DNA of 64,000 nt from Mustelus asterias (lineage: Eukaryota), in the NCBI RefSeq assembly GCF_964213995.1, contig NC_135813.1, forward strand, positions 2,170,001-2,234,000. Direction: 5' to 3'. The notes beneath the pieces are model-generated. The model did not search any database. It was not told where the DNA came from and saw only the letters and a program-made list of their open reading frames with translations. Positions 1 through 64,000 of the stretch are shown here, piece by piece. The first letter of the stretch is position 1. Each line of letters begins with the position of its first letter. The position numbers and the translations under genes are program-made.

Positions 1-349
1 ACTCGAATTCTTAGTTCCACTCACTGTTGGTTCTGCAATGCTGCTTAAAGAGCTGATAGACAATGGACTGAATGACACCCCTCCACCCTGAGCTGATTTG
101 CCTGCAGTGTAAGTCCAATAGGCAGCTTGTGGGTGACCCACTGGGTCAGTATCCACACACTGGTTGCAGTTGCTTTTAATCAGCCCCTCCATCCCGTTCG
201 CAACTCGGACACTGAGCAGTCGTCTTCCAACTGCCCCCCATCTTAAGAGTTGCTTTCACACAAATGCAACATTAAGCCTTGCATCAACAGATGTTGCACA
301 GCATCACAAGCCCTCAGCACAAAGCTGTTACACATCAACCAGATCGTAC

Positions 350-419
350 CTCATCAAACCGCTCATTGTAGTTAGTCCGCACAGCCTCAATCAGTTTGGC
401 CATCGCTCCCTTATCCTCA
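350..419 (-). CDS. RPL7A: 60S ribosomal protein L7a, coding exon 7
   Basis: 70-nt exon, cag acceptor and gtacga donor, encodes [23 protein letters not shown]; final exon 8 not in window. Confidence 0.95.
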
Positions 420-491
420 CTGTGGAAAGGAAACGGTTAGTTATTGCACACTGCGCACACAGACTGGGGAACAGAGTCTGGGTGAATGGAC

Positions 492-558
492 TGCTCAGGG
501 TTAAAAAGCTCAAAACGCCACACGGTCATTCAGGTGAAGAAATTCAGACATCATCGCA
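492..558 (-). ncRNA. SNORD36: box C/D snoRNA U36 (copy in RPL7A intron 6)
   Basis: Minus strand GATGATGT...GAATTTCTTCAC-CTGA...GAGCTTTTTAAC-C-CTGA with terminal TGC/GCA stem; guides complementary to 28S GUGAAGAAAUUC and 18S GUUAAAAAGCUC; U36 is a known RPL7A intronic snoRNA. Confidence 0.92.
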
Positions 559-959
559 GATCCATTTCAACCCAACAGAATATCCACATCAACAATGTAC
601 CCTTCTAATCAGGGACGTTAGGGTCAAACCCCCTGAACCCTGTTAATCAGTGAGGTAAGGCTCACCGCTCCTGCATCCCGTCAGTGGTGACCACTGAACA
701 CAGAGGCTGAAGTTGTTGCTCAGTGGGCTAGAGGGCCATGCTGCAACATTTTCCTGCTACCTCAGTGTCAGGACATCAATGTTGAGGAGCTAGGACTGCC
801 CCAGTGATGAGTTACTGCACCATCCGTCAGCATGAGGCAGAGGTTTAAACAGTTGTTGAAACAGAAACACCTTGAACAATAACACCCCCCCCGGCCCCCA
901 ATCTGATTCTCCCCCACATCCCACCCCTGATGAGCATTGATTACAAACAGGGTACTCAC

Positions 960-1090
960 GGGTTGATCTGAGCCAGGGCAAGGCAGGTGGTGGTCTTTCT
1001 GTGCACCAATCGCCCAAGCCTGGCTTTGCCTTTGACGATGCAATAAGGAACTCCCATCTTCCGGCAGAGAGCAGGCAGGAACACAACCAG
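960..1090 (-). CDS. RPL7A: 60S ribosomal protein L7a, coding exon 6
   Basis: 131-nt exon [43 protein letters not shown], cag/gtgagt boundaries. Confidence 0.96.
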
Positions 1091-2442
1091 CTGAGGGGCA
1101 ACATTGCAAACAGATCAACAAAAACGTACATTTATGTGGCACCCTCAACTGAAAGATCCCACAACGCTTCACAGCAGCAAATATCAAAGTCTGAGTTGCA
1201 AATGATCAGAATGGGTGATGGGCAACTGAGATTAACGCTCGTCTTGCGATGGAGGTCGACAGGTGAAGTGGTTTAGAAGTGAATTTCAGAGTGAAGGACA
1301 TTGATAAAATGCTGTGCAGCTGACTTGGGGACAAAGCTTGGAGTAAAAAACATGAAAATAAAATTGGCTGAGTGACAGGAAATAAAGTTGGTGAACAGTT
1401 GTTTTTCTGACGGGGGAAGGTTTATCAGGGAGTTCCCCAGGTTTCAGTGTTCCCTGCTCTACATAATTACCTCGGCTCGTGTAGGGGGTCACAATATTTG
1501 CAGATGCTATGAAACTTGGTTGTTTTGAGAGCCACAAGGACAGAAGCAAAATACTACAGGTGCTGGAAATCTGAAATAAACAAAATGCTGGATAAACGAG
1601 AGGTGTGGCAGCATGGAGTACATACCACCAGCCTACAGTTGCACCTTATCCAGCCCCTTATTTCAAAGGGGCATAGACATGTTAGTGGGATGGTCCAAGT
1701 GGCAGATGAAATTTAATGCAAAAAAAGTGCAGAGATTCATTTCAGGAGGAAGAATGCAGATAGACGATATAAAACAAAGGGCAAAATACTAAAGAGGTTG
1801 TCACACAGGACCCAGGTGTAGATGTGCAGCTAAGGCACAGTATTCTAGGCTTCATTTATTGGGGCAGTGTACAACACACTAAATGGAACAGAACACCATG
1901 GGGCCTCAGCGGAGTGCAGACAAAAATTCACAAGAATGGTTCCAGGGAGAGGAGCTTTAATTACGTAGTGATTATAGAAACGGAGATCGTTTCCCCTCAG
2001 AGAAGGGAAACAGATTTGGAGATATTCAAAATAGTGAACGGTCTGGAGAGACTAGATGGGGAGAAACTGTTGCCACTGGTGGAAGGACAGACTGAAAATC
2101 ATTGGCAGCGAGAGAAAACAAACACAGCAAGTGATTGGGATCTGGAAGGTGCAGCCTGAAAGTGAGGCCGGTTCAATTGTGGCTTTGGGGAAACTGGACA
2201 GTCATCTAATGGGAATGATTTAGCAGCGCTGAAGGAAAGCAGGGGAATAGCACTGGGTGAACTGCTCCTTCAGACAGTTAGCAGACAGCAGGCCAAATGG
2301 CCTTGTTCTGAACTGGGTAAATTTGATAAAGTGAGTTCATCAAATCAGCCAGTAGCAGGAACATGCAAACATGCCCAAACCACTGTGCAGAGGGGGATCT
2401 TGGGAAGAGATTGATAGTCACACATCACAAAAAGTCCTGAAT

Positions 2443-2585
2443 AAAAGCAAATTACTGCAGATGCTGGAATCTGAAACCAGAAGAGAACATGCTGGAAAAT
2501 CTCTGGTGTGGCAGCATCTGTAAGGGAGCTGACGTTTCAAGTCCAGATGACCCTTTGTCAATGTCAGCTCTTTACTCTCCTTACA
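2443..2585 (-). mobile_element. Penelope-like terminal repeat fragment with partial hammerhead (U3-A8 type) and short inverted tail
   Basis: Highly similar to 25133-25266; TTGACAA-A-GGGTC-ATCTG-GACTT-GAAA-CG-TC-AGCT on minus strand at 2527-2561. Confidence 0.75.
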
Positions 2586-2619
2586 AGAAGTCCTGATTCA
2601 GTTTGTGCAGTCATGGATG

Positions 2620-2697
2620 TTGCTCAGGGTTAAAAAGCTCGTTTATTTTGCTCTACATGTTGAGCTTCAGGTGAAGAAATTCAGAACATCATCGCAA
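2620..2697 (-). ncRNA. SNORD36: box C/D snoRNA U36 (copy in RPL7A intron 5)
   Basis: Same C box, D' and D boxes and both rRNA guides as the 492-558 copy; 8-bp terminal stem GATGTTGC/GCAACATC. Confidence 0.92.
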
Positions 2698-2848
2698 CAT
2701 CTTCCAGACCAGCAGTGTGTGTGTGTGTGTGGGGGGGGGCACAAAGAAGAGCGCAGAGGGGGGGGGGGGCACAAAGAAGAGCGCAGACAAAGACACTCAG
2801 ACCTTAGTTCAAATGAACTAAGACTTTGTTCCATCAATTCTAAAATCA

Positions 2849-3037
<189 letters not shown>

Positions 3038-3228
3038 TCAGCACTCAACCCTGCCATTGTTTCCAGTACAAATAACTTTTGAAACAAGAACATCCTGGAA
3101 TAAAGCCTGCTGGAATCCACACACACACTTATTGCACAGGGAAATCAGTGCACAATGGTCGATTCCAGCCCTTCACTGGGCACATACAAGCAGACTGAAT
3201 TTCAGAAACTCAAGCCTCACATCCTCAC

Positions 3229-3369
3229 CTGCTCGGAGAACTGCTGGCCTCTTTGTTGGAACGTCAGCCTTCCCAGCTGCCTTTTGCTGGGCTCGGGCTA
3301 AAAGCCTCTGCTTCTTCTCCACTTTGGTCTCGGGTCTGTATTTATGGGCCAGTTTTAAGAGCTGAGTCA
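3229..3369 (-). CDS. RPL7A: 60S ribosomal protein L7a, coding exon 4
   Basis: 141-nt exon [46 protein letters not shown], cag/gtgag boundaries. Confidence 0.97.
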
Positions 3370-3449
3370 CTGTGGAGAGAAGCAGACAGTGTTATTCGGG
3401 ACTGAAACACAGGGTCTGTCTTCCAAGCACAGGGAGTGGCGATTCGGAG

Positions 3450-3522
3450 TGCATCAGCGATCTTGGTGGGTAATGTCATCCGTTAAGCTCAGTTAGCAAA
3501 TATTCTGTTTACATCATCTGCA
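3450..3522 (-). ncRNA. SNORD24: box C/D snoRNA U24
   Basis: Minus strand TGCAGATGATGTAAACAGAATATTTGCTAACTGA...CCACCAAGATCGCTGATGCA closely matches vertebrate U24; TGCA/TGCA terminal stem; lies in RPL7A intron 3. Confidence 0.95.
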
Positions 3523-3672
3523 GCCTCCAGAACCCCATCAATTCAACCTTTGCCAAAACCCACAAACATGGGAGAACCCCCCCCCCCCCCCCCCCAACAA
3601 CCCCGGTCACTAAACTTGGAAATCTCTGGAGCACAGGTAGTGGGAGAATCCACCCTGCATGTTGCTACCTTA

Positions 3673-3927
<255 letters not shown>

Positions 3928-4341
3928 CTATGCGATAGCGACCAGGTGGCATTGAATCCCTACAGTACAGGAGGTCATTCGACCCATCGAGTCTGTATCA
4001 ACTACAATCCCACCCAGGCCCTATTACCACATGACACATTTATCCTGCTAATCCTCCTCAGTAGGGAATGCCACACTAAGTTCCTGAGTGCCGCGCACAC
4101 ATCATTTATGTTCCATTTTGAACAGCTCATTGTAATATTTCCTCTCTGCATTGACTGAACTGCTGGGCTTCCAGCAATTCCCACCACAGATCTCCCAACA
4201 TCTGGAACCTCAGCACTGCTTCACCCTCACGAGGATTTAGTAAGGCTGTATCCCTATCAAATGTCAGTGTTAATACCACACTAACACCACTTATTCACAA
4301 CTGAATTGTGCTCACTGCAGTTTTCAGATTCCCAAACTCAC

Positions 4342-4462
4342 CAATCCCAAAATTTTTTGGTCGCTTCTCAAACAGAGGGTTGACGACTTTTTTCACCTCA
4401 TGCTTCCGGACGACGGAAGGAGCCGGGGCTACCTTCTTCCCCTTGGCCTTCTTTCCTTTCGG
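4342..4462 (-). CDS. RPL7A: 60S ribosomal protein L7a, coding exon 2
   Basis: 121-nt exon [40 protein letters not shown], cag/gtgag boundaries. Confidence 0.97.
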
Positions 4463-4622
4463 CTGAAACGGGGCAGAAACCATGGGTTAATGAGGGCATA
4501 GCAAAGCTCACCATCACTCAAACCCCATCCCTTCACCCACTCAAAACACAATCCACACCCCCTCCCTGCCAAACAGGACAGCAGCGCCTGCTATTTCCCA
4601 ACATACTTTATGGGATATGGGT

Positions 4623-5010
4623 GTTGCCCTCTTTTTAGGTCAAACCAAATAAACAAACTCCGATTAAGTCAGGACAAAGTAAAAGGGGCAGCTCCCCAAA
4701 AAGGAGGGGGAACGGCCCGAACAGAAATCAAAGTACAAAGGAAACTTAAAAACATCAAATTAAAATGTGATTATTAGGGTCGATAACGCACCCCAACCCC
4801 TGCGGTGCCCAACGGGCACGGAAGACGTCAACCGCGCCCGTGGACACCGCATGCTCCCTCTCCAGGGACACCCGGCCGCGAGCGTAGCCGCGGTAGAGGG
4901 GCAGACAGTCAGGATGGACGGCCCCCTCGATCGCCCGCAGCCTGGACCGGTAAATGGCACGTTTCGCCAGGCCCAGGTTCACGAGGAGGTCGCCATCCCG
5001 ACCCTCCCCT
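4623..5010 (-). mobile_element. Tx1/L1-clade non-LTR retrotransposon, 3' end (ORF2 C-terminus plus 3' UTR)
   Basis: LGLAKRAIYRSR...DCLPLYRGYARGRVSLE...FRARW resembles Tx1 ORF2 C-termini; 3' UTR recurs at 58988-59133. Confidence 0.7.
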
Positions 5011-5975
5011 TGACAAGGTCACCATTTGCTGCCCATTCCTAACTGCCCAACTGACTGGTTACTAGACCCGGAGTCTCCCGTCGGCCAGAACACACAAGGA
5101 CGGCACTTTTCCTTCCCTGTGTTAGCAAACCAGGTGGGGTTTGTAACAATTGATGATAGTCTCTGTGACTGAAACTAACTATATTCCAGATTAACTGATT
5201 TTATTGAATCCCAGGGTGGGATTTGAACACATTTCCCCACAGAAATAGCCTGGGCCTCTGGATTATTAGTCCATTGAACCATCTGTCCCCATGCAGTGAG
5301 AATCCTGCAGCAATAATACCAACTGCAGGCAGTATTTCTGAAGGGGATTGTGTTGCTATTGGACAGGACACTGTGGTTCATTCCTACACAAACATCCCAC
5401 TAACAATGAGCGGCTGATGGGGTTTATTGAGCTGGTTAAATACCAGCAGGTCACCATGGAGAGTTCCAGAACTCTTCCCGGAAAGGAAGCCCTCAGGACA
5501 CTGGTCTCAGCATCAAGCGGCCAGCCCTGTATAACAGGCCACTCGGCCCTGCACTGGAGCCGCATCCTATCCCTTTTGTTACCGCCAGACTCATTCTAAC
5601 CCCTCGCTGCCCGCTCGGCTCATTCAGATCTCCCCACCGCGCCCAAACTCACCGCGCCCAGTCCGGTAAGTCACTACAAATGATTTAAAATTAAAACATT
5701 AGCGGACTTTCCCCCCGGGTGTCCAGCTCCAGCGAGACCGAGCAGCCCGGGCCCCCACTCCCGGGTGACGGATTCCCTCCGGCGGGATCTGGGCCCCGAA
5801 TTCCACATCCCCCTCAGGACCGGGCCGTGGGACGCCATCGGGCCCGAATTTAGGGCTATGGGTGTTGCGGGCAGCAGGCGGATGGGTGCCGGGCCGCTGG
5901 CGGGGCAGTGGGGCCGGCAGGGTGGCGGATGGAGGCGGATTGCGGCCGCTGCGCGAAACACGGTCTCAGACTCAC

Positions 5976-5978
5976 CAT
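5976..5978 (-). CDS. RPL7A: RPL7A exon 1 coding part (initiator ATG only)
   Basis: CCGCC-ATG immediately followed by GTGAGT donor, as in vertebrate RPL7A; splices in frame to exon 2. Confidence 0.92.
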
Positions 5979-5982
5979 GGCG

Positions 5983-6053
5983 GAGAGAGAGCGCAGGGGC
6001 TGCCGGGAAACCCTTATATCCGGCTCCAACACCCACCTGACGTCATCCCGGAA
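5983..6053 (-). promoter_or_regulatory. RPL7A promoter: 5'TOP tract, TATA-like box, CRE
   Basis: CTCTCTCTC at 5991-5983 just before ATG; TATAA ~25 nt upstream (6014-6018); TGACGTCA at 6038-6045; CpG-rich region 5600-6060. Confidence 0.85.
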
Positions 6054-6206
6054 TCGCGATACTTTCATTTAAAGTGACAGCCCACCCCTCAGCCCTGCCT
6101 GGGAACTCTGATTGAACCTGGGAACATAGTCATTCCCTTGTGGGTTATAGATTATGTTTTATTGGCAACACGTACTGGAATAAAAGGGATACTGAGCAGA
6201 GCTTTA

Positions 6207-6485
6207 GGGCAGCACGGTGGTTACCACTGCTGCCTCACAGCGCCAGGGTCCCAGGTTTGATTCCCGGCTTGGTCTACTGTCTGTACGAAGTTTGCACGTT
6301 CTCCCCGTGACTGCGTGACTTTCCTCCCACAGTCTGAAAGACGTGCTGGTTAGGGTGCATTGGCCATGCTAAATTCTCCCTCAGTGTCCTCGAACAGGTG
6401 CCGGAGTGTGGCGACGAGGGGATTTTCACAGTAACATCATTGCAATGTTAGCCTACTTGTGACACTAATAAATAAACTTTAAACT
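6207..6485 (+). mobile_element. tRNA-derived V-SINE, alternative-tail subfamily
   Basis: A/B-box head GGGCAGCACGGTGGTTA...GGTTTGATTCCC, V-domain, tail ending GACACTAATAAATAAACTTT; second copy at 43921-44166. Confidence 0.8.
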
Positions 6486-7275
6486 AAATTGACAGAGGAG
6501 AACCAGTGCATGTGGTTTACTTAGACATTTGGAAGGCTTTCGATAAGGTCTCACATAACAGATTACTATGTAAAGTTTAAGCGCATGGGATTGCAGGTAA
6601 TGTCATGAGATGGATAGAAAGCTGGTTAGCAGATAGGAAGCAAAGAGTTGGCATAAATGGGTCTTTTTCTGATTGGCAGGCAGTGACTAGTGGAGTACAG
6701 CAGGGATCTGCGCTAGGGCCCCAACTGTTCACATTATATATTAATGATTAGGATGAAAGAATTAAGCATATTATCTCCAAATTTACTCATCATACAAAGT
6801 TGGGTGGGAGGGTGAGCTGTGAGGAGGATGCAGAGATGCTTCAGTGTGATTTGGACAGGCTGAGTGAGTGGGCATCTGCATGGCAGGTGCAGTATAATGT
6901 GGATAAATGTGAGGTTATCCACTTTGGCAGCAATAATAGGAAGACAGAATATATTTTGAATGGACGTGAATTGAAAGAAGTGGGTACTCGGTGTCCTCGT
7001 GTATCAGTCACTGAAAGTAAGCGCGCAGGTACAGCAGGCAGTAAAGAAGGCAAATGGTATGTTGGCCTTCATAGCGAGGGGATTTGAGTGTAGAATAGAG
7101 AGATTTTACTGAAATCATACACGGTGTTGGTGAAGCCATACCTGGAGTTTTGTATGCTGTTTTGGTGTCCTTATCTGAGGAAGGATGTCCTTGTTATGGA
7201 GGAAGTGCAGAGGAGGTTTACCAGGCTGCTTCCTGGGTGGGATGCCAGGTCTGTCATATGAGGAGAGAGTCAGTT
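6486..7275 (+). mobile_element. degenerate CR1 (HER1-like) LINE RT fragment
   Basis: Decayed KAFDKV, QGS.LGP, LQCDLDRLSEWA...YNVDKCEVIHFG motifs with frameshifts. Confidence 0.85.
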
Positions 7276-7310
7276 AGGGAGATCTGACAGCATCTGTGGA
7301 GAGCGAATAA

Positions 7311-7975
7311 AATATGACTATAAGACATGGGAGCAGATTTAGACCACTCGGCCCATCGAGTCTGCTCCGCCATTCAATCATGACTGGTATTTTTCTCATC
7401 CCCATTCTCCTGCCTTTTCCCCATAACCCCTGATCCCCTTATTCATCCAGAACCTATCTATCTCTGTCTTAAAGACACTCAATGACCTGACCTCCACAGC
7501 CTTCTGCGGCAAAGAGTTCCACAGATTCACCACTCTCCGGCTGAAGAAATTCCTCCTCATCTCTGTTCTGAAGGATCGCCCCTTCAGCCTGAGGTTGTGC
7601 CCCCTGGTTCTAGTTTTTCCTACTAGTGGAAACATCCTCTCCACGCACACTCTATCCAGGCCTCGCAGTATCCTGAAAGTTTCAATAATATCCCCCCTCA
7701 GCCTTCTAAACTCCAATGAGTACAGACCCAGAGTCCTCAACCGTACAACCATACAACAAGCTTTTCATTCCAGGGATCATTCTTGTGAACCTCCTCTGGA
7801 TCCTTTCCAATTCCAGCACATCTTTCCTTAGATATGAAGCCCAAAACTGCTCTCAATACTCCAAATGGGGTCTGACCAGAGCCTTATACAGCCTCAGAAG
7901 TACATCCTTGTTCTTGCATTCTAGCCCTCTCGACATGAGTGCTAACAGTGCATTAGCCTTCCTAGCTGCTGACTG
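7311..7975 (-). mobile_element. CR1 LINE 3' fragment
   Basis: LGLYSLEFRRLRGD...TRGHNLRL...RRNFFSRRVVNLWNSLP and CR1 3' hairpin; splits a Penelope-type repeat (7281-7309 / 7988-8031). Confidence 0.9.
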
Positions 7976-8051
7976 AACTACCGATTGAATAGAGCCAACG
8001 TTTCAAGTCTGGATGACCCATCATCACAACTAGGGGTTACAGTCTAAGAAT

Positions 8052-9005
8052 ACATAGAAACATGGAAAAATTACAGCACAAAACAGGCCCTTCGGCCCCA
8101 CAAGTTGTGCCAAACATATCCCTACCTTTTAGGCCTACCTATAACCCTCCATCCTATTAAGTCCCATGTACTCATCCAGGAGTCTCTTAAAAGACCCTAT
8201 TGAGTTTGCCTCCACCACCACTGACGGCAGCCGATTCCACTCGCCCACCAGCCTCTGCGTGGAAAACTTCCCCCTTACATTTCCCCTGTACCTACCCCCC
8301 AGCACCTTAAACCTGTGTCCTCTCGTAGCAGCCATTTCCACCCTGGGAAAAAGCCTCTGAGAGTCCACCCGATCTATGCCTCTCAACATCTTATATACCT
8401 CTATTAGGTCTCCTCTCATCCTACGTCTCTCCAAGGAGAAAAGACCGAGCTCCTTCAGCCTATCCTCATAAGGCATGCCACTCAATCCAGGCAACATCCT
8501 TGTAAATCTCCTCTGCACCCTTTCAATCTTTTCCACATCCTTCCTGTAATGAGGTGACCAGAACTGAGCACAGCACTCCAAGTGGGGTCTGACGAGGGTC
8601 TTATAAAGCTGCATCATTATCCCCGGACTCCTAAACTCAATCCCTCGATTGATAAAGGCCAGCACACCATACGCCTTCTTAACCACCTCTTCCACCTGCA
8701 GGGCCGATTTTAGAGTCCTATGGACCCGGACCCCAAGGTCCTTCTGATCCTCCACAGTACTAAGAGTCTTTCCCTTTATATTGTACTCCTTCATCCCATT
8801 TGACCTGCCAAAGTGGACCACTATGCATTTATCTGGGTTGAAGTCCATCTGCCACTTCTCCGCCCAGTCTTGCATTCTATCTATGTCCCTCTGTAACTTC
8901 TGACATCCCTCCAGACTATCCACAACCCCACCAACCTTCGTGTCGTCGGCAAACTTACCAACCCATCCCTCCACTTCCTCATCCAGGTCATTTATGAAAA
9001 TGACA
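8052..9005 (-). mobile_element. young 5'-truncated CR1 LINE nested in an older plus-strand CR1 tail (to ~9281)
   Basis: Open RT C-terminus KFADDTK...RFTRMLPG...TRGH; near-identical to 60124-61075. Confidence 0.92.
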
Positions 9006-9459
9006 ATATGGGGTAAATCTTTCAGGACTGAGGTGAGGAGAAATTTCTTCATCCAGAGGATGGTAAATGTGTGGAATTCACGACCACAGAAAGTAGTTGA
9101 GGCCAAAACGTTGTGTGATTTTGAGAAGAAATTAGATATAGCTGTTGGGGTTAATGGGATTGAGGGATATGGGAGGAAGGGGGGATCAGGATATTGAATT
9201 CGATGATCAGCCATGATCAAAATGGATGGCGGAGCAGGCTCGAAGGGCCGAATGGCCTCCTCCTGCTTCTAGTTTCTATGTATAAGTATTTTCTCTTTCT
9301 TCTACTTTTGATGCTCCAATAACAATGGCCATGAAACGGCTTCTTCTGAATTAAACATTGCAATGCTTCACTCCAACCACAAGTTTCTCGCAGAGGAATC
9401 AGTCAAAAACACAGAGAGAGGCCATTCGGCCCATTGTGCTGAAACTAGTCTTGGGGACG

Positions 9460-9496
9460 CCGGAAGTGATGCGATGACGCCGCGTGGCCGGAAGTG
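9460..9496 (+). promoter_or_regulatory. DNLZ promoter, tandem ETS/GABP sites
   Basis: CCGGAAGTG at 9460-9468 and 9488-9496 in a CpG-rich stretch 60-100 nt upstream of the ATG; typical of nuclear mitochondrial genes. Confidence 0.75.
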
Positions 9497-9557
9497 CCGG
9501 CGTGAGCGGGAAAGATCCGGTTTCCATAGAAACCGAACTGCGGCCTAACTGCGAGCC

Positions 9558-9767
9558 ATGAGCCTGGGCCTCGCCTTCTGCCGCTTGGGGAGAGCAGGAG
9601 CCGCAGTCGCCAGGCTGTTGGGAGCGGCCTCGGGGCGGGGGCTCCCCGTAGGCCGCAGTTTCCTCACTCCAAACGGCGGCTGCTTGCTCAGAGCTCCGGG
9701 GGTGAGGGCCGCGAAAAGCCTGCCCCAGGCCGCCGCCACCCACTACCAGCTGGTGTACACCTGCAAG
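9558..9767 (+). CDS. DNLZ: DNL-type zinc finger protein (mtHsp70 escort HEP1), exon 1
   Basis: Arg/Ala/Leu-rich presequence-like N-terminus ending HYQLVYTCK, donor gtgagg. Confidence 0.9.
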
Positions 9768-9844
9768 GTGAGGACCCGGCTCCATTCTCCAGAAACGATC
9801 CCGGGTAGATCCCCAACATTAACGCGTTTATTATATCAATATAT

Positions 9845-11056
9845 GGTCAGTGCTGAGGGAGTGCCGCACTGTCAGAGGGTCAGTGCTGAGGGAGTGCCGC
9901 ACTGTCAGAGGGTCAGTGCTGAGGGAGTGCCGCACTGCCAGAGGGTCAGTACTGAGGGAGTGCCGCACTGTCACAGGGTCAGTGCTGAGGGAGTGCCGCA
10001 CTGTCAGAGGGTCAGTACTGAGGGAGTGCCGCACTGTCAGAGGGTCAGTGCTGAGGGAGTGCCGCACTGCCAGAGGGTCAGTACTGAGGGAGTGCCGCAC
10101 TGTCACAGGGTCAGTGCTGAGGGAGTGCCGCACTGCCAGAGGGTCAGTGCTGAGGGAGTGCCGCACTGTCAGAGGGTCAGTACTGAGGGAGTGCCGCACT
10201 GTCAGAGGGTCAGTACTGAGGGAGTGCCGCGCTGTCAGAGGGTCAGTACTGAGGGAGTGCCGCACTGTCAGAGGGTCAGTGCTGAGGGAGTGCTGCACTG
10301 CCAGAGGGTCAGTACTGAGGGAGTGCCGCACTGTCAGAGGGTCAGTGCTGAGGGAGTGCCGCACTGTCAGAGGGTCAGTACTGAGGGAGTGCCGCACTGT
10401 CAGAGGGTCAGTACTGAGGGAGTGCCGCACTGTCAGAGGGTCAGTGCTGAGGGAGTCTCGCACTGTCAGAGGGTCAGTACTGAGGGAGTGCCGCACTGTC
10501 AGAGGGTCAGTACTGAGAGAGTGCCGCACTGTCAGAGGGTCAGTACTGAGGGAGTGCCGCACTGTCAGAGGGTCAGTACTGAGGGAGTGCCGCACTGTCA
10601 GAGGGTCAGTACTGAGGGAGTGCCGCACTGTCAGAGGGTCAGTACTGAGGGAGTGCCGCACTGTCAGAGGGTCAGTACTGAGGGAGTGCCGCACTGTCAG
10701 AGGGTCAGTGCTGAGGGAGTGCCGCACTGTCAGAGGGTCAGTGCTGAGGGAGTGCCGCACTGTCAGAGGGTCAGTACTGAGGGAGTGCCGCACTGTCAGA
10801 GGGTCAGTGCTGAGGGAGTGCCGCACTGTCGGAGGGTCAGTGCTGAGGGAGTGCCGCACTGTCAGAGGGTCAGTCGTGAGGGAGTGCCGCACTGTCGGAG
10901 GGTCAGTACTGAGGGAGTGCCGCGCTGTCAGAGGGTCAGTCGTGAGGGAGTGCCGCACTGTTGGAGGGTCAGTACTGAGGGAGTGCCACGCTGTCAGAGG
11001 GTCAGTCGTGAAGGAGTGCCGCGTTGTCGGAGGGTCAGTACTGAGGGAGTGCTGCA
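9845..11056 (+). repeat. 33-bp minisatellite A (GAGGGAGTGCCGCACTGTCAGAGGGTCAGTRCT), ~36 copies, running into a DeuSINE-like body (11057-11275)
   Basis: Directly visible tandem array. Confidence 0.97.
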
Positions 11057-12307
11057 TTATTGGAGGGCTTATCTTTCAGATGAAATGTTAAACCAAAACC
11101 CAATTTGCCCCTCAGGTGGATGTAAAGGATTCTGCAGCCACCACTTTGAAAGAGAGCAGGCGTGTTCTCAGTTGTAGTCCTTAATCAACTTAACTGAAAA
11201 CAGATTATCTAGCCATTTATCTCATTGCGGTTCATGGGATCTTGCTATTTGCAAATTGGCTGCCTTGTTTCTTTCATTGTAGGTTAATGGAATGCTATCC
11301 TTTAATTTGAGTGGAATTGAATGTAAAAGTAAGGATGTTATGCTTCAGTTATACAGGAAACTGATAAGACCTCGTGTCAAATACTGTGTAGTTTGTGGTC
11401 TCCTTATTTAAGGAAGGATGTAAATGTGTTAGATGCAGTATAGAGATTTATTAAATTGATATCTAGAATGAGTGGGTTATCTAATGAGGAAGATTGATTC
11501 CCTTGACTAACAAGAATCTCACGTTATCAGGATAGATGAGAAAGTGGAATTCAAAACACAAACAGATCAGCCATGATCTTATTGAATGGCAGTGCAGGCT
11601 TGAGGGGCTGAATGGCCTCCTTCTATTTGTATGTTGTTATTGCAGCCGTGCCTGTACTTTAGCAGTAGTGATGCACTCTGGGTGTTCATAGATCAATAAA
11701 TATTTCTTTCATTACTCCGTTAACAGTGTTTGGTGTTTCTCAAGCACCATTTATTTCCCGTGTCAGACAATTGCCTCCTGGATTTCTGCAAGTGCTGCTT
11801 TATATGGTTTTAGAAACTGAGGTTGTACAGTAGAAGGAGATGGTGGACATATAATACTAATCTTGACTCAGTTTACAAGGTTGCTGTGAGATAGATAGGT
11901 GGATATATGGAAAAAGCACCTATTGATTCAGCCAATGTGTCCTACACAGTTATGATCCCTCATGCATCACAGTACAGACACTCCTCACCCACCCAAAAGG
12001 TATAATCTTCTGCGAAAGGCAGAAAACAAAATACAATCCCAGGCCAAATGTGGGAGTGGGGGCATGGAGATTTCCTCTCCAATTCCAGAGCAGTTCAGAA
12101 CTTTTGAGCGAAGCCATGATGGGTGGTGTGGTTGTCAGAGCCTGGGTTGTGCAGCAGCTTCCAGTGTGTGCTGACAGGGAAGGCCAGCTACCAAATACAA
12201 AACCGAAATGATGCAGAAAGGCTGACTAAAACCAGACAGATAGACAATGCAAGCAAGCACATAACCATCCCCTGTTATTGTACAAACAAACATTTGTCTT
12301 CTTTTAG

Positions 12308-12447
12308 GTCTGCCAAGCAAGATCTACAAAGAGGATCTCCAAGCTTGCATACCATAATGGAGTGGTCATTGTAACGTGTCCTGGGTGTAGCAATCATCAC
12401 ATCATAGCAGACAATTTGGGATGGTTTTCAGACCTTGATGGGAAAAA
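12308..12447 (+). CDS. DNLZ: DNLZ exon 2 (zf-DNL core)
   Basis: [46 protein letters not shown], tag/gtaag boundaries, CxxC and DNL motif. Confidence 0.97.
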
Positions 12448-12587
12448 GTAAGCTCAATTTAACGCTGTGTGTGTGTGATGTAGCCAATAGGCCAAGTGAC
12501 TAAAACAAAGTGATGACTAGGAGCTTGTACCATTCCCTGGGTCCTTGTGATTCTCAATGTGATATTCCAGAGAGAAAGCTCACATCT

Positions 12588-12910
12588 GGGCGGCATGGTA
12601 GCACAGTGGTTAGCACTACTGCCTCACAGTACCAGGGACCTGGGTTCAATTCCCGGCTTGGGTCACTGTCTGTGTGGAGTTTGCACATTCTCCCCGTGTC
12701 TGCATGGGTTGCTTCAGATGCTCCGGGTTCCTCCCACAGTCCAAAGATGTGCGGGTTAGGTGGATTGGCCGTGCTAAATTGCTCCTTAGTGTCAGGGGAA
12801 CTAGCTAGGGTAAATGCATGGAGTTGGGGGGATAGGGCCTGGATGGGATTGTGGTCGATGCAGACTCGATGGGCCAAATGGTCTCCTTCTACATTGTAGG
12901 ATTCTATGAT
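12588..12910 (+). mobile_element. HE1-like V-SINE
   Basis: tRNA-like head, V-domain GTGTGGAGTTTGCACATTCTCCCCGTGTCTG, CR1-type tail ending ATTCTATGAT. Confidence 0.88.
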
Positions 12911-13813
12911 CTGTACTAATCAGAAACTGGGAGTTGGATTGGTAACCAGAGGACTCTATTTATGACCATTTACTAAGGAACTGAGAGGACTCTCTGTGAC
13001 CTCCATTTTTTACACAGCAAGTTATGATCTCGAGCTGCTTGAAAGGCTGGTGGAAGTAGAGTCCAGAGAAACTTTCAAAAGGGAATTGGATAAATACGTG
13101 AAGGGGAAAAAAGTCGCAGAGCCATGGAAAAATGAACTCGGAAGAATGAGATTAACTGAATGCTATTTCAAAATGCTGGAACAGGCACAATGGGCTGAAT
13201 GGCCTCTTTCTGTGTTTTATCAATCAATGAACTCCTGTTTCCATAATGAATTCCCATTTATTATGTAAACTCCCTATGTAAACATGTCACACTGTGATTA
13301 CACCCTCCTGCCAGTGATGACGCTGCAGAGCCTCTTTGTGTCTCCCATCCCCAGTCTGTAATGCAAACACTCCCACTTTGCAAACCTCTGCTTCGTAAAT
13401 TCCTCTCCGTTTTACCACTTTATTGATATGTTATTTAAAGTATTACATTACAGTACAGAATATATCGCTTTAAAATGGAGTCTGAATTCTGTCCGCATAC
13501 CTTCGCCCAATTAACCCCCAATCTCTAACTGCTTCCCTGAGGCGACACTTGCTCTCCAGCTCCACAGAACCCCTACAGTGCAGAAAGAGGCCATTCAGCC
13601 CATCGAGTCCGCACTAACTCTCTGAAAGGGCATTCCACCCAGGCCCACCCCTCCACCCTATCCCTGTAACCCTGTGCATTTACCATGGCCAATCCACCTA
13701 ACCTACACATCTTTGGACACTCCATCTGTGCATCTAGTATTAATAAAATGTGTTAAAAGTTTACAAAGTGTTTTTCTAAACTTAAAAACTATTCTTCTCA
13801 TTGATGTCATCAG

Positions 13814-13982
13814 GAATATTGAAGAAATATTGGCTGCAAGAGGTGAGAAGGTTCAACGTGTGATTGGTGAGGACTCACTGGAAATTACCACAGAGGGAAT
13901 TGCCCATGACAAACCTGCAGAGTTATCTGTGGAGAACAATTCTACAGATAGCCTAGACTCCAAAGATCAACCTAAATCCTAA
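13814..13982 (+). CDS. DNLZ: DNLZ exon 3
   Basis: cag acceptor, NIEEILAARGEKVQRV... to TAA; phase matches exon 2; total 172 aa. Confidence 0.93.
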
Positions 13983-14617
13983 TCCTGTCTCCAGCATGGA
14001 AGGTCTATGTAATGAGAACAGTCATGGTGAAAGTGGAGGAGCCAGATCATTTTCCTTCAGCTTAGATGGCACGAGGGAGATTCTATCCAAGGGATAAAAA
14101 TCGTATAAATAATTAAAATTACTGTAACAGATTTCTATCACACGCAGCCCACAGGCACCTCAGTGAATCCTGGGAAAAAATACTCCATGCAAGCCAGAGA
14201 TATGTTTTAAAGACACTGTTCGCGAAGCCCTTTGAGGGCCGGATATGGAGGAGTAATCTATCAGTTAACCAGTTTTGGGAATTACTCAACAAGAGGCCAG
14301 TCCCATTGTAAAAGGAAAGAATTAAACCAGAATAGGACAGAGGGGAATTCACTTCATCCAAAAGTGCGACTGTTTCTAAAACAGGGAATTCCAAAGCTTG
14401 TCTCCTGATGCTACAGATTTAAACAGTGAGACATCAGCTGCACTAATGTCATGAAACAGTGACCCCAGTTAAGGCTGTGAGTCTCTAATGCTGACTGTTG
14501 TGCCGTACTCAACAGCTACAACAACTTGCACTTACAGAGCCCTTTTAATACAGTGAAGCATCCTGTGGTGCTTCCAAGGAACATTGTCAACCATAAGCCA
14601 CATAATGAGATATTAGA

Positions 14618-14752
14618 TAAAAGCAAAATACTGCGGATGCTGGAATCTGAAACAAAAACAGAAAATGCTGGAAAATCTCAGCAGGTCTGACAGCATCTGT
14701 GAAGAGAGAATAGAGCCAACATTTTGAGTCTGGATGACCATTCATCAGAGCT
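14618..14752 (-). mobile_element. Penelope-like terminal repeat with decayed hammerhead
   Basis: AGCT-CTGATGA-A-TGGTC-ATCCA-GACTC-AAAA-TG-TT-GGCT (CpG-decayed core) followed by the family tail. Confidence 0.7.
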
Positions 14753-16176
14753 GGCCTAATATCTCATTACACTCAAGAGAGGTGCAGAGATTCAGGGAAG
14801 GAATTCTAGAGCTTTGGGTCTTGGCAGCTAAAAGCACAGCCACCAAAGGTAGAATGATTAAAATCAGCAACACGCATAAGGGCTGAATTGGAGGAGCGCA
14901 GATATCTGGGAGGGGTGCAGAGCCGGAGCTGGTTACAGAGGGACAAAGGGGCGAGGACAGAGAGGGATTTGAGCACAATGAAGGCCACGTCTACTGCCTG
15001 TGATTGCTGTGTAGACTTTGAATAGAACAGCATGTGAGATACAAATAGAGTCATAGAGGTTTACAGCATGGAAACAGGCCCTTCGGCCCCACTTGTCTAT
15101 GCTGCCCTTTTTTTTAAATGACTAAGCTAGTCATTGCCCGCGTTTGGCCCATATCCCTCGATGGCCATCTTACACCTTGCTTTTGGATATGTCCAGACAC
15201 AACCACAAAGTTCTGAACTAGAAAAATAGAGTTGCTGCTGCACAAATGGTATCAATTCAGATAATCTCATTTGACTAATTCTCCCCTGTACTTCTCACAA
15301 AATCTTTCCACTGGAAGAGGTGCATAATATAAAATGGATGTAAGAGAGTCAGAAACAACGACCTTCAAATCCAAGCAAAAAAACTGTCAATAACGCGAAC
15401 ACTCAACTTCATCCAATTTTGCACCTTGACGTCATTTATTTAATTCAGTCTTATATAGTGGGATATCGCTGCAGGAGTTCCTCAGGGTAGTGTCCAAGGT
15501 TCCACCATCTTCAGCTGCTTCATCAATGACCTTTCCTCCAACATAAGGAAAGGAGAAATGTTTGCGAATGATTGCACAGGATTCAGTATGATTTGCAGGT
15601 CCTCAGATAGTGCCGGCATGCAGCAAGACCTGGCCAACATTGAGGCTTGGGCTGATATCTGGGAAGTAATATCTGTGCCAGACAGTGACCATCTCCCCTT
15701 CACAATAAATGTCATTACACTTATCTCTGATAAGCTGGGAGCTAAATGCTCTCCAGCCACGTAGGAATTAAGTTGTTAAATGAATATTTTCTTAATATGA
15801 TTCTAATCAATAAATATGGATCCTACATGAAAGCCCATAAGCTGTGTTCATTATCATATTCAGCTTTTCCAGCGAGCTATGCATATTGTACAAATATTGC
15901 CGCTATTTGTACTTTGAACCTTATTTCTCCTCATGTCTCCTCAGTTCTTTTGTCATCAGCTTGAATCTGTATGCTCTGATTTTGACCCTCCTATCATTGG
16001 AAACAGATTCTCTTTATTTCCTTTGTCTTGATTTTAAACACCTCTTTATTTTTTTCCTTAACCTTCTCTGCACCAACAACAATCCCAACTTCTCCAGTCT
16101 GTGCACATTAACTGAAGTCCCTCCTGTCTGGTCCAATTCTAATAAATCCACTCTGCGCCCTCGCCAAGGCCTTGAC

Positions 16177-16490
16177 ATCATAGAATCCCTACAGTGCAGA
16201 AGGAGGCAATTCAGCGTTTCGAGTCTGCACCAACCACAACCCCATCCAGGCTCTATTCCCAAAACTCCACATATTTACCCTGTTAACCCCCTGACACTAG
16301 GGTCAATATAGCATAGCCAATCAACCCAATCCACACATCTTTGGACAGTAGGAAGAAAACGGAGCACCCGGAAGAAACTCACACAGACACGGGGAGAACG
16401 TGCAGACTCCAAACAGACAATGACCCGAGGCCGAAATTGAACCAGGGTCCCAGGTGCTGTGAGGCAGCAGTGCTAGCCACCGTGCTGCCC
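16177..16490 (-). mobile_element. HE1-like V-SINE
   Basis: Reverse-complement of same head, V-domain and tail. Confidence 0.88.
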
Positions 16491-16604
16491 ACATCCTTCC
16501 TAATGTCTGCCCAGAATTGCACAATCCTCCAGCTGGGGCTAATCAGTTTATATTTATAAAGCCCAGGATCCCATCAGTTTCTTTTTAACTTGTCCTGCCA
16601 TCTT

Positions 16605-18710
16605 TGGAGGGTTGGATGGAGAGAAATTTGTTGAGTGTATTCAGGAGGAATTTCTCATTATATGGATGGTCCGACTAGAGAAGGGGCAAAACTTGACCTC
16701 TTGGGAAATAAGGAAAGGCAGGTGACAGAAGTGTTAGTGATGGATCACTTTGGGCCCAGTGACCATAATTCTATTAGTTTTAAGATAGCTATGGCGAATA
16801 ATAGGTCTGGCCCTAAAGTTAAAATTCTAAATTGGGGCAAGGTCAATCAGGCAGGAACTTAAAAGTTAATTGGGGGAGTGTGTGGGAAGGCAAAGGGACG
16901 TCTGGTAAGTGGGAGGCTTTCAAAAGTGTGTTAACCAGCGTTCAGGGTAAACACATTCCTCTTAGAGTGAAGGGCAAGGCTGGTAGAAGTAGGGATCCCT
17001 GGATGACTCGGGATATTGAGGCCCTGGTCAAGAAGAAGAAGGAGGCACATGACATGCATAGGCAGCTGGGATCAAGTGAATCCCTTGAAGAGTATAGGGG
17101 GTGTAGGAGGAGAGTTAAGAGAGAAATCAAGAGGGCAAAAGGGGCACGAGATTTTTTTGGCAGATAAGGCAAAGGAGAATCCAAAGAGCTACAAATACAT
17201 AAAGGCTAAAAGAATAACTAGGGAGAGAGTAGGACCTCTTAAGGATCAACAAGGTCATCTATGTGTGGATCCACAAGAGATGGGTGAGATCCTAAATGGA
17301 TATTTCTCATCAGTATTTACTGTTGAGAAAAGCATGGATGTTAGGGAACTTGGGGAAATAAATAGTGATGTCTTGAGGAGTGTTCATATTACAGGAAGTG
17401 CTGGAAGTCTTAAAGCGTATCAAGATAGATAAATCCCCAGGACCTGATGAAGCGTATCCCAGGACATTGTGGGAGGCTAGGGAGGAAATTGCAGGTCCCC
17501 TAGCAGAGATATTTGAATCATCGATAGTCACAGGTGAGGTGCCTGAAGATTGGAGGGTGGTCTTTGGTTAAAAAGGGCTGCAGGGAAAAGCCTGGGAACT
17601 ACAGGCCCGTGATCTCATGGGATAAAGGGGGAGGTGGCTAGATAGGTGGAGGACTGGCTTCGTCACAGAAGACAGAGGGTGGTGGTGGAAGGATCTTTTT
17701 CCGGCTGGAGGCCTGTGACTAGTGGTGTTCCGCAGGGCTCTGTATTGGGACCTCTGCTGTTTGTGATTTATATAAACGATCTGGAAGAAGGTGTAACTGG
17801 GGTGATCAGTAAGTTTGCGGACGACACAAAATTGGCAGGACTTGCAGATAGTGAGGAGCATTGTCAGAGGCTACAGAAGGATATAGATAGGCTGGAAATT
17901 TGGGCAAAGAAATGGCAGATGGAGTTCAATCCTGATAAATGCGAAGTGATGCATTTTGGTAGAACTAATGTAGGGAGGAGCTATACGATAAATGGCAGAA
18001 CCATAAAGGGTGTAGATACGCAGAGGGACCTGGGTGTGCAAGTCCACAAATCCTTGAAGGTGACGTCACAGGTGGAGAAGGTGGTGAAGAAGGCATATGG
18101 CATGCTTGCCTTTATAGGACAGGGCATAGAGTATAAAAGTTGGGGTCTGATGTTGCAGATGTATAGAACGTTGGTTCGGCCGCATTTGGAATACTGCGTC
18201 CAGTTCTGGTCGCCACACTACCAGAAGGACGTGGAGGCTTTGGAGAGAGTACAGAGGAGGTTTACCAGGATGTTGCCTGGTATGGAGGGGCTTAGTTATG
18301 AGGAGAGATTGGGTAAACTGGGGTTCTCCCTGTTAAGACGGAGGATGAGGGGAGACTTAATAGAGGTGTATAAAATTATGAAAGGCATAGATAGGGTGAA
18401 CGGTGGGAAGCTTTTCCCCAGGTCGGTGGTGACGTTCACGAGGGGTCATAGGTTCAAGGTGAAGGGGGGAGGTTTAACACAGATATCAGAAGGACATATT
18501 TTACACAGAGGGTGGTGGGGGCCTGGAATGCGCTGCCAGGCAAGGTGGTGGAGGCAGATACACTGGGAACGTTTAAGACTTATCTAGATAGCCATATGAA
18601 CGGAGTGGGAATGGAGGGATACAAAAGAATGGTCTAGTTTGGACCAGGGAGTGGCACGGGCTTGGAGGGCCGAAGGGCCTGTTCCTGTGCTGTATTGTTC
18701 TTTGTTCTTT
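16605..18710 (+). mobile_element. CR1 LINE ORF2 fragment with internal deletion near 17610
   Basis: SDHNSISF, KSPGPD, then jump from GNYRPV to HGIKG; PQGSVLGP, KFADDTK, TRGH; tail TTGTTCTTTGTTCTTTG. Confidence 0.92.
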
Positions 18711-19354
18711 GATAGGACATTAAATTGCTGGGTTTGATTTTTCCTGCTTTTTGCTCAAAATACATGGACAATTTTCCACCGCTGGGCAGAAGTCAGTATT
18801 GTCGCTTTACTGGAACACCTTGAAAGCTCCTTCCCACCAAAATGTACCACCACACACTTATACAGACAGTCGGCGCAGACTAAATGGCCTCCTTCTGTAC
18901 TGTAGGAATTCTATTATATTTCATATTTGACTATTTGTCAAAACGACTTCAGTGTCTCAAAATGTTTAGCACATTTTGTACATGTTTGTACAATTTTATC
19001 TTTTGAAAAGCATTTAGATAGTTACATGGGTAAGATGAGTATGGAGGGATATGGGCCAAATGCGGGCAATTGGATTAGTTTAGGGGTTTTAAAAAAGGGC
19101 GGCATAGACAAGTTATTCTGCCCACTAATTAATCTCCCCCAATTCATTCTGTAATCTCTGCCTCCAATGGCCCTCCTGGTTTGATCACTCTTAAATTCAA
19201 TATTATTCACATGTATTAAAATAATACATGGCAGTAATCCCTGCCATGTGCTTTTGTTCTAAAGATTTCCAACCTTTTGGAATTTTGAACATACCCAACA
19301 GGCTACTCTTCCCACCCTTGTTGATGATCTTCACCAAGCTGGTGTGACCTTAAC

Positions 19355-19605
19355 AAGATGGCGCGGCCTCAGTAAGATGGCTGTTGTCAGTCACGTGTGC
19401 CTGTCCAGTTCCTGTTATTGGTTGGTTCCGCACAGCTCAACCGAGCTTGAGAAAAAAATATTATTGAGGTGTGATTGTCATCTCAGCCAACCAATCAGAT
19501 GGCGCCCTGAGCGACCTCCTGGCCGGGGAACCAATCGGCTGCAGCTGGAGGCGGGGTTTGCGGCAGAGCGGGTTTGGTTGCAGCGAGTGGCGGCTCGAGC
19601 TCAGA
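19355..19605 (+). promoter_or_regulatory. probable MED22 promoter and non-coding first exon
   Basis: YY1-like AAGATGGC at 19355 and 19374, E-box GTCACGTG 19390-19397, CCAAT boxes 19417 (reverse), 19491, 19531, CpG-rich; donor GTGAGT at 19606 (alternative CAG/GTGAGA at 19760). Confidence 0.72.
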
Positions 19606-19808
19606 GTGAGTTTCTGCCCCGCGCGCGGAGAGGCTGGGCCCGGGGAGCGCGGTTACCGACACCGGGGAAGGGAGTGACGATCCCCGAGGCTGTGCTGACT
19701 CCAGATCCGGCCTGTAGGCCCGGGAGCGGACAGGACTTCAACATTATCCTGTGTCCCAGGTGAGAATGTCACCAAAAATACCCATCATGGGTAAAGGATA
19801 GGACAATA

Positions 19809-22586
19809 CAGCACTGACCCTCTGACAGTGCGGCACTCCCTCAGTACTGACCCTCTGACAGTGCGGCACTCCCTCAGTACTGACCCTCTGACAGTGCGGC
19901 ACTCCCTCAGTACTGACCCTCTGACAGTGCAGCACTCCCTCAGTACTGACCCTCTGACAGTGCGGCACTCCCTCAGCACTGACCCTCTGACAGTGCGGCA
20001 CTCCCTCAGCACTGACCCTCTGACAGTGCGGCACTCCCTCAGTACTGACCCTCTGACAGTGCGGCACTCCCTCAGTACTGACCCTCTGACAGTGCAGCAC
20101 TCCCTCAGCACTGACCCTCTGACAGTGCGGCACTCCCTCAGCAGTGACCCTCTGACAGTGCAGCACTCCCTCAGTACTGACCCTCTGACAGTGCGGCACT
20201 CCCTCAGTACTGACCCTCTGACAGTGCGGCACTCCCTCAGCACTGACCCTCTGACAGTGCGGCACTCCCTCAGTACTGACCCTCTGACAGTGCGGCACTC
20301 CCTCAGTACTGACCCTCTGACAGTGCGGCACTCCCTCAGCACTGACCCTCTGACAGTGCGGCACTCCCTCAGCACTGACCCTCTGACAGTGCAGCACTCC
20401 CTCAGTACTGACCCTCTGACAGTGCGGCACTCCCTCAGTACTGACCCTCTGACAGTGCGGCACTCCCTCAGTACTGACCCTCTGACAGTGCGGCACTCCC
20501 TCAGCACTGACCCTCTGACAGTGCGGCACTCCCTCAGCAGTGACCCTCTGACAGTGCAGCACTCCCTCAGTACTGACCCTCTGACAGTGCGGCACTCCCT
20601 CAGCACTGACCCTCTGACAGTGCGGCACTCCCTCAGTACTGACCCTCTGACAGTGCGGCACTCCCTCAGTACTGACCCTCTGACAGTGCGGCACTCCCTC
20701 AGCACTGACCCTCTGACAGTGCGGCACTCCCTCAGCACTGACCCTCTGACAGTGCGGCACTCCCTCAGCACTGACCCTCTGACAGTGCGGCACTCCCTCA
20801 GTACTGACCCTCTGACAGTGCGGCACTCCCTCAGCACTGACCCTCTGACAGTGCAGCACTCCCTCAGTACTGACCCTCTGACAGTGCGGCACTCCCTCAG
20901 TACTGACCCTCTGACAGTGCGGCACTCCCTCAGCACTGACCCTCTGACAGTGCTGCACTCCCTCAGCACTGACCCTCTGACAGTGCGGCACTCCCTCAGT
21001 ACTGACCCTCTGACAGTGCGGCACTCCCTCAGCACTGACCCTCTGACAGTGCGGCACTCCCTCAGCACTGACCCTCTGACAGTGCGGCACTCCCTCAGCA
21101 CTGACCCTCTGACAGTGCGGCACTCCCTCAGTACTGACCCTCTGACAGTGCGGCACTCCCTCAGTACTGACCCTCTGACAGTGCGGCACTCCCTCAGCAC
21201 TGACCCTCTGACAGTGCAGCACTCCCTCAGTACTGACCCTCTGACAGTGCGGCACTCCCTCAGCATTGACCCTCTGACAGTGCGGCACTCCCTCAGTACT
21301 GACCCTCTGACAGTGCAGCACCCCCTCAGCACTGACCCTCTGACAGTGCGGCACTCCCTCAGTACTGACCCTCTGACAGTGCAGCACTCCCTCAGCACTG
21401 ACCCTCTGACAGTGCGGCGCTCTCTCAGCACTGACCCTCTGACAGTGCTGCACCCCCTCAGCACTGACCCTCTGACAGTGCTGCACCCCCTCAGCACTGA
21501 CCCTCTGACAGTGCAGCACTCCCTCAGCACTGACCCTCTGACAGTGCGGCGCTCCCTCAGCACTGACCCTCTGACAGTGCGGCACTCCCTCAGCACTGAC
21601 CCTCTGACAGTGCGGCACTCCCTCAGCACTGACCCTCTGACAGTGCGGCACTCTCTCAGCACTGACCCTCTGACAGTGCGGCACTCTCTCAGCACTGACC
21701 CTCTGACAGTGCGGCGCTCTCTCAGCACTGACCCTCTGACAGTGCTGCACTCCCTCAGTACTGACCCTCTGACAGTGCGGCACTCCCTCAGCACTGACCC
21801 TCTGACAGTGCGGCACTCCCTCAGCACTGACCCTCTGACAGTGCTGCACTCCCTCAGTACTGACTCTCTGACAATGCGGCACTCCCTCAGTACTGACCCT
21901 CTGACAGTGCGGCACTCCCTCAGCACTGACCCTCTGACAGTGCGGCACTCCCTCAGCACTGACCCTCTGACAGTGCGGCGCTCCCTCAGCACTGACCCTC
22001 TGACAGTGCGGCGCTCCCTCAGCACTGACCCTCTGACAGTGCGGCGCTCCCTCAGCACTGACCCTCTGACAGTGCGGCGCTCCCTCAGCACTGACCCTCT
22101 GACAGTGCGGCGCTCCCTCAGTACTGACCCTCTGACAGTGCGGCACTCCCTCAGCACTGACCCTCTGACAGTGCGGCGCTCCCTCAGTACTGACCCTCTG
22201 ACAGTGCGGCACTCTCTCAGTACTGACCCTCTGACAGTGCGGCACTCTCTCAGTACTGACCCTCTGACAGTGCGGCGCTCCCTCAGTACTGACCCTCTGA
22301 CAGTGCGGCACTCCCTCAGCACTGACCCTCTGACAGTGCGGCACTCCCTCAGCACTGACCCTCTGACAGTGCGGCACTCCCTCAGTACTGACCCTCTGAC
22401 AGTGCGGCACTCCCTCAGAACTGACCCTCTGACAGTGCGGCACTCCCTCGGCACTGACCCTCTGACAGTGCGGCACTCCCTCGGTACTGACCCTCTGACA
22501 GTGCGGCACTCCCTCGGTACTGACCCTCTGACAGTGCGGCACTCCCTCGGTACTGACCCTCTGACAGTGCGGCACTCCCTCGGTAC
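19809..22586 (-). repeat. 33-bp minisatellite A, inverted orientation, ~84 copies
   Basis: Directly visible tandem array, reverse complement of 9845-11056 unit. Confidence 0.97.
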
Positions 22587-23332
22587 TACACTGCCAATAT
22601 GAACCAAATTTCATTATTCTCTGGAAAGCAACTTGAACCAACAGCCTCTGACCAAGTAGTTAACAGAAAACTGGGACCCCAATCTCTGGATGTTTCCATT
22701 TCGACACTTTCAGGTTGTCACAAACTTGGGGCCTTGTCTCTACATTTAGGGGTAGGCATGTACAGATTGGAGTTTAGGAGAATGAGAGATGAGCTTGAAA
22801 CGGGTAAGATTCTGAGGAGGGACTTGGCTGGGTGGATGCTGAGAGGATGTTTCTGCTCATGGGCGTACCTACAACTTAGGATTGCAGTTTGAAATGAAGA
22901 GGTTTCCTCTGGAAGACGGAGTTGCGTTGGATTTGCTTCTCTGAAGGTTGTTTGATTTGGTACTCGGTCTCAGAGCTGTGGAGGCTGGGATGTTGACTAT
23001 ATTTAAAGAGAATTTTGATTGTCAGGGAGTTGAGAGTTTTGGCGATGGTCGGAAGTGGAGTTGAGGCCACAATCGGGTGAGCCTTGACCTTATGGGATAG
23101 CAGAGCAGGCTCAGGGGACCAAATGGCCTATTCCTGCTTTAATATTCTGTGCGCTGTCTTGTCAGCATCTGAGTTCCAGGCTCGTACCCAAACCCCTGGC
23201 TATTGAATTTAGGCAGCTTACCTCTGTGGGACTGAACACAGGAAATTTTGGATGAGCGTGTAGATTACGGTTGAGAGATTTGTAATAATGCTGCTTTGTG
23301 TATTTTCCCTGGGGGAGGCACAGGCGGCCAGG

Positions 23333-23455
23333 ATGTCACAGCAACGGACATTGCCTCAGAGTAAAGAGCTGCTACTCCAGTCCTACAACAAGAGACTGAA
23401 AGACGACATCAAATCTATTCTGGATAACTTCACGGAGATCATCAAAAGTGCTCGG
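23333..23455 (+). CDS. MED22: Mediator subunit 22 (SURF5), first coding exon
   Basis: [41 protein letters not shown], donor gtacgt. Confidence 0.96.
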
Positions 23456-24036
23456 GTACGTGACTCCAAATGGGGACAGTCTGAGTGAATATACTCCGCT
23501 TGCTTCATGTTTATCCTGGAAAGATTATTTCTCATTGGTGCATCAAATCCCGAGCAGCAATAAGTCTTTGTGTTTCACTGGCAGCCGAGCAAAGATGGAA
23601 AGTTCCAGCACAGAAGTGGATTGTTTGGCCCATTAACTTTGCCGGTGTTTGTCCATCACCCAATTCACCCTGTCTAATTCCACTCTCCCGCTCACTGCAC
23701 TTACAATTGCTGACAGAGAGCTACATTACACTGTGTCATTTCCTTTTCAGCAAATTTGCAGATTTGGTTCAGCTCAGGTTTGTGACTGAAAATCCCTCAT
23801 TCTGGTTGTCAACTGCATGAAAACGTTTCCTAATCGTTCCTTTACTTTTTTGTGATAATCTGAAATATCTGCTTCTTGTTCCTGTCTCACTGATCACTGG
23901 GACCAACCTCTGACTATTGAGCACCTTATCACCTTTCCTAATGGAAACATATCACAAACTCCCCTCACAGGGTCACCTTTAATCTTGTCAACTCCTGTGA
24001 CAAGAGCTGTAAATGATCACATCTCCATAACTGCTG

Positions 24037-24358
24037 GGGCAGCACAGTGGCACAATGGTTAGCACTGCTGTCTCACAGCACCAGGGACCTGGGTTCAAGT
24101 CCGGTCTCAGGTCACTGACTGTGTGGAGTTTGCAGCTTCTCCCCGTGTCTGCGTGGGTTTCCTCCGGGTGCTCCGGTTTCCTCCCACAGTCCAAAGATGT
24201 GTGGGTTAGGTTTACTGGCCATGGTAAATTGACCCTAGTGTCAGGGGATTAGCAGGGTAAATATGTGAGGTTACAGGAATAGGCTCTGGATGGGATTGTG
24301 GTCGGTGCAGACTCGATGGGCTGAATGGCCTCCTTCTGCACTGTAGGTATTCCATGTT
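24037..24358 (+). mobile_element. HE1-like V-SINE
   Basis: tRNA-like head, V-domain, CR1-type tail. Confidence 0.88.
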
Positions 24359-25227
24359 CTATTCTCACTGTAACCCTTTCACTAGTAAGCTTGAACATTG
24401 CCCAGGAGGTGGTGGAGGTAGCAACATTCTGGCAAATGGAGTATAATGTGGGAAAATGTGCAATTGTCCGTTTTGGCAGGGAGAATGAGAGAGAATCTGT
24501 AGTGGGGAATTCTTGTTCAGTAGCTGGAATTCTGTAGGAAGCTAAAGCTGTTTGAATGTATAGCTTTTTGCGAAGGTAAATTAACTTTATTTCTTCAGCG
24601 TAACATCTTAGTTTAAGTTTTATTAGAATAAATTCAAATTAAAACGTACAGAAAGACAAAAGTAGCAATACAATGGACAAAAGACAATTAAAGACAATGA
24701 CCTTGGCTGAAGGGAGATCTCCGATATGCCAAGCAGCATGAAATGACCACCACAGAGCTTTCTCAGAGAACCTCAACTTTCCAGCCTAAAGTCCATGACA
24801 GTTCTACAAGTTTGTGATCTCTGGTACATCCCAGTCATTAACAAGATGTGATTTCATTTATTGTCAATATGTCAATTCAATAAGACAAGATTGAAATAAT
24901 CAATTATAATATGCCACATCAAAATTTCATTAGTTGGTTACAGTTAACGGAAGGCCACCTCTCGGCATGGGTGGTTTTCCCTGTTGCGAGGGAACATTAA
25001 ACTGACTGGTGCTTTAATCTGAGGTGAAGGGCAAGGTTGAGAAGTTGGGGCATTCATGAATAACCTCTGTTGGTATGGGGATTGAACCCACACTGTTGGC
25101 GTAGCTTTGCATCACCATCCAGCCAACTGAACAAAAGCAAATTACTGCAGATGCTGGAATCTGAAACCAAAAGAGAAAATGCTGGAAAATCTCAACAGGT
25201 CTGGCAGCATCTGTAAGGAGAGAAAAG

Positions 25228-25266
25228 AGCTGACGTTTCGAGTCCCGATGACCCTTTGTCAAAGCT
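25228..25266 (-). ncRNA. minimal type I hammerhead ribozyme motif, U3-A8 variant
   Basis: AGCT-TTGACAA-A-GGGTC-ATCGG-GACTC-GAAA-CG-TC-AGCT. Confidence 0.72.
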
Positions 25267-25597
25267 AAAAGGCAGAGAAAGTGGGAGATATTTATACTGC
25301 AGGGGGAGGGAATGAAAGATGAGTCAGAACCGCAGAAACCAGGGAAAAAGGCTGCTAATGGCAGCCCATAGAGAGAATAGAAGGTGTGAATGGCCAAACG
25401 GCAGAGATACTAAAATCAGAGGGTAAACTGTGACAGATGAAGATGTGGGAGGAGGGAATGGGGAGGAGAGAGGTCAAACTTGGAGAAAGAGGAAGCAAAA
25501 GTGGACAAAAGGTAAGGAAAATGGGGATAAAGTAGGAGGAAAGAGCGGGGGAAGAAAAATGAAGAAAGACAATAAAGAAATAAAAGGTAGAGAACAA

Positions 25598-26340
25598 TAT
25601 TACAACATGCTACTGTGCAAAGGGACCTGGGGGTCCTTGTGTAAGAGACGCAAAAACCCAGTCTGCAGGTGCAACAGGTGATCAAGAAGGCAAATGGGAT
25701 GTTGGCCTATATCGCAAGGGGGATAGAATATAAAAGCAGAGATGTCTTGCTGCATCTGTACAGGGCATTGATGAGGCCGCAGCTGGAATACTGTGTGCAG
25801 TATTTGTCCCCTTATTTGTGGAAGGATATATTGGCCTTGGAGGGAGTGCAGAGAAGGTTCACCAGGTTGATACCAGAGATGAGGGGTGTTGATTATGAGG
25901 AGAGACTGAGCAGATTGGGTTTGTACTCGTTGGAATTTAGAAGGCTGAGGGGGGATCTTATAGAGACCTATAAGATAATGAAGGGGCTGGATAGGGTAGA
26001 GGTGGAGAGATTCTTTCCACTTGGAAAGGAAGCTAGAACTAGAGGGCACAGCCTCAAAATAAAGGGGGGTCAGTTGAGGACAGAGTTGAGGAGGAACTTC
26101 TTCTCTCAGAGGGTGGTGAATCTCTGGAATTCTCTGCCCGCTGAAGTGGTGGAGGCTACCTCGTTGAATATGTTTAAATCACAGATAGATGGGTTCCTGA
26201 TCGGTAAGGGAATTAGGGGTTATAGGGATCAGGCGGGTAAGTGGAACTGATCCACTTCAGATCAGCCATGATCTTATTGAATGGCGGGGCAGGCTCGAGG
26301 GACTAGATGGCCTACTCCTGCTCCTATTTCTTATGTTCTT
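25598..26340 (+). mobile_element. 5'-truncated CR1 LINE inserted in the Penelope element
   Basis: RPQLEYCVQ...RFTRLIP...TRGHSLK...VVNLWNSLP, tail TTCTTATGTTCTT. Confidence 0.92.
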
Positions 26341-28324
26341 AATAAAAAATTAAATAAAATAGAATGAAAACAAAGGGGCTGAGGTGGGGCAGAGCAAATC
26401 ATCTGAAGTTGTTGAATTCGATGTTGAGGCCGGAAGGCTGTAAAGTGCCGAGCCGGAAGATGAGATGCTGTTCCTCCAGTTTGTGTTGAGCTTCACTGGA
26501 ATGTTGCAGCAGGTCAAGGACAGACATGTGGGCATGGGAGCAGGATCGTGTGTTAAAATGGCAGCAACCGGAAGGTCAGGGTCCTGATTGCGCACAGACC
26601 AAAGGTGCTCAGCAAAGCGATCACCCAGTCTACGCTTGGTCTCTCCGACATAGAGGAGGCCACATTGGGAGCAGCGAATGCAATAGACCAAATTGGAAGG
26701 TGCAGGTGAAACACTGCTTAACCTGGAATGAGTGTTTTGGACCTTGGATGGTGAGCATGGAAGAGGTAAAGGGGCAGGTGTTACACCGTCTGTGATTGCA
26801 CGGGAAGGTGCCATGAGTGACGGGAGAGGTGTTGGGTGTAGTGGAGGAGGGGACTAGGTTATCCTGGAGGGAAAGGTCTCTGAGGAACGCTGACAGAGGG
26901 AGTGAAGGGAAGATGTGTTTGGTGGTGGCATCACGCTGGAGTTGGCGAAAATGGCGGAGGATTATACTTTGCATGTGGAGGCTGGTGGGGTGAAATGTGA
27001 GAACATCCTTGTTCTGGGAGGGAGTTGGGGGGGGTGGGTGAGGGTCGCGGCGCGGGAGGTGGACTGCACGCTGCTGAGAGCCTGTTGACAGCTGTAGGTG
27101 GGAATCCACGGTTGAGGGAAAAGGAGCACATATTAGAAGCACCACTTTGGACAGAGGTGAAGGAGCTGAAAGAAAGGGATGGAGTCCTTACAGGATGTGG
27201 GGTGCGAAGATCTGTAGTCCAGATAGCTGTGGGAGTCAGTGGACTTGTAATGGGTATTGGTAGATAGTCTATTGCCAGAAATGGAGACAGAATGGTCAAG
27301 GAAGGGAAGGGAAATGTCTGAGATGGACCAGGTAAAGGCGATGGAGGGGTGGAAACTGGAAGCGAAGTTGATGAATTTTTCGAGATCTGGACAAGAGCAT
27401 GAAGCAGCACCAAAATAGTCATCGATGTATCGGTGAAGGAGTTGTGGGAGGGGACCCGAGTAGGCCTGGAATAAGGAGTGTTCCACATACCCCATAAAAA
27501 GACAAGCGTGTCTAGGACCCCTACGGGTACCCATTGCTACTCCTTTGATTTGGAGAAAGTGGGATGAGTTAAAGGAGAAGTTGTTGAGAGATAGAACGAG
27601 TTCAGCCAGGCGGAGGAGAGTGGTGGTGGTTGGGAATTGTTCAGGCCTCTTTTCAAGAAAGAAGCGAAGATCTCTCAGGTCTGCCTGGTGTGGGATGGAG
27701 GTGCAGAGAGATTGCACATCCATGGTGAATAGGAAGCAGTTAGGGCCTGCGAACTGGAAACTGTCAATATTCCGCATGGTATCAGAGGAATCCCGGATGT
27801 AGGTGGGGAGGGAACAGCCTGCTGCAATGTTCCACTGAAGCTCAACGCAAACTGGAGGAACAGCATCTCATCTTCCAGCTGGACACTTTACAGCCTTCCG
27901 GTCTCAACATCGAATTCAATAACTTCAGATGATTCGCTCGACCCCACCTCTACCCCTTTGTTTTCATTCTATTTTATTTAATTTTTTATTGTTCTTGACC
28001 TTTTATTTCTTTATTGTCTTTCTTCATTTTTCTTCCCCCCCCCTTTCCCCCTACTTTATCTCCATTTTCCTTACCTTTTCTCCCCCTTTGCTTCCCCTTT
28101 CCCCCTTTTTCTAAATTTGACCTCTCTCCCACCCATTCCCCCCCCTCCCCCCACATCTTCATCTGTCACAGTTTACCCTCTGATTTTAGCATCTCTGCCA
28201 TTTCACACCTTCTATTCTCTCTATGGGCTGCCATTCGCAGCCTTTCCCCTGGTTTCTGAGGCTACGACTCATCTTTCAATCCCTCACCCTGCAGTATAAA
28301 TATCTCCCACTTTCTGTGCCTTTT

Positions 28325-28363
28325 AGCTTTGACAAAGGGTCACCTGGACTCGAAACGTCAGCT
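28325..28363 (+). ncRNA. minimal type I hammerhead ribozyme motif, U3-A8 variant
   Basis: AGCT-TTGACAA-A-GGGTC-ACCTG-GACTC-GAAA-CG-TC-AGCT; sense to MED22 pre-mRNA. Confidence 0.72.
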
Positions 28364-29226
28364 CTTTTCTCTCCTTACAGATGCTGCCAGACCCGCTGAG
28401 ATTTTCCAGCCTTTTCTCTTTTGGTGCAGCCGAATGAGTTATACGGAGCATTAGTGACACCACATCGGGAATAAGGATACAATTTTGGTTTCCTTATTTA
28501 AGGAAGGATGTAAATGCATTGGAAGCAGTTCAGTTTACCAGTCTGATACCTGGAATGGGCAGATTGTCTCATTGGAGAGGTTAAGTTGGTATCACCAGAG
28601 TTCAGAAGAGTACAACGTTTGATAAATAAAACAAAAATACATTAGATTACCTATTCACTCCACGATGCCAATCCCAGGTTTCTGCTCTTTCCCCAGGGCC
28701 ATGCAAATTTTTCCCCTTGAAGTATTTATTCAAATTGGTTTTGAAAGTTCCTGTTGAACCTGCTTCCACAGCCCTTTCAAGCAGCACCTTCCAGACCGTC
28801 AGAACTCACTAAAAATTAGCCAATTGCTTTAAACCTGTACCTTCTGGTTTCAGACCATCGTGTCACGGGAACAAATTTCTCCAGATTTACTCGATTTAAA
28901 TCCTTTCATCATTTTGAAACTCTACATTAAATCTCCGCTTAACCTCCACTGCTGTGAGGAGAATAATCACAGCTTCACAAATTTTTCCACAGATGTCGGA
29001 GTAGGAATTTGTTGGGTACTGGAGTAGGGGAGCAGATCAGCGATGATCTGAATGAATGGGGAACAGGATTGAAGAGTTGAACCTGTTGTTCATGTATCCA
29101 CCACCTTGGTTTTCTGGGCTACACCATGAACAAACAGAAACATCTGCGTTTGCGGATTAGTCAGAGATTTGATGCGAAGTTGTGAAGATGCTGGTCCTAA
29201 ATTTTCACCAGAATCTTGTTTTTCAG

Positions 29227-29307
29227 GTTGAAGATGAGACGCAGGTCTCCCGCGCAACTCAGTGTGAGCAAGATCACTATGAGATGCACGTTAGAGCAGC
29301 AAACATT
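29227..29307 (+). CDS. MED22: MED22 second coding exon
   Basis: VEDETQVSRATQCEQDHYEMHVRAANI, tttcag/gtaagt boundaries. Confidence 0.96.
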
Positions 29308-29374
29308 GTAAGTAGCAAGTGGGTCAAATATGCCCGATTCTTTCTTTCTTGTAGTTTTTAAAAAAACTAAATTC

Positions 29375-30785
29375 CACTGGGGTACAATTTCCCCACACAC
29401 TGACTCTCACTGGGGTACAGGTCCCACACACACTGACTCTCACTGGGGTACGGGTCCCACACACACTGACTCTCACTGGGGTACGGGTCCCACACACTGA
29501 CTCTCACTGGGGTACGGGTTCCACACACACTGACTCTCACTGGGGTACGGGTTCCACACACACTGACTCTCACTGGGGTACGGGTTCCACACACACTGAC
29601 TCTCACTGGGGTACGGGTCCCACACACACTGACTCTCACTGGGGTACGGGTCCCACACACACTGACTCTCACTGGGGTACGGGTCCCACACACACTGACT
29701 CTCATTGGGGTACAGGTCCCACACACACTGACTCTCACTGGGGTGCGGGTCCCACACACACTGACTCTCACTAGGGTACGGGTCCCACACACACTGACTC
29801 TCACTGGGGGTACAGATCTCACACACGCTGACCCTCACTGGGGTATGGATTCCACACACACTGACTCTCACTGGGGTACGGGTCTCACACATACTGACTC
29901 TCACTGGGTTACGGGATCCACACATACGGACTCTCACTGGGGTACGGGTTCCACACACACTGACTCTCACTGGGGTACGGGTTCCACACACACTGACTCT
30001 CACTGGGGTACGGGTCCCACACACACTGACTCTCACTGGGGTACGGGTCCCACACACACTGACTCTCACTGGGGTACGGGTTCCACACACATTGACTCTC
30101 ACTGGGGTACGGGTCCCACACACACTGACTCTCACTGGGGTACGGGTCCCACACACACTGACTCTCACTGAGGGACGGGTCCCACACACACTGACTCTCA
30201 CTGGGGTACAGGTCCCACACACACTGACTCTCACTGGGGTGCGGGTCCCACACACACTGACTCTCACTAGGGTACGGGTCCCACACACACTGACTCTCAC
30301 TGGGGGTACAGATCTCACACACGCTGACCCTCACTGGGGTATGGATTCCACACACACTGACTCTCACTGGGGTACGGGTCTCACACATACTGACTCTCAC
30401 TGGGTTACGGGATCCACACATACGGACTCTCACTGGGGTACGGGTTCCACACACACTGACTCTCACTGGGGTACGGGTTCCACACACACTGACTCTCACT
30501 GGGGTACGGGTCCCACACACACTGACTCTCACTGGGGTACGGGTCCCACACACACTGACTCTCACTGGGGTACGGGTTCCACACACATTGACTCTCACTG
30601 GGGTACGGGTCCCACACACACTGACTCTCACTGGGGTACGGGTCCCACACACACTGACTCTCACTGAGGGACGGGTCCCACACACACTGACTCTCACTGG
30701 GGTACGTGTTCCACACACACTGACTCTCACTGGGAGACGGGTCCCACACACTGACTCTCACTGGGGGACGGGTCCCACACACACT
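29375..30785 (+). repeat. 33-bp minisatellite B (CACACACACTGACTCTCACTGGGGTACGGGTCC), ~43 copies, with 496-bp higher-order duplication
   Basis: Directly visible tandem array. Confidence 0.96.
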
Positions 30786-31339
30786 GGCTGTCTCTGTGTT
30801 AAATTTGTTGCTTGTTCACTGTGCTAAGGAGGAATCTGGAGCCCATCTGTCTTTAACATTGGTTTATTCACATAATTCGGAGAACGCAGGCACAATCTCG
30901 TTTTCCTTTCCCCAGTTAGTAATTCTCACGTATAACTGGAGCGTATGCTTCATTGTCAGAGGATTGTAACATTAACATCCTGTATCTTTCCAACTGATTT
31001 TATTCACTCCACCATTCGCGGCTGTGTGTTCAGGTCCCTGGGCCCTAAACTCTGGAATGTCCTCCCTGAGCCATGCTACTTCTCTGCCTCTGTCTCTTCC
31101 TTTTAGACCTAAAGCTATCACTTGGACCAAGTTCTAATGTATGAAATTTTGTCTGCTTTACTGAGCAGTGAAGCACCTTGGGATGTTTTACGACAGGAGC
31201 GGCGCTATATAAGTTCAAGTTCTAATGATGAGTGGCAGCCGGCTATTCGAACATGGAGGGAATCACCTGATGCTGTGTGACCTGCTGTCCACATGTGGCA
31301 ATTTCTGGCTGGAATGAAAGTGAACGGTCAGAGCTGGGG

Positions 31340-31535
31340 CAGAAACAGAAAATGCTGCAAATTCTTGGCAGGTCTGACAGCATCTGTGAAAAGAGAACAG
31401 AGCTCATGTTTCGAGTCTGGGTGACCCTTCATCAGAGTCATCCCGACTTGATACGTTAGCTCAGTTCACTGCTTGAGATTTTCCAGCATTTTCTGTTTTC
31501 GTTTCAGATTCCAGCATCCGCAGTATTTTGCTTTC
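31340..31535. mobile_element. Penelope-type inverted terminal-repeat pair with hammerhead core (minus, 31401-31437)
   Basis: CTGATGA-A-GGGTC-ACCCA-GACTC-GAAA-CA-TG-AGCT; flanking arms are reverse complements. Confidence 0.7.
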
Positions 31536-31604
31536 AGTCAGAATTGGGGGTCTCGGGCTGATTTCCCCCTCCCTGAGCGGGGATGCTGAGGCCAATGAGA
31601 GATC

Positions 31605-32088
31605 GCTGGCCTTGGAAAGGGTCCAGGGGAGGTTCACAAGAATGATTCCTGGAATGAAGAGCTTGTATGAGGAACGGTTGAGGACTCTGGCTCTGTACTC
31701 GTTGGAGTTTGGAATGATGAGGGGGGATCTTATTGAAACTTACAGGATACTGTGAGGCGTGGGTAGAGTGGACGTGGAGTAGGAAAACCTAGAACCAGAG
31801 GGCACAACCTCAGGCTAAAGGGATGATCCTTTGTAACAGAGATGAGGAGGAATTTCTTCAGCCAGAGAGTGGTGAATCTGTGGAACTCTTTGCCGCAGAA
31901 GGCTGTGGAGGCCAGGTCATTGAGTGTCTTTAAGACAGAGATAGATAGGTTCTTGATTAATAAGGGGATCAGGAGTTATGGAGAAAAGGCAGGAGAATGG
32001 GGATGAGAAAAACATCAGCCGTGATTGAATGGCGGAGCAGACTCGATGGGCCGAGTGGCCTAATTCTGCTCCTATGTCTTATGGTCTT
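31605..32088 (+). mobile_element. CR1 LINE 3' fragment
   Basis: ALERVQGRFTRMIPG..., same subfamily as 7311-7975. Confidence 0.88.
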
Positions 32089-33275
32089 ATCGCGAGCTGG
32101 GACCAAAACAGCTGCATTCCTGAGTACTGTAAACCGTATGTCTGTATCACAGTGGAAGTTTGAAATGGGGGTTATTGGGCCTGCGGGGGGGAATGGGGGG
32201 GTGTATCAGTAATTATAAAATTGTTCCTTTCCCCTCTGGGATTCTGTTCGCCAGTTCTCTGTTGTGCATTATTTTGTGAATTTATAGAAGTTGTGTGAAG
32301 GCGGTGGCTCTCGATAATCAACAGCAGACAAGATGACAGCATCTTATTAATATCTGTAAAACATGCAACACATTACATCTGTCTGCAATTTAATTAACAG
32401 ATTCCAGGTTACCATTTAAAATGGAATGTTTCTATGTAAACTTGTCATACTGAAGTTACCCCAGTGTGAGTTTTCACACACAGGTGAATGAAAATCTGGA
32501 AATCTCCCCCTCGTTAAGCTGTTGAGGCTGGGGATTGATTTGAAATTTCAAAACTGAGCTGAATAAATCTTTGGGTTTAATGGAGTTAAGGTACAGATCT
32601 GCCTGGATTTAATTGAATTGTAGAGCAGGCTTGAGGGGCTGAATGGCCTCGTCCTGTTATGTGTGACTAAAAGGAGGAATAATTTCATCCTGGTCTAATC
32701 ATCCCTCTTCCTCTAACTCGCTTAACCGCACAACTTTACTGAGTCCAGACTCCCATGGGGTTAAAATTAATTTCCGGCACGCTCACAGAGGGAATGACAT
32801 CAGCTGCCCATTATGCACAAGGTCTGATATTCAGTTCCATTGCAGGCCGCGGAATTAAATAACAGGCACTGAGCACAACAGATGGTTTATCTTAAACAAC
32901 CTGTGACAGCAACTCGGACAACCTCCTGATTCCTCCACCATCCACTGTAGCACCGAGAGATCATCGAGTAAATACGTCATTGTTTACATCTGGCTAATTA
33001 CACATCATCGCAACTCACTGAGGAAAAGAAAATTGCTGATTACCTTCAACCTCTGTCCTCCCTCTGATTAGCAACCCCCCTCCTGCCACTGGGAACAGTT
33101 TCTCCTTGCACACTAAGTACATTTCATAATTTTAATCGCCCTCATTTGTGTCAACTGTCAGTGGATAACATTCTCGATCCTAAGGCAGAAGTTTGTGGGT
33201 TTGAGTTCCATTCCAGAGTCTAGAACATAAAAGCAGGCAATCACTTCCAGTGCACTACTGAGGGAGCGCTGCGGA

Positions 33276-34720
33276 ACTGGAAACAAATCTGTGGCACAGA
33301 ATTAATCTCCACTTGGAGAGCAAGGATTAACCAGGGGTAGTCAGCATGGCTTTATGGCGGGGGGGGTCATGTCTAACAAATTTGGGTGAATTTTTCGAGG
33401 AGGTGATTAGATGTCTAGATGGGGGTAGTGCAGTTGATGTCATCTACACGGACTTCAGTAAGGCTCTTGACAAGTCCCACATAGGAGACTGAGACTGACC
33501 AAGAAGGTAAGAGCCCATGGGAGCCAGGGCAAAATGAATCCAAAATTGGCTTAATGGCAGGAGGCAGAGAGTGATGTAGAAGGTTGTTTTTGTCACCGGA
33601 AGCCTGTGTCCAGTGGTGTTCCACAGGGATCAGTGCTGGTCCCTTGCTGTTTGTAGATCTAGATGTGAAAGTAAGAGGGATGATCAGTAAGTTCGCAGAT
33701 AGCACAAAAATTGGTGTTATGGTAAATAGCGAGGAGGAAAGCCTTAGATTCCAGGATGTTAGAAATCATAGAAACCCTACAGTGCAGAAGGAGGCCATTC
33801 GGCCCATCGAGTCTGCACCGACCACAATCCCACCCAGGCCCGACCCCACATATTTTACCCGCTAATCCCTCTAACCTACGCATCCCAGGACTCTAAGGGG
33901 CAATTTTTTTAACCTGGCCAATCAACCTAACCCACACATCTTTGGACTGTGGGAGGAAACCGGAGCACCCGGAGGAAACCCACGCAGACACGAGGAGAAT
34001 GTGCAAACTCCACACAGACAGTGACCCGAGCCGGGAATCGAACCCGGGACCCTGGAGCTGTGAAGCAGCAGTGCTAACCACTGTGCTACCGTGCCGCCCC
34101 ATCTAGACATCTAGACGGGCTGGTCAGATGGGCAGAACCGTGACATGGAATTTAACCCTGAAAAGTGAGGTAATGCATTTTGGGAGGATTAACAAGGCAA
34201 AGGAAATACACAATGAATGGTAGGACACTCAGAAATACAAAGGATCAGAGGGACCTTGGGGTGCATGTCCATCGATCCCTGAAGGCAGCAGGACAGGTAG
34301 ACAAGGTGGTTAAGAGGGAGTACGGGATACTTGCCTTCATTAGTTGAGGCATGGAATATAAGAGCAGGGAGGTTATGATGGAGCTGCATTTAACGCTGGT
34401 GAGGCCACAGCTAGAGCACTGTGTGCAGTTCCTGTCGCCACACTATCGGAAGGATGTGATTGCACTAGAAAGGGTGCAGAGGAGATTCACCAGGCTGTTG
34501 CCTGGGCTGGAGAGTTTCAGCTATGAAGAGAGGCTGGATAGGCTGGGATTATTTTCCTTAGAGCAGAGAAGGCTGAGGGGAGACCTGATTGAGGGGACAG
34601 AAAGGGTAGATAGGAAGGAACTTTTCCTCTTAAGGGAGGGATCAGTAAGTTAAGGCAAGGGGCAGAGGATTTAGAGGGGATTTGGGGAAAAATGTTTTCA
34701 CCCAGAGAGTGGTGAAGCAC
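33276..34720 (+). mobile_element. degenerate CR1 RT fragment containing a minus-strand HE1-like V-SINE (33760-34100)
   Basis: [27 protein letters not shown]; SINE head and V-domain clearly visible. Confidence 0.85.
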
Positions 34721-34744
34721 TGCCCGAGGTCAGTACAGACAAAC

Positions 34745-35000
34745 ACTGCACTGTCACAGAGTTGGTACTGAGGAGTGCCGCACTGTCAGAGGGTCAGTAC
34801 TGAGGAGTGCCGCACTGTCAGAGGGTCAGTACTGAGGAGTGCCGCACTGTCAGAATGTCAGTGCTGAGGGAGTGCCGCACTGTCAGAATGTCAGTGCTGA
34901 GGGAGTGCCGCACTGTCAGAGGGTCAGTACTGAGGGAGTGCCGCACTGTCAGAGGGTCAGTACTGAGGGAGTGCCGCACTGTCAGAGGGTCAGTACTGAG
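34745..35000 (+). repeat. minisatellite A, ~8 copies, followed by DeuSINE-like body to ~35270
   Basis: Same unit as 9845-11056. Confidence 0.9.
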
Positions 35001-35476
35001 GTGTACCTTCTGCCACTCAGTTGGATGTAACAGAACTCAGTCACTTTTTGGGAGAGGAGAAGGAAGTTCTCCCTGATATCCTGCGGACAATTATTATTCC
35101 CAGTATCCTGCGGCAGGATTTACACCTCAGCCAACATTGCTAAAAACAGCTGAGCTGGGCATTATCACATCGCTGTTTGTGGGATCTTGCTGTGTGCAAA
35201 TTGACTTGATTCTTACTTTCCAGCAATAACTATGTTTCACTCACTGTGAGGTTTTGAATGGTGCTGTATATAAGACTTTTCAATGTCCTCTTAACCTTCT
35301 CTACTCGGAGGAGAACAGTTCTATTTTCTCCTGCCTCTCCACTCATTTCTAGCAGAGTTGTGTTGGGTCAGGGTGGTGAGACCACGGGGCAAAAACAGTG
35401 AATGGAGTTGAGATGCAGATCAGCCACGGTCTAATTCATGGTTTGGGCTCTTGTTCCTCTGCTGCGCTGCTGTTAG

Positions 35477-35695
35477 GTGCGAGCCGGGGAGTCACTGATG
35501 AAGCTGGTATCAGACCTGAAGCAGTTCCTGATCCTCAATGACTTTCCCTCTGTGAATGAAGCCATTAACCAGCGGAAGCAGCAGCTCCGAAACCTGCAGG
35601 AAGAATGTGACAAAAAGCTGATCACCCTGAGAGACGAGATCGCAGTCGATCTGTACGAACTGGAAGAAGAATATTACTCCTCCAGGTACAAATAG
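35477..35695 (+). CDS. MED22: MED22 third coding exon (terminal for 140-aa short isoform; internal donor after 35685 for long isoform)
   Basis: [30 protein letters not shown]...[15 protein letters not shown]-stop. Confidence 0.97.
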
Positions 35696-35809
35696 CCCGG
35701 AACAGGCCCAGCACAGCATCCAGAATGTTCTGTGAGCATCCACAACAGGGCTCCCACTATCACTGACATACTCCACAGTGCAAGTCAGGCTCACCTACTC
35801 GCACCGTAA

Positions 35810-36830
35810 CACCCTCATAATCCCCCCCCCCCCCTCGCCGTGACGCCCTGCCAGCCCCCCCCCCGGCCATGGCGCCCTGCCAGCACCCCCCCCCCCCCCC
35901 CCCACCGTGACGCCCTGCCAGCCCCCCCCCCCCCACCGCCGTGACGCCCTGCCAGCCCCCCCCCCCCCCACCGCCGTGACGCCCTGCCAGCCCCCTCCGC
36001 CACAACGCCCTCATAACCCCCCACCGCCATGACGCCCTGCCAGCCCCCTCCCGCCGTGACGCCCTGCCAGCCCCCTCCCGCCGTGACGCCCTGCCAGCCC
36101 CCTCCGCCACGACGCCTTCATAACCCCCCCCCCCCTCCGCCATGACGCTCTGCCAGACCCCCCCCCGCCGTGATGCCTGCCAGACCCCCCCCTGCCATGA
36201 CGCCCTGCCAGCCCCCCCTCCGCCATGACGCTCTGCCAGCCCCCCCCCCCCGCCGTGATGCCTGCCAGACCCCCCCCCCTGCCATGACGCCCTGCCAGCC
36301 CCCCCTCCGCCATGACGCCCTGCCAGTCCCCCCTCCGCCATGACGCTCTGCCAGCCACCACCCAGTGATGCCCTGTCAGCCCCCCCCCCCACCGCCGTGA
36401 CACCTGCCAGCCCTCCCCGCCATGACGCCCTGCCAGCCCTCACCCCAGCCGTGACGCCCTGCCAGCCCCCCCCACCGCCATGACGCCCTGCCAGCCCCCC
36501 CCCACCGCCGTGACGCCCTGCCAGCCCCCCCCCCACCGCCATGACGCCCTGCCAGCCCCCCCCACCGCCGTGATGCCCTGCCAGCCCCCCCCACCGCCAT
36601 GACGCCCTGCCAGCCCCCCCCCCACCGCCATGACGCCCTGCCAGCCCCCCCACCGCCGTGACGCCCTGCCAGCCTCCCCCCCCCGCCCTGCCAGCCCCCT
36701 CCCCGCCGTGATGCCCTGCCAGCCCCCTCCCCCCCTCCCCGCCGTGACGCCCTGCCAGCCCCCTCCCCGCCGTGACGCCCTGCCAGCCCCCTCCGCCGCG
36801 ACGCCCTCGCGAACCCCGCCCCCCCGCCAT
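35810..36830 (+). repeat. C-rich minisatellite (CCGCCRTGACGCCCTGCCAG-Cn), ~27-33-bp unit
   Basis: Directly visible; variable poly-C runs. Confidence 0.93.
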
Positions 36831-37363
36831 GACATCTGTGCATACTTTGTGGTAAATGTGGATTTCTTTGAGGAGGGGATATCTTGATATTTACGATCTT
36901 GCTGATGTTATTCCTCATGCTCCTAACTGCCACCCACGAGAAATGCAAGTGTTTTTGTTTTCACTGTGATGTGTCTTGACTTTTGGTTCTAGTTGAGACT
37001 GTTTGGCCACACTCCATATCGCATCTTCCTCCATTGAGGGCAGTCCTGGTCTAACATCGTGGGGGAGTGGGGGTGTGGGTGTGTATTCATTCTTATCCTC
37101 AACTTAACAAATTCCTGATGCGTTAAACCATTTTGAGTGACCTTAAGGATTCTTCCCTCCCATCCCTGTTGCAGTTTTCTGTGTTGAATCCACAGTGAAA
37201 CCCCCAGCATGCAAACAGACCACAGAAAGGCTGCTTTATTCAAAAACAACAACCCCACACAAAGATGCTGACCAGACGGTGAATCTTTGTGTTTTCTGGC
37301 AATGTCGAGCTAAAACATTCCTAAGTGCAATTCTGAAGAAGTCCCCATGTTGCAGCAGCTGTT

Positions 37364-37553
37364 TTCTTTTTTAAATTCAATCCAATCCAATTCAAAGTCT
37401 CAACAAGTGAGACATTCCAGATCCCAGCTGACAAGACAGGCAAGCCTCTTCCTGTCTTGGGCTTGATCTACATGATCCAAGCTGTTAGGAGCAGGCATTG
37501 CACCCCCTCCAGTGATTGATCTTATTTGCATCTTAGCCAAATGGCCGAGATGC
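37364..37553 (-). mobile_element. candidate U2-snRNA-headed SINE
   Basis: Head GCATCTCGGCCATTTGGCTAAGAT (22/24 to U2 nt 4-27), unique body, A-rich tail, flanking direct repeat GCAGCTGTT. Confidence 0.6.
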
Positions 37554-38988
37554 AGCTGTTGTCGGAGTTTATCCTTTCCTGCCACCTAGTGTGTGGAGCT
37601 TGAAGTTGCTTATTCAGCGTTAAAGCGAGTGGACTGTCACTTTAAGATGATGATTTCTGTGGGGGAACTTCCTGTCCCTGGTTTTACCATAATGAGAATC
37701 TAAGAATTTTTATAATGCAAACTAGAATTTAATTTCACAGATCTTTCTTAGATTAGGAAGAGATTCTTTATATCTTTTATAATTTTATATATCTATAATA
37801 TGATCCTGCAGTCTATGAATGCACAAACATGCTGTTCCTCAGACTTTAAATGTCTCACCATGTCTGATCTGTGTAAAATTTGATGGGGAAATATTTTTTG
37901 CATTTGTTTGTTTGTGGTAATATGACATTGTGGCCGTAAAGGGAAAGGTTGGTTACACACATTTTCCCTTCACACCAGAATATTACATTCAATGGGTTAT
38001 TGTAACCAGAGTAATGAAGAAATTACTCTATAAATAATAATCGCTTCACATTAACTTTCTGTGCAATACATGTTACGCTTGGATGCTGCTAAAGCTGCAG
38101 AACAGACAGAATCCCAGTGCAGCTCAGCACCCATCACTCCACTCCCACTCCAGGGTATCCCATAATTTCTAATGTCCCACTCATCCAAAATATCTTGTAT
38201 CATCACGGGGTTCATAAATGCCTTGCACATTCCATAACATCAGTGCTGTAAGCTGCCTGTTTATAAAACTAGTATAACTGTCGCAAGTTTAACACACACC
38301 ACATTTTCCAGTATTGCGTACATCACTTAGTATCAAAGAGGCCATTTAAGTGTACATCCCATAATATCACTCTGAATTAGTTGTACGTCCTTGAATATTT
38401 CCATGTGTATCACATCATATCCTGAGTGCTTTATTTCATGTACATCCCATAACATCAATGTTATCCATTCAATGTACATCCCATAATATTCCCGATATAC
38501 TCCATAATAATACTCTGTGCAGCCCATAACACAATGTAGCCCCAGCTGTTTAGTGAGTCACCTTGCTGTTCAGTAACTGGGAGTCAGTGAAGAATAGCTG
38601 TTGTCCTGGCCTGAAGACCAGCTCTGTCCCTGGAATCTCCGTTCCAGCCTTTGGAGACACTGGGCTCAGAGTAACTTCCCAAACACTGGGTTATGGAGAG
38701 TGCAGCTTCCATCTCTGGCCTGGAGAGTGTGCTGACCGCAGCCACAGAGGCTACAATTGTTCTCAGTGTCCTTGGGTTAGCCAGGAGGGAAAGGAAATCA
38801 GCCTCCGCTCCCTCTCCTGATCACCATCTCAGGACAGTGACTCCTGCCAGAAAGGACACCTCCGTAATCGAGCAAGAACATGGTTGAGTTCCGCTGTGAT
38901 ACCACAAGCAGTTGAATAGCTTATCACAGGGGCTTGCCCAACGAATGGCTAAATGGTGGAGTAGGAACGCAGAGGAGCTGCTGACAGA

Positions 38989-39300
38989 GGGTGGCACAGT
39001 GGTTAGCACTGCTGCCTTACAGCGCCAGATACCTGGGTTCGATTCCTAGCTTGGGTCACAGTCTGTGTGGAGTCCGCACATTCTCCCCGTGTCTGCGTGG
39101 GTTTCCTCCAGGTGCTCCAGTTTCCTCCCACAGTCCAAAGATGTGCGGGTTATGTTGATTGGCCAGGTTAAATTGCCCCTTCGTGTCAGGGGGACCAGCA
39201 GGGTAAATACATAGAACTACAGGGATAAGGGCTGGGTGGGATTGTGGTTGGTGCAGACCCAATGGGCCAAATGGCCTTCTGCACTGTAGGGATTCTATGA
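38989..39300 (+). mobile_element. HE1-like V-SINE
   Basis: tRNA-like head with GGTTCGATTCC B box, V-domain, tail GGATTCTATGA. Confidence 0.88.
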
Positions 39301-40213
39301 CTCCCTCGGATGCAGAATCCAGTGAGAGCTAGACAACCTCGGGGAGCTCACCACTGGAGTCTGAGCTGTGAGAACAGGACTAGGTGGAATCGCACCCTCC
39401 CCCATCTCCCAAACTCGCTTTTTGATATCAATCTGCTCTCCTCATTCACATTTGGCAGATTCTGGTTCTGTAAAACACATGCTTTAAGCTAAAAATCTGT
39501 TCTCCATCAGACTCTACCCAGGACGAGAATGCTTTAGAATGTAAACTGGAAGTGAAATCTGTTTTAATTTACCAAATCTTCCCATAGTGGGTGTTGCATT
39601 TATTATTTGTCATTCTGTGCCTTGTTCACTGTTCCCAACATTTTCAGAAAGAAATTTGTTTTTATCTCTGTATTTGTTTATTTTTGTTTTTAAGATTTAT
39701 ATATATTTTAAAATTGCATCCTTCATTTCTATTAAACATGCCAGCATCTCACTTTAAAGAGTCAACATTTTAAATACTTCCTAAATAAAGTTAATATCAT
39801 TACAGATCACTAATTTCAATCTCTGACTTTCTGTTTAACACCACCGCCTCATCTCCTGCTTTGCTCCTGCCACTTTCTTCCTCTGCTTTTAAAACACAAG
39901 CCATTTGTCAATTAAATTTCCCTAGTCTTTTTGTGTTTAATCAGTAGAGCAGTTCCTAGGAAGGGTTCAGTCAATAAAAACAGCACCTAGTGTGTTTTCA
40001 AGGTGACACAGACCAGGAAGCACTCAGATTCTCCCTGGGACTCTGCTGGGCCAGCTGATACTCTGGAGAGAGGAGTAGGGTTGCTAATATTGCCTTGTAA
40101 GTATTTTCAGTGTCAGCAATCCAAATACTGAATCCTGTGCGCTAACTCCATTCTGATGACAGTGCTGGACTGAGCTATAATACCCCTCTTAGTTACACCG
40201 CTGAAACTGCTTT

Positions 40214-40915
40214 GGGTGTGTTTGATGGGGGACAGTGTAGAGGGAACTTTACTCTGTATCTAACCCCGTGCTGTCCCTGTCCTGGGAGTGTTTGATGGGG
40301 ACAGTGTAGAGGGAACTTTACTCTGTATCTAACCCCGTGCTGTACCTGTCCTGGGAGTGTTTGATGAGGGACAGTGTAGAGGGAGCTTTACTCTGTATCT
40401 AACCCCGTGCTGTCCCTGTCCTGGGAGTGTTTGATGGGGACAGTGTAGAGGGAACTTTACTCTGTATCTAACCCCGTGCTGTCCCTGTCCTGGGAGTGTT
40501 TGAGGGGGACAGTGTAGAGGGAACTTTACTCTGTATCTAACCCCGTGCTGTCCCTGTCCTGGGAGTGTTTGATGGGGGACAGTGTAGAGGGAGCTTTACT
40601 CTGTATCTAACCCCGTGCTGTCCCTGTCCTGGGAGTGTTTGATGGGGGACAGTGTAGAGGGAGCTTTACTCTGTATCTAACCCCGTGCTGTACCTGTCCT
40701 GGGAGTGTTTGATGGGGGAACAGTGCAGAGGGAGCTTTACTCCGTATCTAACCCCGTGCTGTCCCTGTCCTGGGAGTGTTTGATGGGGGACAGTGTAGAG
40801 GGAACTTTACTCTGTATCTAACCCCGTGCTGTACCTGTCCTGGGAGTGTTTGATGGGGGCAGTGTAGAGGGAGCTTTACTCTGTATCTAACCCCGTGCTG
40901 TAGCTGTCCTGGGTG
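40214..40915 (+). repeat. ~70-bp minisatellite (GGGAGTGTTTGATGGGGACAGTGTAGAGGGAGCTTTACTCTGTATCTAACCCCGTGCTGTCCCTGTCCT), 10 copies
   Basis: Directly visible tandem array. Confidence 0.96.
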
Positions 40916-41214
40916 TGTATGAAGTGGCCTCCATTAAAGGGAACCCACTTTCAACACAACTTGCGTTTATATCTCGCCTTTAACATAATAAGAAGGTGCT
41001 TTACAGAAATGTTAGCAAATATAATAAGGGCTGATAACTTGAAGATTGGTCCAAGAGGTCAGGTTCAGAAGCATCTTAAGGGAGGGATGAGGTGGGAGAG
41101 ATGGACAGGTTCATACAGGGATTCCCAGAGTGTGCAGTCTGGGGAGTTGAAAACTTGGCTGTCAATGGTGGAGTGATTGAAATCAGATAGGTGAAGTGAA
41201 ATCGTATCATTGTG

Positions 41215-41762
41215 AGGCTGGGAGATTTGTAAAGAAGGTAAATTCACACGGGATACAGGGTGATTTGATAAAGTGGATTCAAAATTGGCTCAGTTGTAGG
41301 AGACAGAGGGTGATGACAGAAGGCTGCTTTAGTGACTGGAAGCCAGTGTCCAGTGGCGTACCACAGGGATCTGTGTTGGGCCCCCTATTATTCATCATTT
41401 ATATAAATGACATTGAGGACTATGTGGGGGGTAGGATTAGTAAGTTTGCGGATGACACACAGATTAGCCGGGTGGGTAACAGTGAGGCGGAGTGTCTTGG
41501 GCTACAGGAAGATAAAGACGGAATGGGCAAATGGGCAGATAAGTGGCAGATGGAATTTAACCCTGAAAAGTGAGATGTAATACACTTTGGAAGGCGTAAT
41601 TTGACAAGGAAGTATTCAATGAGGACACGAAGAAGTTCTGTGGAACAAAGGGATCTTGGTGTGTTTGTCCATAGATCTCTGAAAGCGGAAGGGCATATTA
41701 GTAGGGTGGTGAAAAAGGCAAATGGGACACTTGCCTTTATCAATCGAGATATAGATTACAAA
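41215..41762 (+). mobile_element. CR1 RT internal fragment
   Basis: HGIQG...WIQNWL...PQGSVLGPLLF...KFADDT. Confidence 0.9.
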
Positions 41763-42087
41763 GTCAATGCAGCTTTGTGGGTGGTTTATTAAACTGAGGC
41801 CTTGTCTACTCTGTTAGGTGGATGTTAAAAATCCCAGGAAATTATTATCGAGGGGAATAAGTTAGTTCTGCCTTGTTTCCGAGACCAACATTTCTCCTGT
41901 TTGCAGGAGCATGGTCCTTGGCTCATTGGCTGTGAAACACTTTGGGATAATCTGATGTGCTAAAAGGTTCTCGAGAAATGCAAGTCTTTCTTTCTTTGTC
42001 ACTAACTGCCTTTAATTTGTTTCTTGTGCTCTTTCCCCTACGTCCTTTGCTCTTCTTTCTTAATGCCATCTTTTTTTCCTGGCCAAG

Positions 42088-42322
42088 CTACAGCCTTTGG
42101 GATGGTGCTGACCTCCCGCTCTGTGAGGCGTACCGGAGAGGGGAGGAGGAGGAGGAGGAGGAGGAGGAAGGGGTGGTGACACCCGAAGAGGAGATGGTGA
42201 CAGAGACGGCCGGGCCTGCTGTGACTGCAGGAGGTGAAGCTAATGGCAGAGTGGCACTAAGCAATGCCACTGCCCAACCGCAGGTCAATGAGCATGGAGC
42301 AGGGAGCACAGATCCTGTCTGA
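42088..42322 (+). CDS. MED22: MED22 alternative last exon (long, Surf-5b-type isoform)
   Basis: Polypyrimidine tract + aag acceptor; YSLWDGADLPLCEAY matches DLPLCEAY of the mammalian long isoform; phase matches donor at 35685. Confidence 0.88.
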
Positions 42323-43920
42323 AGTTCGGGGCGGGCTGGGAATGGGCAGGAAATGACCAGCGACCTCCTCCCAGTCATCGCCACCCCAACTCTCTCTCTC
42401 TCTGATGGATCGCATCGGTGCTTTGGATGGATGGAAGCCTGAGACAATGCAGCAGATGTTGCTTGACCCAATCCTTCGCAGCTACTCGTTGCTTCAGCAG
42501 GGAATTGTGGCAACATACATGAAACTAGTGGGATATTGCAGCCTTAGTGCCCAAAGTAGACGGGCAAACTAGCATCTGAAAGAGAGAGATGGCTTTACGT
42601 AGGGTTGAGTAAGGGTGAAGCAAGCTGGGTGAATCCATCCACCAAGTATTTTCACTTTTCCGTTATTGAGTTGTATGTTTTAGGCCACGGTTCAGTCTGA
42701 TGTGGTTTTCTCTTTTTTCTGTGAGTCAGTGGCTCGGACTGAGCACGTGCTGTGTGTATCGGAGGTGCCTGACTGACCTAGACCAGGGGATGGTGGGGAG
42801 GGTTAGAAAGCCAACACTTTCTCCTGATGGTTACCCATTTAAGCTCAGGAGGGAGAGAGAACCAAGCAGCAGTGTTAGAAACATCTAAAGATTATTGAAC
42901 CATGCAGCACTCCCTGAAGTTGTGACTAACCAACCTCAATGTAAACCAGCTCAGTATTAAATGACACAGCCTGACAGTGTCACATAGCCCAGAACAGTCT
43001 TTTGTAAAAGAAGTAAGTTTTATTTTTACACAGTAACAGGAATTGTATGTTCAAATTGTACCTGCTGTAATGTTTGAATTTGTTAGTAAACTTGAATCTG
43101 AGACATTTTCTTCTTGTTTTGCTCCATCAATTCTTGTACAGTGTGGGGAACGCCTAGGCCATTTGTGTGTGGGATTTTTGAGTGGGGTGAATTTAAACTA
43201 AGCTGATCAGTCGTGGCTGTGATAAGGGGGTCAGGCTTGAGCCCTGTGTCCCGAGTTTGGGGAGAGTGATGGAGCAATAGTTGACAGTCCAGTGGCACTG
43301 CCTGCAGAATGGCAGGCCCTCATGGTCGAATAGCTTTTGGTATAGACTGTCTCGATTGAACAGGGAACAGGCAGTTGAGGCATGGGCTTTGGTGGCTAGG
43401 CCAGCATTTATTGCACATCCCTAATTGCCCTCCAGAAGGCGGCGGTGAGCTGCTGCCTTGAACCACTGCAGCTCCTGACCTTTCAACCCTCATCCCAAAA
43501 AAAGGGACAAGTATTTTGCGTGATGATTCCTGTCGGGCTGCAGTGAGGAGTCGGGACTGTGTTGGGCGGTGGGGGTTGTGTTAGCTCAGCCTCGAGCTGA
43601 TCTGGAGCACTGGCTGCAGGGGTCATCAAAGCTGCGGAAGGACCTGATCGATTTTTGACTTGGAATTGGTGTTAATAGAAAGTTCAAGGTTGGCTTAGCA
43701 TCACGATGCCAAGACTGCCCACAGACCCTCGTACAGGAGCTTGTCACACTGACGCCTGGAGTGGGTAATCCCAGAAATCAGAGTTCAAATAGCACCGTGC
43801 AGCTTGAGAAATTTAATTCAGTTTTGAAAAAATAACTGGAAATAAAAAGCTGTTCCCAGCGGGAGTGACCAGGAAGCTGATAGATTGTCATTAAAAAAAA
43901 AACAACTGAGTCACTAATGT

Positions 43921-44166
43921 TTAAAGTTTATTTATTAGTGTCACAAGTAGACTTACACTAACACTGCAATGAAGTTATTGTGAAAATCCCCCAGTCGCCA
44001 CACTCCAGCGCCTGTTCGGGTACACTGAGGGAAAATGCACCTAACCAGCATGTCTTTCGAACACGGAGACAAGGGGGACCAGGCCGACTCCGCACAGACA
44101 GTGACCCAAGCGGGGAATTGAACCCGGGTCCCTGGCGCTGTGAGGCAGCAATGCTAACCCACTGTG
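43921..44166 (-). mobile_element. V-SINE alternative-tail subfamily, nested in another tRNA-derived SINE (~43745-44260)
   Basis: Reverse complement similar to 6207-6485. Confidence 0.75.
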
Positions 44167-44763
44167 TCAGTTTCAGGGAAGGAAAGCTGCTGTCTTTCCC
44201 TGGTCCAGGATAACGAGACCCCAGTCCCACACGGTGATTGCTGATTCGAAAGCAGCCTCTCATTTGCTTCACTCATTACCAGTGATTCAGTGAGAAACTC
44301 ACCCAGCTGCTCCAGATACGTGGGGGTGTCGGCAACAAACACAAAGGCGGCCAGAACACCTCCATCCCAAGAATGAATAGAAACACATAGAACATTACAG
44401 CGCAGTACAGGCCCTTCGGCCCTCGATGTTGCGCCGACCTGTGAAACCAATCTAAAACCCATCTAATCTACACTATTCCAATATCATCCATATGTTTGTC
44501 CAATAACCATTTGAATGCTCTTAATGTTGACGAGTCCACTACTGCTGCAGGCAGGGCATTCCACGCCCTTACTACTCTCTGAGTAAAGAACCTCCCTCTA
44601 ACATCTGTCCTATATCTCTCACCCCTCAATTTACCTGTTCACCTATTGGTTCAGTAGCTGTCGCCAGAGATCATTTACATCCACGAGCGCTGACAGGACC
44701 TCAGCTTAACATCTCATTCAAATGTCTTCAAATCCCCTCGTGCACAACTTCATTCCATACTGC

Positions 44764-45170
44764 CCCTCTGACAGTGCGGCACTCCCTCAGTACTGACCCT
44801 CTGACAGTGCGGCACTCCCTCAGTACTGACCCTCTGACAGTGCGGCATTCCCTCAGCACTGACCCTCTGACAGCGCGGCACTCCCTCAGCACTGACCCTC
44901 TGACAGCGCGGCACTCCCTCAGTACTGACCCTCTGACAGTGCGGCACTCCCTCAGTACTGACCCTCTGACAGCGCGGCACTCCCTCAGTACTGACCCTCT
45001 GACAGTGCGGCACTCCCTCAGTACTGACCCTCTGACAGTGCGGCACTCCCTCAGCACTGACCCTCTGACAGTGCGGCACTCCCTCAGCACTGACCCTCTG
45101 ACAGTGCGGCACTCCCTCAGCACTGACCCTCTGACAGTGCGGCACTCCCTCAGCACTGACCCTCTGACTG
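44764..45170 (-). repeat. minisatellite A, ~12 copies, adjoining DeuSINE-like body (44650-44722)
   Basis: Directly visible. Confidence 0.95.
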
Positions 45171-45411
45171 TGCTGTCAGAATTAGAGGCTGGGATCTTGT
45201 GGTTTGATCCTAGTTCTCTGTGATTCCAAGCGCTATCTGCTCAGCAGCAGTTGAGTTGTTGAAGTGATCCGGATAATTAAAATAAATTTCCTTTCAATAA
45301 TTATTGAAGTAAATTTTTTTAATGCATTGAAGTTAAATGCAACAGTAAGGCAGGGGCAGGGGTTTTGGACATTGCTGTGTATCACACAGTGAAAGGCAAC
45401 CCGCTCCCTGA

Positions 45412-45600
45412 CTATTCCGTGTAGGAGGGACCAGCGGCAAGGTAGGAGCGGTGAAAATTCAATCGATCCTGGAATGTAATCAGGTTTTCCGGTCCTGTCA
45501 CCAGAGATTTCTCGGTGCCCACATTAAGGCCGTTGTCCTTGTACATCCCACACTTACTTAAATGTTCGGAAAGCTTCTGGGATACAGTAAAGTAGCTGGT
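45412..45600 (-). CDS. PIERCE1: Piercer of microtubule wall 1 (C9orf116), exon 3
   Basis: tttcag acceptor; TSYFTVSQKLSEHLSKCGMYKDNGLNVGTEKSLVTGPENLITFQDRLNFHRSY...TAG resembles PIERCE1 C-terminus. Confidence 0.92.
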   Translation of the reverse strand, partial: TSYFTVSQKLSEHLSKCGMYKDNGLNVGTEKSLVTGPENLITFQDRLNFHRSYLAAGPSYTE

Positions 45601-45730
45601 CTGAAATGACAAGAGGGTGGAAGGATCGTTATCATCAACTGGCCCACTCTGATCAGAAACATTCAGCAGCCACGCCCCCACCAACCACTCCAACTCCAAT
45701 AAGAACACAACAATCAGCTCTGCTGGAGAG

Positions 45731-46499
45731 GGTACAGGTCCCACACACACTGACTCTCACTGGGGTACAGGTCCCACACACACTGACTCTCACTGGGGTA
45801 CGGGTCCCACACACACTGACTCTCACTGGGGTACGGGTCCCACACACTGACTCTCACTGGGGTACGGGTCCCACACACACTGACTCTCACTGGGGTACGG
45901 GTTCCACACACACTGACTCTCACTGGGGTACGGGTCCCACACACACTGACTCTCACTGGGGTACGGGTTCCACACACACTGACTCTCACTGGGGTACGGG
46001 TCCCACACACACTGACTCTCACTGGGGTACGGGTCCCACACACACTGACTCTCACTGGGGTACGGGTCCCACACACACTGACTCTCACTGGGGTACGGGT
46101 CCCACACACACTGACTCTCACTGGGGTACGGGTCCCACACACACTGACTCTCACTGGGGTACGGGTCCCACACACACTGACTCTCACTGGGGTACGGGTC
46201 CCACACACACTGACTCTCACTGGGGTACGGGTTCCACACACACTGACTCTCACTGGGGTACGGGTCCCACACACACTGACTCTCGCTGGGGTACGGGTCC
46301 CACACACGCTGACTCTCACTGGGGTACGGGTCCCACACACACTGACTCTCACTGGGGTACGGGTCCCACACACACTGACTCTCACTGGGGTACGGGTCCC
46401 ACACACACTGACTCTCACTGGGGTACGGGTCCCACACACACTGACTCCCACTGGGGTACGGGTCTCACACACACTGACTCTCGCTGGGGTACGGGTCCC
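45731..46499 (+). repeat. minisatellite B, ~23 copies, filling most of PIERCE1 intron 2
   Basis: Directly visible. Confidence 0.96.
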
Positions 46500-46609
46500 G
46501 TGAATTTTTGAAACTGGGCTGTGTTTGTGAAATTTGTGGGCACCGGAGTTTGGTAAAATTTGGTCTAATTTGTGTAAAATGCCCGATTTGAGGAAGTGGT
46601 TAATCTTAC

Positions 46610-46688
46610 CGGCATCTCGTGGACTGTTGGCTTCTGACTGCCGTATGTCTGATTGGTCGTTCGATACAGCGGGTTGGTTGGCCGGGTT
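46610..46688 (-). CDS. PIERCE1: PIERCE1 exon 2
   Basis: (G)[26 protein letters not shown], cag/gtaag boundaries; signature YRTxNxxYG..PTVHEMP. Confidence 0.94.
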
Positions 46689-47080
46689 CTGCAAATTGTC
46701 AAAGAAAAGTAAAAAAACACTGTGATGACCAGAGTCATTTTTGTGTTCATTTCTATCCACACTCTCTCTCGGGGCGATCACTGAATGAAGTCACTCCCTC
46801 CCTAACAGCACTGTGGGTGTACCTATCCCACATAGACTGCAGGGATTCAAGAAGGCAACTCAGCACCACCTTTTCAAGGGGCAATTAGGGATGTGCAATA
46901 AACGCTGGCCTAGCCAGTGACACCCACAACCCATTAATGGATATTTTATAAATTCTGCCCATCTTGTTCAGGTGTCCACTCCACCCTCCACACTCACGGT
47001 GCATATATCTGCGGCTCCTGAGTTTCTGCCCCCCTTGCAGCCTGTTCCAGCAGTTGATCAGTCTGTGTGAAGAATGCAGG

Positions 47081-47279
47081 TCTCACAACACCAGGTTAAA
47101 GTCCAACAGGTTTATTTGGTAGCAAATACCATAAGCTTTCGGAGCACTGCTCCTTCATCAGATGGAGCAGCGCTCCGAAAGCTTATGGTATTTGCTACCA
47201 AATAAACCTGTTGGACTTTAACCTGGTGTTGTGAGACTTCTTACCGTGTTCACCCCAGTCCAACGCCGGCATCTCCACA
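47081..47279. mobile_element. Penelope-type palindromic insertion with 13-bp TSD
   Basis: ~74-bp inverted arms 47080-47153 / 47164-47237; TGAAGAATGCAGG at 47068-47080 and 47280-47292. Confidence 0.85.
47129..47165 (-). ncRNA. minimal type I hammerhead ribozyme motif (canonical core)
   Basis: CCAT-CTGATGA-A-GGAGC-AGT-GCTCC-GAAA-GC-TT-ATGG, stems I and II perfectly paired, palindromic stem III. Confidence 0.8.
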
Positions 47280-47944
47280 TGAAGAATGCAGGAACAGGGG
47301 AAACCATTCGGCCCCTTAAGGCTGTTCTTTATCTTAACTTCATCTGTTCACCCTTGTTCCATAACCTAGAATACTCTCATCCAACAAATATCCAGCAGTC
47401 TCAGTTTTGATACTTTCAACTGACCCCTGGTCGGGGGGGGGGAGATATTTTCAGATTTCCACTCCCCTCTTTGTGAGGAAACACTTCCTAACATCACCCC
47501 AGACAGCTTGGCTCCAATTTTAAGGTTCTGCCCTTGTTCTGGACAACCCCACAGTAGCAAGAACAGTTCCACTCTACCGACCCAATCAAATGCTATCGCT
47601 CTCTTTCTTTCGTAATGTTTTAGGAACAGAAGCTGTCATCACTGTTTTAATCTCCAATTCTCCAACCAGTCCAATGCCCTGTTGGAGAACAAGTCTAGAA
47701 TGTCACCTCAAACTGGAGTTCGGGACAAGGTGTTATTCATTCTCCGTGGTTTGCCCAGGGTTCCCGCAGTACCAGCCAGGAGAGGTTTCAATGTGGCCAC
47801 TTGTCCATCAGATGGTCACATCAGCCAATCTGTAATCTGCTGAAAGTTGTCCACATTCACCAGGGGAGATAGAAGCCTAGTTGAGATGTTGGGGTTGGAA
47901 ATTTAGGAGTGTTTTCTGCCCACATTTTCCTCCATATTTTATTT

Positions 47945-48302
47945 TTTTTATTCATTTGTGGGACATGTGCGTCGCTTCCTGGCCAGCATTTATTGCCCAT
48001 CCCTAGTTGCCCTTGGAGGGCAGTTGAGAGTCAACCAATTGTTGTGGCTCTGGAGTCACATGTAGGCCAGACCGGGTAAGGACAGCAGATTTCCTTCTCT
48101 AAAGTACACTAGTGAACCAGATGGGTTTTTCTGATGATCGACAATGGCTTCATGGTCATCAGTAGATTCTTCATTCCAGATGTTAATTTATTGAATTCAA
48201 ATTCCACCACCTGCCGTGAAGGGATTCGAACCCGGGTCCCCAGAACATCAGCTGAGTTTCTGGATTTATAGTCTAGCGATAATACCACTCGGCCATTGCC
48301 TC
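47945..48302 (-). mobile_element. tRNA-derived SINE with GGGCAATAAATGCTGGCC tail
   Basis: A box TGGCCGAGTGG, B box GGTTCGAATCC, A-rich end; related decayed copy at ~5020-5280. Confidence 0.75.
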
Positions 48303-48439
48303 ACCCCTAGCGTAATGGAGTTGGAGATATCCGATTCATGTCCAGAGGGGGTTTCGTACAGCCGTGGAGAGGTCTTGAAGGTCTCTGTGGATGGGTTGCT
48401 GTTGATATGAGTGTTGCTGTGTCCCATCACATGGAGGGA

Positions 48440-48900
48440 GGGCCGATATTTGAGAGGACTGCTAACCACTGAACTGGAGTCAATCTCAGAGTTCCAGAGA
48501 TTATCCTCATTATTGAGTGAAGTATGTGTTTCTGTGTTTGTTCTGACAGCCTGAGGTTCATAAGGGTGCCCAATACTCAGCTGGCAAAAAGACCAGAGCT
48601 ATGGCAGAATGGTGGCGTTTATACCCAGCTTGTGCCAGTGACCTTACGGGTGACATTACTCATGTCTTGGTTTTCTCGGCACTCTTTCGGTGGAGATGAT
48701 TATGGGTTAGAGAAAGGTCAAGGGTCACTCCGAGATAGGCGGGACTCAGATCAAGCCGCAACTTTTCTCCACAGAAGGTGACATTCAGGACATTGTGTGT
48801 CTTGTATATTTCAAGGTAGGTTGCAGAGACAATGGACTTGGCTTGGGTTTGGTTGCAGTGTCCACTTGTAGAAATATTCAGCCATTTTTGGCAGAATTCA
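48440..48900 (-). mobile_element. degenerate non-LTR RT fragment (Vingi/RTEX-like)
   Basis: PAYLGVTLDLSLT...HL..K...RVTGTSW motif. Confidence 0.55.
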
Positions 48901-50512
48901 GCCAATTAGAGCATGGCTGATCTTGGGTTTCACCTCCATTTTCCTGCCCCCTCCCCAAATCCCTTAATTCTCTGACAGACCAAAAATCTATCTATCCTAA
49001 CCTTAAATATATTCAACAATGAAGCATCCACAACCCTCTGGGGGAGAGAATTCCAATGATTCCCAAACCTTTGAGTGAGAAATCTCTTCTTATCTCAGTC
49101 CTAAATGATCGGCCCCTTATCCTGAGATTGTTCCAGATGCCTAACCAAGAGAAATCCGAATTCTGCAGAGGAGTCATACTGGACTCATCGCGTTAACTCT
49201 CTTTCCCTCTCCACAGACGCTGCCAGACTTGTCGAGTTTTTCCAGCATTTTTTTAATTTCAGACTGCCAACATCGCATTAATTACTTTTATTTGATGTTT
49301 AGTTCACTGTCTCTTCTCTCCCAGGAATGCTCACCTTGAAAACGTTGCTGACAGGATTTCCATTTGTCTCTCTCACCAAGGCATTGCTTTTCAATTCCTT
49401 CCTAGTGTTTAATGAAGTGATTATCAGAACCCCCTTTCACAGCCACACCTCCCTCCTCAGGAACTGTCCCAGGCTCCTACTTACCCCACGTGGATTACGA
49501 CTGAAGTTCCATCCTCCATGTTTCGAATCCATCCAGGATTACGGGTATCTCCGAGACATACAGCATTCCTCGGACTGCTGTTCTTGCCTGAGATCCACAC
49601 TCAGTGCCATGCACCACCACACGCTCAGCTTCTCTCTCCAGCAACACCGACTCACCCAAGCTCAAAGCTGTCTTTATCCCCAGTTTCATCTCATTCTTCA
49701 CCTCATCTGACAGTTCTGAAGAAGAGTGATGTTGGACTTGAAACGTAATTCTGTTTCTCTCCCCACAGATTCTGCCAAGCCTCCTGAGTTATTCCAGCTT
49801 TTTCTCTTTTTATTTATACCAGAGAAAGTGATTGGTGTCTGCCCTGTAAAGCTGCTTCAGAAGCTTCTGTGCTTCAATAAGAGCTTCTATCATTCTGCTA
49901 AACTCGAAAGTACAAACCCAGTTTACTCAGCCTCTCACCATAGATAACACTCTGATACCAGGAATCAATCGAGTGAACCTTCAGTGCACTGCATCCAGTG
50001 CAGGGATATCCTTCCTTTGACAATGGAGACCAAAGCAGCATTCAGTTCTCCTGATACTCATCAATACAATGCCCAATACAACTGTAGCAAGTCTTCCTTA
50101 TTCACCAACATGCTGTTTACCTTCCTAATTACTTACTGTACCTGCACGTTAACTTTCTGAGTTCCCTGTACCATCACACCCAAATCTCTCTGAACATCAA
50201 CATTTACAAGTTTCACACCTTTAAAAAAATATTCTGCTTTTCCATTCTTATGAACTCTCACTTCCCCACATTAGAATCCATCTGCCACACACAATCCCTA
50301 CAGTGCAGAAGGAGGCCATTTGGCCCATCGAATCTGCATCGACTCTCTGATAGAGCATCATACTCAGGCCCGATCCCCATAACCCCACATATTTACCCCA
50401 CTCATTCTCCTATACATCTTGGTGCCCACTCACTAAACCGGTCTATATCTTTTTGCCGTCTCTCTGTATCCTCCTTACAGCTTACCTCCCAGCTTGATCT
50501 TTATTGTCATCA

Positions 50513-51075
50513 ACATAGAACAGTACAGCACAGAACAGGCCCTTCGGCCCACAATGTTGTGCCGAGCTTTATCTGAAACCAAGATCAAGCTATCCCACTC
50601 CCTATCATCCTGGTGTGCTCCATGTGCCTATCCAATAACCGCTTAAATGTTCCTAAAGTGTCTGACTCCACTATCACTGCAGGCAGTCCATTCCACACCC
50701 CAACCACTCTCTGCGTAAAGAACCTACCTCTGATATCCTTCCTATATCTCCCACCACGAACCCTATAGTTATGCCCCCTTGTAATAGCTCCATCCGCCCG
50801 AGGAAATAGTCTTTGAACGTTCACTCTATCTATCCCCTTCATCATTTTATAAACCTCTATTAAGTCTCCCCTCAGCCTCCTCCGCTCCAGAGAGAACAGC
50901 CCTAGCTCCCTCAACCTTTCCTCATAAGACCTACCCTCCAAACCAGGCAGCATCCTGGTAAATCTCCTCTGCACTCTTTCCAGCGCTTCCACATCCTTCT
51001 TATAGTGAGGTGACCAGAACGGCACACAATATTCCAAATGTGGTCTCACCAAGGTCCTGTACAGTTGCAGCATAC
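50513..51075 (-). mobile_element. young CR1 3' fragment nested in older CR1 remnants (~49880-51390)
   Basis: LYRTLVRPHLEYC...TRGHNYRV...WNGLP open frame. Confidence 0.9.
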
Positions 51076-52069
51076 CTTCGATAATTACTCTCAGATTTTT
51101 TGTCTAAGTCATTAATATCCATTGTAAATAGCTGAGGCCCCAGCCGCAATCCTTGCAGAACTTCATTAGTCAAAAGCTTCCAACTTGAAGATGTTCCCTT
51201 TATCCCAGCCCTCTGCTTCCTGTCCTTTAACCAATCCTCTCTCCATGCTAATATATTACCCCACAATATATGAGCCGTTATCATGCCCATTAACTTATTA
51301 TGTGGCACTTATTGTGTGAATGTCTTTTGGAAATCCAAGTACAGTACATCTACTGGTTCCCTTTTATCTATCCTACCAATTACATCCTCAAAAATAATCT
51401 CTTAACCTCAAGGGAATTCAAGCCTGATCTATGTAACCATCACCCAAAATATAATCCTCAAAACCCCAGTAAAATATTGATGAATCTACGTTGCGCCTAA
51501 TTTAAGGCCACACATTGTTCCATTGGTGCCTTTTGCTTTTCCTCCTGATCTGTACATTTTCCATTTTAGAACTGCCCACTTATCCTGTGAACCAGCGATT
51601 CTCACGCCAATAAACCTCTGTACGCACTGACACAATCCTGGGGACCCCCTCTAAACACTGTCACAGAGGTCTTCGGGGAAGGAGAAGGCCCTTTGACCCT
51701 GCTATCCTATTTGATAAAATCATTGGCTGACCTGGCTGAGGATTCTCATAGCCCTTAACTCCTTTCTCTATCAATCTGTCCAACTCAGCCTTGAATAAAT
51801 TCAATGACCCAGCTCACCCTCTGGGATCGATAATTTTACAGACTGATGTCCCTCAGAGAAGAAATTCCTCCTCACTGGGATTGCTGTTATTCATAAACTG
51901 TGTCCCCTGGTTCGAGTCACTGTCACACAAAGAAATATCCTCCCAGTATCCATCTGATCAAATTCCCCAAACCAAATGTTTCAATAAGATCACCTTGCAG
52001 CCTCAAAATCCCAATGGGTACAGGCTCAATCTGTTCAGTCTGTCTTTATAAGAGAAACTCTTAGCTTCA

Positions 52070-55000
52070 GGGACCCCCTGTAAAAACTGACACACTCCCT
52101 GGGGACCCCGTTGTAAATACTGACACACTCCCCCCCGGGCACCCCCTGTAAGTACTGACACACACCCTGGGGAACTCCCTTTAAATACTGACACACTCCC
52201 TGGGGAACTCCCTTTAAATACTGACACACACCCTGGGGAACTCCCTTTAAATACTGACACACTCCCCCCGGGCACCCCCTGTAAATACTGACACACTGCC
52301 TGGGAACACCCTGTAAATACTGACACATTCCCTGGAGACCCCCTGTAAATACTGACACACTCCCCGGGGACCCCCCTGTAAATACTGACACACCCCGGGG
52401 ACCCCCCTGTAAATACTGACACACTCCCCGGGGACTCCCTGTAAATACTGACACACTCCCCGGGGACCCTCTGTAAATACTGACACACACCCACGGGGAC
52501 CCCCTTGTAAATACCGACACACTCCCAGGGGACCCCCTGTAAAAACTGACACACTCCCCGGGGACCCTCCTGTAAATACTGACACGGTCCCCGGGGACTC
52601 CCTGTAAATACTGACACACACCCACGGGGACCCCTGTAAATACTGACACACTCCTCAGGGACCCCCTGCAAATGCTGACACACTCCCCGGGGACCCCCTG
52701 TAAATACTGACATACTCCTCAGGGACCGCCTGTAAATACTGACACACTTCCCACGGACCCCCCTGTAAACGCTGACACACTCCCCGGGGACCTCTCTGTA
52801 AATACTGACACACTCCCCCTGGGGGTTCCCTCTGTAATACTGACACACTCCCTGGGGACCACCCTGTAAATACTGACACACTCCCTGGGGACCACCCTGT
52901 AAATACTGACACACTCCCCGGGGACCCCACTGTAAATACTGACACACTCCCCCTGGGGGTTCCCTCTGTAATACTGACACACTCCCTGGGGACCACCCTG
53001 TAAATACTGACACACTCCCTGGGGACCACCCTGTAAATACTGATACACTCCCCAGGGACCCCCTGTAAATACTGACACACTCCCCGGGGACCCCCTGTAA
53101 ATACTGACACACTCCCCGGGGACCCCCTGTAAATACTGACACACTCCCCGGGAAGCCTCCTGTAAATACTGACACACCCCGGGGACCCCCTGTAAATACT
53201 GACACACACCCCGGGGACCCCCTGTAAATACTGACACACTCCCCGGGGACCCCCTGTAAATACTGACACACTTCCCAGGAACCCTCCTGTAAATACTGAC
53301 ACACCCCGGGGACCCCCTGTAAATACTGACACACTCCCCGGGGACCCCCTGTAAATACTGACACACTTCCCAGGAACCCTCCTGTAAATACTGACACACC
53401 CCGGGGACCCCCTGTAAATACTGACACACTTCCCAGGAACCCTCCTGTAAATACTGACACACTCCCCGGGAACCCCCTGTAAATACTGACACACACCCCG
53501 GGGACCCCCTGTAAATACTGACACACACCCCGGGGACCCCCTGTAAATACTGACACACCCCGGGGACCCCCTGTAAATACTGACACACACCCCGGGGACC
53601 CCCTGTAAATACTGACACACTCCCCGGGAACCCTCCTGTAAATACTGACACACCCCGGGGACCCCCTGTAAATACTGACACACTCCCCGGGGATCTCCTG
53701 TAAATACTGACACACTCCCCGGGGATCTCCTGTAAATACTGACACACACCCCGGGGATCTCCTGTAAATACTGACACACACCCCGGGGATCTCCTGTAAA
53801 TACTGACACACTCCCCGGGGATCTCCTGTAAATACTGACACACTCCCCGGGGATCTCCTGTAAATACTGACACACTCCCCGGGGATCTCCTGTAAATACT
53901 GACACACTCCCCGGGGACCTCCATAAATACTGACACACTCCCCGGGGACCCCTTGTAAATATTGACACTCTCTGGGGACCCCCCTGTGAATACTGACACA
54001 CTCCCCTGGGGACCCCCTGTAAATACTGACACACTCCCCTGGGGACCCCCTGTAAATACTGACACACTCCCCGGGGATCTCCTGTAAATACTGACACACT
54101 CCCCGGGGACCCCTTGTAAATATTGACACTCTCTGGGGACCCCCCTGTAAATACTGACACACTCCCCCCGGGGGATCCCTCTGTAAATACTGACACACTC
54201 CCTGGGGACCCCCCTGTAAACACTGACACACTCCCCGGGGACCTCTCTGTAAATACTGACACTCCCCCTGGGTGTTCCCTCTGTAATACTGACACACTCC
54301 CTGGGGACCACCCTGTAAATACTGACACACTCTCCGGGGACCCCCTGTAAATACTGACACACTCCCCCGGGACCCCCTGTAAATACTGACATACACCCCA
54401 GGGATCCCCTGTAAATACTGACACACACCCCGGGGACCCCCTGTAAATACTGACACACTCTCTGGGGATCTCCTGTAAATACTGACACACACCCTGGGGA
54501 TCTCCTGTAAATACTGACACACTCCCCGGGGACCTCCATAAATACTGACACACTCCCCCCGGGGATCCCTCTGTAAATACTCACACACTCCCTGGGGACC
54601 CCCCTGTAAACACTGACACACTCCCCGGGGATCTCTCTGTAAATACTGACACTCCCCCCGGGGGTTCCCTCTGTAATACTGACACACTCCCTGGGGACCA
54701 CCCTGTAAATACTGACACACTCCCCGGGGACCCCCCTGTAAATACTGACACACTCCCCGGGGACCCCCTGTAAATACTGACACACTCCCCGGGGACCCCC
54801 TGTAAATACTGACACACTCCCCGGGGACCCCCTGTAAATACTGACACACACCCCGGGGATCTCCTGTAAATACTGACACACTCCCCGGGGACCCCCTGTA
54901 AATACTGACACACACCCCGGGGATCTCCTGTAAATACTGACACACTCCCCGGGAACCCTCCTGTAAATACTGACACACTCCCCTGGGGACCCCCTGTAAA

Positions 55001-56045
55001 TACTGACACACTCCCCCCGGGGGATCCCTCTGTAAATACTGACACACTCCCTGGGGACCCCCCTGTAAACGCTGACACACTCCCCGGGGACCTCTCTGTA
55101 AATACTGACACACTCCCCCTGGGTGTTCCCTCTGTAATACTGACACACTCCCTGGGGACCACCCTGTAAATACTGACACACTCCCCGGGGACCTCTCTGT
55201 AAATACTGACACACTCCCCCTGGGTGTTCCCTCTGTAATACTGACACACTCCCTGGGGACCACCCTGTAAATACTGACACACTCTCCGGGGACCCCCTGT
55301 AAATACTGACACACTCCCAGGGACCCCCTGTAAATACTGACACACACCCTGGGGATCTCCTGTAAATACTGACACACTCCCAGGGACCCCCTGTAAATAC
55401 TGACACACACCCTGGGGATCTCCTGTAAATACTGACACACTCCCAGGGACCCCCTGTAAATACTGACACACACCCTGGGGACCCCCCTGTAAATACTGAC
55501 ACACTCTCCGGGGACCCCCTGTAAATACTGACACACTCCCCGGGGACCCCCTGTAAATACTGACACACACCCTGGGGATCTCCTGTAAATACTGACACAC
55601 TCCCTGGGGACCCCCCTGTAAATACTGACATACACCCCAGGGATCCCCTGTAAATACTGACACACTCGCCGGGGACCCCTTGTAAATATTGACACTCCCT
55701 GGGGACTCCCCTGTAAATACTGACACACTCTCTGGGGACCCTCCTGTAAATACTGACACGCTCCCCCCCGGGGACCCCCTGTAAATACTGACACACTCCC
55801 CAGGATCCCCTGTAAATACTGACAAACCCCCTGGGGACCCACCTGTAAATACTGACACACTCCCCGGGGACCCCCCTGTAAATACTGACACACTCCCCAG
55901 GATCCCCTGTAAATACTGACACACTCCCCGGGGACCCCCCTGTAAATACTGACACACTCCCCGGGGACCCCCCTGTAAATACTGACACACTCTCTGGGGA
56001 CCCCCCTGTAAATACTGACACACTCTCTGGGGACCCCCCTGTACA
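52070..56045 (+). repeat. ~32-34-bp minisatellite D (CTGTAAATACTGACACACTCCCCGGGGACCCC), ~120 copies, PIERCE1 intron 1
   Basis: Directly visible; invariant TGTAAATACTGACAC core with variable C/G part. Confidence 0.96.
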
Positions 56046-56443
56046 CTAAGACAGCCTATGTTGATACCACGTTCTGAACTCACAAGTTAGATCCCCAGAG
56101 CCGTAAATGTTATTCATTAATGTACAACAGAAAAAAAAATAATAGTAATAGTGATCTGATAATCCAACAAAGATTATAAATCCCTCCAAAACTCCAAATC
56201 CAAACTGGAACAACCCCAGTGAGAAACTCTGAACCGCGGCCACAATTTGCCCCAAGCGTTGGCAGCTGTAAAGAGCAAATTGCTGGAAAATCTACCCTTC
56301 CAGCCCATAACCAGACCCCCTGTCTCCCTCCATGTGTCCCTCCCTCCATCCTCTCCCTCTCCCCTTGTGTCTCTCCCTCGTTCCCTCCGCCTCTCTCCAT
56401 CCCTGTCTCCCCCCTCTCCCGGTTCAGTCCCCCTCTCCCGTAC

Positions 56444-56598
56444 CCGTATCCCTGGAAGCAGTCGGGATGCTCGAATCTCCGGGGAACCCCGGCTTTCACC
56501 CGGTAATACTGGCTGGTCCGGCCCGGGGCGGGAGGTTCAGGCTCGGCTTTAGTGTCCAGGTATTTCACACTCGGCTCCTTCACCCAGCACAGAGACAT
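56444..56598 (-). CDS. PIERCE1: PIERCE1 exon 1
   Basis: M...GRTSQYYRVKAGVPRRFEHPDCFQGY matches RTSDYYRV...PGRFNNPGWFRGY pattern; donor gtacgg in phase with exon 2. Confidence 0.9.
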
Positions 56599-56609
56599 TG
56601 CTACACTGC

Positions 56610-56622
56610 GTTTCCTAGCAAC
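56610..56622. promoter_or_regulatory. RFX X-box at PIERCE1 promoter
   Basis: GTTTCCTAGCAAC 12 nt upstream of the ATG; RFX factors drive ciliary genes; ETS-like ACCGGAAAT at 56644. Confidence 0.8.
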
Positions 56623-56707
56623 CGCCCAAACTGATACACTGTCACCGGAAATGCCTCACTGCCTCAATTCATCCATCCTTCCCCCCCTCCCCCTCCCCCC
56701 TCAGCCC

Positions 56708-58180
56708 CCACACACATTGACTCTCACTGGGGTACGGGTTCCACACACACTGACTCTCACTGGGGTACGGGTTCCACACACACTGACTCTCACTGGGGTA
56801 CGGGTCCCACACACACTGACTCTCACTGGGGTACGGGTCCCACACACACTGACTCTCACTGGGGTACGGGTTCCACACACACTGACTCTCACTGGGGTAC
56901 GGGTCCCACACACACTGACTCTCACTGGGGTACGGGTTCCACACACACTGACTCTCACTGGGGTACGGGTCCCACACACACTGACTCTCACTGGGGTACG
57001 GGTTCCACACACACTGACTCTCACTGGGGTACGGGTCCCACACACACTGACTCTCACTGGGGTACGGGTCCCACACACACTGACTCTCACTGGGGTACGG
57101 GTCCCACACACACTGACTCTCACTGGGGTATGGGTCCCACACACACTGACTCTCACTGGGGTACGGGTCCCACACACACTGACTCTCACTGGGGTACAGG
57201 TTCCACACACACTGACTCTCACTGGGGTATGGGTCCCACACACACTGACTCTCACTGGGGTACGGGTCCCACACACATTGACTCTCACTGGGGTATGGGT
57301 CAAAATAAAGGGGGGTCAGTTTAGGACAGAGTTGAGGAGGAACTTCTTCTCTCAGAGGGTGGTGAATCTCTGGAGTTCTCTGCCCACTGAAGTGGTGAGG
57401 CTACCTCGTTGAATATATTAAAATCACGGATAGATGGATTCCTGATCGGTAAGGGAATTAGGGGTTATAGGGATCAGGCGGGTAAGTGGAACTGATCCAC
57501 TTCAGATCAGTCACAATCTTATTGAATGGCGGGGTAGGCTCGAGGGACTAGATGGCCTACTCCTGCTCCTATTTCTTATGTTCTTATGTTTTTATGTCCC
57601 ACACACACTGACTCTCACTGGGGTATGGGTCCCACACACATCGTCTCTCACTGGGATACTGGTCCCACATACACTGACTCTCACTGGAGTACGAGTTTCA
57701 CACACACTGACTCTCACTGGGATAGGGGTCCCACACACACTGACTCTCACTGGGGTACAGGTCCCACACACACTGACTCTCACTGGGTACGCGTTCCACA
57801 CACATGACTCTCACTGGGGGACGCGTTCCACACACACTGACTCTCACTGGGGTACGGGTCCCACACACGTTGACTCTCACTGGGGGACGCGTTCCACACA
57901 CACTGACTCTCACTGGGGTACGGGTCCCTCACACTGACTCTCACTGGGGTGCGGGTCCCACACACACTGACTCTCACTGGGGTACGGGTCCCACACACAC
58001 TGACTCTCACTGGGGTACTGGATCCACACACACTGACTCTCACTGGGGGACGCGTTCCACACACGCTGACTCTCACTGGGGTACGGGATCCACACACACT
58101 GACTCTCACTGGGGGACGCGTTCCTCACACACCGACTCTCACTGGGGTACGGGATCCACACACACTGACTCGCACTGGGA
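56708..58180 (+). repeat. minisatellite B, two blocks (~18+18 copies) separated by a CR1 3' fragment (57300-57596)
   Basis: Directly visible; insert near-identical to 26054-26340. Confidence 0.94.
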
Positions 58181-58184
58181 TACA

Positions 58185-58790
58185 TGCAGAGAGTAATGCG
58201 TGCCTGGAACACGCTGCCAGAGGAGGTGCGGGAAGCAGGTGCATTAGCAACATTTAAGAGGCATCTGGATGGGTCCATGAATAGGGAGGGAATAGAGGGA
58301 TACGGACAGAGTAAGGGCAGTAGGGTTTTTTGCTTCAGTTAGAGCATCATGATTGGCACGGGCTTGGAGGGCCAAAGGGCCCATTCCTGTGCTATACTTT
58401 TCTTTGTTTTGTGTTCTTTATCTCAGAGAAACTGATAAAATTCTAACAGGATTCGACAGAGTAGATTCAGAAAGAATGTTCCCGATGGTGAGGTGTCCAG
58501 AACCAGGGGTCATAGTTTGAGGATAAGGAGGTAAACATTTTAGGACTGAGGTGAGGAGAAATTTCTTCCCCCAGAGGGTGGTGAATGTGTGGAATTCACT
58601 CCCACAGAAAGTAGTTGAGGCCAAAACGTCTGATTTCAAGAAGAAATTAGATATAGCTCTTGGGGCTAAAGGGATCAAGGGATATGGGGGGGGGGGGAAG
58701 GATATTGAATTTGATGATCAGCCATGATCAAAGTGAAGGATGGAACAGGCTCAAAGGACCGAATGGCCTTCTCTTGCTTCTGGTTTCTAT
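58185..58790 (+). mobile_element. two adjacent CR1 3' tails
   Basis: WNTLPEEV and RRNFF..RVVNVWNSLPQ segments each with CR1 3' hairpin/tail. Confidence 0.8.
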
Positions 58791-58987
58791 GTATTAATGT
58801 GAAGTTTATTGCAGACCTCTCCTCCCTTCTGTAGTAGCGTGGCACTTTTGCGGGGGGGGAGAGAGGCGGTGGCGGGGGGGCATTTCCCGAGGGCCATATG
58901 ATCAGCGAGGATCCTATGAGATGGCCCGGTGGGAAGCTGAACCAATTGGCAGGACGGTGTGCCCCACAGGTAGAGGAGGGTCTGGCA

Positions 58988-59133
58988 GTTGCCCTCTTTT
59001 TAGGTCAAACCAAATAAACAAACTCAGGTTAAGTCAGGACAAAGTAAAAGGGGCAGCTCCCCAAAAGGAGGGGGAACAGCCCGAACAGAAATCAAAGTAC
59101 AAAGGAAACTTAAAAATATCAAATTAAAATGTG
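58988..59133 (-). mobile_element. Tx1-like 3' UTR fragment
   Basis: Near-identical to 4623-4770. Confidence 0.75.
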
Positions 59134-60123
59134 AGCCAGGGAGTTGGGCAGAGCAGTCGCATTGTAATCTAATCCGACCTCGTTGTACGAATATGATTCT
59201 TCTGTTGGCTTTTTATTGTATAAAGCTGCATTGAGTCACCCTCGATCTCTTACAGCTTCCTTCACCACATTAACCACATGGTGCCTCATCGTGACCTCTG
59301 CAATTTACTCTGAATCTTTTGCTGCAATCCTGTCAAGGCTAATTTCCCATTGACAGCCTGTGCTCACCTGGTAACTTTCTGACCATCGCCCACAACAACT
59401 TTCTTTCCAAAAAACCTCCCACCGTTTAAAAATGTTCATATTTTCTGTTTTTTGCCAAGCTGGGTAAGTTTGTGTTTCATCTCTGCATTCATCTCCCTCT
59501 CACTCTGTCTTCCCCGTCCCTCTGCAACCTCTATCGGCCCCTCTTCCAGTTTATATTCCAGTCAAATCCCCAGTCCAATCGGCATCAGACTTGGGCCTTA
59601 CTGCCTCATTTTGAGTCCTTGTTACTGATCAGGTCCAATCACTGAATCCTTTGCTGGTCTCCTGTGAGTGGAAGCCAGAAATCGGCCTATTTATTTATTT
59701 GATTTGATTTTAATTTGACACTTTTTCCCATAGGTCATCAGCTGATTCCAAACTTTATCACCAGGCTTGGGTTGCAATGTGAGTAAACTCGCCTTCAGTT
59801 CCTGAAATGTCCACTCGATGGCTGATTACTCAAAGTCAGACAAAATCTTTAAATAACCCAACATTTCCCAATACCACTTTTCAGTAACTGGATTTGTAAT
59901 CCTATGTTTCCAGTAACTGACAGTTATTTAATTTTTGTTTTCTCTGCAGAATGGACTGCTTTGCTCAATAGCAGATATCGCAATTCAGAATAATGTTAAC
60001 GGTGCAGATTTGATTCCCTTCAGGCTGAGGTTGGTTTGGAACCTGGCCCTTTGCCCAACCCTTAGAATGGAGGGCAACGGCAAACCATCTCTGGCCAAAA
60101 ACTGATTTGATTTGATTTATTAT

Positions 60124-63100
60124 TAGAAACATAGAAAAACTACAGCACAAAACAGGCCCTTCAGCCCCACAAGTTGTGCCGAACATATCCCTACCTTTTA
60201 GGCCTACCTATAACCCTCCATCCTATTAAGTCCCATGTACTCATCCAAGAGTCTCTTAAAAGACCCTATTGAGTTCGCCTCCACCACCACTGACTGCAGC
60301 CGATTCCACTCGCCCACCACCCTCTGTGTGAAAAGCTTCCCCCTAACATTTCCCCTGTACCTACCCCCCAGCACCTTAAACCTGTGTCCTCTCGTAGCAG
60401 CCATTTCCACCCTGGGAAAAAGCCTCTGAGAGTCCACCCGATCTATGCCTCTCAACATCTTATATACCTCTATTAGGTCTCCTCTCATCCTACATCTCTC
60501 CAAGGAGAAAAGACCGAGCTCCCTCAGCCTATCCTCATAAGGCATGCCACTCAATCCAGGCAACATCCTTGTAAATCTCCTCTGCACCCTTTGAATCTTT
60601 TCCACATCCTTCCTGTAATGAGGCGACCAGAACTGAGCACAGTACTCCAAGTGGGGTCTGACCAGGGTCTTATATAGCTGCATCATTATCCCCGGACTCC
60701 TAAACTCAATCCCTCGATTGATAAAGGCCAGCACACCATACGCCTTCTTAACCACCTCCTCCACCTGCGGGGCCGATTTTAGAGTCCTATGGACCCGGAC
60801 CCCAAGGTCCTTCGGATCCTCTACAGTACTAAGAGTCTTTCCCTTTATATTGTACTCCTTCATCCCATTTGACCTGCCAAAATGGACCACTACGCATTTA
60901 TCTGGGTTGAAGTCCATCTGCCACTTCTCCGCCCAGTCTTGCATCCTATCTATGTCCCTCTGTAACTTCTGACATCCCTCCAGACTATCCACAACCCCAC
61001 CAACCTTCGTGTCGTCGGCAAACTTACCAACCCATCCCTCCACTTCCTCGTCCAGGTCATTTATGAAAATGACAAACAGCAAGGGTCCCAGAACAGATCC
61101 CTGGGGCACACCACTGGTGACCGACCTCTATTTAGAAAAAGACCCATCTATACCCACTCTCTGCCTCCTTTGGGCAAACACAGTAAGAATTTTAACAACA
61201 CCAGGTTAAAGTCCAACAGGTTTATTTGGTAGCAAAAGCCACACAAGCTTTCGGAGCTGCAAGCCCCTTCTTCAGGTGAGTGGGAATTCTGTTCACAAAC
61301 AGAGTTTATAAAGACACAGACTCAATTTACATGAATAATGGTTGGAATGCGAATACTTACAACTAATCAAGTCTTTAAGAAACAAAACAATGGGAGTGGA
61401 GAGAGCATCAAGACAGGCTAAAAAGATGTGTATTGTCTCTAGACAAGACAGCCAGTGAAACCCATCCTTTGGGCAAGCCAGTTCTGGATCCACAGAGCAG
61501 CAGCCCCTTGGATCCCATGCCCTCTCACTTTTTCTAGAAGCCTTGCATGGGGGACCTTATCGAACGCCTTGCTAAAATCCATATAAACCACATCATAGAA
61601 ATCATAGAAACCCTACAGTGCAGAACATAGAACATAGAACATAGAAAGCCACAGCACAAACAGGCCCTTCGGCCCACAAGTTGCGCCGATCACATCCCCA
61701 CCTCTAGGCCTATCTATAGCCCTCAATCCCATTAAATCCCATGTACTCATCCAGAAGTCTCTTAAAAGACCCCAACGAGTTTGCCTCCACCACCACCGAC
61801 GTCAGCCGATTCCACTCACCCACCACCCTCTGAGTGAAAAACTTACCCCTGACATCTCCTCTGTACCTACCCCCCAGCACCTTAAACCTGTGTCCTCTCG
61901 TAGCAACCATTTCAGCCCTTGGAAATAGCCTCTGAGAGTCTACCCTATCCAGACCTCTCAACATCTTGTAAACCTCTATCAGGTCACCTCTCATCCTTCG
62001 TCTCTCCAGGGAGAAGAGACCAAGCTCCCTCAACCTATCCTCATAAGGCATGCCCCCCAATCCAGGCAACATCCTTGTAAATCTCCTCTGCACCCTTTCA
62101 ATGGCTTCAACATCTTTCCTGTAATGAGGTGACCAGAACTGCGCGCAGTACTCCAAGTGGGGTCTAATCAGGGTCCTATAAAGCTGCAGCATTATCTCCC
62201 GACTCCTAAACTCAATCCCTCGATTAATGAAGGCCAGTACGCCGTACGCCTTCTTGACCGCATCCTCCACCAGCGAGGCCGATTTAAGAGTCCTATGGAC
62301 CCGGACCCCAAGGTCCTTCTGATCCTCTACACTGCTAAGAATGGTACCCTTCATATTATACTGCTGCTTCATCCCATTGGATCTGCCAAAATGGATCACC
62401 ACACACTTATCCGGGTTGAAGTCCATCTGCCACTTCTCCGCCCAGTCTTGCATTCTATCTATGTCTCGCTGCAACTTCTGACATCCCTCCAAACTATCCA
62501 CAACACCACCTACCTTGGTGTCGTCAGCAAACTTACCAACCCATCCCTCCACTTCCTCATCCAGGTCATTTATGAAAATGACAAACAGAAGGAGGCCATT
62601 CGGCCCATCGAGTCTGCACCGACCACCTACCGCTTTCCCTTCGTCAATGTGTTTAGTCACATTTTCGAAGAACTCCACCAGGCTCATAAGGCACGATCTG
62701 CCTTTGACAAAGCCATGCTGAGTATTCTTGAGCATACTAAACCTCTCTAAATGCTCATAAATCCTGTCCCTCAGGATCTCCTCCATCAGCTTACCAACCA
62801 CTGAGGTTAGACTCACCAGTCGGTAATTTCCTGGGCTATCCCTATTCCCCTTCTTGAAAATAGGAACCACATCTGCAATCCTCCAATCCTCCAGCACCTC
62901 TCCCGTCTCCATCGACGACGCAAAGATCATCGCGAGAAGCTCTGCAATCTCTTCCCTCGTCTCCCACAGTAACCTGGGGTACATCCCATCCGGACCCGGC
63001 GACTTATCTATCTTGATGCCATTCAAAGATTCCAGCACAACCTCTTTGTTAAAGTCCACATACTCAATCTTTTCAGTCCACCGCAAGCCTGCAGTACATC

Positions 63101-64000
63101 CACCCAGGTCCTTCTCCTCTGTGAAAACCGAGGCAAAATACTCATTAAGCACCTCTGCCATTTCTACTGGTTTCGTACAGACTTTCCCGCCTTCACCTTT
63201 TATAGGCCCTATTCCTTCACGTCTCATCCTTTTACTCTTCACATATTTATAGAACGCCTTAGGGTTCCCCTTAATCCTACCTGCCAGGGCCTTCTCGTGA
63301 CCCCTTCTGGCTCTCCTAATTTCCTTCTTTAGTCCCTTCCTACAAGCCGTATACTCATCTAGATCCCTATCTTCGCCAAGCTCTCTGAACCTTTTGTATG
63401 CTTTCCTTTTCTTCTCGACTAGGTCCTGCACAGCTTTCGTGCACCACGGTTCGTTTAACCTACCAACTCCTCCCTGTCTGCTCGGAACATTGTCCTGTAG
63501 AACTCTAGACAGACATTCCTTGAAAAACTGCCACCTCTCTTCAGTACATTTCCCCGAGAATACCTCCTTCCAATTTACTCCTCTAATTTGCTGCCTTATG
63601 TCTTCATATTTCCCCTTACTCCATATAAACGCTTTCCTAGCGTGCCTGATCCTCTCTTTTTCCAATGCAAGCATAAAGGAGATAGAGTTATGATCGCTAT
63701 CCCCAAGATGCTCTCCCACTGAGAGATCTGACACCTGTCCAGGTTCATTGGTCAGTATCAGATCAAGTACAGCCTCTCCTCTTGTAGGCTTGTCTACATG
63801 CTGTGTCAGGAAAGCCTCCTGAACACACCTAACGAACTCCTCCCCATCCAATCCCCTTACCCTAGGGATATTCCAATCTATGTTTGGGAAATTAAGGTCT
63901 CCTATCACAACAACTCTGCTATTACTGCATCTCTCCAGGATCTGTTTCCCTATCTGTTCCTCCACCTCCCTGTTACTATTGGGCAGCCTGTAGAAAACTC
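60124..64000 (-). mobile_element. CR1 LINE ORF2 (endonuclease end + RT) with nested insertions: Penelope repeat 61178-61464, SINE tail, second CR1 61626-62588
   Basis: GDLNFPNIDW, SDHNSI, KSPGPDG, QHGFVKGRSC, PQGSVLGP, KFADDTK; runs off right edge. Confidence 0.92.
61242..61278 (-). ncRNA. minimal type I hammerhead ribozyme motif
   Basis: CAC-CTGAAGA-A-GGGGCT-TGC-AGCTCC-GAAA-GC-TT-GTG inside insertion flanked by TSD TCCTTTGGGCAA. Confidence 0.75.

Follow-up and report, generated by a model that had tools for sequence, protein, structure and literature searches.

A hammerhead core with U3-A8, probably a compensatory exchange, marks a subfamily of Penelope-like elements in the shark Mustelus asterias

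The window analyzed here, a 64,000-nt stretch of the Mustelus asterias genome (contig NC_135813.1, positions 2,170,001 to 2,234,000), contains a Penelope-like element (PLE) whose two terminal repeats each carry a minimal hammerhead ribozyme with U3-A8 at the core positions 3 and 8, where related copies in the same window carry C3-G8. The locus raises the question whether this exchange is a compensatory change by which a catalytic fold was kept, as the original prediction proposed when it took a double substitution fixed in one subfamily to indicate selection for self-cleavage, or whether it came to prevail for another reason.

The element lies between coding exons of MED22, close to RPL7A, with its coding strand antisense to MED22. 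The following parts were recognized (positions of the window):

25133-28425, minus strand: one 5'-truncated, broken PLE of the U3-A8 subfamily (subfamily A, see below), lying in a MED22 intron and bearing its 5' repeat in inverted orientation
27818-28425, plus strand: inverted 5' pseudo-LTR with the end of the endonuclease region, the UTR, the hammerhead and the part downstream of it (repeat alignment)
25166-26513, minus strand: 3' pseudo-LTR, interrupted by a LINE insert (repeat alignment)
25133-25165, minus strand: one-sided "tail" extension of about 33 nt, typical of PLEs and common to the copies at 2437 and 14619
25600-26340, plus strand: later insert of a multicopy LINE 3' fragment, which we take to be CR1/L2-like (repeat comparison; no Pfam match)
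27133-27815, minus strand: frameshifted remnant of the reverse transcriptase (Pfam RVT_1, E 9e-4)
26630-27187, minus strand: frame with the reverse transcriptase thumb and a CX4CX2C zinc-finger linker (ORF reading)
26350-26853, minus strand: frameshifted remnant of a GIY-YIG endonuclease (Pfam E 1.3e-3, below the Pfam cut-off)
25118-25131, plus strand: weak candidate for a decayed target-site duplication (by eye, 10 of its 14 bases are shared with 28425-28438)

Reverse transcriptase (RT), CX4CX2C linker, GIY-YIG domain and PLE repeat layout bear out the predicted Penelope lineage. The layout of RT, zinc-finger linker, C-terminal GIY-YIG, pseudo-LTRs and tail is described as defining the endonuclease-positive (EN+) PLEs, the linker being the mark of Neptune/Nematis (PMC8557442). 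In the shark element a single ORF combines RT and C-terminal GIY-YIG (the latter below the Pfam cut-off, the frame being shifted at 25133-28425), a CX2-5CxxC linker lies between RT and endonuclease, and the pseudo-LTRs come with an inverted 5' copy and a one-sided tail in the range of 30-40 nt, which is missing from the inverted repeat. The CX4CX2C motif is also present in the 732-aa open frame of a genomic relative, which matches RVT_1 and, weakly, GIY-YIG, and which is most similar, among named proteins, to those of sharks and rays (60-66%). By layout and linker we assign the element to the Neptune/Nematis type. Fish Neptune-clade EN+ PLEs are described with this set of features too: RT, a zinc-finger linker, GIY-YIG at the C-terminus, a 5' repeat in inverted orientation, the tail and a minimal hammerhead (PMC8557442, PMC4209133). 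A non-LTR retrozyme, characterized in a 2026 bioRxiv retrozyme preprint by non-coding tandem hammerhead units, was considered and rejected, the element being coding-derived with inverted repeats. The two repeats match each other at 91.9% over 173 nt and at 88.4% over 447 nt, and the best other RT copies are 80-86% alike to the element's RT at the protein level, from which we conclude that the copy at 25133-28425 is old and dead. Among 108 sampled copies, 31 have an inverted duplicate at most 120 nt upstream, so fold-back stubs are common in the family of the element.

The hammerhead motifs of this family in the window are:

28325-28363, plus strand: minimal type I hammerhead with GUC triplet and a palindromic ACGU replacing stem III, sense to the MED22 pre-mRNA; U3 is 28329, A8 is 28334, and the predicted cut is 3' of 28359
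25228-25266, minus strand: second minimal hammerhead with U3-A8 (motif reading); U3 is 25262, A8 is 25257, and the predicted cut is 3' of 25232
2437-2561, minus strand: short copy of the U3-A8 subfamily (motif at 2527-2561) in which the 5' arm of stem I is missing, located in an RPL7A intron beside SNORD36
14619-14752, minus strand: short copy of the sister subfamily B with C3-G8 and a damaged core (motif at 14714-14752; motif reading and tree)
31343-31437, minus strand: short C3-G8 copy with a damaged cleavage triplet (motif at 31401-31437), in a MED22 intron

Reading of the motifs confirmed U3-A8 in both terminal repeats. From 5' to 3', the motif consists of a stem I arm, U3-U4-G5-A6-C7-A8-A9, a bulged A, a 5-bp stem II, GAAA, CG, U16.1-C17 and the second stem I arm. 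It thus has the core of a minimal hammerhead (N3-UGA-N7-N8-A, GAAA, UH and a Watson-Crick pair 3-8) as well as its architecture (stems I and II, a bulge before stem II, G10.1-C11.1 and a palindrome in place of stem III). The third repeat that had been predicted, 2527-2561, does belong to the U3-A8 subfamily, but it lies on the minus strand and carries G10.1-U11.1; its stem I, with the 5' arm missing, is broken, and a small inversion pairs the cut site away. The two sister repeats reading CTGATGA are C3-G8 as stated, but proved to be damaged copies of a different subfamily (G12A and G10.1U at 14714-14752; G17 together with a changed 16.2 at 31401-31437), and their stems are not fully the same, nine further marker columns differing, including position 17 and the pair 1.1-2.1. 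A minimal-hammerhead descriptor gave 25 matches in 664 kb of genome stretches versus none in three shuffles, and the exact U3-C7-A8 pattern had 4,520 genome matches versus 0 for its reversed control, so the motif is not a chance occurrence. An unrelated minimal-hammerhead repeat family, with C3-G8 and a copy at 47129-47165 (minus strand), is locally more abundant, with 172 matches in the DNA stretches examined. Its states at positions 3 and 8 were 31 C3-G8 and one C3-A8 (n = 32), and no second U3-A8 family was found in the stretches examined by descriptor.

Nine linked markers divide the copies into subfamily A (U3-A8, GUC triplet, pair U2.1-A1.1) and subfamily B (C3-G8, GUU, U2.1-G1.1), a split that is partly circular because the markers were derived from the U3-A8 and C3-G8 sets themselves. 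The majority sequences of A and B differ at 17 of 142 columns. In a sample drawn by coordinates (1.464 Mb), all 13 A copies with both sites had U3-A8; the 15 B copies comprised 11 C-G, two C-A and two C-C, with U3 in none. Thirty loci anchored on the RT yielded 26 cores, 25 of them U3-A8 and one U3-G8. In a tree with positions 3, 7 and 8 masked (119 rows, about 106 repeat columns, seven short or duplicate rows omitted), all 20 U3-A8 rows fell in A, with a branch support of 90/93 from a rough and unsettled bootstrap; all 30 C3-G8 rows fell in B, and the mixed states were scattered. The predicted fixation of the double substitution in one subfamily is upheld by these 13 copies and 20 rows. Motifs of an older type are mostly C3-G8 with GUU, and 15 such copies group outside A and B in the tree; the first 100 of the 208 listed, scored by eye, were 77 C3-G8, 11 U3-G8, 8 C3-A8 and 4 U3-A8. 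By our estimate, A copies mutated at two sites would account for about the four matches that combine U3-A8 with the older triplet. Six of the 11 U3-G8 motifs, nearly identical to one another, lie within 1 Mb (C6:39139081-40057224), probably as one segmental or tandem duplication. On these sequences U3-A8 is read as the derived state that marks subfamily A, B and the older relatives having kept C3-G8, a polarity that rests on about 106 repeat columns and on a root assumed to lie among the older-type group. If the root does lie there, U3-A8 and GUC would have arisen once, on the A branch.

Exact patterns with fixed flanks were counted over the 3.68-Gb genome, which gives lower bounds for the size of the family. 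With any state at positions 3 and 8 there were 7,256 matches, of which 4,619 were U3-A8 (by subtraction; the 4,520 with C7 were counted directly), 1,799 C3-G8, 678 C3-A8 and 160 U3-G8. The odds ratio for the association of positions 3 and 8 is 77 in this 2x2 table, the entries of which are not independent evidence, as only one origin of U3-A8 is seen. Using markers outside positions 3, 7 and 8, 5 of 30 sampled C3-A8 copies and 14 of 30 U3-G8 copies could be assigned to A. Extrapolation gives about 113 C3-A8 and 75 U3-G8 copies within A, versus 121 copies of a dead-core control (A6G). Mixed states at the rate of the control point to decay after insertion, with no intermediate master visible; a C3-A8 or U3-G8 master subfamily was ruled out, the mixed states being scattered tips. 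The genome-wide motif and covariation check that had been proposed thus came out in favor of positions 3 and 8 not varying independently. As to the remaining states, we infer that most C3-A8 copies are B copies with a decayed C7-G8 CpG, and the CTGATGA copies (C3-T7-G8) are probably the mirror product of CpG decay from a C7-G8 master. Censuses of ribozymes based on CUGANGA undercount the family by more than half, since 4,619 of the 7,256 matches are U3-A8. The prediction that standard searches would miss this lineage therefore holds for the strict CUGANGA string. A scan of the window with the Rfam covariance models found no hammerhead at E values up to 5, the C3-G8 minimal motifs being missed likewise, so that escaping detection is not peculiar to U3-A8.

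Subfamily A keeps C7, which fits a change of G8 to A by CpG deamination, with C3U before or after it; A8 likely derives from CpG decay of the C7-G8 core. Positions 3 and 8 show less than 3% other letters in contig depth. The CpGs 11.1-12 and 15.2-16.2 are kept in the majority sequence and decayed in 6-36% of contig depth, and stem pairs covary between the subfamilies (U-A to C-G in stem I; A-U, G-U and G-C in stem II). Subfamily A was found in read runs of five organisms, one of which is perhaps the species of the window itself. Taken together, the pattern at positions 3 and 8, the covariation of the stems and the retained CpGs make it likely that the active fold has been under purifying selection. 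As only one event is involved, selection is likely and not proven: the self-cleavage part of the original prediction goes further than one double change on one branch, with one site a hypermutable CpG, can carry. The A branch has a length of about 0.08 per site, from which we estimate a prior chance of about 5% for C3U following a CpG-driven A8. The ribozyme might instead have been dispensable in A, with A8 produced by CpG decay, U3 by a transition unconnected to it, and both fixed by neutral hitch-hiking through one founding master. The single event in the tree and the 17 columns separating A from B fit such a course, as do the absence of starts at the cut site in A (0 of 31, see below), the unimpaired in vitro insertion of an anole PLE with catalytic mutations (PMC11167929) and the success of Naiad PLEs without canonical hammerheads (PMC8557442), as these two sources describe them. 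However, in the majority sequence of A the remaining nine bases of the core are intact, as are the two stems, the palindrome and the two hypermutable CpGs, and the same swap is reported to recur in Schistosoma PLEs (PMC4209133) and in other hammerheads (PMC3088659). We consider neutral fixation unlikely, and prefer the compensatory reading.

The context of the motif in the transcript was analyzed from putative promoters and from the 5' ends of copies. Two TATA boxes are relevant:

28295-28302, plus strand: TATA box, predicted promoter, with its first T 30 nt upstream of stem I base 1
25289-25296, minus strand: TATA box of the 3' repeat with the same 30-nt spacing (sequence reading)

Among 86 copies examined, 25 have TATAAA within 45 nt of stem I base 1, and in 23 of these it lies exactly 30 nt before that base; the spacing is found in both A and B despite differing spacers. 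Of copies that start between -5 and +40, 16 of 31 in A and 22 of 43 in B begin at positions 0-4. In 286, 204, 378 and 326 contigs of four runs, and in 17 of a fifth, a loose end was present at 28325 with flanks that are unrelated; two of the runs also had a second accumulation at 28327. The simplest reading is that transcription starts at the first base of the ribozyme and that uncut RNA is reverse-transcribed from an internal start. Alternatively, the pile at 28325 could partly reflect a splice acceptor located 2 nt downstream. For comparison, an intron of Drosophila Penelope is described as ending at helix I (PMC4209133), putative TATA boxes are reported in rotifer PLE repeats (PMC3846280), and Drosophila Penelope is reported to have a TATA-less internal promoter (PMC2377424).

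No copies starting at the cut site (positions 35-37) were found among the 31 sampled in A (upper 95% bound 11%) or the 43 in B. The loose ends were read from the best-supported rows only (861 further rows), a reading compatible with a cut-site footprint of a few percent. Neither these ends nor the starts of the sampled copies gave evidence of self-cleavage in A. In one branch of the unrelated C3-G8 family, 4 of 31 copies start exactly at the predicted cut. A cut-site footprint does not track the 3-8 pair, as B is without one too, and the samples are too small to deny A one. Minimal PLE hammerheads are reported to cut poorly in vitro (PMC4209133); for other hammerheads, in vitro activity with U3-A8 has been reported (PMC3088659). 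In the anole element, as described, the hammerhead cuts only with protein and needs the 3-8 pair, C3G/G8C restoring it, and uncut templates are used in reverse transcription in vitro (PMC11167929). For the shark motif, predicted folding favored an inactive form, both in the monomer (-9.8, z -0.9), where G5-A6-C7 pair with the cleavage triplet, and in the dimer (-23.2, the double hammerhead reaching -14.9). The absence of stem III implies that the motif would depend on a second one with which it pairs via ACGU.

Catalytic hammerheads characteristically have the 3-8 pair, G12 and an NUH triplet. Their presence counts against the possibility that an active-like fold was selected for a role other than cutting, for example to bind protein or to shield the 5' end of the transcript, and so do the shift of the triplet towards the usual GUC and the C3G/G8C rescue reported for the anole element (PMC11167929). 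Such a role would agree with copies deriving from uncut templates, with the motif at the predicted start site and with the dependence of the anole motif on the protein of its element (PMC11167929); on balance we regard it as improbable.

The explanation that we favor, and hold to be probable, is that U3-A8 replaced C3-G8 as a compensatory change that kept a dimer- or protein-assisted cutting, while the copy at 25133-28425 is dead and unlikely to cut. In a core with a C7-G8 CpG, G8 would have become A by methyl-CpG deamination and C3U would have restored the pair, in either order, with GUU changing to GUC on the same branch. The TATA box would set the start of transcription at stem I base 1, and a lone 5' hammerhead without stem III would stay uncut. 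Reverse transcription would begin about 100-145 nt downstream and run off the uncut 5' end, leaving many short copies of hammerhead plus tail, and cutting would require two motifs to pair via the ACGU palindrome of each, a situation provided by a transcript of the form repeat-ORF-repeat. A more far-reaching version, which we advance only tentatively, combines an independent vertebrate origin of U3-A8 (CpG deamination with compensation and a GUU-to-GUC gain), a promoter that places the hammerhead at the first base of a capped RNA, a ribozyme that acts as a dimer- or protein-gated remover of the capped 5' end, and A and B as a natural matched pair. If true, this pair would allow the crossing of a fitness valley by a catalytic core to be studied.

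U3-A8 as a variant is already in print. About 1,300 Schistosoma mansoni Cercyon PLE hammerheads are described with it, together with a descriptor built for that core, and a Schistosoma minimal hammerhead was assayed (Cervera and De la Pena, 2014; PMC4209133). By that description, the shark motif shares with Cercyon the core swap, the minimal type I form, the bulged base before stem II, the palindromic 15.2-16.2, and the position in a pseudo-LTR with mostly solo copies; it differs in its vertebrate host, in its at least 4,600 exact-pattern copies, in the homogeneity of its subfamily, whose C3-G8 sister and outgroup share its genome, and in the CpG route. Natural U3-A8 hammerheads were published in 2011, their in vitro activity being cited to Przybilski and Hammann (2007); they have the same 3-8 covariation but, as presented there, are not PLE minimal motifs without stem III (Perreault et al., 2011; PMC3088659). 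The Anolis carolinensis Poseidon element PAc, as described, likewise has a hammerhead in the pseudo-LTR, a tail, an internal RT start and an uncut template, whereas it is C3-G8 and of the Penelope/Poseidon clade, unlike the shark element with its Neptune/Nematis CX4CX2C linker (Frangieh et al., 2024; PMC11167929). The open-access literature yielded no printed vertebrate or elasmobranch case of U3-A8, though supplements may hold some; the 2026 retrozyme preprint sampled one chondrichthyan. What is new is a vertebrate case that is polarized, present in high copy number and matched by a C3-G8 sister, so that the gain is one more well polarized case and the observation on the start site, not new chemistry. 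That a core pair was exchanged but retained in a lineage which went on to make thousands of copies is an indirect sign that the catalytic fold matters to the element; A and B provide ready natural constructs.

Lastly, the setting of the locus in its host genes was considered. The motif at 28325-28363 is intact and sense to MED22, and co-option of the copy at 25133-28425 to cut or regulate the MED22 pre-mRNA would take advantage of this. Yet that intron holds no sense partner motif and the other two nearby copies are antisense, the motif lies on one side of a 447-nt inverted repeat and would be sequestered by pairing with the other side, and the element is frameshifted and interrupted; we judge co-option highly improbable. 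The repeat arms (25166-25599 and 27987-28425) form a long inverted repeat in the MED22 intron, a possible substrate for dsRNA formation or editing, and the sense arm (27987-28425) contains pyrimidine tracts with AG that are possible cryptic acceptors. RPL7A and MED22 are divergently arranged, presumably the arrangement of the surfeit cluster. Two SNORD36 and one SNORD24 lie in RPL7A introns (490-559, 2619-2697 and 3450-3522, minus strand), and the short copy at 2437-2561, sense to RPL7A, is located about 58 nt 3' of the SNORD36 at 2619-2697 in the same intron.

Follow-up and report, generated by a model that had tools for sequence, protein, structure and literature searches.

A U2 snRNA-headed SINE family in the shark Mustelus asterias and its likely mobilisation by a U2-targeting Keno-type LINE

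Genomic context of the insertion

We analysed a 64,000-nucleotide stretch of the Mustelus asterias genome (NC_135813.1, positions 2,170,001 to 2,234,000; hereafter the window), in which a short retroposon on the minus strand is located between two plus-strand exons of MED22, within the last intron of the gene (Table 1), consistent with the original prediction that it lies antisense within the MED22 transcription unit. The 15 best homologs of the upstream exon are elasmobranch (shark and ray) MED22 proteins, with 97% to 100% identity. The frame of this exon reads on to a stop after YYSSRYK, and a short MED22 isoform is known from mammals; such an isoform would put the retroposon in or near the 3' UTR and not in an intron. 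The window also contains two SNORD36 and one SNORD24 snoRNA above the Rfam cut-offs (490–559, 2619–2697 and 3450–3522, minus strand), which we take to be those expected in the RPL7A introns of the Surfeit locus, several LINE fragments bearing a reverse transcriptase (e.g., 8135–9268 and 60204–61127), and long minisatellite arrays (9800–11100, 19750–22650, 29400–30800, 45800–46500 and 52000–57400) that yield spurious open frames.

The insertion is present at the orthologous site in all 4 other organisms sampled (X6, X12, X13 and X16), the contigs of which were aligned to window positions 36900–38100. Each passes from unique flanking sequence into the tail of the SINE, one spans the 5' junction as well, and they differ from the window there by 22 to 43 letters over 400 to 600. 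None of their contigs skips the SINE; the insertion is common to the 4 organisms, so that no orthologous empty site was found among them, and judging by this shared position, the window copy predates the split from these organisms. The SINE family is multi-copy in them too, as indicated by 696 to 2,334 matching contigs per run.

Table 1. Features of the retroposon copy and of its host gene, in window positions.
Feature	Position	Strand	Basis or remark
MED22 coding exon upstream of the insertion	35477–35692	+	Stop-to-stop frame; Pfam Med22, E 4e-18
TSD at the 3' end of the element, GCAGCTGTT	37355–37363	+	Sequence
5'-truncated SINE copy	37364–37551	-	Family positions ~110–293; true U2 head and U4-like spacer missing
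ATTGG/ATTGA-type repeats and A-rich tail	37364–37393	-	Sequence
3' body, likely diverged U2 nt 40–101	37379–37439	-	p ~0.03 for the window copy; p ≤ 0.001 for subfamily O
Hairpin at the U2 stem IIb position	37397–37413	-	Changed on both sides: U2 and subfamily O have C-G, the remaining 4 subfamilies U-A
Possible third, degenerate U2 5' module (weak)	37465–37482	-	p ~0.04 for the window copy, 0.012 for the subfamily consensus; uncorrected for the number of tests
TAAGATCAA, a repeat of U2 nt 22–30	37516–37524	-	Sequence against U2
Internal second U2 module (U2 nt 4–27, 22/24), predicted hairpin	37530–37553	-	blastn against this genome's U2 gene; fold
TSD at the 5' end of the element	37552–37560	+	The 2 element-proximal bases also fit the element consensus
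MED22 last coding exon, long isoform	42090–42322 (start approximate)	+	76% identity over 90 aa to the shark MED22 C-terminus

The window copy and its truncation

All the sequence features on which the original prediction was built are present: the direct repeat on both sides of the unit, the minus-strand start matching U2, here confirmed against the genome's own U2 gene, the short repeat of part of that match, and then the ATTGG-like repeats and the A-rich tail. The 9-mer of the direct repeat occurs 3 times in the window, both strands counted. The proposal that the unit begins at its U2 head did not hold, because the copy is 5'-truncated, the first 2 U2-matching bases are shared with the TSD and the motif that had been noticed is an internal second module. 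All 29 other copies fetched extend further in the 5' direction than the window unit, by 37 to 104 bp (medians), and 27 of them start within the first 24 nt of the true head. At the truncation junction, the element consensus and the TSD share a 2-nt microhomology. The copy is 94% identical to the consensus of its own subfamily, a consensus that includes the window copy itself or derives from its top hits. On these comparisons, the 190-bp unit is almost certainly a 5'-truncated SINE copy, the true head of which would lie approximately 110 bp further 5'.

Rfam reported no U2 anywhere in the window at E ≤ 1, and by this full-structure criterion the window copy is not a functional U2 variant. The predicted fold of its RNA has a z-score of -4.49. 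The window copy is an inert intronic passenger.

Size, subfamilies and age of the family

A SINE-specific 15-mer has 2,818 + 2,908 = 5,726 exact matches in the genome, compared to 0 for the control; the family thus comprises at least 5,726 copies. When the 188-bp window unit was used as query, 2,247 first-look candidates yielded 41 matches; 30 loci were fetched, one of them being the window. Further analyses relied on 148 non-redundant copies from the collected loci, which represent the top hits of a few queries and not a random sample. The unit of the family is approximately 310 bp long, with an A-tail and TSDs, and near-full-length copies, assigned by best reference and identity, fall into 5 subfamilies with consensuses of 300 to 328 bp: a young subfamily (n = 30, 98.7% identity to the consensus), a second (n = 31, 94%), a third (n = 13, 92%), that of the window copy (n = 28, 93.1%) and an older subfamily, O (n = 28, 91%). 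Real flanks were scored for TSDs against mismatched ones, and a TSD filter was passed by 39 of the 148 copies, with TSDs of 9 to 32 bp (median 15). The copies tend to cluster, with 8 of 29 and 8 of 28 loci holding more than one. Eighty control stretches of 10 kb held 2 SINE copies, both in the same stretch; these stretches were taken at round-number positions on C1–C21, which is not a true random draw, and extrapolate to 1,100 to 33,000 copies genome-wide.

At the level of the family, the original prediction of a U2-headed, TSD-flanked and A-tailed multi-copy retroposon in a cartilaginous fish is borne out. The sequence is not single-copy, since there are thousands of copies, and nothing points to a tRNA head: ARAGORN, which can miss diverged SINE heads, detected no tRNA gene in any of 6 loci or at window positions 36500–38500.

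Two alternative views of the unit have to be weighed against this picture. According to one, the 190-bp unit would itself be a complete short family headed by U2 nt 4–27, which would account for the coincidence of its start with both a U2 module and a clean TSD, and a genuine monomeric U2-derived form does exist elsewhere (3 copies, see below). However, among 117 non-O copies, the window copy alone starts at family position 110 and one further copy at 114, and in the tree the window copy nests inside a full-length subfamily, so that this view, already largely refuted, is very improbable. According to the other, the copies would be independent U2 pseudogene chimeras rather than a propagating SINE. 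Although much of the SINE sequence is snRNA-derived, thousands of copies have one common multi-module structure and subfamily-diagnostic changes, and the 30 young copies average 98.7% identity to their consensus; the shared junctions refute the chimera view, to which we attach hardly any credence.

A mosaic of snRNA pieces

The references for U2, U1 and U4 were this genome's own genes. From 5' to 3', the family is laid out as a U2 head, a spacer with a piece of U4 (nt 23–47), an internal U2 module, hairpins, a 3' body and the A-tail. The consensus head is identical to nt 3–37 of the genome's U2 gene (35/35), and the identity ends at nt 37–40 in 4 subfamilies and at nt 35 in O, that is, approximately at the Keno site described below. 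The internal U2 module, located approximately 110 bp into the element, is present in all 5 subfamilies. Similarity of the spacer to U4 nt 23–47 is significant in O (p ≤ 0.001), the subfamily of the window copy (0.006) and the young subfamily (0.022), and nonsignificant in the other 2. A U2 origin of the spacer was rejected, being nonsignificant in 3 of 3 comparisons, with U4 nt 23–47 matched instead. No U4 piece was found in the window copy, and a U1 piece in that copy (p 0.044) was taken as a chance match.

The description of the remainder of the unit as non-U2 sequence stands only in part. The 3' body aligns with U2 nt 40–110 strongly in O and in 3 monomeric copies, where the alignment extends to U2 nt ~150, and weakly or nonsignificantly in younger forms. 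For U2 nt 40–101, the consensuses of the window copy's subfamily (0.09) and of the young subfamily (0.14) fall short of the significance reached by the window copy itself and by O (Table 1) as well as by the 3 monomeric copies (p ≤ 0.005). This alignment, strongest in O and the monomeric copies, suggests that the SINE family likely descends from a whole diverged U2, to which modules were added at the 5' end. Pieces of U1 (nt 2–42, or 64–95) are located upstream of 5 older O copies (L015:1696–1745, L233, L248, L250 and L253), and extra U2 pieces are found at the 5' side of several other copies. The monomeric element resembles a whole diverged U2 with an inserted hairpin (L005 near 1716–1900, L015 near 2036–2240, and L252), and may represent the ancestral form or else, like SINEU-3, a sister family.

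The predicted fold of a young full-length copy has a z-score of -7.40. Across the 5 consensuses, we counted 8 two-sided (versus 2.05) and 18 one-sided pair-keeping variants and 28 pair-breaking variant types, using a structure derived from the same sequences. In 4 of the 5 subfamilies, a downstream antisense stretch is predicted to pair with the head, whereas O breaks most of these head-masking pairs. On the sense strand, young copies carry 35 A>G compared to 8 T>C changes, a bias that the older subfamilies lack (147 copies). This excess fits A-to-I editing of the folded RNA before reverse transcription. One copy, L194, has 13 A>G among 16 changes; L195 is its duplicate, the two lying on two small contigs, and their common sequence is likely a hyper-edited RNA written back into DNA.

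Rfam reported no ribozyme or other known RNA family for the element, in the window or in 5 loci. Two full-length relatives reach a Rfam U2 score of 54 bits, compared to 190 for real genes, resting mainly on the head. Thus, full-length copies can pass the Rfam U2 cut-off, as these 2 do, and would be annotated as U2 genes.

U2 arrays, Keno-type LINEs and the candidate enzyme

In the U2 arrays on C24, we found LINEs after which U2 continues with nt 38–191. These LINEs encode a ZCCHC3-type/CCHC ORF1, an APE endonuclease, a reverse transcriptase and zf-RVT (Pfam), and the closest solved structures to their protein are the L1 ORF2p (E 7e-70) and then R2 (5e-21). Keno is described as a U2-specific element of the Tx1 clade with an APE endonuclease (PMC4494074, PMC4640811), and U2 is reported to resume at nt 39 after Utopia, with the same 3' flank for Keno (PMC4640811). 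By their U2 site and domains, the array LINEs appear to fit Keno and not Utopia as described in the available part of the latter source. None of the Keno copies read in the C24 arrays has an unbroken ORF2. In one U2 array (L046, L047 and L049; G000:C24, ~44.81–44.94 Mb), with a period of 8,035 bp, the units read alternate between an intact U2 gene and a Keno-interrupted one, the Keno having its own U2 nt 5–35 head. At L052:2125–2200 and 3974–4050, L053:4159–4235 and L054:5202–5280, U2 nt 18–37 is reiterated at the Keno site and nt 38–48 are lost, possibly as scars of an abortive insertion that became amplified within the array. A second type of U2, with a 450-bp unit and 90% identity to the main type, is located at L105, L286 and L287 (G000:C21, ~28.06 Mb); C1 and C14 carry retrocopied blocks of it, and C8 another piece. 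Keno-type copies are also dispersed (1,937 first-look candidates).

Both Keno-type LINEs and some SINE copies sit in U2 genes at nt 38/39. In some units, nt 1–39 of the host U2 gene and the SINE head coincide, with unchanged U2 upstream DNA immediately before them. The locus L055, for instance, reads, in order, U2 upstream DNA (98% identical over 500 bp to an intact unit), a SINE from U2 +1, a U2-like duplication, a truncated Keno, U2 nt 39–53, a second SINE (99.3% to the young consensus) and U2 nt 39–191. Intact U2 units serve as empty sites for such U2-embedded copies, although as paralogous ones only. The second U2 type carries SINE and Keno insertions at the same site, with a full-length Keno following its nt 1–33. 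A pattern joining the SINE tail to U2 gave 11 matches at 10 places and none for the control; 9 of the places have recognisable SINE sequence (2 of the window copy's subfamily) and one has a short tail remnant only.

The association extends to dispersed copies. Thirty dispersed Keno 3'-end loci were collected and the query's own was dropped; a SINE is present at 9 of the remaining 29, compared to 1 of 80 control 10-kb stretches (Fisher p 2e-5), and in 5 cases it lies directly downstream. The target sites of 39 dispersed SINE copies match U2 nt -7 to -1 at 2.62 of 7 positions, compared to 1.74 ± 0.17 in the null, and 0 of 2,000 null runs reached 2.62; the sites had a TSD score of at least 9 and a junction at -6 to +8, with U2-pattern loci and tandem neighbours excluded and approximately 3 doubtful rows remaining. 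The target site of the window copy itself matches U2 poorly. For Keno, 13 of the 29 loci gave a repeat, of which 4 were spurious (inside SINE heads) and 2 were duplicates of each other; the 8 unique target sites, determined by hand, average 2.75 of 7 against a null of 1.75, which is suggestive only.

Taken together, the sequence evidence indicates that the SINE is very probably copied by the Keno enzyme. For the predicted mobilisation by L1/Tx1-type machinery, there is thus a probable Tx1-clade partner, but the support was found in the U2 arrays and at dispersed copies of Keno and not in the window, where the Tx1 fragments previously invoked were not recovered by blastn or tblastn with this genome's Keno as query. 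One weak reverse transcriptase hit in the window, with 33% identity, lies at 6491–6766.

Probable transcription from U2 loci

The 5' limit of the family is U2 +1, kept by 23 dispersed copies that share no bases upstream of it. Several copies carry more than the SINE. At L191, an 18-bp TSD encloses 1.65 kb of U2-array DNA with a SINE A-tail at its end, and TSD-bounded or in-gene copies have 13 and 32 nt of U2 upstream flank, the 13-nt piece being that of L194 and L195, a single event duplicated. Upstream U2 pieces end at nt 43–53, within the TSD span, in 4 of 4 cases. The U2-array DNA upstream of the SINE in TSD-bounded retrocopies shows that SINE-bearing U2 loci gave rise to RNA that was copied, at the least through read-through. 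Such retrocopies prove neither promoter-driven starts nor that most copies arise in this way; in those with flanks, the start lies upstream of +1, a position more readily explained by read-through than by initiation at the promoter. A cap-derived extra G at the 5' end is present in 5 of 23 copies, with no excess, and neither an octamer nor a shared promoter motif turned up for the second U2 type, which has a 260-bp spacer.

An exact master copy was not found among the 148 copies. A private deletion, absent from all others of the 148, marks the sole copy that follows the main U2 upstream region, the copies behind the second U2 type are 94% to 97% identical to their consensus, and no member of the window copy's subfamily was found behind a U2 upstream region with 2 exact flank patterns (2 and 7 matches). 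With only 10 places compared to at least 5,726 copies, U2-site insertions are rare and, for this reason, may be sinks and not sources. On balance, the sequences favour transcription of U2 loci as the main source of SINE copies, which we regard as likely.

We propose that Pol II, starting from the U2 promoter or reading through the array, would make the SINE RNA, in which case an internal promoter would be unneeded and the head would be renewed from the real U2. The RNA is predicted to fold into a chain of hairpins, in which, in 4 of the 5 subfamilies, the antisense stretch would pair with U2 nt ~7–36 and hide the splicing-active part. The Keno ORF2p would then reverse-transcribe the RNA from its A-tail at U2-like targets, with relaxed specificity. 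For the window copy, reverse transcription may have ended at the internal U2 hairpin, with the product joined to the target via the 2-nt microhomology. That the window copy comes from the U2-headed SINE family, and was likely copied by the U2-targeting Keno enzyme from RNA likely transcribed from source copies in U2 clusters, seems to us, as a combined statement, somewhat more probable than not. The fullest version of this reading, which we hold to be evenly poised, is that of a young SINE lineage parasitising the U2 gene: sources placed by Keno at nt 38/39 would take over the promoter and the first 38 nt as head, the RNA would mask the splicing-active bases and be A-to-I edited, and the lineage, likely independent of the crocodilian SINEU, would have grown as U2, U4 and U1 modules were stacked onto a whole diverged U2. 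If true, such a lineage would answer how promoter-less snRNA-headed SINEs are transcribed.

The competing explanations concern the enzyme and the origin of the RNA. Another element of the L1/Tx1 clade could mobilise the SINE, which would adjoin Keno since both favour similar A-rich or open sites. The SINE tail is not recognisably LINE-derived, its homology to the Keno tail being nonsignificant in 3 of 3 comparisons (p 0.08–0.21), and no significant similarity was found between the SINE and the Keno body; moreover, most SINE copies are dispersed, and the comparison with the Tx1/L1 elements of the genome covered Keno only. Nevertheless, the exact use of U2 nt 38/39 in 2 U2 types, the U2-like bias of dispersed target sites, the SINEs directly behind 5 of 29 Keno 3' ends and the clear Keno TSDs of 11 to 20 bp, which resemble those of the SINE, all argue against a different LINE, and we consider it improbable. 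The other explanation keeps the SINE and the Keno enzyme but traces the RNA to read-through transcripts of Keno or of unrelated host genes, with the head renewed by a template switch onto U2 snRNA and the copies in U2 genes being dead ends. The failure to match a master and the rarity of U2-site copies favour it, the U1 additions at the 5' side of older copies must come from template switches, and both template switching and flanking transcription have been invoked for SINEU in the available text of Kojima 2015 (PMC4494074). By contrast, each subfamily has a constant head–body junction, at the Keno site, and the retrocopies bounded by TSDs include spacer and upstream sequence of the U2 array that the mature snRNA lacks. 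We judge this second explanation unlikely, although less so than a different enzyme, and prefer transcription from the U2 loci.

Relationship to known elements

In several respects, the shark family resembles the crocodilian SINEU-1, -2 and -3 as far as the available text of Kojima 2015 (PMC4494074) describes them: a U2- or U1-derived head, a length below 500 bp, a poly(A) tail and TSDs; repeated addition of snRNA pieces at the 5' end, tandem insertions and an oligo-T inside; no LINE-derived tail, as Kojima reports for SINEU-1 and its LINEs; and, with Keno as the probable counterpart in the shark, a Tx1-clade partner related to Keno, itself U2-headed. The copy number of SINEU-1, ~7,700, is similar to the at least 5,726 of the shark family. 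The two differ in host (crocodilians versus an elasmobranch), target (Mariner-N4_AMi versus the U2 gene itself and U2-like sites) and partner (Tx1-Mar versus, probably, a U2-targeting Keno), and the U4-derived piece, the diverged U2 3' body and the young copies inside U2 genes set the shark family apart. The shark family works like SINEU and displays its testable features, the comparison with SINEU-1, -2 and -3 being one of description and not of sequence. The same text reports none outside crocodilians and states SINEU transcription to be an open question. In the literature searched, a scope that leaves Repbase, Dfam, Repbase Reports and most subscription papers outside, SINEU is described for crocodilians only, and we found no report of a snRNA-headed SINE in cartilaginous fishes. 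The family described here would represent a second vertebrate lineage of snRNA-headed SINEs, in which young copies occur and both a named candidate for the enzyme and candidate sources within U2 arrays can be pointed to, making the question of SINEU transcription testable.

Short non-autonomous elements that depend on R2 are known from rDNA. R2 and these elements are similar to the shark SINE in that an element within a multicopy RNA gene needs no promoter of its own, but differ in residing in Pol I-transcribed rDNA rather than in Pol II-transcribed snRNA genes, and no ribozyme family was reported by Rfam in the 5 SINE loci. Co-transcription of R2 with rDNA is cited in the available text of PMC4494074.

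SacSINE1 and the CmiSINEs are likewise short non-autonomous retroposons of cartilaginous fishes, but have a tRNA head, a Deu/CORE domain and an L2 tail, as described in the part of PMC5499810 at hand, in which the word "snRNA" does not occur, whereas no tRNA was detected in the U2-headed family. Keno, in the accessible descriptions, shares with the SINE the same U2 insertion site, a U2-derived 5' end, an A-tail and TSDs; it is autonomous, whereas the SINE is non-coding. Finally, Utopia, as far as described in the accessible text (PMC4640811), has the same 3' junction in U2 and inserts in tandem in U2 arrays, but encodes a restriction-like endonuclease, in contrast to the APE domain of the LINE found here.
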